41,892 nucleotides of DNA, from positions 1 through 41,892 of the IMG/VR virus record IMGVR_UViG_3300040985_001119. One strand, given 5' to 3'. This stretch comes from a virus. Its lineage: Duplodnaviria; Caudoviricetes. The notes below the pieces were generated by a model. That model had not been told where the DNA came from. It saw only the letters and a program-made list of their open reading frames with translations, and did not search any database. This document shows, in pieces, positions 1 through 41,892 of this stretch. Each line of letters opens with the position of its first letter. Within the stretch, counting starts at the first letter, position 1. The position numbers and the translations under genes are program-made.

Positions 1-1
1 G

Positions 2-1603
2 TCTGCGGTGGGGGCGGGGGTCGGCTCTCTTGCGAGACTTGGAATAGGTAATCTCTTAGGTGCGGACACTGATTTCGGAGAAGGACTCGGGCGAGTTGCC
101 ACGGATGTAGCGTTAGACGCTTCTCTCACTCTGGGAATGATGGGTGCAGGAGGGCTTTTGAAGTCAGTCGGAAAGAATGCGCTGTTCACAGAATCTCTTG
201 AAGCTCCGTTCAAAAATGTTATAGATCTTGAGAGCATGAGGATGCGCCCCATGTTTAAGGCCGAGGGAGCAGACCTTCCTATAACATCTCTTACCGAAAG
301 CCCTTTAGTAGGTATTATGCGTGGAGGGTCGGCACGAACCCTTGGAGGAACAGAGATCATAGCCGCAGAGGATAGGTTGGCAGAAGAGGCCCTCCTTCGG
401 ATAGTTAAAGATTATAGTTCTAAAGTCACTCCCAAAGGATCATTGGACCGGAGTGCTATCGGGGCGTTTGCCCATGATGGTTTTGCTCTTGCCCGTAAGG
501 GTTTTCAGGGGGAAGCGGGGCAACGATTCGATGCTCTCTTGTCCAAGATAGGCGATGACGCGGTTCGTCCTACTAAGGCCGTGGCATATCTCCAAGAGAT
601 ACTTGAGGGACATGGTTTGATAGACTCTGCCGGGAAGCCTACCAGACAGGTTAGCCCTATGAAGAGTTCCGGCCTTGAATTACTCCTCAAGGATTTTAAC
701 CACCTCAAGAGAGGCAAGTTCACGTATAAGATGTTAAAAGTCGAAAGAACTCTTACCCGGAGGAAAGGCAAAGGCGATAGTGATGTCTCTGAGATTCTTC
801 AAGGTCTTGAGTCTGCTTTGACCGATGACATGCTTGACAATGCCAGTAGGATAGCAACACGAAGAGACGATATGGGGCTTATCAAAGAGGTTATTGACCT
901 GAACCAATGGTATCGCCAGAAGAAGACTTTGTTTGATGGCAGCGATGTTTCTAAGATCTTTAAGAATGATGATCCCTCACAGGTGGTTAAGAAATTATTT
1001 TCTGGGAATAATGTTGACAGGATCAAACGTGCAAAGGAAGCTCTCGACCCCGTTCATTTTGATTTCATGGCACGACAATGGTTAGACGATATAGTTACGA
1101 AATCAACGAAGAGTACAGAGTTTCAGGAAACCTTTAATCCCGTTCAGTTCGCTAATCATTTAAGGACAGCCGGAGATGATGTGGTCTCCGAAGCGTTCGG
1201 AAAGAAAGCTCAGTTTCTTTTTGATATCCGTGATGCAGGCTTGGCTCTCCAGAGAGGAAAGTCGCGTCAGGTGACTCCCTTGATAACTGCTTCCTGGATG
1301 AGGGATATCTTGAAATTGATTACACACCCTATCGAGGGAGCTTTTGAGGTCGTAAAGGGAAGCCGGACAGCAAAAGCACTTGTCTCTGAAGAGGGCAAGA
1401 ACTTCGCCACCACCGGCGCAACTAATTCCTTACTGAAGGGCCTTGCTACGGCAACGAGTCCAGCGGGCCAGGGCATACGAGGATTGGGCGAGATGTTGAA
1501 AAACAGTGCGCCTCTCGCTCCAAGTTTTCCCTTCCTACTTGAACTGTTGTCTAAGCAAGCACCAGAGTTCCAATCCGCACCATCGGACGCAACCAATCAA
1601 TAG
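2..1603 (+). CDS. C-terminal part of large DNA ejection/internal virion protein (continues from 41275-41892 across the circular junction)
   Basis: Frame is open from base 2. Gly/Ala-rich start (SAVGAGVGSLARLG) continues ...GPVGAIEG from the window end. Helical 530-aa body, last of three large genes after the tail module, as for podovirus ejection proteins. Confidence 0.65.
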   Translation, partial: SAVGAGVGSLARLGIGNLLGADTDFGEGLGRVATDVALDASLTLGMMGAGGLLKSVGKNALFTESLEAPFKNVIDLESMRMRPMFKAEGADLPITSLTESPLVGIMRGGSARTLGGTEIIAAEDRLAEEALLRIVKDYSSKVTPKGSLDRSAIGAFAHDGFALARKGFQGEAGQRFDALLSKIGDDAVRPTKAVAYLQEILEGHGLIDSAGKPTRQVSPMKSSGLELLLKDFNHLKRGKFTYKMLKVERTLTRRKGKGDSDVSEILQGLESALTDDMLDNASRIATRRDDMGLIKEVIDLNQWYRQKKTLFDGSDVSKIFKNDDPSQVVKKLFSGNNVDRIKRAKEALDPVHFDFMARQWLDDIVTKSTKSTEFQETFNPVQFANHLRTAGDDVVSEAFGKKAQFLFDIRDAGLALQRGKSRQVTPLITASWMRDILKLITHPIEGAFEVVKGSRTAKALVSEEGKNFATTGATNSLLKGLATATSPAGQGIRGLGEMLKNSAPLAPSFPFLLELLSKQAPEFQSAPSDATNQ

Positions 1604-1612
1604 GAGACCATC

Positions 1613-1954
1613 ATGCAGAGCAGTCTTATTTTACGCAATTTAGATGTGGATCAAACGGGAGACATAGGGATCGCCGTGCCTTGTGCTTTGACAGGGTACT
1701 ACATCTCCAATCAGAACGCGGCAGTAATCTATGTGAAGTTCTACGACCAGGTGGCAGCGGCAGATGAGAATGATACTCCGGTTCTTACCCTTGCTATTCC
1801 TACAGCCTCAGCGGCTAATATGCCTTTGGATTCCCCGGCTGTATTCTTTAACGGTCTTGCTTTGAGGGCTACTACGGGCGTTGCTGATAATGATACCGGT
1901 GCGCCAGACGCTAACGATGTAGTAGCTAACATCTATTACAACGAGATTGCATAA
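1613..1954 (+). CDS. Small putative virion structural protein
   Basis: AGGAG RBS; 113 aa beta-rich, Ala/Asp/Thr-rich protein in the late module. Confidence 0.55.
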   Translation: MQSSLILRNLDVDQTGDIGIAVPCALTGYYISNQNAAVIYVKFYDQVAAADENDTPVLTLAIPTASAANMPLDSPAVFFNGLALRATTGVADNDTGAPDANDVVANIYYNEIA

Positions 1955-1963
1955 GGAATTACT

Positions 1964-2713
1964 ATGAGTCTTTCTTTGTTGGGAGTGGGGAATTCGGGAG
2001 GTGGGGCTGCTTCAAACGGCCTTCTTACGGACCTTCTCTCGTACTATAAGTTTGAGGAGACGTCTGGAACAAGGACCGACTCGCATGGAGACCGTCCTTT
2101 CGATGTGGTGACGAATGCTCCAGGGGTGGGGACGGGGATTAAAGACAATGCAATTGCCCTTGTACGAGCATCCGACCAGTGGGTGGGAAATAACGATGCT
2201 TCCAAGTGGACGGAATTCAACGGATCTGCCGTTGCTGCTTTTTCGCTGTGGGCAAGTAAAACCGGAAACTCTACGCAGTGGTTGTTTCGCTCGGAGAATG
2301 GTGGATCGGGGTGGCTATCGGTCAGCATCACAAATTCTGCAGGGGCGGCAAACTTCAAAGTAGAGGTAGATCCTTCGTCCTCCTGGGTTGCAACAACGAA
2401 CTCCCCTTTCCCAGCTTCAGGGTTAGCACACATCTGTGCGTCTTACGATGGTACTCAGCCTTCAGGTGTTGGACGAGTCAGGATATGGGTGAACGGCACT
2501 GAAGTGGGTACTGGAGATAAGTCGATGGCTGGAACTGTCCCGGCAGCATTGGACGCCACGATTGCCGGTAAAGTCAGTGTGGGTAGTTACTCAGGGGCGG
2601 CTTACGATGGATTGGTAGATGAGTTCGCCATCTGGAATCGAGTATTAACTCCCGACGATGTGGCCCTTCTTTACAATTCAGGTACGGGGCTTTTCTACGG
2701 CGACTTCTCTTAG
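1964..2713 (+). CDS. LamG/concanavalin A-like domain protein (putative receptor-binding/tail accessory)
   Basis: LLSYYKFEETSGTRTDS at the start and YDGLVDEFAIWNRVLTPDDVALLYNSG at the end are typical LamG-fold signatures. Confidence 0.85.
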   Translation: MSLSLLGVGNSGGGAASNGLLTDLLSYYKFEETSGTRTDSHGDRPFDVVTNAPGVGTGIKDNAIALVRASDQWVGNNDASKWTEFNGSAVAAFSLWASKTGNSTQWLFRSENGGSGWLSVSITNSAGAANFKVEVDPSSSWVATTNSPFPASGLAHICASYDGTQPSGVGRVRIWVNGTEVGTGDKSMAGTVPAALDATIAGKVSVGSYSGAAYDGLVDEFAIWNRVLTPDDVALLYNSGTGLFYGDFS

Positions 2714-2720
2714 GGGTAAA

Positions 2721-3038
2721 ATGAACGCACGAAAAAGGGCTACGGCAAACACAGAAGTCACCGCTCTTCAGGCACAGGTGAAGATAGAACAAGATCAATA
2801 CAAGACTCGGAGAACCGATCCGAGATTCCCACGGGGGAGATTCGCACGTCCCGACGAGCTTCCCCCGGCAAGGTCTTCTATTGTTACGGGAGTTCTAAAC
2901 GGCTACGAGTACAAGACGGTTCACCTCGGCTACTTCACGCATTACTCCTACGATGACAACGGGGTTGTCTACGAGAGGCAAACGTCCGAAGGGGCTTTAG
3001 ACCTGAGTTATGATTGGAGAGAGCGGGATGACGTATAA
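2721..3038 (+). CDS. Hypothetical protein
   Basis: ATG 2721 after AGGGG; tiles between flanking genes. Confidence 0.55.
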   Translation: MNARKRATANTEVTALQAQVKIEQDQYKTRRTDPRFPRGRFARPDELPPARSSIVTGVLNGYEYKTVHLGYFTHYSYDDNGVVYERQTSEGALDLSYDWRERDDV

Positions 3039-3399
3039 GATTCTCATCGTCGAGGACAACGAAGGCGTCTCAAAGGTCATGGGGGATCTTATTAAGTCCC
3101 ACGACCCTCGGGTGAAGATCGACAAGGTAGGAACGCTGGCGGACGCTACGCACTGTCTTCACGGTGGAGAGTACGATGCGGTTCTTCTGGATTTGAAACT
3201 ACCGGACTCAGACCCGGAATGCACGTATAGAAATGTGTCTTCTCTGACGGATGCACCTATAGTGGTACTGACTTCTCGGGTGGGCATGGACCCCATTATG
3301 AAAGCCCTCGGAATCAAATATCACGTAAAGCCTGACGCGATGGGAGCTGCCTCTTCCTTGGTGGCCGCGATGCGCTTTAGATATGGAGTAACGGGGTGA
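3028..3399 (+). CDS. Stand-alone response-regulator receiver (REC, CheY-like) domain protein
   Basis: KILIVEDN acidic pocket, AVLLDLKLPD phospho-acceptor Asp, PIVVLTS conserved Thr, VKP conserved Lys; no output domain. Confidence 0.85.
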   Translation: MTYKILIVEDNEGVSKVMGDLIKSHDPRVKIDKVGTLADATHCLHGGEYDAVLLDLKLPDSDPECTYRNVSSLTDAPIVVLTSRVGMDPIMKALGIKYHVKPDAMGAASSLVAAMRFRYGVTG

Positions 3400-3755
3400 A
3401 TGAAAAGGATAATGGGTCAAGTACCCGGATCATCGTAGACATGGTTAAGGAGATCGTTGAGAAACAGGGGGATGAGATACAGGAACTTCGGGAGAAGATC
3501 ATCGTCCTGGAGCAAAACTCTCTCGACGAGGACTTGAAGTTCAATGTAAAGAGGGTTACTGAGGCGTTTGAGCGCGACGACCTGTATAACGTGATCTACG
3601 GAGCAAGAGACCTACATAAGAAGATAAAGGACGACAGGTGGACCGAGACCCTGAATGCGAGTAAGAGAATGCAGAAGTATATCTCTATCATCGGCACAAC
3701 TGTCGCTGCCTCTATCGGGACTGCGGCGTGGTCTTACTTCCAGTCCTTGCCTTAG
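3396..3755 (+). CDS. Coiled-coil protein with C-terminal membrane anchor (holin/XhlA-like candidate)
   Basis: GTGA overlap with the REC gene; charged coiled-coil followed by hydrophobic ISIIGTTVAASIGTAAWSYF. Confidence 0.5.
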   Translation: MNEKDNGSSTRIIVDMVKEIVEKQGDEIQELREKIIVLEQNSLDEDLKFNVKRVTEAFERDDLYNVIYGARDLHKKIKDDRWTETLNASKRMQKYISIIGTTVAASIGTAAWSYFQSLP

Positions 3756-3883
3756 TCATCTTCCATTGACCACCAACTAAAGCCCGCGCCTATCGCACCT
3801 ATCATTACATAGAAATAATCGCCTTTTACGGCCCAGTAGACAACGTTTGCGGCGTTAAGCATTAGGAGGATCTTCCAGAACAT
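3752..3883 (-). CDS. Small two-TM membrane protein (43 aa, not in ORF track)
   Basis: MFWKILLMLNAANVVYWAVKGDYFYVMIGAIGAGFSWWSMEDD; TGATG coupling with the upstream gene and AGGAG RBS. Confidence 0.55.
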   Translation of the reverse strand: MFWKILLMLNAANVVYWAVKGDYFYVMIGAIGAGFSWWSMEDD

Positions 3884-4086
3884 CAGTCTTCTCCTTTGTT
3901 GTAGCCCATCTCAGACTCAAGGGCTTCTTCAAGGTAGTCGCGCTTCTTGAGATCGATAAAGTTTCTTGTCTCAATCTCTGCCGTTATTAGTAAGATGGCG
4001 AGTGCGGTCCACCCTCCCGTCTCTAGGAATACGGCATAGATCAACAGTAGGGTCAAGGTCCAGCGGAAGTACGTCGGTGCATTCAT
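3883..4086 (-). CDS. Small membrane protein
   Basis: Two hydrophobic stretches then a charged tail; ATGA overlap. Confidence 0.55.
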   Translation of the reverse strand: MNAPTYFRWTLTLLLIYAVFLETGGWTALAILLITAEIETRNFIDLKKRDYLEEALESEMGYNKGED

Positions 4087-4316
4087 GATTCACCTTCCGC
4101 ATCGTAGATAGTGATTGAATCCTCAGTTAGAGATGGATGGGGCATCAAAGACGTGGAAGGACATTTCCGCAAGAGGACATAATCTTCTCCTCTTCTATTG
4201 GCGACATAGGCGCGGTGTTCACCGCTTTTAGCTCCTTCCCAGGCATCGGATAAATCGGAGCAAAGTAGTAAGACGTCTTTATAACTCAGTTTCTTAGTAC
4301 AATTAATGATTTCCAT
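4083..4316 (-). CDS. Hypothetical protein
   Basis: GGAG RBS, coupled to the downstream gene. Confidence 0.55.
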   Translation of the reverse strand: MEIINCTKKLSYKDVLLLCSDLSDAWEGAKSGEHRAYVANRRGEDYVLLRKCPSTSLMPHPSLTEDSITIYDAEGES

Positions 4317-4329
4317 TTAGGAGTCTCCA

Positions 4330-4653
4330 ATGTTCAACTTCGGTTCGTTTGTCAAGAAGGCTGCGGGAACGGCATTAAGCACAGCTATCAACGCCTCCCC
4401 CCTCTCTGCCGTAGTAAGTGGCGATGTCATCGCTAACGCAGCGTTGGGCCTTGCCAAGGAGCAAGACACCTCAGAGACGTCTATCATCTCGGAGGTCGTA
4501 GGCTTCGTCACCGATGTGATACAGCTCGGAACGATTGTGAAGATGGCAAGAGCGGACGGCAAGGTGACGCCTATCGAGACGGCTATCATCCTTGACGCTG
4601 TGGAAGAACTCGTAGAGAGCGGCAAGCGCATCCTCGGCAAGTTTAGGGGTTGA
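4330..4653 (+). CDS. Hypothetical protein lying antisense inside the minus-strand operon (possible membrane/lysis accessory)
   Basis: AGGAG RBS 6 nt upstream; protein-like composition including ADGKVTPIETAIILDAV. Confidence 0.6.
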   Translation: MFNFGSFVKKAAGTALSTAINASPLSAVVSGDVIANAALGLAKEQDTSETSIISEVVGFVTDVIQLGTIVKMARADGKVTPIETAIILDAVEELVESGKRILGKFRG

Positions 4654-5221
4654 GTTGTCGTCGCAATTTCCCGAGGTCAACTTGTGTGATGAATATGTCA
4701 TACAACGGCCCTCTCATCGCACTGCGGGAGTTCTCGTCAAGATGCGGGTTCATAATAAAATCTACTAACATCAAAAGATCTTTCTCGGAGAACTTAATAT
4801 GCACCGCTTCTTCCGCAACAACGGCTCGACTCTCATCGGCCTCATCATCTTGTTCGGCATGGCCGTCGTCCTCTACAGTCTCTTCAGTAGTATCTGAGTA
4901 AGTGAATCCTCCTGGCTTCTCATTGTTTACGATTGTGTTCCCGGTAAAGATTACACGTGGAGTCTCTTCTTCTCCATCTAAAGGGGTAAGGGCGTCAAGT
5001 CGCTGGAAGATTGCGTTATCCCTCTCTGAGTGCCAATCGGCGTGATCGTTCATTTTCTCGGCTTGCCCGACCAGTAGTTCCAGAACACGCGTGTAGTGGG
5101 CGGTGAGGGACTTGAGTTGCTTCTCCTGGGCTATGTTTTCTCTCTCGGCACAATGGTACAGCGCAAATAGGTCCGCAAACTTCTCTCCATCGGATTGTTG
5201 CATGAACTCTCTTGTTGTCAT
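4643..5221 (-). CDS. Hypothetical acidic protein
   Basis: 192-aa ORF, ATGA overlap with the upstream gene. Confidence 0.6.
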   Translation of the reverse strand: MTTREFMQQSDGEKFADLFALYHCAERENIAQEKQLKSLTAHYTRVLELLVGQAEKMNDHADWHSERDNAIFQRLDALTPLDGEEETPRVIFTGNTIVNNEKPGGFTYSDTTEETVEDDGHAEQDDEADESRAVVAEEAVHIKFSEKDLLMLVDFIMNPHLDENSRSAMRGPLYDIFITQVDLGKLRRQLNP

Positions 5222-5525
5222 CCCGATTCTCCTTGTCTTGTTGTTTCATTTCGGCCTGTATCGTGGGTGGCTGGCGAGGATGCCCGGTCCGTGGTGGAGT
5301 GAGCATTTTTACGCCGTTCTCCTTCTCTATGCTCTCCCACTATTTGATTTATCCAGTACTCTACAATGGGTACTCGTAACCGTTGTTCTATCGATTGCAT
5401 TAGACGATTTATTTCAACACATACGCCGACTGAGCGATCCCAATTACCGCTCCTGGCTACATCTTCGCACTTGGTACTGGAGTTCGTGGCTTCAGTGGAA
5501 ACTGGGGTTAGGTGACCGCCCGTAG
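5202..5525 (+). CDS. Putative multi-TM membrane protein antisense to the minus-strand operon
   Basis: Three hydrophobic segments, Trp-rich, IALDDLFQH; weak RBS. Confidence 0.45.
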   Translation: MNSLVVIPILLVLLFHFGLYRGWLARMPGPWWSEHFYAVLLLYALPLFDLSSTLQWVLVTVVLSIALDDLFQHIRRLSDPNYRSWLHLRTWYWSSWLQWKLGLGDRP

Positions 5526-5637
5526 CGTAGCAAGCGGGGCAAAACCAGTATCTTCTATTGTAGAGTTTTCCACGGAACACTCTACGGAACTTCCTCAGAT
5601 ACTTAGGCCCTCCGCAAGTATTACACAAGTCACTCAT
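5218..5637 (-). CDS. Zn-ribbon protein with long C-terminal extension
   Basis: CNTC...CPAC in the first 37 aa; GGGGTG RBS; stop overlaps the next ATG (ATGA). Confidence 0.5.
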   Translation of the reverse strand: MSDLCNTCGGPKYLRKFRRVFRGKLYNRRYWFCPACYATGGHLTPVSTEATNSSTKCEDVARSGNWDRSVGVCVEINRLMQSIEQRLRVPIVEYWINQIVGEHREGERRKNAHSTTDRASSPATHDTGRNETTRQGESG

Positions 5638-5640
5638 TGA

Positions 5641-5817
5641 TCACCCCCTCATTCTGTGTAGGATTTTACCTACTTGTTCCCATGTTGACTGGTGAGTAGG
5701 ATCTCTTTGATCTAAGGGGACTTCTCCTAACATCTCTTCAAGATGCCTGAGGGCATCCCCGAAATACTTGTACTCTTCTTCGGACATTTCAATCGCGAAA
5801 CTCTTCTTGATCTTCAT
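5641..5817 (-). CDS. Hypothetical protein
   Basis: GGAGG RBS, ATGA overlap. Confidence 0.55.
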   Translation of the reverse strand: MKIKKSFAIEMSEEEYKYFGDALRHLEEMLGEVPLDQRDPTHQSTWEQVGKILHRMRG

Positions 5818-5963
5818 CTCCCCTCCTTCGCCAAGTGCCATTCACCGCACCTCGGACACTCGTAAGCCTTCAGTTGTAGGTAGGAGGCGTGTGCGGCAGC
5901 TTTAGCCTCTTCCTTGGAATACGTGATCTTAGAACATTCACTCGTCGGAACTATTGTCTTCAC
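5814..5963 (-). CDS. Small Zn-finger protein
   Basis: CSKITYSKEEA...AYECPRCGEWHL, a common phage motif; GTG start with AGGAG. Confidence 0.6.
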   Translation of the reverse strand: MKTIVPTSECSKITYSKEEAKAAAHASYLQLKAYECPRCGEWHLAKEGR

Positions 5964-5973
5964 GGTATCTCCT

Positions 5974-6027
5974 AAAAGCCTGACCGAGGTTGAATCCAAG
6001 ACATGAATGACTTGCCCTCGGCCAGGC
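5974..6027 (-). terminator. Long hairpin/possible terminator after the endolysin
   Basis: Minus strand GCCTGGCCGAGG...CCTCGGTCAGGC followed by TTTT; the G-U pair is only possible on the minus strand. Confidence 0.4.
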
Positions 6028-6032
6028 GCGAA

Positions 6033-6416
6033 TTAGTAGCTCCAGATCGTAGGCCGTGGGCCTAACGTCTCGTAGTCCTCAAGGTTGTCGAGGTGAAGGA
6101 ATCTCCCCTCGCCGTTCTGCTTTATCCCGATGCCTGAGAAGCCGTGGTCCAGAGCAAGTGTAAGAAGTTTGTGGGCCTCTCCCCTGTTGACGACAACATC
6201 CACAGCTTTGCCTGAAGTATGAGGACCAGTGCGGCCGGTACTTGAGACCTTCTCGTTGTGATCGGGCGTCCTGTAACCACTTGATATAACCATCGGAGCA
6301 TTGTAGTCCTCTCGGAGGGCGATGAGTTTCGTCATGAAGATCTTGCTCATCTTGTGCTCGTTTGTGTCGGGTGATTCTAATTCCTTCTGACTGAAGTACG
6401 GATATTTCTCGTTCAT
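6033..6416 (-). CDS. Peptidase M15A family Zn-metallopeptidase (endolysin)
   Basis: ISSGYRTPDHN, HTSGKAVD and FLHLD motifs. Confidence 0.85.
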   Translation of the reverse strand: MNEKYPYFSQKELESPDTNEHKMSKIFMTKLIALREDYNAPMVISSGYRTPDHNEKVSSTGRTGPHTSGKAVDVVVNRGEAHKLLTLALDHGFSGIGIKQNGEGRFLHLDNLEDYETLGPRPTIWSY

Positions 6417-6427
6417 TCATCTTCTCC

Positions 6428-6613
6428 TCAGTATGCGAGGTCTCCGAACGCATCATAGTTCGGGTCACCCAGTTCTTCCGGTTGTATTATTGGGTCGAGT
6501 ATCACCTCTGAAAACTCATCGCAAGTACAATGATCGGCGTAGCACTTGCCTATGTCGTTGTGGTGTTCGTCCTTTCCGTGGCCGCATTCACACATATCAA
6601 TCTCCTTTACCAC
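6428..6613 (-). CDS. Small Cys/His metal-binding protein
   Basis: CECGHGKDEH...C...CTCDEF. Confidence 0.6.
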   Translation of the reverse strand: MVKEIDMCECGHGKDEHHNDIGKCYADHCTCDEFSEVILDPIIQPEELGDPNYDAFGDLAY

Positions 6614-6906
6614 GAATCAATGTCATCTTCCCCCGGCTTCGGAGCGTTCTCAAGGTTAGGATCTCGGACTATGAACTCGTCACAGCTACAGCAATGCGCC
6701 CCGTCAAACTCAGCTACACATCGGGTATAAGTAGGGGTGTAGTGGCGTCTCTTGTGTTCTCCGCATTCGCAAACTGGATAGTCAGAGTCCTGTAGCTTGA
6801 GCCGCGACTCAAGGTCATCCCACGCTATCGCCTTGTCTTCGTCAGGAGTATCACCGAATCCGGTCTTGAACTCCTTCATCTTCTTCAGCACACTTGACGG
6901 CTTCAT
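6607..6906 (-). CDS. Cys/His metal-binding protein, paralogue of 6428-6613
   Basis: CECGEHKRRH...C...CSCDEF. Confidence 0.6.
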   Translation of the reverse strand: MKPSSVLKKMKEFKTGFGDTPDEDKAIAWDDLESRLKLQDSDYPVCECGEHKRRHYTPTYTRCVAEFDGAHCCSCDEFIVRDPNLENAPKPGEDDIDSW

Positions 6907-7133
6907 CCGCTCATCCTCTCATCGTTAATACTCGGTCCGTAGTCCACGCCGTACTCCTCTTGATGTTTCCGACTGTCGGCCTCCGCTTTAGCGTCAAACT
7001 CGATGAAGCCGTCCATCCTCGCCACGGTGATCTCGTCTACGTCACAACTGAGGGCTTGTGCTACCTCGGCTGCGGTGACGTCGGCGGGGACAGTTTTTAG
7101 GTAGAAACCATTCCTACGGATTGTGGTACTCAT
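6903..7133 (-). CDS. Hypothetical protein
   Basis: GAGGAG RBS; ATGA overlaps on both sides. Confidence 0.55.
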   Translation of the reverse strand: MSTTIRRNGFYLKTVPADVTAAEVAQALSCDVDEITVARMDGFIEFDAKAEADSRKHQEEYGVDYGPSINDERMSG

Positions 7134-7327
7134 GATTTCTCCTCGGCATCAAAATCCCCCTCATCTATCAAGAAGTCGTGAACACGGTGAGAGACGGTGG
7201 AAGCGGACTTGAGTGCCTCTTCTTGCTGGCGCATATTCTTGTTTCCCCACAGCATCAGGGCTACGCGCTCCAGTTGATTCTCTGCCTCTATTACAAGTGC
7301 GTGGTTCTCGTTAAAGTACGTCTTCAT
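7130..7327 (-). CDS. Hypothetical protein
   Basis: MKTYFNENHAL start with GGAGG RBS. Confidence 0.55.
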   Translation of the reverse strand: MKTYFNENHALVIEAENQLERVALMLWGNKNMRQQEEALKSASTVSHRVHDFLIDEGDFDAEEKS

Positions 7328-7787
7328 CGTCAGCCTCCATCTTAAATAGGTTTGTAATAGGGAGCGAGGACTCTCGGAAGTCATTCTGGATAATCGCCTT
7401 GTCCCTGATAACCTTCGTGCCGTGATACCACACCGAAGGGTTGCCACGTACATGAGCGTGATCGCAGAGTTCATCGTCTGTCTGATTTGTGACAGTCTTG
7501 TATCTTCCTATGGGCCACCGGACAGTAACCCCCTCGGGAAACTCCACGGTCTTCGTTCCCCCTTTTGTTTTGTACTGTATGCTCGTCTGCTCTTTGCTTC
7601 TCCATGCTCCCGCTGTTATGCATTCAAACTTACGGGGGTCTTGTATCGCCCTTACGACAACGTGATGCCTACCTCTGCTCATTACTCCGCAGTGTAAACC
7701 TTGCTCTTGCAAGTAGGAGAGCTTGAGTTCGATCTCATCTCTCTTCTTCAGTACGGACGAGACTACGATTATATCTCCGTGTATCAT
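7311..7787 (-). CDS. Hypothetical protein
   Basis: MIHGDIIVV start with GGAG RBS and ATGA overlap. Confidence 0.55.
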   Translation of the reverse strand: MIHGDIIVVSSVLKKRDEIELKLSYLQEQGLHCGVMSRGRHHVVVRAIQDPRKFECITAGAWRSKEQTSIQYKTKGGTKTVEFPEGVTVRWPIGRYKTVTNQTDDELCDHAHVRGNPSVWYHGTKVIRDKAIIQNDFRESSLPITNLFKMEADDEDVL

Positions 7788-7945
7788 TTGATCTCCAGTA
7801 CGAGATGATTGAAGTATGCTCTGTTGAATACGATCCAGAGGTAGAGGAAGGCCGAAGCTACTAAAAGCACGTATGTTGACCAGCCGCACAACGACCATAC
7901 TACATGAACTTGCCTTCTCCATTTATCTTTCGTGTACAGGTTCAC
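7784..7945 (-). CDS. Small membrane protein (53 aa, not in ORF track)
   Basis: MNLYTKDKWRRQVHVVWSLCGWSTYVLLVASAFLYLWIVF...; GTGA and ATGA overlaps tile the gap exactly. Confidence 0.5.
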   Translation of the reverse strand: MNLYTKDKWRRQVHVVWSLCGWSTYVLLVASAFLYLWIVFNRAYFNHLVLEIK

Positions 7946-8022
7946 AGTAGTCTCCCGAGGAAATAGAAGATTACGGCTACGGCAATTACTAAGGCTACGT
8001 CACCCCAGAACTCGCGTCTCAT
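7942..8022 (-). CDS. 26-aa single-TM peptide
   Basis: MRREFWGDVALVIAVAVIFYFLGRLL; TGATG coupling to ERF with GAGGT RBS. Confidence 0.5.
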   Translation of the reverse strand: MRREFWGDVALVIAVAVIFYFLGRLL

Positions 8023-8792
8023 CAGAAAACCTCTTTCGGATCGTCCAGGTTCAACGGATCAGCCTTGCGGTCAGGAAGGGCTGTAAGCGTTTCAATCACC
8101 TTCTCGTAGGTTGTCGTGTCAATCTCACCCGTTAAGACCTCTGCGGTCCTTGTAGCCACCTTCACGGGCACATCCTTTGCCTCAAGCAGATTACTGATGT
8201 CCAGTTTGCACTTCTTTTGCTGTGCCTCAACCTTCTCGTCTTGTGGTAGGCTACCACTTTTGGGGCATTCGATGTGGCGTGTCTCTTTCGTGTCGAAATA
8301 GTAGATGCCCTCTTCGACTGCTACCTGTCCTCCGCACTTGGAGCATACACCTGCATACTTGTTAGGCGTGCTCCCAGGCTTGCTCCCGCTTGATGCTCCC
8401 GTACTATTAACCTGAGAGGCATCTGTATCGTCCTCTGCCACCATGCCGAGCATAGCCATGATTGCATACCGTCTCGCGTAGGTGAACGTAGCCCCGTAGG
8501 TCTTCGGATCGTTGTCAGCCACCTTCAGCCTTATGGTAGAGGTTTCACGATCCCCACCTTCATGTAGGAGGACGGTATCTATGCAGACGTCCCCTTCGGC
8601 ATCTCTGGGGTTCTGGAAGATCGCTACCCCATGTTTATTCAAGATGGGTCTGGCGATGTCGAGGATCTGGTCGAGGTCCGCATACTGATACGAGAACTCC
8701 CCTCCGGACTTGGTAGGAATCTTGACTGTCTTATTGCGTGTGGGATCTTTCATCTCTTTCTGGAATGCTACCATTGCTTTCGCGATACTCAT
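8022..8792 (-). CDS. erf: ERF-family single-strand annealing recombinase
   Basis: YQYADLDQIL...PILNKHG and GATFTYARRYAIMAMLG...DDTDA ERF motifs; C-terminal Cys/His module. Confidence 0.9.
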   Translation of the reverse strand: MSIAKAMVAFQKEMKDPTRNKTVKIPTKSGGEFSYQYADLDQILDIARPILNKHGVAIFQNPRDAEGDVCIDTVLLHEGGDRETSTIRLKVADNDPKTYGATFTYARRYAIMAMLGMVAEDDTDASQVNSTGASSGSKPGSTPNKYAGVCSKCGGQVAVEEGIYYFDTKETRHIECPKSGSLPQDEKVEAQQKKCKLDISNLLEAKDVPVKVATRTAEVLTGEIDTTTYEKVIETLTALPDRKADPLNLDDPKEVF

Positions 8793-8822
8793 GCTGTTCC
8801 CCTCTGGTTGAAGTGTACCCTA

Positions 8823-8850
8823 AATGTAAGAATTGAGAAGAACCTGTCAA
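8823..8850 (-). promoter_or_regulatory. Sigma70-like promoter for the leftward operon
   Basis: TTGACA-N16-TACATT. Confidence 0.65.
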
Positions 8851-8881
8851 GGGGAAATGTTAAGTAAGTTAAACTTTTTCC

Positions 8882-8909
8882 TTGTGCTATCCTTATAGAA
8901 CTGTACTTT
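8882..8909 (+). promoter_or_regulatory. Sigma70-like promoter for the rightward replication operon
   Basis: TTGTGC-N16-TACTTT upstream of an AGGAGG RBS. Confidence 0.45.
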
Positions 8910-8927
8910 GTGTAGAAAGGAGGCAAC

Positions 8928-9128
8928 ATGAAAAAGATCTCGTTTGAGGAATACGCTCGGTTTGTTACCGGCAAGAAGTTAGCCGTCCGCAGCGGGTACA
9001 CCGAAGAGTACATATCATCCTTGCGTAACGGAGAGGTTACAGGCAAGGCCAAGATCATCTTTAACCTACTGGCAGCAGTAGATGGATTCAGGATAGACTA
9101 TGAATCAGAGCATATCGAAAACGGCTGA
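8928..9128 (+). CDS. Cro/XRE-like HTH regulator
   Basis: KKLAVRSGYTEEYISSLRNG HTH pattern; first gene at the divergent promoter. Confidence 0.7.
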   Translation: MKKISFEEYARFVTGKKLAVRSGYTEEYISSLRNGEVTGKAKIIFNLLAAVDGFRIDYESEHIENG

Positions 9129-9267
9129 CGAGAAGCTGAAGAAGGAATTGGAAGAGAAAGGCCCAGAAGAAATACAACGCCTCGCACAAGGCTTTGTGGG
9201 AGGAGACTTAGAATTTCAAGAGGAGGACGAGGATGAGTCTCCTGAAAGCGGCCCTAAAGTACAGTGA
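9100..9267 (+). CDS. Small acidic protein (55 aa, not in ORF track)
   Basis: MNQSISKTADEKLKKELEEKG...; AGGA RBS; fills the gap. Confidence 0.4.
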   Translation: MNQSISKTADEKLKKELEEKGPEEIQRLAQGFVGGDLEFQEEDEDESPESGPKVQ

Positions 9268-9961
9268 GTGGGGTCTCGCAATCTTCCCCCTTGAGGGCAA
9301 GCAACCCCTTACGGCACATGGTGTTAAGGACGCGACTTCGAGTAAAGGTTTAATTGAGCAATGGTGGGGTCATTGGAGTGATGCCAACATAGGCTTGGCG
9401 ATGGGTGCTAACTCATTGATGGCTATCGATCTCGATCCTCGGGATGACGGCATTCGTAACTGGAGGGAGATCACGCAGGGCTTGATGACTACTCGCGTCA
9501 TTACAGGTGGCGGGGGCATCCATTATTACCTACGTGATCCTGGTGTCAAGTGGCCTCGCAAGTTAGCACCGGGCATCGACGTTCAGTACGGGAACAAGTA
9601 TGTCGTTGCTCCTCCGAGTATTCATCCTTCTGGCGAGGAATACAAATACGATCCACAGTTTCGGTTAGGCGATGTCAACCCGTGCGAATGTCCTGATTGG
9701 TTGCTTGCTTTTCAGGAAATCCCTAAACCATTCGTTCCATCGCAGGGTGTCGGAGAGAGGGAGGACTATCTGATAGAGCATCTTAAACTGACACAGAAGA
9801 AAAACCGGTATTGGGGTGTTTGCCCTTTTCATCAAGAGCGGGAGGAGGGACTTGGTACGAGGTTCAGTGTTGATATGGACATAGGTTATCATTGCTTTTC
9901 ATGCGGAGCATCCGGGTCTGTAATTGACCTTTTACGCAGGACTACACAGGGGGATTTTTAA
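9233..9961 (+). CDS. Bifunctional primase/polymerase (Prim-Pol) domain fused to a CHC2-type zinc finger
   Basis: AIFPL..KQP..HGVKDAT, ANIGL, AIDLD, TGGGGIHYY, YVVAPPSIHPSG; C-terminal CPFH...YHCFSCGASG. Confidence 0.88.
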   Translation: MSLLKAALKYSEWGLAIFPLEGKQPLTAHGVKDATSSKGLIEQWWGHWSDANIGLAMGANSLMAIDLDPRDDGIRNWREITQGLMTTRVITGGGGIHYYLRDPGVKWPRKLAPGIDVQYGNKYVVAPPSIHPSGEEYKYDPQFRLGDVNPCECPDWLLAFQEIPKPFVPSQGVGEREDYLIEHLKLTQKKNRYWGVCPFHQEREEGLGTRFSVDMDIGYHCFSCGASGSVIDLLRRTTQGDF

Positions 9962-10230
9962 TGACTATCGAAGAGAAGATCGAGGAGTTGGGTGGACTGC
10001 ATCCTGATGGGGAAATGTACAAACAGCGATGGATCTTGTTGATGGAGTGGATCGAGGAGCAGAAGAATCCAGAGCCGTTGTTCAGTCAAGAAGAGATCGA
10101 GTCGATGACCGGAATGATCGTCAAAGGGCTGAACATCCATTGCCAAGCGGTGTTCTTTGAGAAGTGCCAGAAACTGGAGGAGCGCGTCCTTCGGGCTGAA
10201 GCTAAGATCGCCCATTGGGAGGACTCATGA
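9961..10230 (+). CDS. Hypothetical protein
   Basis: TAATG coupling. Confidence 0.55.
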   Translation: MTIEEKIEELGGLHPDGEMYKQRWILLMEWIEEQKNPEPLFSQEEIESMTGMIVKGLNIHCQAVFFEKCQKLEERVLRAEAKIAHWEDS

Positions 10231-10451
10231 TCCTGCATAAGAACGAGTATTGTGTCTACACGTGTGTTCAGATGGTCAAGGGCTTTGAGGCTGAGTACGG
10301 ACAGTTTGTCACCTACCTGCCTTTCTGTGATCGGGTGAGGATTGCCCGTAGCAATAAGTCTAAGATACTTGGTCAGGTGTGGACTCAGATAGGGGGATGG
10401 GTATATGTCGCGATACAGGGAACATTGCCGCCATCGGAGGGATACTTATGA
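10227..10451 (+). CDS. Hypothetical protein
   Basis: GGAGG RBS, ATGA overlap. Confidence 0.55.
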   Translation: MILHKNEYCVYTCVQMVKGFEAEYGQFVTYLPFCDRVRIARSNKSKILGQVWTQIGGWVYVAIQGTLPPSEGYL

Positions 10452-10594
10452 ACCGTAAGACGCAGATGAAGCTATACTCCCGCAAATACAGGAAGGAGAA
10501 TCCTGAGAAGATCAAGGAGGACAATGCGAAATATTATCGCCAGCGGAATCTGAAAGAGGTCGAGAGAAGGCTCAAAGCACTGGGGGAATCATGA
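10448..10594 (+). CDS. Small basic protein
   Basis: RKYRKENPEKIKEDNAKYY repeat-type motif; ATGA overlaps. Confidence 0.55.
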   Translation: MNRKTQMKLYSRKYRKENPEKIKEDNAKYYRQRNLKEVERRLKALGES

Positions 10595-10800
10595 CAGACC
10601 GAGCACCGAAGGATAATCTGTGGCACGTAACGGACTATGACGGCAGTATCCAGGTGGTGATAACTACGACCTGTGAGGCTATGGCAGATGTGGTCATCTT
10701 TTCACATATGCATGATGGCAAGAGGGTTGTCGATGCCGCCTTCCCGAACTACAGGAGTGTACGGTTGGGGGTTATTCCTTTGACTCCTGACGACTCGTAG
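10591..10800 (+). CDS. Hypothetical protein
   Basis: ATGA overlap, GGGGG RBS. Confidence 0.5.
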   Translation: MTDRAPKDNLWHVTDYDGSIQVVITTTCEAMADVVIFSHMHDGKRVVDAAFPNYRSVRLGVIPLTPDDS

Positions 10801-10808
10801 TGCATATT
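10780..10808 (+). promoter_or_regulatory. Candidate promoter of the methyltransferase leader
   Basis: TTGACT-N17-CATATT immediately before the structured leader. Confidence 0.4.
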
Positions 10809-10812
10809 GTAA

Positions 10813-10905
10813 GTCCCGGCGGGTAGCTCCTGCTAATCTGGACACATATGCCCCACTTCAGTGCCTCATTCACTGGGGTGGGGCTACACTAAATGAGGAG
10901 TGTAG
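10813..10905 (+). ncRNA. Structured 5' leader with kissing loops sequestering the SD
   Basis: 14-bp hairpin 10850-10884 (loop CCTCATT) and hairpin 10885-10904 (loop AAATGAGG); loops complementary over 7 nt. Confidence 0.65.
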
Positions 10906-10906
10906 A

Positions 10907-11840
10907 ATGATCTGTAATGCTGATGCACGACAAATTCCCCTAAGTAATAATTCCGTTCAATGTGTCATAACGTCCCCGCCCTATTTCGGTTTAAGAGACT
11001 ACGGCGTCGGCGGTCAAATCGGCCTTGAGGATTCCCTTGAGGATTACATCGAGGCTTTGTGCTGTGTCTTTGACGGCTTGTGGGCTGCCTTGAGGGATGA
11101 CGGCACTGTGTGGTTGAATTTAGGTGACAGTTATGCAGGAAACAATTCGAGGGCTTCCCACGGGGGGCGGGCAGGATTCGGTACACCTCGGGAATGTATC
11201 GTAAAGCGAGGAACTAAATCTAAGGACCTAATGTTCGTGCCTCATAGGGTAGCGATTGCCCTACAGGAGAGAGGGTGGTACGTCAGGCAGGACATTGTGT
11301 GGCACAAGCCTAACCCGATGCCTGAGAGCGTTACAGATCGTTGTACGAGGGCGCATGAGTACATCTTCATGCTTACTAAGTCTCCGAGGTACTACTATGA
11401 TGCTGCTTCTATCAGTGAGCGTGCACAGCCGCATCTCGGTAAGGTACTTGATGTGCGATCAAGTGGAACAGGTTTAGCGCGTGCCGGTATAAGTGGCAAC
11501 CCTGATAGAGCAGGTAATTTTCTTTCAACTAACGGCTTTGCTAACAAGCGATCTGTCTGGACTGTAACAACGAAGCCCTTCTCTGGTGCTCACTTTGCGA
11601 CATTCCCCCCCTGATTTGGTAGAGCCGATGATATTAGCAGGGTGTCCCGAGGGTGGTGTCATCCTCGATCCGTTCTGCGGGTCTGGTACGGTAGGGATGG
11701 TGTGCAGGAAACATTCACGCAAGTTTGTAGGTCTGGATTTGTCGATGGAATACTTGTCTACTCTGGCCCTTCCGAGATCGGAACAGCAGCAGACAAAAGC
11801 GGCAATCGAAGAACTCCCCTTGTTCGGGGGCATAGAATGA
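10907..11840 (+). CDS. Site-specific DNA methyltransferase (N4-C/N6-A, beta class), split by a +1 frameshift at 11605-11614
   Basis: VITSPPY catalytic motif and HFATFPP in frame 0; DLVEPMILAGCPEGGVILDPFCGSGT SAM-binding motif in the +1 frame. Confidence 0.88.
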
Positions 11841-12235
11841 TGGAGCGAGGCAGGATAATCATGAGCAGACAAGTCTTCTATGACATCAAGAAGAGGTATC
11901 CACAGTCTCCGCATTTGTATGAGGTCTATACTCATCTTGTCTTTCAGGCGTCCTATCATCCTGAAATGATGGGTAGTTTTGACACTACTAATATGGATAT
12001 TTCTGAGGATCTCGACCTGTCTTACGGCAAGGTTCGGAGTGCTATCCGGAGACTCAAAAACATGGGCATGATTACGGTGAAAAAGAGGAGTGTTGGGGGA
12101 GAGAACGTGGGCATTCGGGTGACGATTCAGGACTACGAAATGCTCCATCGAGCGTTTGAGGACAGAACAGACCCCAGAGCAGACCTCCGTGCATCTCTAA
12201 CCGTAAGTGGCCCAAGCAGTACTGAAGATTCCTAA
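11837..12235 (+). CDS. Winged-helix replication initiator-like protein
   Basis: GRIIMSR, YTHLVFQA, DISEDLDLSYGKVRSAIRRLKNMGMI and VTIQDYE resemble phage replisome-organiser N-termini. Confidence 0.6.
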   Translation: MMERGRIIMSRQVFYDIKKRYPQSPHLYEVYTHLVFQASYHPEMMGSFDTTNMDISEDLDLSYGKVRSAIRRLKNMGMITVKKRSVGGENVGIRVTIQDYEMLHRAFEDRTDPRADLRASLTVSGPSSTEDS

Positions 12236-12343
12236 AAAGCCACAGAACAGACCCCATGACAAACAAGTACTTTAAGCAAGGTGTTAAGTAACAGTACAAG
12301 TACAAGTTCTCGTATCTGTACCAACCTGTAGTACCACAGTACT
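12162..12343. repeat. Iteron-like repeats (candidate replication origin)
   Basis: ACAGAACAGACCCCA at 12162 and 12242; seven GTAC within 12218-12343. Confidence 0.45.
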
Positions 12344-12364
12344 TAGAAAAGAGAGGGAGAAATT

Positions 12365-12724
12365 ATGATGAAGCTAAGACGAACGAGTGAGAAGTTTATG
12401 GAACGCGATACGGCAGGATTTACCTCAGACGATGAAAAACGTGTTTGGGACGAGGGATTGAAAGACGGCATCCTCTTAGGACTACGTGAAGGTATGCTTG
12501 TAACTCTGCGTAGCATAAGGGATATGGATTGGAGGACATACGATGGACCGAATGATTTCATGGAAGAGATCAGGGACGAGATAAAGTCGGGTAGCCTGGT
12601 TCGTAGGTATTCGGACAACGGGAAGGATTGGCTCAGTACAGTGGGTGAGGTCCGGGGCAAGCGAACGGGCGTTCCGGGAGTGAACTCAATTTCGGTAGCA
12701 GTCCAGGGGGTGGATCATGAATAA
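12365..12724 (+). CDS. Hypothetical protein
   Basis: GGGAG RBS; 119 aa. Confidence 0.55.
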   Translation: MMKLRRTSEKFMERDTAGFTSDDEKRVWDEGLKDGILLGLREGMLVTLRSIRDMDWRTYDGPNDFMEEIRDEIKSGSLVRRYSDNGKDWLSTVGEVRGKRTGVPGVNSISVAVQGVDHE

Positions 12725-13049
12725 GTGGCTCAAGAAGTATTGGGAGGCGAATACTCCGGAGGAGGAGGTTATGGCTCTGGAGATGATGGCAGAGATGTCA
12801 CTTACTGGTGGGGCTAAGGAAATCCGCAGGCTGACGATGGAAGAGGTGTTGGACCGCACGGAGAGAGCATACAAAGGTCCAAATGCTATGTGTGATTTGA
12901 GAACATGGCTCAAGCGTGAGGCCAAGCCGAAAGATGAGAAGCGCATCGAGGTCTTGAAGGAGGTGCGGGAGAAAATGAAGTATCAACACAATAACCGAGA
13001 GTGTGTGAATGACCTTGAGGATTGGTTAAGAGAGGAGATAGGGGAATGA
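12717..13049 (+). CDS. Hypothetical protein with internal duplication
   Basis: EEV...DLRTWLKREA and KEV...DLEDWLREEI. Confidence 0.55.
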   Translation: MNKWLKKYWEANTPEEEVMALEMMAEMSLTGGAKEIRRLTMEEVLDRTERAYKGPNAMCDLRTWLKREAKPKDEKRIEVLKEVREKMKYQHNNRECVNDLEDWLREEIGE

Positions 13050-13243
13050 ACTTGACGCTTGAAGGGACGGATCACCTTACATACTGGACTTCTGAGATCT
13101 CAGAGTACAGGCATCATGAGTCCGATGGTACATGGGAGAAGCTGGTAGGTCCGGCGTGGGTTATTGTTTCGGAGACCGTTGAATTGGATCGGGCTGCTAA
13201 CGATGTTGTCCGGGCAGAGGGCTTGCTCTTCAAAGCAAACTGA
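13046..13243 (+). CDS. Hypothetical protein
   Basis: ATGA overlap. Confidence 0.5.
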   Translation: MNLTLEGTDHLTYWTSEISEYRHHESDGTWEKLVGPAWVIVSETVELDRAANDVVRAEGLLFKAN

Positions 13244-13515
13244 TGCCCAAACTTCCGAAGGTTAAGAAATTCTATCCGAAGGGCATGAAGAAAACCACGA
13301 AGGTTCGGCATATGTTGTTCGGTGAGCAGAGTGGTTTTGAGATCGGGAGGTCGAATGCGATGGAGGAATTGAAAGACCTGCCTCTTGATAAACTTCGGCA
13401 ATCGAGAGACCACTTGAAGATGATGTGTGAGAAGTTTTTAGTGAACCCGGAGGATCGCGGAAGGATCTCAGCTTTGAGAGAGTTGATCTTCGCCAAGTCC
13501 GAGGAGCTGTCTTAA
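13243..13515 (+). CDS. Hypothetical basic protein
   Basis: TGATG coupling. Confidence 0.5.
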   Translation: MPKLPKVKKFYPKGMKKTTKVRHMLFGEQSGFEIGRSNAMEELKDLPLDKLRQSRDHLKMMCEKFLVNPEDRGRISALRELIFAKSEELS

Positions 13516-13629
13516 ATCAACGCTTACCCCTGAGTGGACTCCAAGTACCTTAAATTGGAGATCGTGGCGAAAACGATAGCGCAAGGACGATAGAATCGCA
13601 AATTCAATCCAACTTTGAGGAGTAATGGT

Positions 13630-13902
13630 ATGATAACCGTGGGGAATTTTAGAATCCGTAGATATGACGAGCATAATATAGTGGTCGAGGAGTTTCGTAA
13701 AGGTGGCAAGATGGTGGCCGGAAAGATGTCGAAAGATGGGTGGCGTTTCTGTGGGTACTGGGGCAGGCTTGAGCCGATCTTGTCTTTCCTGATTGCGAAG
13801 GGTGTGGATGAAGCGGAGACATTGCAGGAATTGTCGAATAAGATCGAGTGGATAAAGGCAGAGATAGAGAATACGGTGGATGTAGAAAAGATTGGGGCGT
13901 GA
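13630..13902 (+). CDS. Conserved-type phage hypothetical protein
   Basis: GAGGAG RBS; FRIRRYDEHNIVVE...WRFCGYWGRLE pattern. Confidence 0.55.
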   Translation: MITVGNFRIRRYDEHNIVVEEFRKGGKMVAGKMSKDGWRFCGYWGRLEPILSFLIAKGVDEAETLQELSNKIEWIKAEIENTVDVEKIGA

Positions 13903-14707
13903 TGTGAGTGAGATAGTAGCGTTGGACGTGAATGTGTACAATCGGTTGATGGAATTTGCGTTGGCAGGGGAAGAGGCAGAGAAGGACTTGAGGAGGAATA
14001 TTGACAAGCTGGTATGGAGTAAGTGGTCGTTCGGAAGGTGGATCTTGGAGAATGAGTTGTCAGTGGGGGATATGGCGCAGCGTCTCAAAATAGACGGCGT
14101 ATCAGGATGGGATAAATCTGAATGTCATCGGGCGGTGAAGTTCTCCAGGGATTATTCGGAAGAGCAGGTACGGGGTGTATTACATCAGCAGTATTCCTGG
14201 TGGGGGATTAAGACGAAGCTCCTTCCGACTCCTAAAGAGAGGGTGGAGAGGGGTGCAGATATGTCTCTGACGGGGCATGACGAGATCCGCAGGGCTATCC
14301 CGGATATGGATCAGGACCAGAAGGATTCAGCAGCGGGCCATTTGCTTGCGGAGATCTCTGATAGTGCGGAGATACTTGAGGCGTTGGGCCATCCTGTAGG
14401 GGAAGTCGGAGAAGTGGTAGGCTACCACAGTGAGAATGTGGATAACTTGTCACCAAAAGTGTCGCATAAAGTATTCGGGGATTGGATAAGGGCGCAATCT
14501 TGTATTGTATGTGGGAAGGAGGGCGATCTCCACTTCCACCATTACCCCAAGACTAAAGGGGCAGGTGGAGCGGACGACCGTGGGCTGCCGTTGTGCGGAG
14601 TTTGTCATTCGGAGGCCCATCAAATTGGTATAAAATCGTGGAGCGATCTGTACTGGCGAGAGGTATTGGAGTTTCTACAGTCTAATCTTGCCCGGGCGTT
14701 ATCCTGA
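13892..14707 (+). CDS. Protein with C-terminal HNH-like Zn nuclease domain (DUF968-like)
   Basis: WIRAQSCIVCG...HFHHYPKTKGAGGADD..LPLCGVCHSEAH; start uncertain. Confidence 0.7.
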   Translation: MGRDVSEIVALDVNVYNRLMEFALAGEEAEKDLRRNIDKLVWSKWSFGRWILENELSVGDMAQRLKIDGVSGWDKSECHRAVKFSRDYSEEQVRGVLHQQYSWWGIKTKLLPTPKERVERGADMSLTGHDEIRRAIPDMDQDQKDSAAGHLLAEISDSAEILEALGHPVGEVGEVVGYHSENVDNLSPKVSHKVFGDWIRAQSCIVCGKEGDLHFHHYPKTKGAGGADDRGLPLCGVCHSEAHQIGIKSWSDLYWREVLEFLQSNLARALS

Positions 14708-14902
14708 TACCTGATGCCCTTCATGCCCCGTAAAAGTTACTCCCTCTGAGTTGACGAGGACGGGAAAAGAAACGTGTTCGTGGGTCTCGTAGATCGCAAG
14801 GATGGCTTCACGGTGAGTGCTTCCTTCAACCTCTATTACGGTGTGGTATGGCTCTCCAATGTCTTCAACCATGCGTCCGGTAAAAGTTGCAATCCATTTC
14901 AT
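14699..14902 (-). CDS. Early hypothetical protein
   Basis: AGGGGATAAATCATG start context. Confidence 0.6.
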   Translation of the reverse strand: MKWIATFTGRMVEDIGEPYHTVIEVEGSTHREAILAIYETHEHVSFPVLVNSEGVTFTGHEGHQVSG

Positions 14903-14914
14903 GATTTATCCCCT

Positions 14915-15073
14915 TTAGGCTTTCAGGTATTGAGTAGTTACGAGGTCGTCAGGATTGGCGTTGCGTAGCTCTGCTGCCACGGTAAACGCTTTGCGGAGGT
15001 CGTAAGGCCCGTAGAAGGTCCGGTCCATCCTGAAACCTGTGTTGTGCGCTCTTATGACTACGAGATTTTGCAT
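14915..15073 (-). CDS. Early hypothetical protein (52 aa, not in ORF track)
   Basis: MQNLVVIRAHNTGFRMDRTFYGPY...; AGGGGTATATCATG. Confidence 0.55.
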   Translation of the reverse strand: MQNLVVIRAHNTGFRMDRTFYGPYDLRKAFTVAAELRNANPDDLVTTQYLKA

Positions 15074-15082
15074 GATATACCC

Positions 15083-15241
15083 CTAATGTGGAATAGATTG
15101 AGATTGCGGTGCGTCACGATCTACGAGATTGCGGACGTATTCTGCTACGGATAGTCCGGCGTTGGACGCCTGCGTTTGAAACTGGTCTTTCTCAGCCTGG
15201 GACACTCTGATTTGTATCAATTTGTCGTTTTTCATTCTCAT
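15083..15241 (-). CDS. Ribbon-helix-helix DNA-binding protein (MobC/CopG-like; not in ORF track)
   Basis: KLIQIRVSQAEKDQFQTQASNAGLSVAEYVRNLV matches the RHH pattern. Confidence 0.7.
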   Translation of the reverse strand: MRMKNDKLIQIRVSQAEKDQFQTQASNAGLSVAEYVRNLVDRDAPQSQSIPH

Positions 15242-15283
15242 ATTGTCACCTGTATCTCAGCTTGGGATTGGTTAGTTGGTGTG

Positions 15284-15502
15284 TCATGGTTTCCTCGGAT
15301 ATGTGATGGTATTGTGGGCGATCTGGAATGTTTCCTGCGTTTCCAGGTTTACGAGTTCAAGCGTATCGTCCGGGAAGCACTCATTAGCGAGGATGTCGAA
15401 TTCCACTGTGTCGGCGTGGATTGTGTTCAGGTACATCTTCCACGGGTTGTGCTTGTGAATTTCAGAGATTGGCGTTCCGTTAAAGTGCGTTATCCTGTAC
15501 AT
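15284..15502 (-). CDS. Early hypothetical protein
   Basis: 72-aa ORF with GGGAG RBS. Confidence 0.5.
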   Translation of the reverse strand: MYRITHFNGTPISEIHKHNPWKMYLNTIHADTVEFDILANECFPDDTLELVNLETQETFQIAHNTITYPRKP

Positions 15503-15681
15503 GATTTGATTTGCTCCCTTTTAATACGTGTAGTGTGGCCGTCCTGCTGAAACGATGCGAAGAATACTTTTGGCAAGTGATTCCAGAAGGCTATAGCGTC
15601 AAGCCTATCCTGCTTTTTGTCGCACGTATCGAACTGATTGACATATGAGCCTGTAGTAGTCCGCCAGCGTATCTTATACAT
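15490..15681 (-). CDS. Early hypothetical protein
   Basis: GAGGT RBS. Confidence 0.5.
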   Translation of the reverse strand: MYKIRWRTTTGSYVNQFDTCDKKQDRLDAIAFWNHLPKVFFASFQQDGHTTRIKREQIKSCTG

Positions 15682-15722
15682 AAGACCTCTGGTCCTTTTA
15701 ACGTCTTGACCAGGACAACAGG

Positions 15723-16118
15723 TTAGGAGATGGCGGCTTCGTATCGTTCTGTTGACTCTCTGAGTCTTGAATCAAATCCCGCTGTCATAGATCCTTCATC
15801 TCCGCGCATTCGTATCTGGATATATACGACTTCGTTTCCGGTTGCTGCGTTCTGCCAGGACTTTGTTTCTCCGTTTATCTCTGTGGGCTTTACTTCGGCG
15901 CGAGAGAGATTCAGGCGAGTAACGGCGTTCTCAGCGTCTACAACGTCCTTCAATCGAGACATTACAGCGTCTATGAACTTTGAGTTTCCACAGATTCTGA
16001 TTCCACAAGCCCCGTAGGTCGAGCCCTTGGCATTAGATTCAAGCGGTGTGAAGTATTTCAGGACGTTCTGATCTTTTGGCGTATCGTTCCAATGTTCAAT
16101 AGCTTCGGCCTTTTTCAT
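15723..16118 (-). CDS. Early hypothetical protein
   Basis: GAGGGGTATATCATG start; 131 aa. Confidence 0.6.
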   Translation of the reverse strand: MKKAEAIEHWNDTPKDQNVLKYFTPLESNAKGSTYGACGIRICGNSKFIDAVMSRLKDVVDAENAVTRLNLSRAEVKPTEINGETKSWQNAATGNEVVYIQIRMRGDEGSMTAGFDSRLRESTERYEAAIS

Positions 16119-16204
16119 GATATACCCCTCGTAAATGTTCCAGAATTGGAACAAAGCCCCGTATGAGTTATGAACTCTTAACCTAAAGTGACGGGGCGTG
16201 AATC

Positions 16205-16495
16205 TTAATACTCTACTCGTGAATCTTCGTATTCGGCGGCTTCGTCCGTGTACTCAGGAAAGATTTTTTTCATTGTGTCCGTAAAAGGTTCAGTTATCCG
16301 TATCTGCAATGACCTATGACCCCATGCATTGTCGGGGGCTATATCTGAAACGTTGCCAACCGACTTATCACAGGCCCATTTGTCAATAATATGCCACCCG
16401 TTGGACCAACTCACGATTCCATTAGGTGTCAGTTGAGCGTTGCAAGTATTTTTACCGTCTGTGAATGTCTGTGGAGCAATCTGTTTGACTGTCAT
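16205..16495 (-). CDS. Early hypothetical protein
   Basis: GGGGTTTTATTATG start. Confidence 0.55.
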   Translation of the reverse strand: MTVKQIAPQTFTDGKNTCNAQLTPNGIVSWSNGWHIIDKWACDKSVGNVSDIAPDNAWGHRSLQIRITEPFTDTMKKIFPEYTDEAAEYEDSRVEY

Positions 16496-16686
16496 AATAA
16501 AACCCCATTCTAATACGGTCCAACATTAGACCGATACACGCTATTAGATTTGATCCTACACCCATACAGTAAAAACAAGCTGTCCCGTATCGCGTAGCGT
16601 GTAGCCAAGCAGTACTAACAATGGCAAGACTCTTGACGTGTCGTTCGTTCGGTTGTCAAGGAACAGAGAGACTGTTTGAGATCAAA

Positions 16687-16726
16687 GCCTCTTGTGGGAT
16701 TCGAACCCACACAACCCATTAGAGGC
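16687..16726 (-). ncRNA. tRNA-like minihelix (acceptor stem + T arm only)
   Basis: GCCTCT-A-ATGGGTTGT-GTGGG-TTCGAAT-CCCAC-A-AGAGGC. Confidence 0.6.
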
Positions 16727-16732
16727 ATAAAG

Positions 16733-16999
16733 CTAAATCATGTTTCTAAGCTGGCGCGTATTGCGTTCAACGAACTTCTCAACATCGGGCCTAAGTTGAG
16801 ATTGGTGCTTTGAAGTTGTTACGCTGTATTTGTCTGTGTTGCGATACCATCGGCCCGCTTTGAAGATATACATAGGAAAGTGATAACCGTAGGAATAGAC
16901 AACGTACATTTTGCCTTCTTTGCGTCCGAATGTGTTGTTACCTTGGAAATCTGTCTTTGACTCTACCAGCCTACGCGCATTGCAGTTTGACGTTTTCAT
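16733..16999 (-). CDS. Conserved-type early phage protein
   Basis: YVVYSYGYHFP...KYSVTTSKHQ motif pattern; GGGGGTTTATCATG. Confidence 0.65.
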   Translation of the reverse strand: MKTSNCNARRLVESKTDFQGNNTFGRKEGKMYVVYSYGYHFPMYIFKAGRWYRNTDKYSVTTSKHQSQLRPDVEKFVERNTRQLRNMI

Positions 17000-17057
17000 G
17001 ATAAACCCCCATAAAGGTGAAGAACTGAACAACTGTAGCAATGATATATATAACACG

Positions 17058-17207
17058 TCAATACGGGTGGACGTACTGTGCTGCCGTTAATCCGTTTACT
17101 AAGGACTGAACAACTAAGGTTAAGCGCATTGATGGTGTTTGATACCCCGCATAGTCTGTGCAGAAGCCTGTAAGCCGGTAACGTCTGATATATGCTCGAG
17201 AACTCAT
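17058..17207 (-). CDS. First small early protein
   Basis: AGGAGG RBS just downstream of the promoter. Confidence 0.45.
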   Translation of the reverse strand: MSSRAYIRRYRLTGFCTDYAGYQTPSMRLTLVVQSLVNGLTAAQYVHPY

Positions 17208-17248
17208 GACTGCCTCCTGTGGGTGGTTGCGCTTCTTAAATCTGTTGA

Positions 17249-17277
17249 ATACTAACATGTAATTACACATAGGTCAA
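17249..17277 (-). promoter_or_regulatory. Early leftward promoter with palindromic operator-like spacer
   Basis: TTGACC-N17-TAGTAT with TGn extension; TGTAATTACA palindrome in the spacer. Confidence 0.55.
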
Positions 17278-17367
17278 TACAAATCGTAATCTTTCTTGCC
17301 TATCCTTACCTTATACCCCATATTCACAGCATCTAACCAACATTGAGACACGCCGATAGGAGACAAC

Positions 17368-17913
17368 ATGACAAAGGTCATAACGCCAGATGAACATCAG
17401 CAGATTGCCATATATACGGAGATATACCAACATAACGGAAAGCCAATGTGGGCACACATAGGCAGGCTGCTCAACATGCCGCCAACAACAATAGAGACGA
17501 TACACACGAAGAGACCAGAGGTGCTCGCTAAGGCACGTGAAGGACTCGACATGGAAGCTATAACACGTGACCATACGGAGGCCATTACAAATCAGATACG
17601 CTCTGGAAGCAATGCCTTAGCGGTTCAAGGGCAGGCGAGAGCCCTGGAATTGATGGCTGATCCTGACTCAAAACCGAGAGAATGGAAGGACGCTGCATTA
17701 GCTACGTCTATTCTTACGGATAAGCAGGCTGATGTGCACGGTAGGCCGTCCAGATACAGTGCAGCACACCAGAAGATCGAGCACACCGGCAACGTATCAG
17801 TGACTATACAACTGGCAGGCAGGCCCACAGAGGAGCTTATCGAGTCGTGCAAGGCAGACCAATTGCCAGGCCGTACAGAGATCGCTAACGTCAAGGGAGA
17901 CAAGGCGGTATAG
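17368..17913 (+). CDS. Putative terminase small subunit
   Basis: N-terminal HTH (WAHIGRLLNMPPTTI), helical middle (AALATSILTDK), C-terminal QKIEHTGNVSVTI typical of TerS; followed by a non-coding stretch. Confidence 0.6.
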   Translation: MTKVITPDEHQQIAIYTEIYQHNGKPMWAHIGRLLNMPPTTIETIHTKRPEVLAKAREGLDMEAITRDHTEAITNQIRSGSNALAVQGQARALELMADPDSKPREWKDAALATSILTDKQADVHGRPSRYSAAHQKIEHTGNVSVTIQLAGRPTEELIESCKADQLPGRTEIANVKGDKAV

Positions 17914-18411
17914 GCATCAGTTAGAGTGATGGTTTAAGTGTCGAAAAGGTTGACACTTTTATATTTTGTTTGGGACTCCTGCTGTTATTATATCCCTGTT
18001 TTAGCGAGGAGTATTTGCTTCGATGTTTTTGGCAGTCATTTTGTCCGAGTGTATTCTGTTGTCATTGTTGGCGTTACGAGTCATATTTCGGGGTTCTGTC
18101 GTTTGTTTTGTCCAGTATCTTGGCGTACAGCACTGTGTCTTGTTTGTTACATTACGAGACGTGTCTTTAGTTTAGTCTGGCGGTACTACGGAAGTGCATG
18201 TATGGTTGTGTAAGTGATTTGGTTTGGCAGGGTGTCTTTAGGCTTTTAAGACTCATACTCTTTATAGTCTTTATACGTATGCGCGTGCGGGCGGGGTAGG
18301 GTTAGGCTGATATTGGGGTAAATCTTACGTTGTGTCTTACTTCGGATCTGAGTGGGTCTTGGCTACCTGGGACTTTGAGCCTAAGTTCGTTAATTTAGAG
18401 GGGGTTGGAAA

Positions 18412-18588
18412 ATGACCATTGAGAAAGCGAAAAGGTTGATTGCTAGCGCAAAGGGTCAGGTTACTCAGGAGGGCCGGTGGGAGTTTGTTGCTTACCCCCA
18501 CAACGACGGGGCAGAGCGGACAGGTTTCGGTTGGCCTGTTGGAACTTCTGAGGCATCGAAGTTGGAGGTGATTATGCGGGTGGAGTAG
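18412..18588 (+). CDS. Small hypothetical protein
   Basis: 58 aa, GAGGGG RBS. Confidence 0.45.
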   Translation: MTIEKAKRLIASAKGQVTQEGRWEFVAYPHNDGAERTGFGWPVGTSEASKLEVIMRVE

Positions 18589-18667
18589 AAGCGGGTCTCC
18601 ACCGTAGGGGACAAGTAGACTTTGGGTAATGTTTACAGTAAGTTACAAAATACGTGATTTGGGGGTT

Positions 18668-18808
18668 ATGATGAACTGGAAGCCAGGTGTAGAAGTCGAG
18701 ATAACGGTTAGTGCGGATCTGGCACGAAAGCTGGAGAAGATGTGGGCTGCGGAGGAGGCGAAGATGAAAAGCTGGATCGATACGGACCTGTGGGGCAAAA
18801 CTACTTGA
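18668..18808 (+). CDS. Small hypothetical protein
   Basis: 46 aa, GGGGGT RBS. Confidence 0.45.
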   Translation: MMNWKPGVEVEITVSADLARKLEKMWAAEEAKMKSWIDTDLWGKTT

Positions 18809-18832
18809 CGTGTTGTTTCAGGGATGTACATT
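18805..18832 (+). promoter_or_regulatory. Sigma70-like promoter
   Basis: TTGACG-N16-TACATT. Confidence 0.65.
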
Positions 18833-18856
18833 GATACTGTCCAGTAAGTGAACATA

Positions 18857-18980
18857 GCGTCGCACAACGCGTAGGTATTTAGGTCTCCGGTGTGCGCTGG
18901 AGGCCTAAATTGCTTTGGGGGACGAGCATTCTTCTCGGTGTCCCTACCAGCTTTATCGTTGACGAGCCAGCCGGGAGGAG
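18857..18980 (+). ncRNA. Structured leader: kissing loops plus H-type pseudoknot
   Basis: Loops CGCACA/TGTGCG; pseudoknot stems 18918-23/18940-45 and 18929-39/18970-80. Confidence 0.6.
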
Positions 18981-18991
18981 GGGGAGTTCTT

Positions 18992-19156
18992 ATGAAGGAA
19001 TTGGTTGATGGTGTGTGGGAGATGCCAGCGGAGGAGTTGGTGGATGGCCTCTTGAGTACAATCCTTACGGGGTCAACTACGATCCTTGTCTTTCTTGTGG
19101 TGGTCCTTGTAGTCCTGAAGACGGCCGAGCACATCTGGAAACGGGGTAGCAAATGA
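18992..19156 (+). CDS. Small single-TM protein
   Basis: ILVFLVVVLVVL; GGGGAG RBS. Confidence 0.55.
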   Translation: MKELVDGVWEMPAEELVDGLLSTILTGSTTILVFLVVVLVVLKTAEHIWKRGSK

Positions 19157-19476
19157 CTGACAACGAGTACGCGGCTACGGAGATCATGGGGTATACGGTA
19201 GAAGCCTGTAGATCTCTTGATAAGAGTTATTACGTTAGCGATAAGGGCATAGAGTGGGGCAAGGTCGATTGCTGGCTTCCTGACTCCAACTACGAGCAAC
19301 TCAGGCTTGTGGAGGAGAAGGTAGGGCATGCTTGGTCGTGTGCTCATAGGATTGACAAAAGATTCGTGTTCCGGTCAAGTGGTGTCTTGGTGAGTGGTGA
19401 TTCCGAACTCGCCGCCCGTCTTGAGTTAGCCCGAAAGTGTCATCGTCAGAGTATCACGGAGGACTCCGATGCTTGA
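19153..19476 (+). CDS. Phage ABA-sandwich-like domain protein
   Basis: AATEIMGY...WLPDSNYEQLRLVEEK pattern. Confidence 0.45.
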   Translation: MTDNEYAATEIMGYTVEACRSLDKSYYVSDKGIEWGKVDCWLPDSNYEQLRLVEEKVGHAWSCAHRIDKRFVFRSSGVLVSGDSELAARLELARKCHRQSITEDSDA

Positions 19477-19636
19477 ACTCCTCGCCGAAGGATATGCGGT
19501 TCAAAAGCAAATGGGCTATCCCGCTCAAAACTACTGGATGGAGTATTTCTTTTGTGCGGTGTCGGAACACTGTAGGAATGGTGGCAAGATGACGTTTAAG
19601 TTGGACAAGGGGGCTTTCGATGCTTCTGGCGATTGA
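19469..19636 (+). CDS. Small hypothetical protein (55 aa)
   Basis: GGAGG RBS; tiles the gap. Confidence 0.45.
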   Translation: MLELLAEGYAVQKQMGYPAQNYWMEYFFCAVSEHCRNGGKMTFKLDKGAFDASGD

Positions 19637-19952
19637 CATTATTAACGCTCTTCGGAAGTCCGACCCCTATATCGAGACCATATACACACAGGGCGGATGT
19701 TATCAGCTCCACCTCTTTTTGAAGGCGTTGTACCCCGAGGCTCTTCCGGTGCGAGATAAGACATTCGCCCATGTGGGTACGGTGATAGACGGCCAGTGCT
19801 ACGACATTCGAGGAGTAGTGGGTTGGTCGTGGTATGTCATGGATAACGAGGAGGTAGCAATAGCGGAGAAATGGTCGTTCGCAAGATCCCAAATGCTCCA
19901 ACTCGGAGAATGCCCTGTTTGTGAAGAACCTCTATTGTTGGAGGTGGCATAA
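19620..19952 (+). CDS. Hypothetical protein with possible Cys-His-Asp papain-like triad
   Basis: YTQGGCYQL...HVGTVIDGQCYDIRG; C-terminal CPVC. Confidence 0.55.
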   Translation: MLLAIDIINALRKSDPYIETIYTQGGCYQLHLFLKALYPEALPVRDKTFAHVGTVIDGQCYDIRGVVGWSWYVMDNEEVAIAEKWSFARSQMLQLGECPVCEEPLLLEVA

Positions 19953-20446
19953 TGTTACTCGCCATAGACCCCGGCAACGAGATGAGCGGATGGGTTCTAC
20001 TTGATGGATATACTCCGGTGGAGTTCGGGAAGGACTACAATGAGGTGGTCCTTGATCGGGTCGATAGCGCGGGGTTATTCCCTAAACATGATCCTGACGT
20101 CCTCGTAGTGGAGATGGTGGCCTCATACGGGATGGCGGTCGGGCAAACTGTCTTCGATACGTGCGTTTGGATTGGGCGCTTTTGCGAACGGTTTAACAAT
20201 GGCCCTGACGAGTTCTTGTACCGTAAAGACGTGAAGATGAACCTCTGCGGGAATAACGCCGCCAAGGACTCCAACATACGCCAGGCTCTCGTAGATCGCT
20301 TCTCCTACGACAGACACAAGGCTAAAGGAGGCAAGGGGACGGTTAAAGATCCCGGCTTCTTCTACGGCTTTAAGGCTGATATTTGGCAGGCGTACGGATT
20401 GGGAGTTTCCTACCTTGACTTACAATCTAAGAATGGTACATTATAG
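19952..20446 (+). CDS. RuvC-like Holliday junction resolvase
   Basis: LLAIDPG..SGWV, LVVEMVASYGMAVG, AKDSNIRQAL, ADIWQA. Confidence 0.75.
   Translation: MLLAIDPGNEMSGWVLLDGYTPVEFGKDYNEVVLDRVDSAGLFPKHDPDVLVVEMVASYGMAVGQTVFDTCVWIGRFCERFNNGPDEFLYRKDVKMNLCGNNAAKDSNIRQALVDRFSYDRHKAKGGKGTVKDPGFFYGFKADIWQAYGLGVSYLDLQSKNGTL
20415..20442 (+). promoter_or_regulatory. Sigma70-like promoter
   Basis: TTGACT-N16-TACATT with TGn extension. Confidence 0.65.
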
Positions 20447-20473
20447 GTGCTTGAACAATGCGAATACAAACTT

Positions 20474-20548
20474 ATAAAAGAACCGAGTTTTCCAGTGCCG
20501 TGAGGTCTGGAGCGTTTTCGCAGACGCAAGCAGACTCGGTTTTTTTAT
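20474..20548 (+). ncRNA. Three-way-junction leader upstream of the HNH endonuclease
   Basis: 17-bp closing stem, GTGA (GNRA)-capped hairpin and a second hairpin; ends in T7 next to the SD. Confidence 0.65.
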
Positions 20549-20559
20549 TGAGGTGTACT

Positions 20560-21030
20560 ATGAAGAGGCCGTTTAAAAGAAGGGGACTGCCAGAGGATCG
20601 ATTCAGGGCAAAGATCCAGGTTAATGAGGAAACTGGTTGTCATGAGTGGACCGCTTATTGCGACCAGAAGGGGTATGGGGCATTCAGCTTTGATAGAAAA
20701 GTGGTCAAGGCACATAGGTTTGCTTACGAACTTGCTAAAGGGCCTATCCCGGAAGGATTGCATATCGATCATCTCTGTCGGAACAAGAGTTGTGTCAATC
20801 CCGAACATTTGGAGGTTGTTACTCTTGCCGAGAATAACCGGAGATACAGTCAGTCCAGAACACATTGCATCAAAGGCCATGAACTTACTGAGGCAAACAC
20901 TTATACCTTTAGTAGACGCAGAGCTTGTCGTAGATGCCATATTGATAGATCTGAAGTGTGGAGCAAGGCTAATCGGGATAAAAGAAACCGAGCGTGGAGA
21001 GCATGGAGCGCAAGAAAGCGGGGTGTGTGA
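20560..21030 (+). CDS. HNH homing-type endonuclease
   Basis: GCHEW, KAHRFAYE, IDHLCRNKSCVNPEHLEVVTLAEN, THCIKGH; GAGGTG RBS. Confidence 0.9.
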   Translation: MKRPFKRRGLPEDRFRAKIQVNEETGCHEWTAYCDQKGYGAFSFDRKVVKAHRFAYELAKGPIPEGLHIDHLCRNKSCVNPEHLEVVTLAENNRRYSQSRTHCIKGHELTEANTYTFSRRRACRRCHIDRSEVWSKANRDKRNRAWRAWSARKRGV

Positions 21031-21033
21031 AAG

Positions 21034-21477
21034 ATGGCTGAACTTGCGGGTAAGTTTGAAAGTGTAAGTCAGGAATGGGAAACACCAGACGATTTGTATG
21101 AGCGGCTGGATGTACTCTATGGCTTTACTCGGGATGTGTGTGCTGCGGAGGACAATAAGAAGTGCGATGACTTCTGGTCCACTTCAAACTCTTGTTTGGA
21201 CAAGGAATGGGACGGAGTAAATTGGATGAACCCTCCTTACAAGGACTTGAAGAAGTTCGTCCAAAAAGCCCATGATGAGGCATTTCGGGCAGTCACGGTG
21301 TGTCTTATTCCAGCCAGAACGAATACTAAATGGTGGCATGAACTTTGTATGCAGGGAGAGGTTTCTTTTATCTGTGGCCGTCCCAAGTTTAAGGGTTGTG
21401 TGCATGGGTTGCCTCAGCCCCTGGCTCTTGTGGTGTTTGGTCAAGGGAGTGGGGTTATGGAGTCTTTTTATCTTTAG
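21034..21477 (+). CDS. Phage DNA N6-adenine methyltransferase (Dam-like family)
   Basis: EWETP, DVCA, WMNPPY, LIPARTNTKWW, GRPKF. Confidence 0.9.
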   Translation: MAELAGKFESVSQEWETPDDLYERLDVLYGFTRDVCAAEDNKKCDDFWSTSNSCLDKEWDGVNWMNPPYKDLKKFVQKAHDEAFRAVTVCLIPARTNTKWWHELCMQGEVSFICGRPKFKGCVHGLPQPLALVVFGQGSGVMESFYL

Positions 21478-21490
21478 ATTTACAGGCTTC

Positions 21491-21568
21491 TACCGGGCCT
21501 TAGCCGACAGTGCCTTAATCAGCGGATAGGTCTATTCCGTGGGGGTTGAGGTGAGCCAAGGTCCGGTA
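21491..21568 (+). ncRNA. Long irregular hairpin preceding the tRNA
   Basis: TACCGGGCCTT/AAGGTCCGGTA outer stem, GCCTTAATC/GGTTGAGGT middle stem, GCGGA/TCCGT inner stem; many G-U pairs. Confidence 0.5.
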
Positions 21569-21575
21569 CGATAAA

Positions 21576-21657
21576 GCTCCCGTGGCGAAACTGGAAGACG
21601 CAACAGACTTAAAATCTGTGGCCTAACGGCGTGGAGGTTCAAGTCCTTCCGGGAGCA
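21576..21657 (+). tRNA. trnL: tRNA-Leu (anticodon UAA), CCA not encoded
   Basis: GCTCCCG/CGGGAGC acceptor, ACAGA-CTTAAAA-TCTGT anticodon arm, long variable arm, GGTTCAAGTCC T arm, discriminator A. Confidence 0.93.
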
Positions 21658-21665
21658 TTCAACAA

Positions 21666-21726
21666 GGGGCGAGATACCCCACCCCCCTCGGCGTGATCTC
21701 GCCTCGTCATGATAACGCGCCGGGGG
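21666..21726 (+). ncRNA. H-type pseudoknot between the tRNA and the next RBS
   Basis: S1 21666-75/21696-705 (10 bp), S2 21685-95/21716-26 (11 bp), then AAAGGAGATATATG. Confidence 0.6.
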
Positions 21727-21737
21727 AAAGGAGATAT

Positions 21738-21944
21738 ATGGACGATTGGAGATTGTACTCAGGTTCTGTGGCAATTGATTTGAATGAGCCAGGCCCGACT
21801 CTTGGTGAGATCATCGTTCAAAAGCAGGAGGACTATTTGAGGAGCGGGGTGAAGTACATGAGACAATTGCTCCACGCACACCTCCTACCTGAAGGTAAGG
21901 CTGTGGAGGTCCAGATGGGAGTAAGTCATTCACCCCCGGAATAA
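21738..21944 (+). CDS. Hypothetical protein
   Basis: Strong AAGGAG RBS. Confidence 0.55.
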   Translation: MDDWRLYSGSVAIDLNEPGPTLGEIIVQKQEDYLRSGVKYMRQLLHAHLLPEGKAVEVQMGVSHSPPE

Positions 21945-22458
21945 ACCATACGGGAAGGACCAGTTAGACGTTCCTGACCGAGATGTCATCGGTAAAGCAG
22001 GGGAGGATGCTTTTGATATCTGGGGAGGTGAATATGTTTATATGCCCTATAAGGATATTGTACTCCCTATGGGTGATCCTGGGTGGGACGCGATAACTCC
22101 TGCTGGCCTTGTAGATGTAAAGACGTACAGGAAGCCGTGGAATCTCTTGAGGGAGTATGCTGTCCCAGAGGTGTCTGACATCTACGTGCTTGCACAGTAT
22201 TGGGATGCGGTAACTCCGGTTAAGTTCTTAGGGTGGGACTGGGCGTTTCAGATGCTGGCATGGCCCTCCAAAGACAACGGGCATGGGAAGATAAACCACA
22301 ATATGCCTGCGAAGTATCTTCAGTCTATGGATAAGCTCATGGACCTCTTCAAGGGGATACCGTTGGGTGAACCAGCCGAGAACTACATCAAGATATTTGA
22401 AGAGGGTAAGGGTGGAGACTTCGCTCGGAAGGCTCGATTGGAGAGAGAAAGTAGTTGA
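21928..22458 (+). CDS. PD-(D/E)xK-type nuclease-like protein; start unresolved
   Basis: IGKAGEDAF...DPGWD...VDVKT motifs; the first motif lies upstream of the first ATG (22042). Confidence 0.55.
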   Translation: MHPRNKPYGKDQLDVPDRDVIGKAGEDAFDIWGGEYVYMPYKDIVLPMGDPGWDAITPAGLVDVKTYRKPWNLLREYAVPEVSDIYVLAQYWDAVTPVKFLGWDWAFQMLAWPSKDNGHGKINHNMPAKYLQSMDKLMDLFKGIPLGEPAENYIKIFEEGKGGDFARKARLERESS

Positions 22459-22459
22459 C

Positions 22460-22801
22460 ATGATGGTTGATAACGTGTATAGACAGAGTATCTACGAAGA
22501 CGGAACATGGTTTACGCCGAATATACTAAGCATAGTTGAAGGAATGAAGATCATCCACGAGGGGTGGGCGATGCGACACATCTGTGATTGCGGACATTTC
22601 ACCGATACAGGCCCTGGCGATTGGACGTGCCGGTGGTGTGGGAAGCCTTCAAATCCCGTGGAAGAAACGACGTCCTGGACCGTATCTGGTGCTAACGGAA
22701 AACAATATAAGTACGAGGGCCAACGCCCCGAGATAGGCGACAAAGTTAAGATCGTCCGTCCGGGGCGTGATGTTTATGTGAAGGTGGCTTCCGTTGCGTG
22801 A
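22460..22801 (+). CDS. Zn-ribbon protein
   Basis: CDCGH...WTCRWCG. Confidence 0.55.
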   Translation: MMVDNVYRQSIYEDGTWFTPNILSIVEGMKIIHEGWAMRHICDCGHFTDTGPGDWTCRWCGKPSNPVEETTSWTVSGANGKQYKYEGQRPEIGDKVKIVRPGRDVYVKVASVA

Positions 22802-23090
22802 CTCTCTCACTGAAATGCACTACCATGAGACGATCTACCGCAAGGGTGGATTGAAAGAGTATCGGGAGCAAGATGTTCCCGTGATAGACTCAGTGGGCAC
22901 GACGACGAGGGAAGCCGTGCCTGTAGACTGCTTTATGTGCCACAAGGAGTTCTATGTACGCGAGGGCGAAGAGAACCTCTGTTTTTCGTGCAGGGACTCG
23001 GTTAAAGGTGTCCGGAAGCGGTACGATAGAATGATGAAGAGGTTGGAGAAGGCCGAGAAGATGGCGAATAACGAAGTTACTGATTGGTAG
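22794..23090 (+). CDS. Zn-finger protein
   Basis: CFMCHKEF...LCFSCR. Confidence 0.55.
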   Translation: MRDSLTEMHYHETIYRKGGLKEYREQDVPVIDSVGTTTREAVPVDCFMCHKEFYVREGEENLCFSCRDSVKGVRKRYDRMMKRLEKAEKMANNEVTDW

Positions 23091-23173
23091 AGGGCGCAGT
23101 ACCCACAACTTAAACGTACTTGACCGGCATTATAGGATGCCTATACATCCTTTATGTCGGTTTTTTGCGTTTA

Positions 23174-23290
23174 GGGGAGGCGGCTTGCGGAAGGGGTCCT
23201 CCCCCACACTTCGGTGTGCTACTGCTCTTTCCGCGAAGGCGGCGATACTCCGGGGTCTGGGACGCCGCTCAACCCTCCTCCCAGACTCCG
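23174..23290 (+). ncRNA. Tandem H-type pseudoknots in the late-operon leader
   Basis: PK1 23174-80/23198-204 and 23187-96/23225-34 with a C(UUCG)G hairpin; PK2 23239-44/23263-68 and 23251-62/23279-90. Confidence 0.65.
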
Positions 23291-23300
23291 AAAAGGAATT

Positions 23301-23411
23301 ATGATGAAAATGATACCTCAGTATAAATCGACAGCAGTGAAGACGTCCAAGAAGGTCAGCAAGGAACAAGCTCCCGGAAACTCTAAGGGTGGGATAAAAT
23401 CTCTGAAGTAG
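23301..23411 (+). CDS. Short basic leader ORF (36 aa)
   Basis: AAGGA RBS directly after PK2; Lys-rich; overlaps the TerL 5' end. Confidence 0.45.
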   Translation: MMKMIPQYKSTAVKTSKKVSKEQAPGNSKGGIKSLK

Positions 23412-24871
23412 ACGTTCTCTTTAGCCCGAACTCTCCTTATCAGGAGTTGTTCTGCACGACAACAGCCAGGGAAGTCTTGGGCGGTGGGTTACCAGGTGGA
23501 GGCAAATCGCAGTGCGGAATGGCGATACCCCTCTGTCACACATACGACGGAACGAACGTCCTGGTGCATCACCCCAGATTTGAGATGGTGGTGTTCCGGA
23601 GGAAAGAGACACAGCTCGGCAACCTGATAAAGTTCGCAGAGGAGCTTTATACCCCTTTAGGTGCGGTACATTCGGACCAGAAGATGATGTGGACGTTTCC
23701 ACAGGGTGGTATCTGCAAATTAACACATATGAGGACCGAGAACGATTGGGATCAGGTGCAGGGACACGAAGTGACGATAATGCTCTTCGATGAGGTAGCC
23801 GAGTTCTCCGAGAATCAGTACATAATGGCTACACTCTGGGCACGTCCCGGAGCACCTGAACTACCGAGTTACATAAGATGTACGTCTAACCCCCGTGGAC
23901 CGGGAGTATCGTGGGTTAAGAAGAGGTTCGTAAAACGATGCACACCCTTCGACCTACATGAAATACCGACAGGAAAGACCGAGGCCGGAGAGGATTTACT
24001 TTCAACGAGGCAATTTATACCGTGGGGATTTAGGCAGAACCCCGACCTTGGATTCAAGAGTCAGGAGTACGAGGCTGAATTAGCGAAAATACCGAATCCG
24101 ACATTAAGAAAGGCGATGCTCTCCGAGAATGTGATGGACGCCTGGGACACGATGATCGGTTCTTTCTTCGATTTTGACGGAGCAAGACACATCGTCACGA
24201 AGGACAAGGAGCAGACGATACGTGACTACCTCTCTCAAGTCCCTACAACGAGAATAGAAGCGTTCGATTACGGAGGAAATGCCCCTACGTGTATGCTCTG
24301 GATGGAGATGGACCCCGAAGGAGTCATTTACGTTACCGACGAGCACTATGTGGAAGATGAGCCTTTAGAAGATGTCCACATACCCCTGATGAAGGAGATC
24401 AGGCATCGCACGGGAGCAGGAGAGATAACGGTTGCTGACCCTTCGATAAAAGCACGTAAGACTAAGTATATCTCGTACACAGATAGAAGCATAGCGCAGA
24501 TAATGACCGATGCGGGGTTCTTCATTAAGGGTGCTGACAACAGGCACGAACAGGGGTTTGAGCAGATACATCACGGATTGTTTACAGATGGGACAACATC
24601 CCCGAAGATACAGATCTTTGAGAGCTGCATAAACCTGATCGAGGAGATGCTTGAGGCTGTAGTCTCCGACAACGACCCGAATAAGATTTCAAAGGAGTGC
24701 TCCGACCACGCGATAGATCCTTTAAGATACGGGCTTATGCACTTGGTATCTCCCGTTCCAGACAGAGAAAGAGACGGGATACCCGCAGGAAGTGCCGGAG
24801 CAGCCTTACAGGATATACAGTTTAAGAAGCACTTTCACCGAAGAGGTCGATTCGCACGGAGTTTGAGATGA
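23399..24871 (+). CDS. terL: Terminase large subunit
   Basis: Walker A GGLPGGGKS, Walker B MLFDEV, coupling motif TSNP, nuclease AFDYG and DHAIDPLRY; adenine-binding segment FSPNSPYQELF lies upstream of the called TTG at 23447. Confidence 0.92.
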   Translation: MSEVDVLFSPNSPYQELFCTTTAREVLGGGLPGGGKSQCGMAIPLCHTYDGTNVLVHHPRFEMVVFRRKETQLGNLIKFAEELYTPLGAVHSDQKMMWTFPQGGICKLTHMRTENDWDQVQGHEVTIMLFDEVAEFSENQYIMATLWARPGAPELPSYIRCTSNPRGPGVSWVKKRFVKRCTPFDLHEIPTGKTEAGEDLLSTRQFIPWGFRQNPDLGFKSQEYEAELAKIPNPTLRKAMLSENVMDAWDTMIGSFFDFDGARHIVTKDKEQTIRDYLSQVPTTRIEAFDYGGNAPTCMLWMEMDPEGVIYVTDEHYVEDEPLEDVHIPLMKEIRHRTGAGEITVADPSIKARKTKYISYTDRSIAQIMTDAGFFIKGADNRHEQGFEQIHHGLFTDGTTSPKIQIFESCINLIEEMLEAVVSDNDPNKISKECSDHAIDPLRYGLMHLVSPVPDRERDGIPAGSAGAALQDIQFKKHFHRRGRFARSLR

Positions 24872-25023
24872 CAGAGCTTGAGCAGGCATGGCAGGAATTG
24901 ACGCCATTTCAGAGACAGAAACTTACGAAAGAGTGGAAGAGAAAGGTGAGGAAGGCTAAACGTGCCCAAACTGACGTCAACGCAGGTGCAGAACAGAATA
25001 AGCATCGCCAAAAGGCAGGCTAA
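24868..25023 (+). CDS. Small basic protein (51 aa)
   Basis: ATGA overlap with terL; GGAG RBS. Confidence 0.4.
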   Translation: MTELEQAWQELTPFQRQKLTKEWKRKVRKAKRAQTDVNAGAEQNKHRQKAG

Positions 25024-27160
25024 CGACAGGTACGACGAGTGGGAAGAATCCCTCCGCATGGTCTTGAATCGGTGGGACATTCGCGTAGATACCAACGAGC
25101 CTCGCCTTGCCCCCAATATAGTCTATTCTACGTATCGGAGGCTTCTCGCTTCTCTGAACTACAACGACCCTGAATTTTACACGCTGGCGATGGACAGGGA
25201 TGCTCTTGACTACGAGGATGCCGTCTCCGGTACTTTGCAATACTACTGGAAGACCTTGAATGTGCCCGATCAGTCTCGTTTAGCCATAGCAGATGCCATC
25301 CTGTACCCCTACGGGGTTTTGCAGTTGGGTATGAGCAGGGCCTATCAGACGGAGAAGGAAGTATTCAAGGCTGAAGAGAGCGACACAGATGCTTTAGAAG
25401 AGAACATAGAACTATTCCAAGGCTCTCCTGTCTTCGTGCGTGAGGGCGACGACCACGAAATACATATCCAGAGGCACACAGAACTAAGGCAGTCCGACGA
25501 GATCCTCTCGATGCCGCAGGAGCAGATGGACGCCATCCTCGATGCGATAGACGAGCATATTGAAGAGCATAGTAACTTTGTAATTGGTGAGGGTGATAAT
25601 TACTCCCAGTGGGAGCCAGACTCTCAGCAGAAGCCCTTCATCAGGCGCAGGCGTCCCCATGATTTCTTCTGGGAGCCTGGGACATCCTTGTTGGACGAGT
25701 CGGGCTATGTGATGCTGAGAACCTGGCCTCGCGTTGCGGACGTTATGAGTAACCCTAGATTGAAGAATAAAGACCATATACAGGCTACGCAGATAGATCC
25801 CCATCTCGCGGACTTATTTGATTCTAACGAGATGGACATGAGTGATGATGATGTCGGAAGAGTGGCTCTGTGGGATGTGTACGATATACGGAATAAGACG
25901 TGGGAGACATGGAGCGAGGGGTCTGATAAGCCCCATTTCGTGTACGAAGATGCTGCTACCGGCTCTCACTGGCCCTACAGACATATGGAGGGCTATCCGT
26001 TCGTTGTGATCGCGCTGAATACGATCCCTGACAGGATAGCAGGTCCGGCAGTATCAGAATACTTGAAGCATCCGCAGGATCTGGCGATGCAGCTCTATGA
26101 GAATATCGCTACCCATTCTTTGAGGGCCAATGCGAAGTACGAGGTCCTCCTGAAGAATATAGATGGCAATCAGGATGCGGCTATCTCGGCTCTTGAGAAC
26201 TCGGATCAGCAGGCGGTGATTCCTGTTAAGGAGATGAACTCTGTCAAACCGATACAACCTTCACAGTTAGATCCGGCGATCTTCGGTGCTCTAAATCTCA
26301 ACCAGCAGACGGTGCAGGAGAACTCAGGTTTAGTTGACTCCGCGAGAGGGCAGGTGACGGGGGCTTCAGCGACGGAGACATCTCAGGCTGCATCATCTAC
26401 GAACATCCTTTTAGGGGATAATCTCGGCACTGTGATAATGAGATATACACAGCTCTCTGAGAAGCTCTTGGGAGCATTGAAGCAGTACGGCCCGGAGATG
26501 TTTGCTCTCAGAGATCTGAGATACCAGGAGAGGTGGATCGAGTACAAGCGAGAGAATCTCCTTTATGAGTTCCAGATAAAGGTGGAGATACCAGCTCCCG
26601 GCGACGAGACGAAACTTCAGGTGGCATGGATCAATCTGCATCATGAGTTGCAGAACTCCCCGAATGTACAGGGAGAGGGTATGCGGGAGATCCAGCGGCA
26701 GATGGTTAAAAGCTATGGTATCGAGCCTGACAGAGTTATTAGAGGCCCTGGTGTATCTTCTGAGATGATGGTGACCTACGAGCACGCTTTGATGCAGCAG
26801 GGACAAGCCTTAGAGCCTGTTCCCGGAGAAGATTATTCTTATCATATCGAGCAGCATACGCAGGTTCTTTCTCAGCTTCAAACACAGATGCAGCAGGTAG
26901 CGATGCAGGTAGTGTCTCAGGCGGCGCAGCAGAACCCGCAGATAGCGCAGGATGCGAACATTCAGCAGCAGATACTTTCGCAGAACCCACAGGTACAGCA
27001 GGTACAGGGGTTCTTGGGGATATTGACTCAGCACCTTGATGCTACGAAGGAGTTAGCACCGTCAGGAGGTACGGGAAGGCCACGTAGCGCAGTATCGATA
27101 CCGGAAGGTAATCCTGGAAGAGTTGACAGTATTCTCAGCGCACAGGGGAACGCAGGATGA
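24962..27160 (+). CDS. Portal protein (podovirus-type)
   Basis: 732 aa after terL; QENSGLVDSARGQ..GASATET motif; Gln-rich C-terminal barrel region. Confidence 0.85.
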   Translation: MPKLTSTQVQNRISIAKRQANDRYDEWEESLRMVLNRWDIRVDTNEPRLAPNIVYSTYRRLLASLNYNDPEFYTLAMDRDALDYEDAVSGTLQYYWKTLNVPDQSRLAIADAILYPYGVLQLGMSRAYQTEKEVFKAEESDTDALEENIELFQGSPVFVREGDDHEIHIQRHTELRQSDEILSMPQEQMDAILDAIDEHIEEHSNFVIGEGDNYSQWEPDSQQKPFIRRRRPHDFFWEPGTSLLDESGYVMLRTWPRVADVMSNPRLKNKDHIQATQIDPHLADLFDSNEMDMSDDDVGRVALWDVYDIRNKTWETWSEGSDKPHFVYEDAATGSHWPYRHMEGYPFVVIALNTIPDRIAGPAVSEYLKHPQDLAMQLYENIATHSLRANAKYEVLLKNIDGNQDAAISALENSDQQAVIPVKEMNSVKPIQPSQLDPAIFGALNLNQQTVQENSGLVDSARGQVTGASATETSQAASSTNILLGDNLGTVIMRYTQLSEKLLGALKQYGPEMFALRDLRYQERWIEYKRENLLYEFQIKVEIPAPGDETKLQVAWINLHHELQNSPNVQGEGMREIQRQMVKSYGIEPDRVIRGPGVSSEMMVTYEHALMQQGQALEPVPGEDYSYHIEQHTQVLSQLQTQMQQVAMQVVSQAAQQNPQIAQDANIQQQILSQNPQVQQVQGFLGILTQHLDATKELAPSGGTGRPRSAVSIPEGNPGRVDSILSAQGNAG

Positions 27161-27486
27161 AAATCGAATATGGGATGTATGATGAGTATATGGGGACGCC
27201 TCTTGATAGATGGTATCGGGTGGCTTACCTGAGTCAGTCGAGAGCCGTGTCAGTTTGCTATCCGATTGGTATTCATTGGGTGATTCGTGTAGGACGAAGG
27301 GTGTGGGAGTGGTCGTTACACTACCGTCCATCGAGACATGAGATCGAGATGGACGCAATAGCACGGAGATATGAAGCCAGAATCTCTCATTTCAGGGAGG
27401 AGAATACTGTCCTTCGTGAGAATAAGGACGCCATTGAGCAGTACTTTTCGCGGGTTGGTCTTGGCTTGAAGGAGTTGGGCTTGTGA
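27157..27486 (+). CDS. Hypothetical protein
   Basis: ATGA/GTGA overlaps. Confidence 0.5.
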   Translation: MKIEYGMYDEYMGTPLDRWYRVAYLSQSRAVSVCYPIGIHWVIRVGRRVWEWSLHYRPSRHEIEMDAIARRYEARISHFREENTVLRENKDAIEQYFSRVGLGLKELGL

Positions 27487-27917
27487 CAATCAGACACAGT
27501 TTCATGTGTGAGGAATGTGATACAGTAAGGGAGTTCGGAGTAGATACCGTGACTCTGCCAGATCCGATAAAGGAGTGCGTGTGTGGTGGTAATATGTTCA
27601 TCACCTACGTGACTCCTCCTAACGCCGGACAGAGTTCAGCCGTGGACAACTACTTCAACGGTGGTGTGTTCGATGAGGGGGCAGGGCAGGTATTCCACAG
27701 CCGTAAAGAACAGCAGGCATGGATGGATTCAAGGGGGCTTGAATTAGCCGAAGATATGACAGTCGAGGAGTTTGCCGAGGGAGGGCCAGCAGAAGGAAAG
27801 AAACTGGAAGTGAAGGACGATGATGTTCTCGCTGCTATGGGGAGGGCCAAGCAGAAGATATCCGAGGGTTGGAAGCCGCCGACAGAGGAAGAACTATTAA
27901 ACCGAAGGAGTAGATGA
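27483..27917 (+). CDS. FmdB-like zinc-ribbon protein
   Basis: FMCEECD...ECVCGG; typical position after the portal. Confidence 0.65.
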   Translation: MTIRHSFMCEECDTVREFGVDTVTLPDPIKECVCGGNMFITYVTPPNAGQSSAVDNYFNGGVFDEGAGQVFHSRKEQQAWMDSRGLELAEDMTVEEFAEGGPAEGKKLEVKDDDVLAAMGRAKQKISEGWKPPTEEELLNRRSR

Positions 27918-28321
27918 TGGCCGATAAGATGACGCATTTTGAACTTGTGGCTCTGGTTGAGAAGCTGCAAAGGACCGTAGAGGGGCTTGGGGGTTCTGAC
28001 GTTGAGGAGCTTAAAACAGCCATGTACCCGCAGTGCCCTACGTGCGGTGACGCCACGCATAAATACAACACGATGCAGCTTCGCAGCAAGAAGGTCCTTC
28101 GTTCCGGCACAGAGAACTACTTTGAGTGTTCCGACTGCGGAGGGTGGTTGCGCCAGGACATGAAGACTCAGATCATCAGTCAGAGTCATATCACGGCGAG
28201 AGACTACAGCATCACCTTCTCGGAGTCGGACTTGTCGAAGAGGGAGCAGGCAGAGCGGGAGACTCTCAATAGGGAGCTTTCCAAGGCTGACATGACACCG
28301 CAGGAGGCTATCGTTGTCTGA
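27914..28321 (+). CDS. Zn-ribbon protein
   Basis: CPTCG...FECSDCGGW. Confidence 0.6.
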   Translation: MMADKMTHFELVALVEKLQRTVEGLGGSDVEELKTAMYPQCPTCGDATHKYNTMQLRSKKVLRSGTENYFECSDCGGWLRQDMKTQIISQSHITARDYSITFSESDLSKREQAERETLNRELSKADMTPQEAIVV

Positions 28322-28844
28322 AGAGGGAGTGATCCAATTCGATCCCAGTGAGCTTGCCGATGCTGCCAAGGAGTGGGAGGAGAAGCAGAAGGCTAAGACT
28401 GATGCTCCCGAAGTTCCTGTAGTTAAGGGTGCTCCCGAGATCCCTAAGTACATAGAGAGGAAAGTCCCCGCTACATGGACGAAGATGGGGTCGATCTCCG
28501 GCACTGTTGGGAACAGCGGCGAGGTAAATACAGACGGGGCTACCGAGGTACGGATGGTGCCCAACCCTGCGTGGCTGGAACAGGAAAACGAGAGAAAGAT
28601 TGAGGAGAAGGTTCAATCCGCTTTAGCGGCGATAGGGGTGACACAGCCGATGACAGACCCAGAACCAGAGTTATCCACAATTCCTGAGAGGGAGGCTACC
28701 ACTTTACCCGAAATACCGGTAGTTCATCCTGAGATAGGAATGCCGGATGTAATGGAAATACAAAGGGCCTTAGAAGGGCACTATTTGGTAACGGGGTTCA
28801 CAGCCAATGGACCTGTACTTACACTTAACGTAGCGAGGGTATAA
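28314..28844 (+). CDS. Hypothetical protein
   Basis: TTG start with AGGAGG RBS. Confidence 0.6.
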   Translation: MSEEGVIQFDPSELADAAKEWEEKQKAKTDAPEVPVVKGAPEIPKYIERKVPATWTKMGSISGTVGNSGEVNTDGATEVRMVPNPAWLEQENERKIEEKVQSALAAIGVTQPMTDPEPELSTIPEREATTLPEIPVVHPEIGMPDVMEIQRALEGHYLVTGFTANGPVLTLNVARV

Positions 28845-29623
28845 TGAGCCAATTTGATTGGGAGCCTGAAACGACAGATGAGAATGTGGCCTCTAACGAC
28901 GACACATCTTCTGCCCTAGAAGACCCAATGCCAGCCGCATCCGACCAGAGCGATGCCGATGGTGACGATAATCTGGAAGATCTTTTTGCTGCTGTCCCTG
29001 AAGAAGGGCGCGAGGCTGTACGGAAAGCTGCAAATCAAGCCAAGCGTCGCATGGAAGGGAAGTTCGGTCCTGTCGTTCAAGAGAACAACGCTCTGAAGCA
29101 ACGGGAAGTGGACTACCAGCGAAGGATTGAGGAACTTGCCGCCCGAGCACCTCAACAGGCAACGCCTGCTGCGCCTGCCGGAGAGCAAGAGGAAAAGATC
29201 AAGTCGGAGCTTAAAAGGCTCGGTGTTTCCTTTCACGACCAGAATACTGAGGCTCAAAACCGTCAGCTTATGCAGATGACATACGAGACTCAGGTAGAGA
29301 GTTATCTGGACAAAGGACCTGGTAAAGCCTACGGCGACGATTTCTCAGATGACTACCGTGAGGAACTCAAGGACACCATTAGGGCTAACGGATATAATGT
29401 CCAAGCCCCGAATGTCGTGAGGGCCTTCGGTCGCGTCAAAAACCAAATCGAGCGTGAACGTACTTTGCGGAAATCGGAAGCACAGAACCGAGCACAGGTG
29501 GGGCAGGACCTTCATTCTGGCTCGGGTGCGGTAAAGCCTAATGATGCTGTCATAGATTCACAGGGCAACTTCGACTGGAATGCCACACACACCAATAAGA
29601 TACGTCGCGCCAACAGAGGATAA
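28844..29623 (+). CDS. Capsid scaffolding protein
   Basis: Acidic disordered N-terminus, coiled coil, immediately before the MCP. Confidence 0.7.
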   Translation: MSQFDWEPETTDENVASNDDTSSALEDPMPAASDQSDADGDDNLEDLFAAVPEEGREAVRKAANQAKRRMEGKFGPVVQENNALKQREVDYQRRIEELAARAPQQATPAAPAGEQEEKIKSELKRLGVSFHDQNTEAQNRQLMQMTYETQVESYLDKGPGKAYGDDFSDDYREELKDTIRANGYNVQAPNVVRAFGRVKNQIERERTLRKSEAQNRAQVGQDLHSGSGAVKPNDAVIDSQGNFDWNATHTNKIRRANRG

Positions 29624-29628
29624 GCGAC

Positions 29629-30696
29629 ATGGCAGTAAGTCTTGTTAGCAATCAGAGTACATATGCTGCTAATATGTACCTGTCAGCGACCCTTTCGGAG
29701 TACATCGAGAAGATGGCTTTCGATCAGGTCTTCAACTCAATACCGTTCTTCCAGTGGCTGTTTGGTGCTAATCAGGAGATCGCTCAGACGACTCTTGTGC
29801 AGGACCAGGTAGCCGCCAGCGGTATTCTGGATCTACGCTCGGGTGGACGTGATATTGACTTCCCGGCACGGATAGGCCAGAATACGACTGTTGACTCGTT
29901 GGAGTTCTACGACCTTGTGGACGTGACTCCTCAAGAGGGCTTCACGACACTTTCTGTGGCGTGGAAGATGTACGGTGGGTCTATCTCCGTCTCATTACAT
30001 GAAGAGCTTCTGAATGCCAATCTGGAGCAGAGGATACTTGATGTCGTGAAGGAGAAGACGTTGCAGGCGATGGCAGAGCTTAAAGATGTTCTTGCCGATC
30101 ACTTGTATCTCGGGAATAATGGATCTCTTACAAAGAGCACCGATATTCACGGAATGCCGTACTACGTCGGAACTGATCCTACGTCCGGTACAGTAGCTAC
30201 GGTGGATAACTCCGCTGTAACCTGGTTTCGGAATCAGTACAACGGAACTTCGCAGACCATTACGGACACCACTCCGTCGTTCGCGGCGAATGGGTTGAAG
30301 TATTGGTATCAGATGATGTTGGACTGCTCGGCAGGACAGGGAACGGACGAGGTGGATGCTATCTTTACGGATAAGCTCACTTCTACCTATGCCTTCCTGA
30401 AGTTGCAGCCACAGCAGAGATACACCGAGACGGACAAGGGTGATGCTGGCTTCCGTGGACGCATCTGGTTCATGGATACCCCTGTCATCTGGGACGGCAA
30501 AGCACCTTCGGGCCGTTCTTACCATCTCAACTCCCGTACCTGGAAGTTGATCGCCCATCGTGATGCGAACATGGCCTCGACGGATTTCGTTGAAGCACAG
30601 GATCAGTTCGCCCGCGTCGCCAAGGTGCTGTGGTTTGGTAATCTGGTATGTACCGAGCCTCGTCGCAACGGCGTTATCTCCGGATGGACTGCGTAA
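29629..30696 (+). CDS. Major capsid protein
   Basis: 355 aa; DQVFNSIPFFQWL, SGGRDI, WKMYGGSISVS, GFRGRIWFMDTPVIWD, WFGNLVCTEPRRNG; position after the scaffold. Confidence 0.88.
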   Translation: MAVSLVSNQSTYAANMYLSATLSEYIEKMAFDQVFNSIPFFQWLFGANQEIAQTTLVQDQVAASGILDLRSGGRDIDFPARIGQNTTVDSLEFYDLVDVTPQEGFTTLSVAWKMYGGSISVSLHEELLNANLEQRILDVVKEKTLQAMAELKDVLADHLYLGNNGSLTKSTDIHGMPYYVGTDPTSGTVATVDNSAVTWFRNQYNGTSQTITDTTPSFAANGLKYWYQMMLDCSAGQGTDEVDAIFTDKLTSTYAFLKLQPQQRYTETDKGDAGFRGRIWFMDTPVIWDGKAPSGRSYHLNSRTWKLIAHRDANMASTDFVEAQDQFARVAKVLWFGNLVCTEPRRNGVISGWTA

Positions 30697-30706
30697 GGAG
30701 ATAAAG

Positions 30707-30961
30707 ATGGCTTTCGCTTATACGGTTGACGGAGGTTCAGTGGCGGGTGATTTTCGCGTAAAGTGGGGATCGTACACCAACGGCGGTGGGGATACAGGAG
30801 GAGCTATCGTTACGGGACTTGCAACAGCCCCGATACATGGCGTCACCAATTCTACCGACGAGAACGCCATTGAGATAGTAGAGGCTTCTGGAACTCTCAC
30901 CATCGATTGCACTGATGGTGATGACGGCAAGTGGTTTGCCTTCGGTTTCGGTGGCGGTTAA
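30707..30961 (+). CDS. Small capsid decoration/cement-like protein
   Basis: 84 aa Gly/Thr-rich; AGGAGATAAAGATG start context identical to that of 31051. Confidence 0.6.
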   Translation: MAFAYTVDGGSVAGDFRVKWGSYTNGGGDTGGAIVTGLATAPIHGVTNSTDENAIEIVEASGTLTIDCTDGDDGKWFAFGFGGG

Positions 30962-30966
30962 ATTCA

Positions 30967-31036
30967 CGGGGTATGGTTCGCCCTGCCCCGCACACACTCC
31001 TTGAGTGGTCCTAATGGATGCCCGTAATGATCGGGT
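30967..31036 (+). ncRNA. Four consecutive small hairpins in the intergenic region
   Basis: CGGGGTA/TGCCCCG (UUCG-capped), CACTC/GAGTG, TCC/GGA, GCCCG/CGGGT. Confidence 0.45.
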
Positions 31037-31050
31037 GACAGGAGATAAAG

Positions 31051-31497
31051 ATGCAGTTTCAGAAGATCAACGAGAAAGACCCCGAGAAGATTTATATGAC
31101 TCGGTACAACAACTTGGCCGCAACGCTGATCGCTGGCGAGGTGATTGAGTTTGTTGAGACGGCTACTGCCGGAGCTACGGGGCTTGAGATCCGTACTCTG
31201 ACGGCGGCTGTCAATGCTACCACGGGTGTTGCCGCAGAACTTGCGGGAGTCACCACGGCAGCAGTAGCGGCTACTACTCGCTTCACAGCCCAAGTCTACG
31301 GACCGGCCAATGTGAGGACGGAGACCACGCTGACAGCAGGTAGGTTGGCTGTGGCCTCTTCGGTGAGTACCACGTCGAAAGCGGCCTTGGACATTCAGAC
31401 GACTACAACCACGGCGGCTTACGCGCAGGCTGCTTTGGGTATGAGTCTCGCAGTGACCAACGCCACGAACGCAACGATCCAGTTGCGGTTGCTGTAA
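31051..31497 (+). CDS. Thr/Ala-rich capsid decoration protein
   Basis: AGEVIEF...AGVTTAAV...FTAQVYG cement-like pattern; very high Thr/Ala content. Confidence 0.6.
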   Translation: MQFQKINEKDPEKIYMTRYNNLAATLIAGEVIEFVETATAGATGLEIRTLTAAVNATTGVAAELAGVTTAAVAATTRFTAQVYGPANVRTETTLTAGRLAVASSVSTTSKAALDIQTTTTTAAYAQAALGMSLAVTNATNATIQLRLL

Positions 31498-31503
31498 TTC
31501 CAC

Positions 31504-31528
31504 GCGGGGGAGGGAAACTTCCCCCGCA
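31504..31528 (+). promoter_or_regulatory. GC-rich hairpin between the capsid genes and the glycosyltransferase (attenuator or stabiliser)
   Basis: GCGGGGGAG-GGAAA-CTTCCCCCGC with no U tract, directly before AGGAGG. Confidence 0.5.
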
Positions 31529-31537
31529 GGAGGGTAT

Positions 31538-32380
31538 ATGCGAGAGCCGAAAGTATTGATAGCAACACCGAACTACACTAACACAATGTCTTCGGAGGCC
31601 CATGTCTCTCATATCGAGGCTATGTGTCACTGGTCCAAAATAGGGTTGGACTTCTCTGCGGACCTAGTTGGTAGGACGTTCGTTCACTTTGCACGTACAC
31701 AACTCTGCCAACTCGCGTTGGATGGAGACTTCACTCATATCTTCTGGCTTGACGATGACGCTACTATAGAACCAGATTTACTGCCGAGACTCTTAAATCA
31801 CGATAAAGATGTCGTAGTAACGCCTTACCCGATGAGACGGCCACCCCATGAGATAGGGATATTGGTCTCGTCTATTGGTGACTTCAAAAACCATGATTCA
31901 TACAGGAACTTTACCACATTGGATCTCGACCAGGGGTTGGTTCAGATCGACGGCGGTGGAACTCATGCGATGCTGATGAAGGTAGATACTTTGCTCAAGG
32001 CTGGTATCGCCGATCCTTCTTTGGAGCTGGACGACGGGTTTTACTCTCTTAAAGAAGAGAACGAGCGTGGTGCTCCCTATGTGATGATGCCGAAGAGCGG
32101 CACGGAGGATATGTATCTTTGCTACCGATTAAAACTAAAAGAAGTGGAGCTATGGTGTGATACAGACGTTTGGGCGGACCACGTTGGTTTTGCTCCAGTC
32201 ATTACTCGCGCCCATACAGAAACGATGGAAGGATTATCCCAGTCATCCGCAGAAACAAGAAATAGTATCCCGGTGCTACAGGTGCGGGAAGGACGTGACG
32301 ATGTTCTCAGCCGAAGTGGGCAGGTGTCGGCACTGCGCGGGCCAACAGTGGACAGACAGCGGAAGGCTTCGCTCTCTTGA
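31538..32380 (+). CDS. GT-A fold (family 2-like) glycosyltransferase
   Basis: KVLIATP, ARTQL, THIFWLDDD (DxD), GGTHAMLMK, TEDMYLCYR, LWCDTDVWADHVG. Confidence 0.85.
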   Translation: MREPKVLIATPNYTNTMSSEAHVSHIEAMCHWSKIGLDFSADLVGRTFVHFARTQLCQLALDGDFTHIFWLDDDATIEPDLLPRLLNHDKDVVVTPYPMRRPPHEIGILVSSIGDFKNHDSYRNFTTLDLDQGLVQIDGGGTHAMLMKVDTLLKAGIADPSLELDDGFYSLKEENERGAPYVMMPKSGTEDMYLCYRLKLKEVELWCDTDVWADHVGFAPVITRAHTETMEGLSQSSAETRNSIPVLQVREGRDDVLSRSGQVSALRGPTVDRQRKASLS

Positions 32381-32486
32381 GACGTTAAAGATTTTCTGGG
32401 AGTCCGGGACACCACCACAAGATTTGAATCTCAGGGGGTTGGAGGTGTTGAAATATCATTGGCAACACGCGATATGGTGGGAATAA
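32157..32486 (+). CDS. Small Zn-ribbon protein overlapping the GT 3' end; start uncertain
   Basis: RCYRCG...CRHCAG; stop abuts the next ATG. Confidence 0.45.
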   Translation: MIQTFGRTTLVLLQSLLAPIQKRWKDYPSHPQKQEIVSRCYRCGKDVTMFSAEVGRCRHCAGQQWTDSGRLRSLETLKIFWESGTPPQDLNLRGLEVLKYHWQHAIWWE

Positions 32487-33116
32487 ATGTATCTTGAACA
32501 CGGGCAAGAGCACGCACATAAGTTGATAATCTCGCATGATCCGTACAAAACTGGTAAGACGTACTTTACAGATGTCTTGTTTCCTCAAGAGGTAAAGGGT
32601 ATAATCGATACATGGGGTATTGATGAGGGTGCTGCCGCCATGTTAAAAGGCTTTGTTATGGCTTTGAAGCCGGAAGTGATTCTTGAGACAGGAACACACC
32701 GAGGGAGAAGCACAAGGGCATTAGCCGAAGCAGTCCATGAGAATATGACGGGACATATCTGGACGGTGGATATGGACGACTATGGCCTCATGACGGAGGG
32801 AGCACTCAGGGAGCATGAAAAAACCTTGGTGACGCAGGTAGTGGGCAAGACGCCTGAAATACTCTCTGAGGACATCCTGGGTACTCTCAGGGGCATAGAG
32901 TTTGCTTTCTTGGACGGAGATCATACACCAGAAGGTATAGAAGCCGAGCTTGAATATGTAAGACAGAGGCAGGCTGATGAATGCCTTGTTCTGGTGGATA
33001 ATTCTCGGGACGAGGGATGGCCTGACGAGAAGAAGTTCTTTGAGAACTTCCCAAAGGAAAACGCTGTAAGTCTTCAGACGATGTGTGGAATGCATCTGAT
33101 TCGGATGGTAAAATGA
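32487..33116 (+). CDS. Class I SAM-dependent O-methyltransferase (Methyltransf_24-like)
   Basis: VILETGTHRGRST, WTVD, FAFLDGDHT, VLVDN. Confidence 0.85.
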   Translation: MYLEHGQEHAHKLIISHDPYKTGKTYFTDVLFPQEVKGIIDTWGIDEGAAAMLKGFVMALKPEVILETGTHRGRSTRALAEAVHENMTGHIWTVDMDDYGLMTEGALREHEKTLVTQVVGKTPEILSEDILGTLRGIEFAFLDGDHTPEGIEAELEYVRQRQADECLVLVDNSRDEGWPDEKKFFENFPKENAVSLQTMCGMHLIRMVK

Positions 33117-33757
33117 TCGAGGACTATACAACAACCCACACGGGATCAGAGACAGCCAATTTGAGGGCTATGTTGGGAAGGAAAGCTCACACTACCGGTA
33201 GGATATATCAGGTGGATGCCATGTTTCCAAATAGTCTTGAAGGATCTCTGGACATGGCGAGTGTAGATGAGGACTTTGCTACTCTCTTGCAGGGTTTTGT
33301 CATGGCCCTTAAACCTAGGGTCATTCTTGAAACTGGTACGCATAAGGGGAGGTCTACGAGGGCAATATGCGAGGGGCTGAAGGAGAACGGACAAGGGCAT
33401 ATCCATACGGTAGATATGGTGGATTATGGTGTGATGGCCTCCGGTGCTATTCGGGACGACGAGAAGGAGTATGTAACTCAGGTAGTGGGGAGAACTCCTG
33501 ATGTGTTCTCTGAAGAGCCTTTGAAGGATCTGATGGGCATTGACTTCGCTTTTATAGATGGCGACCATACTCGCCAGGGGTTGATAGAAGATTTACAATA
33601 TGTAGATGCTCATAGAGATAACGAGTGCTTAGTGCTCGTCGATAATGCCCGTGATAATGACTGGCCGGATGTGGAAGAGTTCTTCTCTGATTACAGGGAT
33701 TACCCGAACTTTCTTTTACTCACTTGTGTAGGAACGCAGATCATTCAAATGAGATAA
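33113..33757 (+). CDS. Class I SAM-dependent O-methyltransferase, tandem paralogue
   Basis: VILETGTHKGRST, HTVD, FAFIDGDHT, VLVDN. Confidence 0.85.
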   Translation: MIEDYTTTHTGSETANLRAMLGRKAHTTGRIYQVDAMFPNSLEGSLDMASVDEDFATLLQGFVMALKPRVILETGTHKGRSTRAICEGLKENGQGHIHTVDMVDYGVMASGAIRDDEKEYVTQVVGRTPDVFSEEPLKDLMGIDFAFIDGDHTRQGLIEDLQYVDAHRDNECLVLVDNARDNDWPDVEEFFSDYRDYPNFLLLTCVGTQIIQMR

Positions 33758-33759
33758 CT

Positions 33760-35076
33760 ATGACACTGAAACAAATCCGCGACATGGTAGGAGCAAGGAT
33801 AAGAGACACTTCCGCATCTACGAACTCCCGGATAGATGATGCGGCGAACGACGTAGTAGATGCCATGCTCCAGAGGATCGGCCTTCCTGTAATGCAGGGG
33901 TTTATTCGGACAGAGGAGGGCAGAAGCCTTTATTCTTTGCAGCCTGAGGTAGGCCAGATAAAAGATAATATGTTCGCTAAAGAGGACCAGCAGGTAGTTT
34001 ATCCCGTACAGAGTAATGAGTTCGATACAGCCATCGTAAAACCTACGGCTACTGGCGCACCTGCATTCTATCGGGAGCTGAATAGTCCTGTGGGGGTTAC
34101 GAGGCAACCGGAGAGCCTGTTAAGGCTTGTATCGGATGATGCGTCAGATACGCGGGATGTTGCGGTCTACGGAATATCTGGAGGCAGGCAGAAGAGCGAG
34201 ACTGTAACCCTTACGGGAACTACCGCAGTTTTAACGTCTAATAAGTATACAGAACTCACAGACCTTCCTACGACTACGGCTCATGCTACGGCGACGATCA
34301 CGGCCACGTCTAATTCTACGAGTGCTCAGACGAGTTATCCTACGGTGGCGAATGCGGGGAATCTTGTAGTCTTCACTATAGTGGCTACGGCGACAACTTC
34401 TGCGAATCTCAATAACCCAGGTGCTCATGTTCGTCTCTTTATGGGGCAGGATGTGGACTCGGGCAACCCTGCTGGAGATCAGGGGCAGAGCGTTGTAATC
34501 GAAGGATATGTGGTCCGAGAGGCTTTTGATTTTGAGAAAAGATTCCGACGTGAGGTATTAGCTACTGATGGAACAAATCCCCAGTCTACGGGGGCGGTCT
34601 CGGTACAGCTCTTCACCGAGATTACGAATATATCTAAATCGTGGACAAGCACTAATACCCTTCTGGTTCGTTCAGACCCCGAGGGTGTCTTTATTGCCCA
34701 GATTCCCCCAGAGCAGAGAAGCGTGGAATACCCGCAGGTGCAGCTATATCCAGAGCCTTCGGGAGGTAAGAGCGTCTGGTTCAACTACTATCCCAAGTGG
34801 GTGCGCTTGATAAACGACGGAGATGTTCCCTACTTCGACTCTCGCTTTGATAATACGTGGGTCAAGTGGACGGAGAGGGTATCACGGGCTTTCAAGAGGA
34901 ACGAGGGGTACGCGATCTCCATAGACCCTGAGTTTCAGTTAGACGTAGGTAATATTATCGATAACCAGGGGATGCGGGACAACCCGAAGATAGCAATGGG
35001 CAGTGGACTCAAAGAGCCACGGAGGAATTTGACCCTTGGGCGTCTCGATCCATCGAGATACAGCAACCGGAGATAG
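33760..35076 (+). CDS. Head-tail adaptor-like protein with large beta-rich insertion
   Basis: MTLKQIRDMV...IDDAAND N-terminus and VQLYPEP...YY...L.NDGDVP C-terminus typical of podovirus adaptors. Confidence 0.65.
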   Translation: MTLKQIRDMVGARIRDTSASTNSRIDDAANDVVDAMLQRIGLPVMQGFIRTEEGRSLYSLQPEVGQIKDNMFAKEDQQVVYPVQSNEFDTAIVKPTATGAPAFYRELNSPVGVTRQPESLLRLVSDDASDTRDVAVYGISGGRQKSETVTLTGTTAVLTSNKYTELTDLPTTTAHATATITATSNSTSAQTSYPTVANAGNLVVFTIVATATTSANLNNPGAHVRLFMGQDVDSGNPAGDQGQSVVIEGYVVREAFDFEKRFRREVLATDGTNPQSTGAVSVQLFTEITNISKSWTSTNTLLVRSDPEGVFIAQIPPEQRSVEYPQVQLYPEPSGGKSVWFNYYPKWVRLINDGDVPYFDSRFDNTWVKWTERVSRAFKRNEGYAISIDPEFQLDVGNIIDNQGMRDNPKIAMGSGLKEPRRNLTLGRLDPSRYSNRR

Positions 35077-35276
35077 TGATGCTAAAGGCTAAGTCCGAAT
35101 CAGAGCAGTGGAGGTTGGCGAAGACTATTGAATACATCGAGTTTGATGACACGTGGCTCAATAAGTTCCGGTTCATCCAGAAGGTTAAGTCAGGTAAGTA
35201 TCTGATCTCCAACAAATCACAAACCGGCGCGTACTTGAATGATGGTGTGCGTGACACGTTAGAGGAAGCCCTGTAA
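35076..35276 (+). CDS. Hypothetical protein
   Basis: GGAG RBS; coupled on both sides. Confidence 0.5.
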   Translation: MMLKAKSESEQWRLAKTIEYIEFDDTWLNKFRFIQKVKSGKYLISNKSQTGAYLNDGVRDTLEEAL

Positions 35277-36868
35277 TGGTTGTGAACAACAAAGATGGTT
35301 CTTTTGATCTGTCCTTGGACTTCCTCGGGTCATCTATAAATACTACTATCTCGCCAGACAAGCGAGTGCCTCCGGCCTTTACGGATTTAAAGAACAGTGA
35401 GTTGGCGCAGGTAGGGAGGTTTCAGAAGAGGTTTGGGATCTCCGATAGTTCTACTAATGCTTCTCCAGATATACCCGAGACAGCAGTAAACGCCGTTGTC
35501 CCCGGCCTCTTGAGTGACCTCGGGAATCTTGTTAATCAGGTTCTTGTTGCTGTAGGCGATGATGCTTTCTACTGGCAATTCCAGAAAGCGAGTGCCTGGG
35601 CCTCCATTGGAGCAGCGCAGACAGCGGCAGATACTTATCCTTACCGTGTAGCGTGGGGGTTTGATGAGGCATCTGACCCAGTGGTTTACTTTGCTAATAA
35701 TGAATCCAATACAGGCCCTGGTGTCTTTGCTATAGATGCTATCAATGGGACATTGACGAAGATCGGGTCAGACAGTGACGGAAGTAACCCGTGGGATGAT
35801 GGAGACGCCGTAGAATATTTCTTGGATAAGTTATGGGTGGGAAAGGTTGATGCTAATACTGATAGATTATACTGGTCTGTAACGGGAGACCATAACGACT
35901 TCTACTCGGATGGATCTGGATTTATAAACCTTCGTAACCCCGGTGGTGGATCAGGTACGGCGTCTCTCGGTATAACAGCTTTAAGGAGATACAGGAATAG
36001 ACTTTACATAGGCTCTGCATCTACCCTGAGTGTTATAACGGGTACAACGTCCAACACTTTTGGGAGTAGCTTCATAAGACCCCAGAATGCAGTGGCCGGG
36101 GCAACGATGTTTGTAGCTGGCGATTTCTTATTCTTTGCAGATCACGATGGTATCTGGCAGTTTAACGGCACGACAGCGGCGAATATCACCCGAAACACTA
36201 TGAAGGAGTCCTGGGAGGCCCTGAGTGTCCTTAATGACATCGACAAGGCTACAGCGACCTGGAACGACGATTACGGGATGTACAGTGTTTACTTTCCCGC
36301 CGTCCAGCAGCAATGGAATTATTATTACTTTACAGGCCAATGGAGCATCTATACCTATAGTTCTACGGACGCGATACGATGCATAAGTCCTCCTGTGACT
36401 TTCTTTAATGATGGACAGGCTCTGAATTATGCTTTAGGTGCAGCAACGAACGGGAAGGTCTTCAGGTATAACGAGGCTGTGAACCAGGATGATGGCAATG
36501 CGATCTCTTCGATCTTAGAGACAGGTTATATTTCTCTTGGGCAGATGGTGGGGCAGCCTCATTCCGAGGCTACAGTGACAGATGTGTGGGTAGATGCCGC
36601 AGAGCAGACAGCGGCTATCGCTCGGACCTTGGATGTGAATGTGGATGGCTCGGAGGCTACAGACGCTAATTCGGTCATTACAGAAGGCACGGGGTCTCCC
36701 GATATCTATCCTACGATGCATAGGTTTCCTCTTCCAGAGGCTACGGGAACTTCCGGGGTTGGCAACTTCTCGGGGCGATACCATAACTTTAAGATGACGG
36801 AAGCAACTACGAATGCCCGTGGTGACTTGCGGAGAATGGTAATAAGGTTCACCCTGGAGCCACAGTAA
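35276..36868 (+). CDS. Tail nozzle/hub protein (P22 gp10/T7 gp12-like beta-propeller)
   Basis: 530 aa after the adaptor; DRLYWS, LFFADHDGIWQFNG, YYFTGQWS, ILETG motifs. Confidence 0.7.
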   Translation: MVVNNKDGSFDLSLDFLGSSINTTISPDKRVPPAFTDLKNSELAQVGRFQKRFGISDSSTNASPDIPETAVNAVVPGLLSDLGNLVNQVLVAVGDDAFYWQFQKASAWASIGAAQTAADTYPYRVAWGFDEASDPVVYFANNESNTGPGVFAIDAINGTLTKIGSDSDGSNPWDDGDAVEYFLDKLWVGKVDANTDRLYWSVTGDHNDFYSDGSGFINLRNPGGGSGTASLGITALRRYRNRLYIGSASTLSVITGTTSNTFGSSFIRPQNAVAGATMFVAGDFLFFADHDGIWQFNGTTAANITRNTMKESWEALSVLNDIDKATATWNDDYGMYSVYFPAVQQQWNYYYFTGQWSIYTYSSTDAIRCISPPVTFFNDGQALNYALGAATNGKVFRYNEAVNQDDGNAISSILETGYISLGQMVGQPHSEATVTDVWVDAAEQTAAIARTLDVNVDGSEATDANSVITEGTGSPDIYPTMHRFPLPEATGTSGVGNFSGRYHNFKMTEATTNARGDLRRMVIRFTLEPQ

Positions 36869-37341
36869 TGCCTGATTTTCGTTTAGAAGAGATCAACCTC
36901 CTTGAACAAGACATCGGGCCGTTCCTCTTTGAGATTAACGAAAGACTGAGGATCTATAACGATCTTGTCAGGGATGTCGAGACTACCGGAAGAATGGTGT
37001 ATGTCGGGGACAATGGCTTTGCTGAATTATCCCCCGGCACGGACATAGCTACTTATATTGCCGTGACAAGTATCACAGGAGACTATACAGTAACAGATAC
37101 AGATGGGGTGAGCGTACTTCTCGTAGATGCTTCTTCGGCAGCAGTGACGATAACTCTGCCTACGGCCTCGGCGAATAACGGAAGGGTTCTTCATATCAAG
37201 AAGATCGATTCCAGTGGAAACACAGTGACTACAGATGGTGAGGGAGCGGAGACAATCGACAACGTGGCTACGAAGATTATTGTCGCTCAGTACAGCGACA
37301 TGAGGATAGTGTGCGACGGAAATGAGTGGTGGATACTATGA
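36868..37341 (+). CDS. Tail protein/short fibre
   Basis: VDASSAAVTITLP...IKKIDSSGNTVT...ETID...DGNEWWIL tail domain. Confidence 0.65.
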   Translation: MPDFRLEEINLLEQDIGPFLFEINERLRIYNDLVRDVETTGRMVYVGDNGFAELSPGTDIATYIAVTSITGDYTVTDTDGVSVLLVDASSAAVTITLPTASANNGRVLHIKKIDSSGNTVTTDGEGAETIDNVATKIIVAQYSDMRIVCDGNEWWIL

Positions 37342-38549
37342 GTTACTTTGAAGAGATTAAATACCCGAAGGCTCTTCTTGATGCTTTCGGGAGAATCAGG
37401 ACGTCAGCCCCACATACAATATTCGACTCAAAACAAGTGTTTGACGCCGCCCCCCTCTTCTGGGACGACGTGGAGGAGAGTGGCAGCGGTACATCTTCTA
37501 CATATTCGGTGAATGCCGCAAGTAGCACCCTTGCTGTTGGAACGACCACGGCGGGAAAGAGGACGCGCCAGACATTCAGACGCTTCAACTACCAACCAGG
37601 AAAAGGCCATCGGATTATGATGACCGGGAATATCGATAGGTCTGGTGGTGGGACAGGCATAACGAGGGGATTGGGTTATTACGACGATGACAACGGTCTC
37701 TTCTTCTTAGATGACGAAGGGACGATGAAGGTCGTTCAGAGGTCGAAGGCTACCGGAAGTGTTGTGGACGATGAAGTAGCACAGAGTTCATGGAACATAG
37801 ATACCATGGATGGCACAGGTCCTTCTGGTATCACTCTTGACTTCACGAAGGCTCAGATATTTGCGATAGAGTTTGAGTGGCTCGGTGTCGGATCAGTGTG
37901 GTATGGCTTTGTAGTGAATGGGACTCTTTATTATGTCCACAGGACGGACAATGCGAATACCAAAGTCACCGTTTTTATGTCTACTCCGAACCTTCCTCTG
38001 CGGTATCAGATCGAGAATGATGGCACGGGGGCTTCCTCGGGCTTTGAGACTATATGCTCCTCGGTGCAGAGTGAGGGCGGCTTGGAGGACACCGGGGCTA
38101 TTTTTTCCGTGAATACAGGTGCTACGCAGTGCAACGCCAACGCCGTTGGAACGACCTATGCGGTCCTTGGGCTTAGATTGAAGAGTGCCAATTTAGGAGC
38201 TACTGTGGAAGTGCAGTCTATGTCGATGATGGGAACTACGACGAATGACTATTTTATCTGGTCTCTCATCTTCAACCCCACAGTAGCTGGTACTTTCACC
38301 TACGGGGATTTAACGAATTCATCTCTTCAGACGGCGCAGGGGGATACTACCGAGACGGTCACTGGAGGGACTATCCTGAATTCAGGCACGGGGGCTAATC
38401 AAACTTCTGAGACAAATGTTCTTGTTAGTGAAATTGATTTAGGTGCTACGGTCTCAGGCACTGTTGATGAGGTGGTTTTGTGTGTTACGCCTGTCTCCGG
38501 AACGAACCAGAATATCCATGCCGCTATTACTTGGCGTGAGCTAACTTAG
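37338..38549 (+). CDS. Virion structural (tail-associated) protein
   Basis: DAFGRIRTS..TIFDS, RQT.RRFNYQPGK, EWLGVG, PNLPLRY motifs seen in a phage structural family. Confidence 0.65.
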   Translation: MSYFEEIKYPKALLDAFGRIRTSAPHTIFDSKQVFDAAPLFWDDVEESGSGTSSTYSVNAASSTLAVGTTTAGKRTRQTFRRFNYQPGKGHRIMMTGNIDRSGGGTGITRGLGYYDDDNGLFFLDDEGTMKVVQRSKATGSVVDDEVAQSSWNIDTMDGTGPSGITLDFTKAQIFAIEFEWLGVGSVWYGFVVNGTLYYVHRTDNANTKVTVFMSTPNLPLRYQIENDGTGASSGFETICSSVQSEGGLEDTGAIFSVNTGATQCNANAVGTTYAVLGLRLKSANLGATVEVQSMSMMGTTTNDYFIWSLIFNPTVAGTFTYGDLTNSSLQTAQGDTTETVTGGTILNSGTGANQTSETNVLVSEIDLGATVSGTVDEVVLCVTPVSGTNQNIHAAITWRELT

Positions 38550-38558
38550 GAGAATATA

Positions 38559-39959
38559 ATGGCAGATCCAGCAACCATAGCAGCAGGAATTAAGACGGGT
38601 GGAGACATCCTGACTGCCCTCTTTGGTGGTAGCGGAGGGGATCAGGAGACGGAGCGCAGGAAGGAACTCTTTGACCATGTGTTCAGGGGGCTGTTCGATC
38701 CCGGTGGGGAAGGACATGGTACTACATTTGGTGACCTCCTGAATCGTCCAGGCAACCTCTTGGGGCAGAACCTTCAGTCAAATCTCTTACGCGATAAAGA
38801 GATGCAGGACTTCCTCCGGAATACTCTGTCCAATATAGGAGACCCTCTCAGGTTTGAGTCTAACACGGCATTCAATCCGAATACCATCGGGGACTTCTCA
38901 GGGCCTCCTCCGGGTGATTTTACTGGTATAAAGGACTCTGGGCCTTTCAGCTCGTTCAGGAATCCAAATGCTTCTCCAGACTTCGTTCCTTCATCTGGAC
39001 CACTTCCCAATGTTCCTATCGAAGACCAGGTGGTCGATCCCTTGAATCAGGAAGAAATAGGTTCAGGTTCATTCGCGGCAACCGGTGGTGGCCCTGGTAG
39101 TGGTAATCTTGGGACGATAGATATAAACGACTTAAACTTCTCTGGCCCTCCTGACTTCACAGGGTTAGGTCAAAACGGCTCTGGTGGTTTTAATGGGACG
39201 ATAACTCCCGAGATGATCTTGGACCTTATTGCTAAGAACCCAAATGCTAATCAAGGTAGAGATGTTAGGGCCTTTGCTCAGGGTGGATTGGTGACAGAAC
39301 CTACGATAGGTCTTGTAGGGGAGAACGGTCCTGAGATGATAATGCCTGTTCAGGCTGGCGGTACTAATGCAGCCAACAACTTCGGGAACTTCGCACCTGT
39401 TGTCCCACCTCCAGTTTTGAGTGGGGCTGCACCGGGTGGCCCTGGTGCTCCGGTTATGCCTCCTGCAACTGCACCGAACGGAACTCCTATACGTGCTCCC
39501 GGTGATCCCAACCATGCAGCAACACCTATTTTGGATCAAGCAGCAACGAACCAGAACCAGGGACGGTTGGGTGAATTGAACATGAATATCCTTCAGCAGG
39601 CTATTGATGCCTTGATGAATGTTCCCGGCGCGGATGAGTTATTCGGATTGAAGTCTGGTAATGTGATAAGCGGTATCAACGAGAATGCCGGTGCTCGGGG
39701 GGCTTTCGGGGGATCTGCGAATCAGACAGATCTTGTTCGTGGTCTTGGGGATCTTGAACATCAGAGCCAACTGACACACCAATCGTTGCAGAACCAAGCC
39801 TTCGGCAATGCCCTTGCAGGCTCGGGACAGGCATTCAACCAAGGGATAACGACTGCTCAGTTCAACAACTTCCTCAAGACGCAGGATAGAGACCAACAGA
39901 TGGCTATTTTGAACTTGTTAATGGGTAACCCCCCTGACAGCACTAACGACTCGGTATAG
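38559..39959 (+). CDS. Putative ejection (internal virion) protein
   Basis: MADPATIAAG start, Gly/Pro/Asn/Gln-rich, ARGAFGGS motif. Confidence 0.6.
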   Translation: MADPATIAAGIKTGGDILTALFGGSGGDQETERRKELFDHVFRGLFDPGGEGHGTTFGDLLNRPGNLLGQNLQSNLLRDKEMQDFLRNTLSNIGDPLRFESNTAFNPNTIGDFSGPPPGDFTGIKDSGPFSSFRNPNASPDFVPSSGPLPNVPIEDQVVDPLNQEEIGSGSFAATGGGPGSGNLGTIDINDLNFSGPPDFTGLGQNGSGGFNGTITPEMILDLIAKNPNANQGRDVRAFAQGGLVTEPTIGLVGENGPEMIMPVQAGGTNAANNFGNFAPVVPPPVLSGAAPGGPGAPVMPPATAPNGTPIRAPGDPNHAATPILDQAATNQNQGRLGELNMNILQQAIDALMNVPGADELFGLKSGNVISGINENAGARGAFGGSANQTDLVRGLGDLEHQSQLTHQSLQNQAFGNALAGSGQAFNQGITTAQFNNFLKTQDRDQQMAILNLLMGNPPDSTNDSV

Positions 39960-39967
39960 GAGATATC

Positions 39968-41275
39968 ATGGCAGATAAAAGCGAGATATTGCGTAGACTC
40001 CTACTTGGGTTAGGTGCAGGAGCTTCTTCGGTAGGAGAGTTCCTCGGGCAACGCGCTATACGTGGAGAACAGCGTGAGCAGGCGTTGGAGGATGAAGCGC
40101 GCCGCATAGCGCAGGCAAGAGAGCTGGCAGCCCGTACCAATGCTATTGAGAGAGGTATTCAGCCAAACCCTACAGTGCCGTTTGGGGACTCTCGGGAGGC
40201 CATAAGTATTCCCGAGGTTGGAGACACTCCGAATGATCCTGCCCCTCCGCAGCTACTGAGGGAGCTTATGGGGAACGTCGCTCCTCAGATTCCCTCGGGA
40301 GATGATTCTGCTGTGTTGGAGGGATTGTCAAACATTCAGCCCGAAGGAACTGAAGGATTGGAGAACCTGGCGGCATTGTTTAACAGACAGGAAGATGCAC
40401 GCGGGGGGAGTGTGTTGGATCGTTTCAGGGAGTTCCAGATGAACCCGGATGCTCCGGGGTCTCTTGCCAATTCTCGTCTTCCGGCAACTGCCGGGGCAGT
40501 CACCGCCGCAAGGGAACAAGCTAAGTTGCCTCGTTCATTGGCAATGGCTGCCACTCGTTTTGGCGTTAATCCTATAGGTCAAGATGGTGCTATCCGTGAT
40601 GAGTTTGAGGTGGCAAATGAGATGGCTGTTCGTATTGGGGAAATTGAGCACCGGAAGAACTTTCAGTTTGACGAACGGTTAGATACACTAAGGTTGATGC
40701 ACGATGAAAGACTGGATTCAGCAGAGGCGAGAGCTGAGAGGGCCACTGAGATTCGGGTGCGGACATCTCCCATGCGCCGCGAAGCCTTGGAGAACCTTCA
40801 GTACGCTAAGAAGAAGCTGGAGGAGATTAAAACCCTCCGTGGGTTGGCTGCTAATGCGGAGACTACCTTTCTTGGGCCTGGGGAACAGTTGGGTGGTTTT
40901 CTCGGCACTCTTGAACTTACTAAGATGGCAGCACAGGTTTCCGATGACCCCCAAGTCCGTAGAGCACGGGATTTTATCTCTCGCGTAGAATTGTTCTCTG
41001 GAGAGATAAGGCATGACTTGTATGGAGCTGCATTAACGTCTACTGAATTGCCAAGGGCGTTGTCCTCCTTGCCGTCTCCTGAGAATTCTATGACTACCAT
41101 CCTGGATCAACTTACGGCTCAAGAAGAGTTCCTTACTAAGACGCAGACTTATTTTAGCAATCGATTGGATGAGATAGACTCTCTCCTTCCTGTTGTTGAC
41201 AGGGATAAGCCTGTAGTGAGTCCTGATCGTGAAGCGGCCATTAAACGACTCAGGAAAAATCTGGGAGGCAATTGA
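39968..41275 (+). CDS. Putative ejection (internal virion) protein
   Basis: LLLGLGAGA start, helical, YGAALTSTE motif; position in the late module. Confidence 0.6.
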   Translation: MADKSEILRRLLLGLGAGASSVGEFLGQRAIRGEQREQALEDEARRIAQARELAARTNAIERGIQPNPTVPFGDSREAISIPEVGDTPNDPAPPQLLRELMGNVAPQIPSGDDSAVLEGLSNIQPEGTEGLENLAALFNRQEDARGGSVLDRFREFQMNPDAPGSLANSRLPATAGAVTAAREQAKLPRSLAMAATRFGVNPIGQDGAIRDEFEVANEMAVRIGEIEHRKNFQFDERLDTLRLMHDERLDSAEARAERATEIRVRTSPMRREALENLQYAKKKLEEIKTLRGLAANAETTFLGPGEQLGGFLGTLELTKMAAQVSDDPQVRRARDFISRVELFSGEIRHDLYGAALTSTELPRALSSLPSPENSMTTILDQLTAQEEFLTKTQTYFSNRLDEIDSLLPVVDRDKPVVSPDREAAIKRLRKNLGGN

Positions 41276-41892
41276 TGCCACAACAAACTCAGGAATCTGG
41301 AGTATTGCCGGTTAAGAATACTTTTGAACAGCCAGATATCTCCTCTCGTACCAGAAGAGTGCTTACTGATAATAGGGTTTTAGAGAACCTTTCGGACGAG
41401 CAGATCTTCCAAATGAACGCCATGTTGGAAAGTGGAAGAGACCCTTTGCTAAATACGGCCATCATGGAGTCTCTGTCAGACGAGACTGTCTTTCTTATTG
41501 ATGAAGTGGCCGAGAGTATCTTTGAGAATCCTGAAGATAGGATAGCAGACCCCCTTGCGAACTTGAAGGCTATACAGGATGGTATCTTGAAGGAATCAGA
41601 GCTTCCTGTAACTGGCGAAGGCCCAGGAATGTTTGCGCGAGGTGCTGCTTCTTTCGGCGTTACTCCGGGAGAGAAGGTCAACATCTATAAGCAGTATGGT
41701 CTTAATGCAGAAGCTCTTCCTTCTGGAGAGATTGTTATTAAAAATGTGGACGGCACTATCTCAAGTGTGAATACTCCTAATTTAGAAATGGGTGACCTGA
41801 CTGACTTAACTGGGCCTTTCGTTGAGTCTGCGCCTGCTGTTGCCGGAGGCATTGTAGGTTCTGTAGGGGGTCCGGTGGGAGCGATTGAGGGG
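41275..41892 (+). CDS. N-terminal part of large ejection protein (runs off the window end)
   Basis: ATG 41275 (TGATG coupling, GGAGG RBS); 206 codons without a stop up to the last base. Confidence 0.75.
   Translation, partial: MPQQTQESGVLPVKNTFEQPDISSRTRRVLTDNRVLENLSDEQIFQMNAMLESGRDPLLNTAIMESLSDETVFLIDEVAESIFENPEDRIADPLANLKAIQDGILKESELPVTGEGPGMFARGAASFGVTPGEKVNIYKQYGLNAEALPSGEIVIKNVDGTISSVNTPNLEMGDLTDLTGPFVESAPAVAGGIVGSVGGPVGAIEG

Follow-up and report, generated by a model that had tools for sequence, protein, structure and literature searches.

The 41.9-kb stretch of DNA analysed here (the window; IMGVR_UViG_3300040985_001119, from an uncultured 42-kb marine phage) carries five segments that can be paired into kissing hairpins, pseudoknots or a three-way junction, and it raises the question of what such RNA leaders do for the messages they head. 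The initial annotation had proposed that they may form an RNA-structure regulon spread over the genome, made up of switches that sense ligands or proteins, or of nuclease-blocking elements. All five segments do lie between genes and pair as it described, no repeat family links their unrelated sequences, and comparison of a knot scan with shuffled genomes confirms structured leaders beyond chance on the + strand. A genome-wide spread is not confirmed: only four of 22 intergenic gaps score ≤ -30, four of the five segments fall inside 4.5 kb, and at the 32 other gene starts of the + strand no knot comes close (best score -22.9).

H-type and kissing pairings were scored over the whole window as summed stacking energies with loop penalties left out, in a scoring geometry that was fixed after the annotation's finding was known. 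The five highest H-type scores on the + strand all fall inside segments 1, 2, 4 and 5, the two highest kissing scores on that strand also lie inside the segments, and all top-scoring matches are intergenic and on the coding strand. H-type scores ≤ -38 occur three times in the real genome, within 1.6 kb, and in none of 20 shuffled genomes; scores ≤ -30 occur five times, against a mean of 0.6 and a maximum of 2 in the shuffled genomes. A kissing score of -27.2 was reached in none of these 20, and the -23.0 of segment 2 in six. Other phage DNA holds three H-type scores ≤ -38 in 83 loci (1.02 Mb), one of them in the 313 kb of similar GC. Folds of the + strand outscore those of the - strand in all five segments, and the claimed bias of G-U pairs to the + strand is present in all five regions tested, with the caveat that this strand is itself G-skewed. 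No -1 frameshift signal was found, which would call for a slippery heptamer inside an ORF and 5-9 nt ahead of a knot: the knots are intergenic, and the sole slippery heptamer is the U run of segment 3.

Four H-type knots, all on the + strand, emerge from the shuffles and the whole-window scan. Knot 2b (18918-18980; stems of 7 and 10 bp; score reached by 2 of 200 shuffles) sits about 80 nt from the predicted transcription start and ends 11 nt before ATG 18992 of a 54-aa hydrophobic ORF. Segment 4 (21666-21726; 10 and 11 bp), the best score in the window, begins 8 nt past the 3' end of a tRNA and ends 11 nt before ATG 21738. Segment 5 consists of two tandem knots, the three-stem knot 5a (23174-23236; 7 and 13 bp, with a 5-bp UUCG hairpin in L3) and behind it 5b (23238-23290; 7 and 12 bp), which stops 10 nt short of ATG 23301; the 36-aa Lys-rich ORF that starts there opens the terminase-portal-capsid operon. 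The scores of segment 4, 5a and 5b were each reached in 0 of 200 shuffles. L2 is 0 in all four knots, and the predicted coaxial stacks comprise 17 (2b), 21 (segment 4), 20 (5a) and 19 (5b) pairs. Ahead of 2b on the same strand lies segment 2a (18857-18910), in which the 4-bp hairpin 18857-18870 kisses the 14-bp hairpin 18877-18910 through 6-bp complementary loops (score reached by 1 of 200 segment shuffles).

Pairing stops 11, 11, 11 and 10 nt ahead of the AUG in segments 2 to 5, which leaves segment 1 as the only one with a buried SD; of the claim that the segments end near or cover the SD, abutment thus stands for segments 2-5 and covering for segment 1 alone. With the knots held fixed, the predicted probability that the SD is unpaired is only 0.46-0.66, and the knots still overlap the 30S footprint. 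An SD-like purine run precedes each downstream gene; one of these genes encodes a methyltransferase and one an HNH nuclease, and the other three are small ORFs that match no family significantly.

Segment 1 (10813-10904, + strand), characterized by folding, shuffles and the whole-window scan, begins with a two-helix domain (10813-10843; outer helix 10813-16/10840-43). There follow a 14-bp hairpin (10850-10884) and a 6-bp hairpin (10885-10904) that contains the SD, and the 7-nt loop of the former pairs over 7 bp with the loop of the latter, 10892-10898; none of 200 segment shuffles reaches the score of this kiss. The next gene, an N6/N4 DNA methyltransferase, starts at ATG 10907, and in this model segment 1 is likely a kissing-loop lock on the methyltransferase SD, unlike the four H-type knots. 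Segment 3 (20474-20548, + strand), examined by folding and gene context, is a three-way junction closed by a 17-bp helix with a U-tract at its end (MFE z -6.7; 0 of 200 shuffles as good). Pseudoknot or kissing geometry is supported in segments 1, 2, 4 and 5; here tertiary pairing is unsupported (the kiss was reached in 5 and the H-type knot in 64 of 200 shuffles). Its GC stem runs straight into the U-tract; the top is branched, and the element is absent from a terminator scan that covered loops of 3-8 nt only. The ATG of an HNH endonuclease gene (20560) lies 11 nt past it, and segment 3 likely acts as a terminator or attenuator, keeping read-through into the HNH and Dam genes low.

The motif TTGAC-N17-19-YAYAT occurs five times against 0.73 expected, a number reached by 1 of 100 shuffles. 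As had been claimed of a TTGAC promoter candidate, the motif scan places it before four segments, on the + strand: segment 1 (10780-10807), segment 2 (18805-18831), segment 3 (20415-20441) and segment 5 (23120-23148). A generic sigma-70 scan showed no enrichment (19 matches, 19.3 expected), and a possible fold downstream of a further TTGAC, at 13085-13150, was discarded (z +0.6). Segment 4 does lie behind a tRNA, a tRNA-Leu(UAA) at 21576-21657 (+ strand) with no encoded CCA. Two long irregular + strand hairpins had been overlooked: one containing G-U pairs 5' of the tRNA (21488-21572; z -3.9, 0 of 200 shuffles), and one of about 25 bp with G-U pairs and an internal U6 (23107-23175; z -8.6, 0 of 200), which overlaps the promoter-like motif of segment 5. 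The former is possibly a processing site before the tRNA. Early T7 mRNA carries RNase III processing hairpins, and these two are likewise long, irregular and intergenic; here they stand directly before a tRNA or a knot.

Homologues of the five leaders appear to be nearly absent from the sequence collections searched. With Rfam 15, tRNA-Leu is the sole match in the whole window at the gathering threshold, and E-value scans of 18600-23500 and 10600-11100 gave far sub-threshold matches only. Covariance models, each built from the single sequence of segment 1, 2 or 3, matched only themselves in the window and nothing in 83-88 phage loci. Pattern scanning of IMG/VR gave 15 loci and no credible homologue (the best look-alike, L006, lies within a 522-aa ORF); further such scans gave one locus (in a coding region), none, and five without the junction. 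None of 81 loci from a JGI metagenome scan has a stem of at least 5 bp around the loop motif, the lone GTDB match (L098) lacks the flanking stems and was judged a chance match, and blastn in phages and plasmids, with segment 4 included only within a 5.1-kb query, gave the tRNA or chance matches of 19-30 nt. Six motifs were absent from the searched part of the supplements of PMC10690425 (10,006 candidates). Protein-led IMG/VR searches gave relatives at 24-38% only; closer proteins were found for the terminase (76%), capsid (63-74%) and P0067 (79-82%).

Strain variation was drawn from four of 12 sequencing runs, small-share runs being excluded as evidence. It yielded one relative of segment 2, a single 151-nt contig from run X11 (depth 2.1) whose 5' flank is not a promoter. 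The only one of its four differences to be listed, T18884C, makes a C-G pair out of a U-G pair. At the loose 3' end of the contig, stem S1 is kept through a two-sided change at 18922/18941. These pair-preserving changes, in one contig, suggest selection on pairing in segment 2; they suit equally the knot and a bulged hairpin that competes with it in 2b. In segment 4, the only listed difference (A21681C, run X1) falls in loop L1.

The knots, their rank above background, their place behind a promoter motif or tRNA and the gap of 10-11 nt to the AUG can be read directly from the sequence. As to function, we tentatively favour, at somewhat under an even chance, the idea that the four long coaxial knots are constitutive shields of new 5' ends against 5'-dependent decay. 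Transcription would start behind the promoter-like motifs, and a cut at the tRNA 3' end would give the downstream mRNA a 5' monophosphate, with knot 4 only eight nt away from it; processing or termination may also take place at the hairpins at 21488 and 23107. By impeding RNase E scanning or RNase J, whichever the host has, the knots would stabilise the mRNAs of the 18992, 21738 and 23301/terminase operons, the SD staying outside the shielding fold. Counting against this reading are the distance of knot 2b from its predicted start, the place of 5b behind 5a and the modest unpaired probability of the SD.

The layout of 5a is one that we take to resemble the three-stem SARS-CoV-2 knot. PMC9943677 reports that the latter is a potent RNase E obstacle and that H-type knots with 8, 11 and 15 coaxial pairs stop RNase E scanning to a degree proportional to their length. 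It also reports that kissing loops are no obstacle, which places the kissing pairs of segments 1 and 2a outside the shield mechanism. The knots here are likewise H-type, with an L2 of 0 and long stacks upstream of coding regions (17-21 bp predicted, against 8-15 tested there); those in that study were viral or telomerase knots inserted into E. coli reporters, whereas ours are natural. Flavivirus and plant-virus xrRNAs are also knot-dependent folds able to block 5'-3' decay (PMC5760640, PMC8374639), and a folded xrRNA stops bacterial RNase J1 (PMC5760640). What defines an xrRNA is a ring of 15-16 nt through which the 5' end passes and which halts a 5'-3' exonuclease, whereas the present knots are sequence predictions; xrRNAs are described in eukaryotic RNA viruses, and the word 'phage' occurs 0 times in PMC8374639. 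The gene 32 leader knot of T4, T2 and RB69 is, as ours are predicted to be, a coaxial H-type knot in a phage leader beside a processed 5' end, and it may protect that end in the same manner: in T4 it lies at -67, next to the site at -71 where RNase E cuts, and no T4 mRNA is more stable. The same source credits that stability to translation and describes the knot as the binding site of a repressor, one operator for gp32 that sits 67 nt upstream and has an A+U-rich tract after it (PMC3014915). Here, in contrast, four unrelated knots stand 10-11 nt from the AUG; no gene for an ssDNA-binding protein lies downstream, and there is no long A+U tract, the 10-11-nt gap including the SD.

Nuclease blocking, one of the options that the initial annotation had offered, thus ranks first, ahead of its sensing and gating options. 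Less probable, but a serious competitor, is the view that the elements work separately, not as one regulon, as translational attenuators or two-state switches opened by a protein, antisense RNA, temperature or ribosomal protein S1. The SD is buried in segment 1, knot 2b masks a GGAGG further upstream and competes with an inner hairpin that is kept in the X11 relative, and every knot reaches just to the SD edge; among the genes that follow are the methyltransferase, HNH nuclease and terminase, all costly when over-expressed, and two non-standard starts nearby suggest tight translational control. Against this, the SD is unpaired in four of the five folds, 5b has no listed nested alternative within 3 kcal/mol of the best, the alternatives of segment 4 reuse the same strands, and a partner protein or antisense RNA has not been identified. 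Among predicted folds, an alternative that switches an SD or terminator is plausible for segments 1 and 2b and was not seen for 5b. The repZ/repA pseudoknot of IncI1 and IncB plasmids is an activator of translation that depends on an antisense RNA and on a leader peptide; in segment 1, too, a hairpin loop pairs at the SD of the next gene, but there the pairing covers the SD, and neither an antisense RNA nor a leader peptide was seen. Segment 3, by heading an HNH gene, recalls the SD-sequestering hairpins of T-even homing endonuclease genes.

We regard it as improbable that the folds serve as stable small RNAs, as 3'-end barriers at which upstream RNAs stop, or as trans decoys for host RNA-binding defence proteins. 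A small RNA could run from promoter to terminator at 20449-20548, another such product could be a tRNA trailer, and segment 3 and the 23107 hairpin are both GC stems followed by a U run. Two RNA-library contigs cover 23109-23404 with zero differences, but they may be DNA and carry neither end nor strand information. The strict spacing of 10-11 nt to the next AUG suggests that the folds belong with the downstream gene, which argues against small RNAs.

One regulon of ligand- or protein-sensing switches running the middle and late programme is very unlikely. Geometries do recur, and segment 5 heads the terminase-portal-capsid operon, but the segments share no sequence family, Rfam finds no riboswitch match, the 32 other starts lack such a fold, and the near-perfect Watson-Crick stems leave few junction nucleotides for a pocket. 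The five leaders are unrelated mRNA-leader structures and likely not one shared set of sensing switches. About as little can be said for knots that recruit ribosomes as IRES-like or standby platforms and enhance initiation at the adjacent SD: the fixed AUG spacing and the tandem knots of segment 5 would suit them, and a multi-knot viral IRES reportedly works in bacteria, but an SD-like purine run is already in place before every downstream gene.

Self-cleaving ribozymes, for example theta/HDV-like ones trimming the tRNA, are more improbable still. Segment 4 follows a CCA-less tRNA, as theta ribozymes are knotted RNAs just 3' of a phage tRNA (PMC10879173), and in 5a the first stem measures 7 bp and a hairpin occupies the HDV P4 position. 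There is no space for P3/L3, however, and segment 4 lacks the nested double knot that goes with P3/L3 and a catalytic C in J4/2 in such ribozymes; the distance from the tRNA end to its first G is 8 nt, whereas theta ribozymes stay within ±5 (PMC10879173). A loose HDV descriptor gave no parses in segments 3 and 4 and non-specific ones in 1, 2 and 5 (2 of 15 shuffles each parse too), and Rfam finds no ribozyme match. Least credible of all is the idea that G-rich and C-rich runs pair by chance and were singled out visually. Although the 2a kiss recurs in shuffled genomes, the scoring was tuned after the fact and segment 3 has no tertiary support, the three best knots were reached in 0 of 20 shuffled genomes and the top matches are all intergenic and on the coding strand.

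A 2010 review calls the T4-type gene 32 knot possibly the sole viral pseudoknot in translational autoregulation (PMC3014915), and in literature mostly outside subscription journals we found no paper on a natural set of knots such as this one. With four natural coaxial knots of 17-21 bp in one genome, this phage offers a ready test of phage knots as nuclease shields, and the knots would also be a source of compact parts for stabilising or insulating mRNA. It is possible, though we hold it with some doubt, that the phage armours the 5' ends of its messages with large, independently evolved pseudoknots, as a bacterial counterpart of the xrRNAs of eukaryotic viruses, and so may set gene dosage by RNA stability rather than by promoters and repressors.

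The window is a complete 41,892-base phage contig that occurs in marine metagenome runs, and its gene content includes Erf, a primase-polymerase, a Holliday junction resolvase, HNH nucleases, terminase, portal, capsid and internal virion proteins; the capsid is only 25–29% similar to those of Mx8-type and other phages. Segment 1 (10813–10904) is located in the replication cluster, and segments 2 to 5 (18857–18980, 20474–20548, 21666–21726 and 23174–23290) lie within the 5.5 kb from an HTH protein (17368) to the terminase large subunit; two DNA methyltransferases are encoded near the segments. The HTH protein matches viral HTH clusters in the Atlas, and its position suggests that it is the terminase small subunit. 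Immediately after its gene is a 498-nt non-coding, G/T-skewed stretch (17914–18411) that is a candidate pac site or genome end. The region 15066–17277 on the minus strand carries small leftward genes, including one for a ribbon-helix-helix protein (15083–15241). They have TTGAC promoters, their leaders are short and unstructured, and a GGGG-type SD block recurs among them (repeat family D7).

All of the pairings described in the initial annotation are present in the sequence. H-type knots and kissing hairpins were scored with a custom program that adds up stacking energies, giving more weight to the weaker helix; its geometry was set after the finding had been read. Among 200 dinucleotide shuffles per segment, the real score was reached by none for the kiss of segment 1, by one for the kiss of segment 2a (18857–18910), by two for knot 2b (18918–18980), and by none for knots 4, 5a (23174–23236) and 5b (23238–23290). 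Segment 3 lacks a good knot (64 of 200 shuffles reached its score, 5 of 200 for a kiss), but its nested three-way junction stands (z −6.7). A sliding scan of the whole window places the five best plus-strand H-type matches at 21666, 23238, 23174, 10850 and 18918; for kisses the top two are at 10850 and 18857. H scores of −38 or lower occur three times in the real genome and in none of 20 block-shuffled genomes, and scores of −30 or lower five times versus a shuffled mean of 0.6 (maximum 2). A kiss score of −27.2 was reached in 0 of the 20; the −23.0 of the 2a kiss was reached in 6, so that kiss is insecure on score alone. Across 1.02 Mb of plus strand from 83 other phage loci, H scores reached −38 only three times and −30 37 times, and in loci up to 56% GC the majority of knot matches fall within ORFs. 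Two distant phages have intergenic knot-like or kissing folds just 5′ of SD-like sites (L108:3720–3773 and L119:13846–13900), with no sequence relation to the window. As to strand, folds are better on the plus than on the minus strand in all five segments, and G-U pairs are commoner on the plus strand in all five regions tested, with the caveat that this strand is itself G-skewed. We consider the segment folds a real feature.

Contrary to what had been suggested, the set is not genome-wide; of 22 intergenic gaps just 4 reach −30 or lower, and among 32 other plus-strand starts none is better than −22.9. The set is distinctive in how densely very long knots occur and in how constant their spacing to the AUG is. 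Two plus-strand hairpins with G-U pairs had been overlooked, one at 23107–23175 (z −8.6) that directly adjoins knot 5a and has a U6 run as well as the promoter motif of segment 5 inside it, the other at 21488–21572 (z −3.9), 5′ of the tRNA. A perfect inverted repeat (23135–23152; 6-bp arms, 6-nt spacer) lies across the segment 5 promoter motif and could double as a DNA operator. Further downstream, two genes past the capsid, the gene at 31538 has its SD overlapped by a strong simple GC hairpin (31500–31530, plus strand, z −4.5).

The segment sequences are indeed unrelated, with no repeat family common to them; models of three segments match only themselves, and tRNA-Leu is the sole Rfam match in the window, so that the elements belong to no Rfam family. 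Almost no homologues of the segments were found, the exception being a 151-nt contig (depth 2.1) from the RNA-library run X11, which aligns to 18850–18920 with four differences and different flanks. Within the 14-bp hairpin, its T18884C would replace a U-G pair by C-G, provided the partner is unchanged. In the 30 letters seen of its loose 3′ end, stem S1 of 2b is kept, its 18922/18941 pair being changed on both sides, as are 9 of 10 letters of the 5′ strand of S2, whose partner strand lies outside those letters; the competing inner hairpin of 2b is preserved as well, so these letters support structure and not the knot specifically. The sole listed difference within any segment in run X1, A21681C, affects a loop of knot 4 (L1). 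Across 23109–23404, two X11 contigs are identical to the window, such contigs being no proof of transcription. These strain differences, thin evidence as they are, all point toward selection on RNA pairing. Other X11 contigs match 21885–21924 and 19153–19189 before passing into other genes, which places a related mosaic phage in that sample.

Two neighbouring genes appear to have unusual starts. The gene at 21928–22458 (plus strand) has an apparent AUU start at 21928 with an SD upstream, because an 82% identical homologue (P0067) has its Met at exactly that position. At 23387–23447 (plus strand), homology of the terminase large subunit to P0002 extends 5′ of the first TTG, and there is no ATG, GTG or TTG from there upstream to the in-frame stop; an AUC at 23399, with a purine-rich SD upstream and overlapping the end of a 36-aa ORF, is the likely start; alternatively, ribosomes would enter from that ORF by a −1 shift. 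The window sequence is matched here by X1 and X11 contigs. P0033, a 47-aa member of the P0002 cluster, has no visible likeness to P0002 and is probably mis-clustered.

What the elements have in common is position. The motif TTGAC-N17–19-YAYAT is found five times versus 0.73 expected, and four copies precede segments 1, 2, 3 and 5, as had been noted. Each element begins soon after a site where a 5′ end should arise, namely the promoter motif or, for segment 4, the 3′ end of a CCA-less tRNA gene. The 5′ ends would be expected around 10813, 18839, 20449, 21658 and 23155, with a 3′ end around 20548. At tRNAs without an encoded CCA, an endonucleolytic cut usually leaves a 5′-monophosphate on the downstream RNA; in this phage such an end would be 8 nt ahead of the genome's best knot (4). 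Richards and Belasco show that RNase E, scanning from a 5′-monophosphate, is blocked more and more strongly by H-type knots as their coaxial pairs rise from 8 to 11 to 15, whereas stem-loops and kissing loops do not block it (PMC9943677); the four long knots here have 17–21 predicted coaxial pairs. An xrRNA blocks RNase J1 (PMC5760640). The T4 gene 32 knot, whose demonstrated role is gp32 binding, belongs to the most stable mRNA of T4 and is located at −67, next to the site at −71 where RNase E cuts (PMC3014915). Because of these precedents and the positions of the elements, we tentatively rank first the idea that the knots may provide constitutive 5′ shielding. In this reading segment 1 is likely an SD lock on the N6/N4 DNA methyltransferase behind it (10907–11840, plus strand), and segment 3 likely an attenuator ahead of the HNH and Dam genes. 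The methyltransferase gene is frameshift-split in a C run near 11605, which is one base shorter in one X11 contig (depth 2) and as in the window in X1; phase variation or slippage is possible.

Independent translational switches rank second and are doubtful. The claim that the folds end near or cover the SD holds as burial for segment 1; in segments 2 to 5 pairing stops short of the AUG by 11, 11, 11 and 10 nt, respectively, which leaves the SD just outside the fold. With folds held fixed, predicted SD accessibility is middling (0.46–0.66, with no control set to compare). Small RNAs or 3′ barriers, ranked third, are unlikely. A single sensing regulon is quite improbable, the elements failing the riboswitch-regulon test of a shared conserved aptamer, and recruitment of ribosomes by the folds slightly more so. 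Ribozymes are less probable again, theta/HDV tests having come out negative, and chance pairings least of all. The elements also fail the tests that define theta ribozymes, gene 32 operators and frameshift signals.

A large survey reports many candidate phage RNAs directly 5′ of genes, including terminase and methyltransferase genes (PMC10690425). No paper listed in our literature search describes a single phage with several leader knots unrelated to one another. Functionally, the closest counterparts of the elements would be RNase E obstacles or xrRNAs, and it is possible that this phage carries an xrRNA-like armour on its messages.

Follow-up and report, generated by a model that had tools for sequence, protein, structure and literature searches.

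What sets the expression of a phage DNA methyltransferase when its gene is preceded by two abutting hairpins whose loops match each other perfectly over the Shine-Dalgarno sequence (SD)? The locus lies in a linear virus record of 41,892 bases, analysed over its full length and hereafter called the window, with an estimated completeness of 41%; the record turns up in marine runs, its structural genes are podovirus-like, and its capsid protein is Mx8/Mx9-like (26-27% identity). The original prediction proposed a riboswitch-like or protein-responsive OFF switch, in which the two loops kiss and thereby occlude the SD. The reading preferred here, to which we give an even chance of being right, is that of a static leader that stabilises the message and dampens translation, with no need for a ligand, and in which the loop match is incidental or at most a minor latch.

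Architecture of the leader and its gene neighbourhood

The hairpin leader lies in a 106-nt gap between a 69-aa ORF (10591-10800), for which no relatives were found, and the gene of a PF01555 DNA methyltransferase of the beta class, N4/N6 type (10907..11840, + strand), in which the SPPY motif comes first and DPFCGSG last. The next gene encodes a winged-helix, DnaD/O-like replication initiator (11837..12235, + strand) and overlaps the methyltransferase stop (ATGA), both genes being likely carried on one transcript. Relatives of the initiator were found only within its own cluster, and those of the prim-pol are just 36-41% identical.

The 9-mer TAGAATGAT occurs at both ends of the methyltransferase gene (10903-10911 and 11833-11841), each time in a stop/start overlap, with a third copy at 23027; judged from their positions, the paired copies could mark the insertion of the methyltransferase gene before the initiator. 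In addition, the region at the end of and behind the initiator gene (12160-12345) contains repeats, ACAGAACAGACCCCA twice and ACAAGTAC-like elements several times, as possible origin iterons.

The leader comprises three hairpins on the + strand, all as first drawn in coordinates and letters: (i) a 5' hairpin, hp0 (10813..10843; -11.0 kcal/mol), which contains CTCCT, a second anti-SD-like stretch; (ii) P1 (10850-10863/10871-10884; -24.7 kcal/mol), a GC-rich stem of 14 bp with two U-G pairs, closed by the loop L1, CCTCATT (10864-10870); and (iii) P2 (10885-10890/10899-10904), a 6-bp stem of -4.4 kcal/mol, or -7.0 kcal/mol if C10884 pairs with G10905, closed by the 8-nt loop L2, AAATGAGG (10891-10898). 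The junction between P1 and P2 is 0 nt. L1 is the exact complement of 10892-10898, an anti-SD, so the perfect 7-nt complementarity of the loops is present as claimed. The SD, GAGGAG (10895-10900, + strand), stands 6 nt before the ATG at 10907, within the second hairpin as stated; GAGG is in the P2 loop and only AG in the P2 stem, a detail absent from the original prediction, as is the lack of a linker between P1 and P2.

With a folding energy of -52 kcal/mol (z -4.16), the region outdoes all 200 shuffles, and one 60-nt window over the leader ranks third among all such windows on both strands. The nested fold, with hp0, P1 and P2 in a row, is dominant at 37 and 10 °C whichever start point is taken, provided that P1 is included. 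The one leader-spanning run not flagged as a possible source of the record, X3, yielded a contig with an identical leader. Neither of two RNA runs produced a contig across the leader, a result that carries no weight either way.

Two promoter candidates precede the stems. Promoter A (10780..10808, + strand) is a sigma-70 candidate with TTGACT, a 17-nt spacer and CATATT (9/12 positions), and its transcript would start near 10814-10815, at the foot of hp0; it is weak, since the scan gave 2 sites versus 3.6 expected. Promoter B (10831..10839, + strand) is an extended -10 candidate, TG-n-TAATCT, with a start near 10846, 4 nt before P1; sites of this type number 35 on the + strand of the window, one of them in 10701-10910. 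The scan for sigma-70 sites found none inside P1/P2, and no minus-strand promoter was found near the leader. An intrinsic terminator was considered and rejected, as there is no U run and the scan listed none. Furthermore, a five-codon mini-ORF, MRSVE (10893..10910, + strand), starts in L2, and its stop overlaps the methyltransferase ATG; it is probably untranslated, because its own SD would be buried in P1, at a cost of 30.9 kcal/mol to open.

Transcription from promoter A or B would likely yield the mRNA leader, in which P1 would fold first and P2 would stack on it. Terminal stems can protect the 5' end of mRNA, and P1, near that end, likely shields the message, while P2 likely dampens ribosome loading without locking it. 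The ribosome would seed on the looped GAGG and unzip P2, so that the methyltransferase and the replication-initiator gene coupled to it would be expressed at a moderate level. L1 would do little in this main fold because it sits some 14 bp off and is out of reach of the SD for as long as P2 is formed. By calculation without loop pairing, opening the ribosome footprint takes 11.5 kcal/mol, rank 18 of 34 plus-strand genes, an average accessibility at which the nested fold is not predicted to be OFF; the hairpins thus modelled likely turn methyltransferase translation down only modestly. An OFF state via an H-type pseudoknot is conceivable.

The leader among relatives and known systems

A total of 240 methyltransferase loci were collected from three scans, and closer relatives may be missed because the metagenome scan covered 28 of 64 parts. 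The closest methyltransferases are 59-63% identical to the window enzyme, 61-63% for those that keep the leader layout, and form one clade with it (SH-aLRT 100, in a quick tree of 47 rows whose careful search was unfinished). Third codon positions are 32-37% identical between the window and these sisters, with synonymous sites near saturation.

The sister leaders (L001:2411-2500, L082, L083 and L086:203-280) display a TATAAT box, a stem that begins 7 nt after it and closes a three-way junction, with two inner hairpins in place of L1, and then an SD hairpin of -1.2 to -9.8 kcal/mol. They have no Rfam match, and the changes among them fall in one loop or preserve pairing; hp0 is absent. The placing of promoter B resembles that of TATAAT in these four leaders, and opening the footprint in four sisters takes 7.7-17.0 kcal/mol. 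The layout, defined as a stem of at least 11 bp followed directly by an SD hairpin that ends at most 4 nt from the AUG, occurs in three of the five clade sister loci (L001, L082 and L083) and in 6 of 196 distinct homolog leaders, namely these three and one unrelated AU-rich lineage of three; it occurs in 0 of 33 other window genes and in 1-3 of 1,000 shuffles.

The outer 12 bp of P1 align with the 12-bp GC stem that closes the sister leaders. Seven of the 12 aligned pairs are identical, one is changed on one side, four are changed on both sides in a compensatory manner and none is broken, in a comparison of two lineages whose alignment was built with a model of the window structure and so leans to that model. 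Among the sister leaders, pairing holds in 98 of 99 cells, three pairs varying on one side only. The covariance model of the window leader matches L001, L082 and L083 at their methyltransferase starts with 14.9, 7.9 and 6.5 bits, versus up to 13.8 bits at unrelated places in 47 control loci and 8.2 bits at one control start, L112. Plain alignment of the leaders is weak, 48-220 of 1,000 shuffles scoring as well for L001/L082/L083.

Neither the sister leaders nor any of 194 distinct homolog leaders have the 7-nt loop match; the best among the latter is 6 nt, in one weak AU-rich case, and the searches turned up no second copy of the element or homolog that carries it. Covariation among homologous leaders, which had been put forward as a check, supports the stem, through the four both-side changes, and leaves the loop pair unsupported. 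The closest relatives thus keep the layout of stem and SD hairpin but not the loop match, which is best read as lineage-specific. The sisters mask the SD core by an adjacent CCUC stretch, whereas in the window L1 is the only close partner of the core, a hint that L1 may have a job. What stands of the structured switch over the methyltransferase SD is a real structured leader behind promoter-like sites, with a similar layout kept in sisters; a kiss with both stems intact and a riboswitch are not supported.

In the sisters, the leader layout tracks the methyltransferase and not the initiator; sister L006 has no leader. In L086 (203-300 and 1258-1301), the leader is split by an inserted gene, presumably Dcm-like by its sequence, which separates the stem from the SD hairpin, and the 3' strand of the stem is duplicated before a second methyltransferase. 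The genes behind the L001 leader look by their sequences like queD, queE and folE, a 7-deazaguanine cluster. Distant methyltransferase homologs in L152 (upstream of 216) and L112 (41-133) carry long GC stems over or beside the SD, which suggests repeated dampening of methyltransferase genes.

Beyond the sister clade, no leader homologs were found by IMG/VR patterns, Blastn, nhmmer or model searches. Specifically, (i) exact patterns in IMG/VR gave 0, 57, 20, 39 and 22 matches, the only leader match among the folds listed being L001 itself and the other folded matches listed being stems with a direct anti-SD strand, unspecific GC inverted repeats or stretches of coding sequence; (ii) Blastn against cultured phages matched the coding part only; (iii) nhmmer over 361 loci returned only self matches, as did (iv) model R1 over 200 loci and 80 virus records; and (v) 54 HNH loci, examined for nuclease-type loop-to-SD leaders, yielded no convincing case. 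No published description of the window leader was found, and supplements of RNA surveys could list it. Several candidate identities were discarded: a shared motif, CTACACnnAATGAGG, before the gene at 5218-5637 was chosen post hoc and falls within a coding region (at 3 mismatches, 11 matches versus 11.0 expected); descent of L1 and the P1 3' strand from the sister SD hairpin scored 12/20, equal to controls; and HDV-like or preQ1-like resemblances have no Rfam support.

In its working, the window leader most resembles the T-even hairpins at ribosome-binding sites (RBS) and the Mu mom leader, yet it falls outside both groups. According to the accessible sections of PMC2988022, T-even hairpins sequester the RBS of I-TevI/II/III, segB and Aeh1 mobE, and the hairpin of seg43(25) lies just upstream of the RBS. 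As in those cases, a structured phage leader covers or adjoins the SD, and the product of the gene may have to be kept low; P1 resembles the very stable hairpin directly upstream of the seg43(25) RBS (PMC2988022, same sections). Unlike in the T-even cases, where sequestration is very stable, P2 is weak (-4.4 to -7.0 kcal/mol) with the SD core in its loop and accessibility at rank 18 of 34; moreover, the sigma-70 scan gave no inner promoter, an extra anti-SD loop is present, and the gene is a methyltransferase.

In phage Mu, as outlined in the available parts of PMC6483171 and PMC3299994, a translation inhibition structure on mom is opened by Com. Common to both systems is a leader hairpin, closely preceded by another one, that governs a DNA-modification gene of a phage (PMC6483171, PMC3299994, same parts), but the window enzyme belongs to a different family and the inhibition is predicted to be weak. 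The Com zinc finger, PF10122, is absent at E<=1 from the record, which is 41% complete.

PeSL cassettes of T4-like phages, as portrayed in the accessible text of PMC4122927, consist of a sigma-70-like promoter with a stem-loop directly before it and an SD and start codon after it; a PeSL identity was rejected against that description, the window stems being downstream of both promoter candidates. The int-alpA RNA motif, RF02996, was found in 0 of 2 records at E<=10. If the stabilising and dampening leader is the true reading, its meaning is useful but modest: another example of a leader by which a phage adjusts a DNA-modification gene, its layout preserved in a small marine clade and not represented in Rfam.

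Reach and rarity of the L1 loop

Of the 105 pairs of adjacent hairpins in the window, only that with L1 and L2 has loops that match over 7 nt (7/7), and other loci gave one further distinct 7-nt match among about 5,070 hairpin pairs (1.2 Mb). A random 7-mer match has P of about 1e-4, and shuffling the loop letters restores 7/7 in 1,417 of 200,000 trials (0.7%). A loop-in-loop scan of 33,814 ATGs returned the window leader and one weak AU-rich case. Chance origin in one window, estimated at about 1e-3, is unlikely; over about 250,000 windows, such a match is expected now and then by chance.

Spatial reach was judged with A-form dimensions, helix coordinates and nearest-neighbour energies, which give simple estimates and not 3D models. 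With helix radii subtracted, the stem ends of a kissing complex are 49, 42 and 32 Å apart at junction bends of 30, 45 and 60 degrees, and a full U-turn still needs 11 Å versus the about 7 Å that a 0-nt linker provides. With unequal stems (14 and 6 bp) and no linker, an L1/L2 kiss within one molecule with both stems intact is therefore not feasible on these estimates, and the cis kissing-loop reading fails. The loop-loop duplex itself is worth -7.6 kcal/mol. Complementary loops, however perfect, do not by themselves establish a kissing loop, since stem lengths and linker must be checked. The same estimates leave L1 two ways to reach the SD, an H-type pseudoknot with P2 melted or a contact between two molecules.

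The pseudoknot would make L1 a working anti-SD latch: P2 would open and lend its 5' strand as the connecting loop, letting L1 pair with AAUGAGG; the nested fold would be ON and the pseudoknot OFF, and Mg2+, cold or a protein, either the methyltransferase itself or a different one of the phage, would shift the balance. We hold this latch, the leading alternative, to be doubtful, though with a substantial minority chance. The 7/7 match spans the SD core, and the best argument is the sole-partner position of L1, against the adjacent CCUC of the sisters. The 7-nt connector is too short with P1 intact, as it must span 49.7 Å and reaches 41-49 Å, but the structure becomes sterically possible once 1-2 bottom P1 pairs open, at +2.3 to +5.2 kcal/mol, when 47.3 Å is needed and 47-56 Å reached. 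In a rough estimate with assumed penalty terms, the pseudoknot forms have -21.8 to -28.2 kcal/mol versus -31.3 kcal/mol for the nested fold. The pseudoknot is thus a predicted minority state, about 3-9.5 kcal/mol less stable, a gap within what a bound protein can pay; no Com-like protein was seen in the 41% complete record, and neither loop covariation nor a match in the sisters favours the latch.

Two leaders could also join hand in hand (L1-L2' and L2-L1'), so that the mRNA silences itself as its concentration, and with it phage copy number, rises. The unequal stems that forbid the cis kiss give two equal 27-bp paths in such a dimer, and its perfect 7-nt loop pair has the length usual for stable kisses according to the accessible sections of PMC10907184; 27 bp, however, amount to 2.45 turns, which would phase a flat dimer poorly, and relatives do not conserve the loop match. 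A trans kiss is improbable. Should L1 work as a pseudoknot or trans latch, the leader would be a compact switch.

Control of the downstream initiator by a leader peptide and an antisense RNA, of the IncI/IncB type, would couple the five-codon ORF to the next gene and let an antisense RNA kiss L1. The overlap of the mini-ORF stop with the ATG, the continuation of the operon into a replication-initiator-like gene and the copies of TAGAATGAT at both ends of the methyltransferase gene speak for it. In what is accessible of PMC4705826, the repY/repZ system of ColIb-P9 likewise combines an operon that encodes a replication initiator, a short ORF upstream and a strong hairpin whose loop pairs close to the RBS; its pseudoknot frees the SD, whereas pairing in the window would cover it, the mini-ORF SD would be buried in P1 (30.9 kcal/mol), no antisense promoter is seen on the minus strand near the leader, and the sister layout follows the methyltransferase rather than the initiator. 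This form of control has little probability.

A role at the level of DNA or of promoter choice, as an operator or as a T4-type inner promoter that removes the inhibitory strand, would make the RNA reading secondary, and we give it very little credence. The pair CCTCATT...AATGAGGAG flanks a -10 box in several unrelated phage promoters among 57 pattern matches, and two promoter candidates are present; but both of them are upstream of P1, no TATAAT lies between the two 7-mers in the window, and the U-G pairs of the stem work on + strand RNA only, the minus-strand match having mismatches. In the unrelated phages L169, L171, L177, L179, L192, L193, L196, L202 and L211, CCTCATT is in the promoter spacer and its complement AATGAGGAG is the SD just after the -10 box, therefore read-through transcripts would mask the SD and promoter-born ones would not.

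A riboswitch reading of the leader is unlikely, and its specific form, in which SAM, SAH or cobalamin closes a kissing loop, is highly improbable: a loop-borne SD with a fully complementary partner loop, and an enzyme encoded downstream that uses SAM, stand against the failed kissing geometry, three simple hairpins without a junction or a conserved unpaired pocket, two other hairpins in place of the apex in the sisters, the missing loop match there and in the 194 leaders, and the lack of any Rfam family at gathering score or of any riboswitch at E<=10. The SAM-II/V, SAM-III and SAM-SAH models of Rfam have no match in the window leader or the sister leaders. The class II (env8-type) cobalamin riboswitch, which inspired the comparison, forms an L5-L13 kissing loop and needs a four-way junction and a bulged interloop helix, as given in the accessible sections of PMC10907184. 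The RBS in a small hairpin loop and a complementary upstream loop are common to both; judged against those sections, the window differs in having no P3-P6 four-way junction, L4-L6 T-loop, loop-loop bulge, interstem linker or Rfam match.

A C-run polymorphism and other features of the window

Within the methyltransferase gene, a C7 run followed by TGA (11605..11611, + strand) varies among runs, with C6 in X2 and X6 and C7 in X1, X3 and X4. Thus, the frameshifted form is present in three of the five covering runs and the intact form in two, and X1 may be the source of the window itself. The reading frame of the window allele ends at 11614 after 235 aa, short of the SAM-binding motif, and leaves the SAM-binding end of the enzyme in the +1 frame; an intact protein of 310 aa (P0122) is on record and may stem from the same samples. 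The differences listed between the compared C6 and C7 stretches include no further indel, and the window contains no C7 or G7 run other than 11605-11611. Among 143 motif-bearing homologs, six Cs occur in four and seven in none, and none is broken at a long C run.

As read from these alleles, the C6/C7 difference resembles an ON/OFF polymorphism of the phase-variation kind; one old mutation common to a sublineage fits the data equally well. The OFF allele may leak because CCC-UGA is prone to +1 shifts, usually up to 2%, with 15% in E. coli pheL according to the accessible part of PMC3082878. A thin literature search, including the accessible part of PMC13076061, found no case of a phage-encoded phase-variable methyltransferase. 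The polymorphism may matter more than the leader, as phage populations with both methylation-ON and methylation-OFF genomes could spread their risk between restriction systems that attack unmethylated DNA and those that attack methylated DNA. In a combined scheme, which we regard as distinctly unlikely, the unequal, abutting stems would keep the anti-SD loop away from the ribosome site of its own molecule, and the leader would close only as a protein-stabilised pseudoknot or a two-mRNA dimer and act as a dose-sensing OFF latch on the operon of methyltransferase and replication initiator, atop a C-run ON/OFF switch with a CCC-UGA leak.

Elsewhere in the window, the features at 21034-21477, 32487-33757 and 21576-21657 include a second, short methyltransferase of the Dam family (147 aa), two Methyltransf_24 genes in tandem and a tRNA with anticodon TAA. 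A 19-nt motif occurs three times (15066, 16111 and 16992), and its minus-strand reading provides the SD and start codon of short leftward ORFs. A strong GC hairpin (31505-31540, + strand) adjoins the SD of the gene at 31538, the ribosome site of which takes 29.3 kcal/mol to open, the highest value among the 34 genes.
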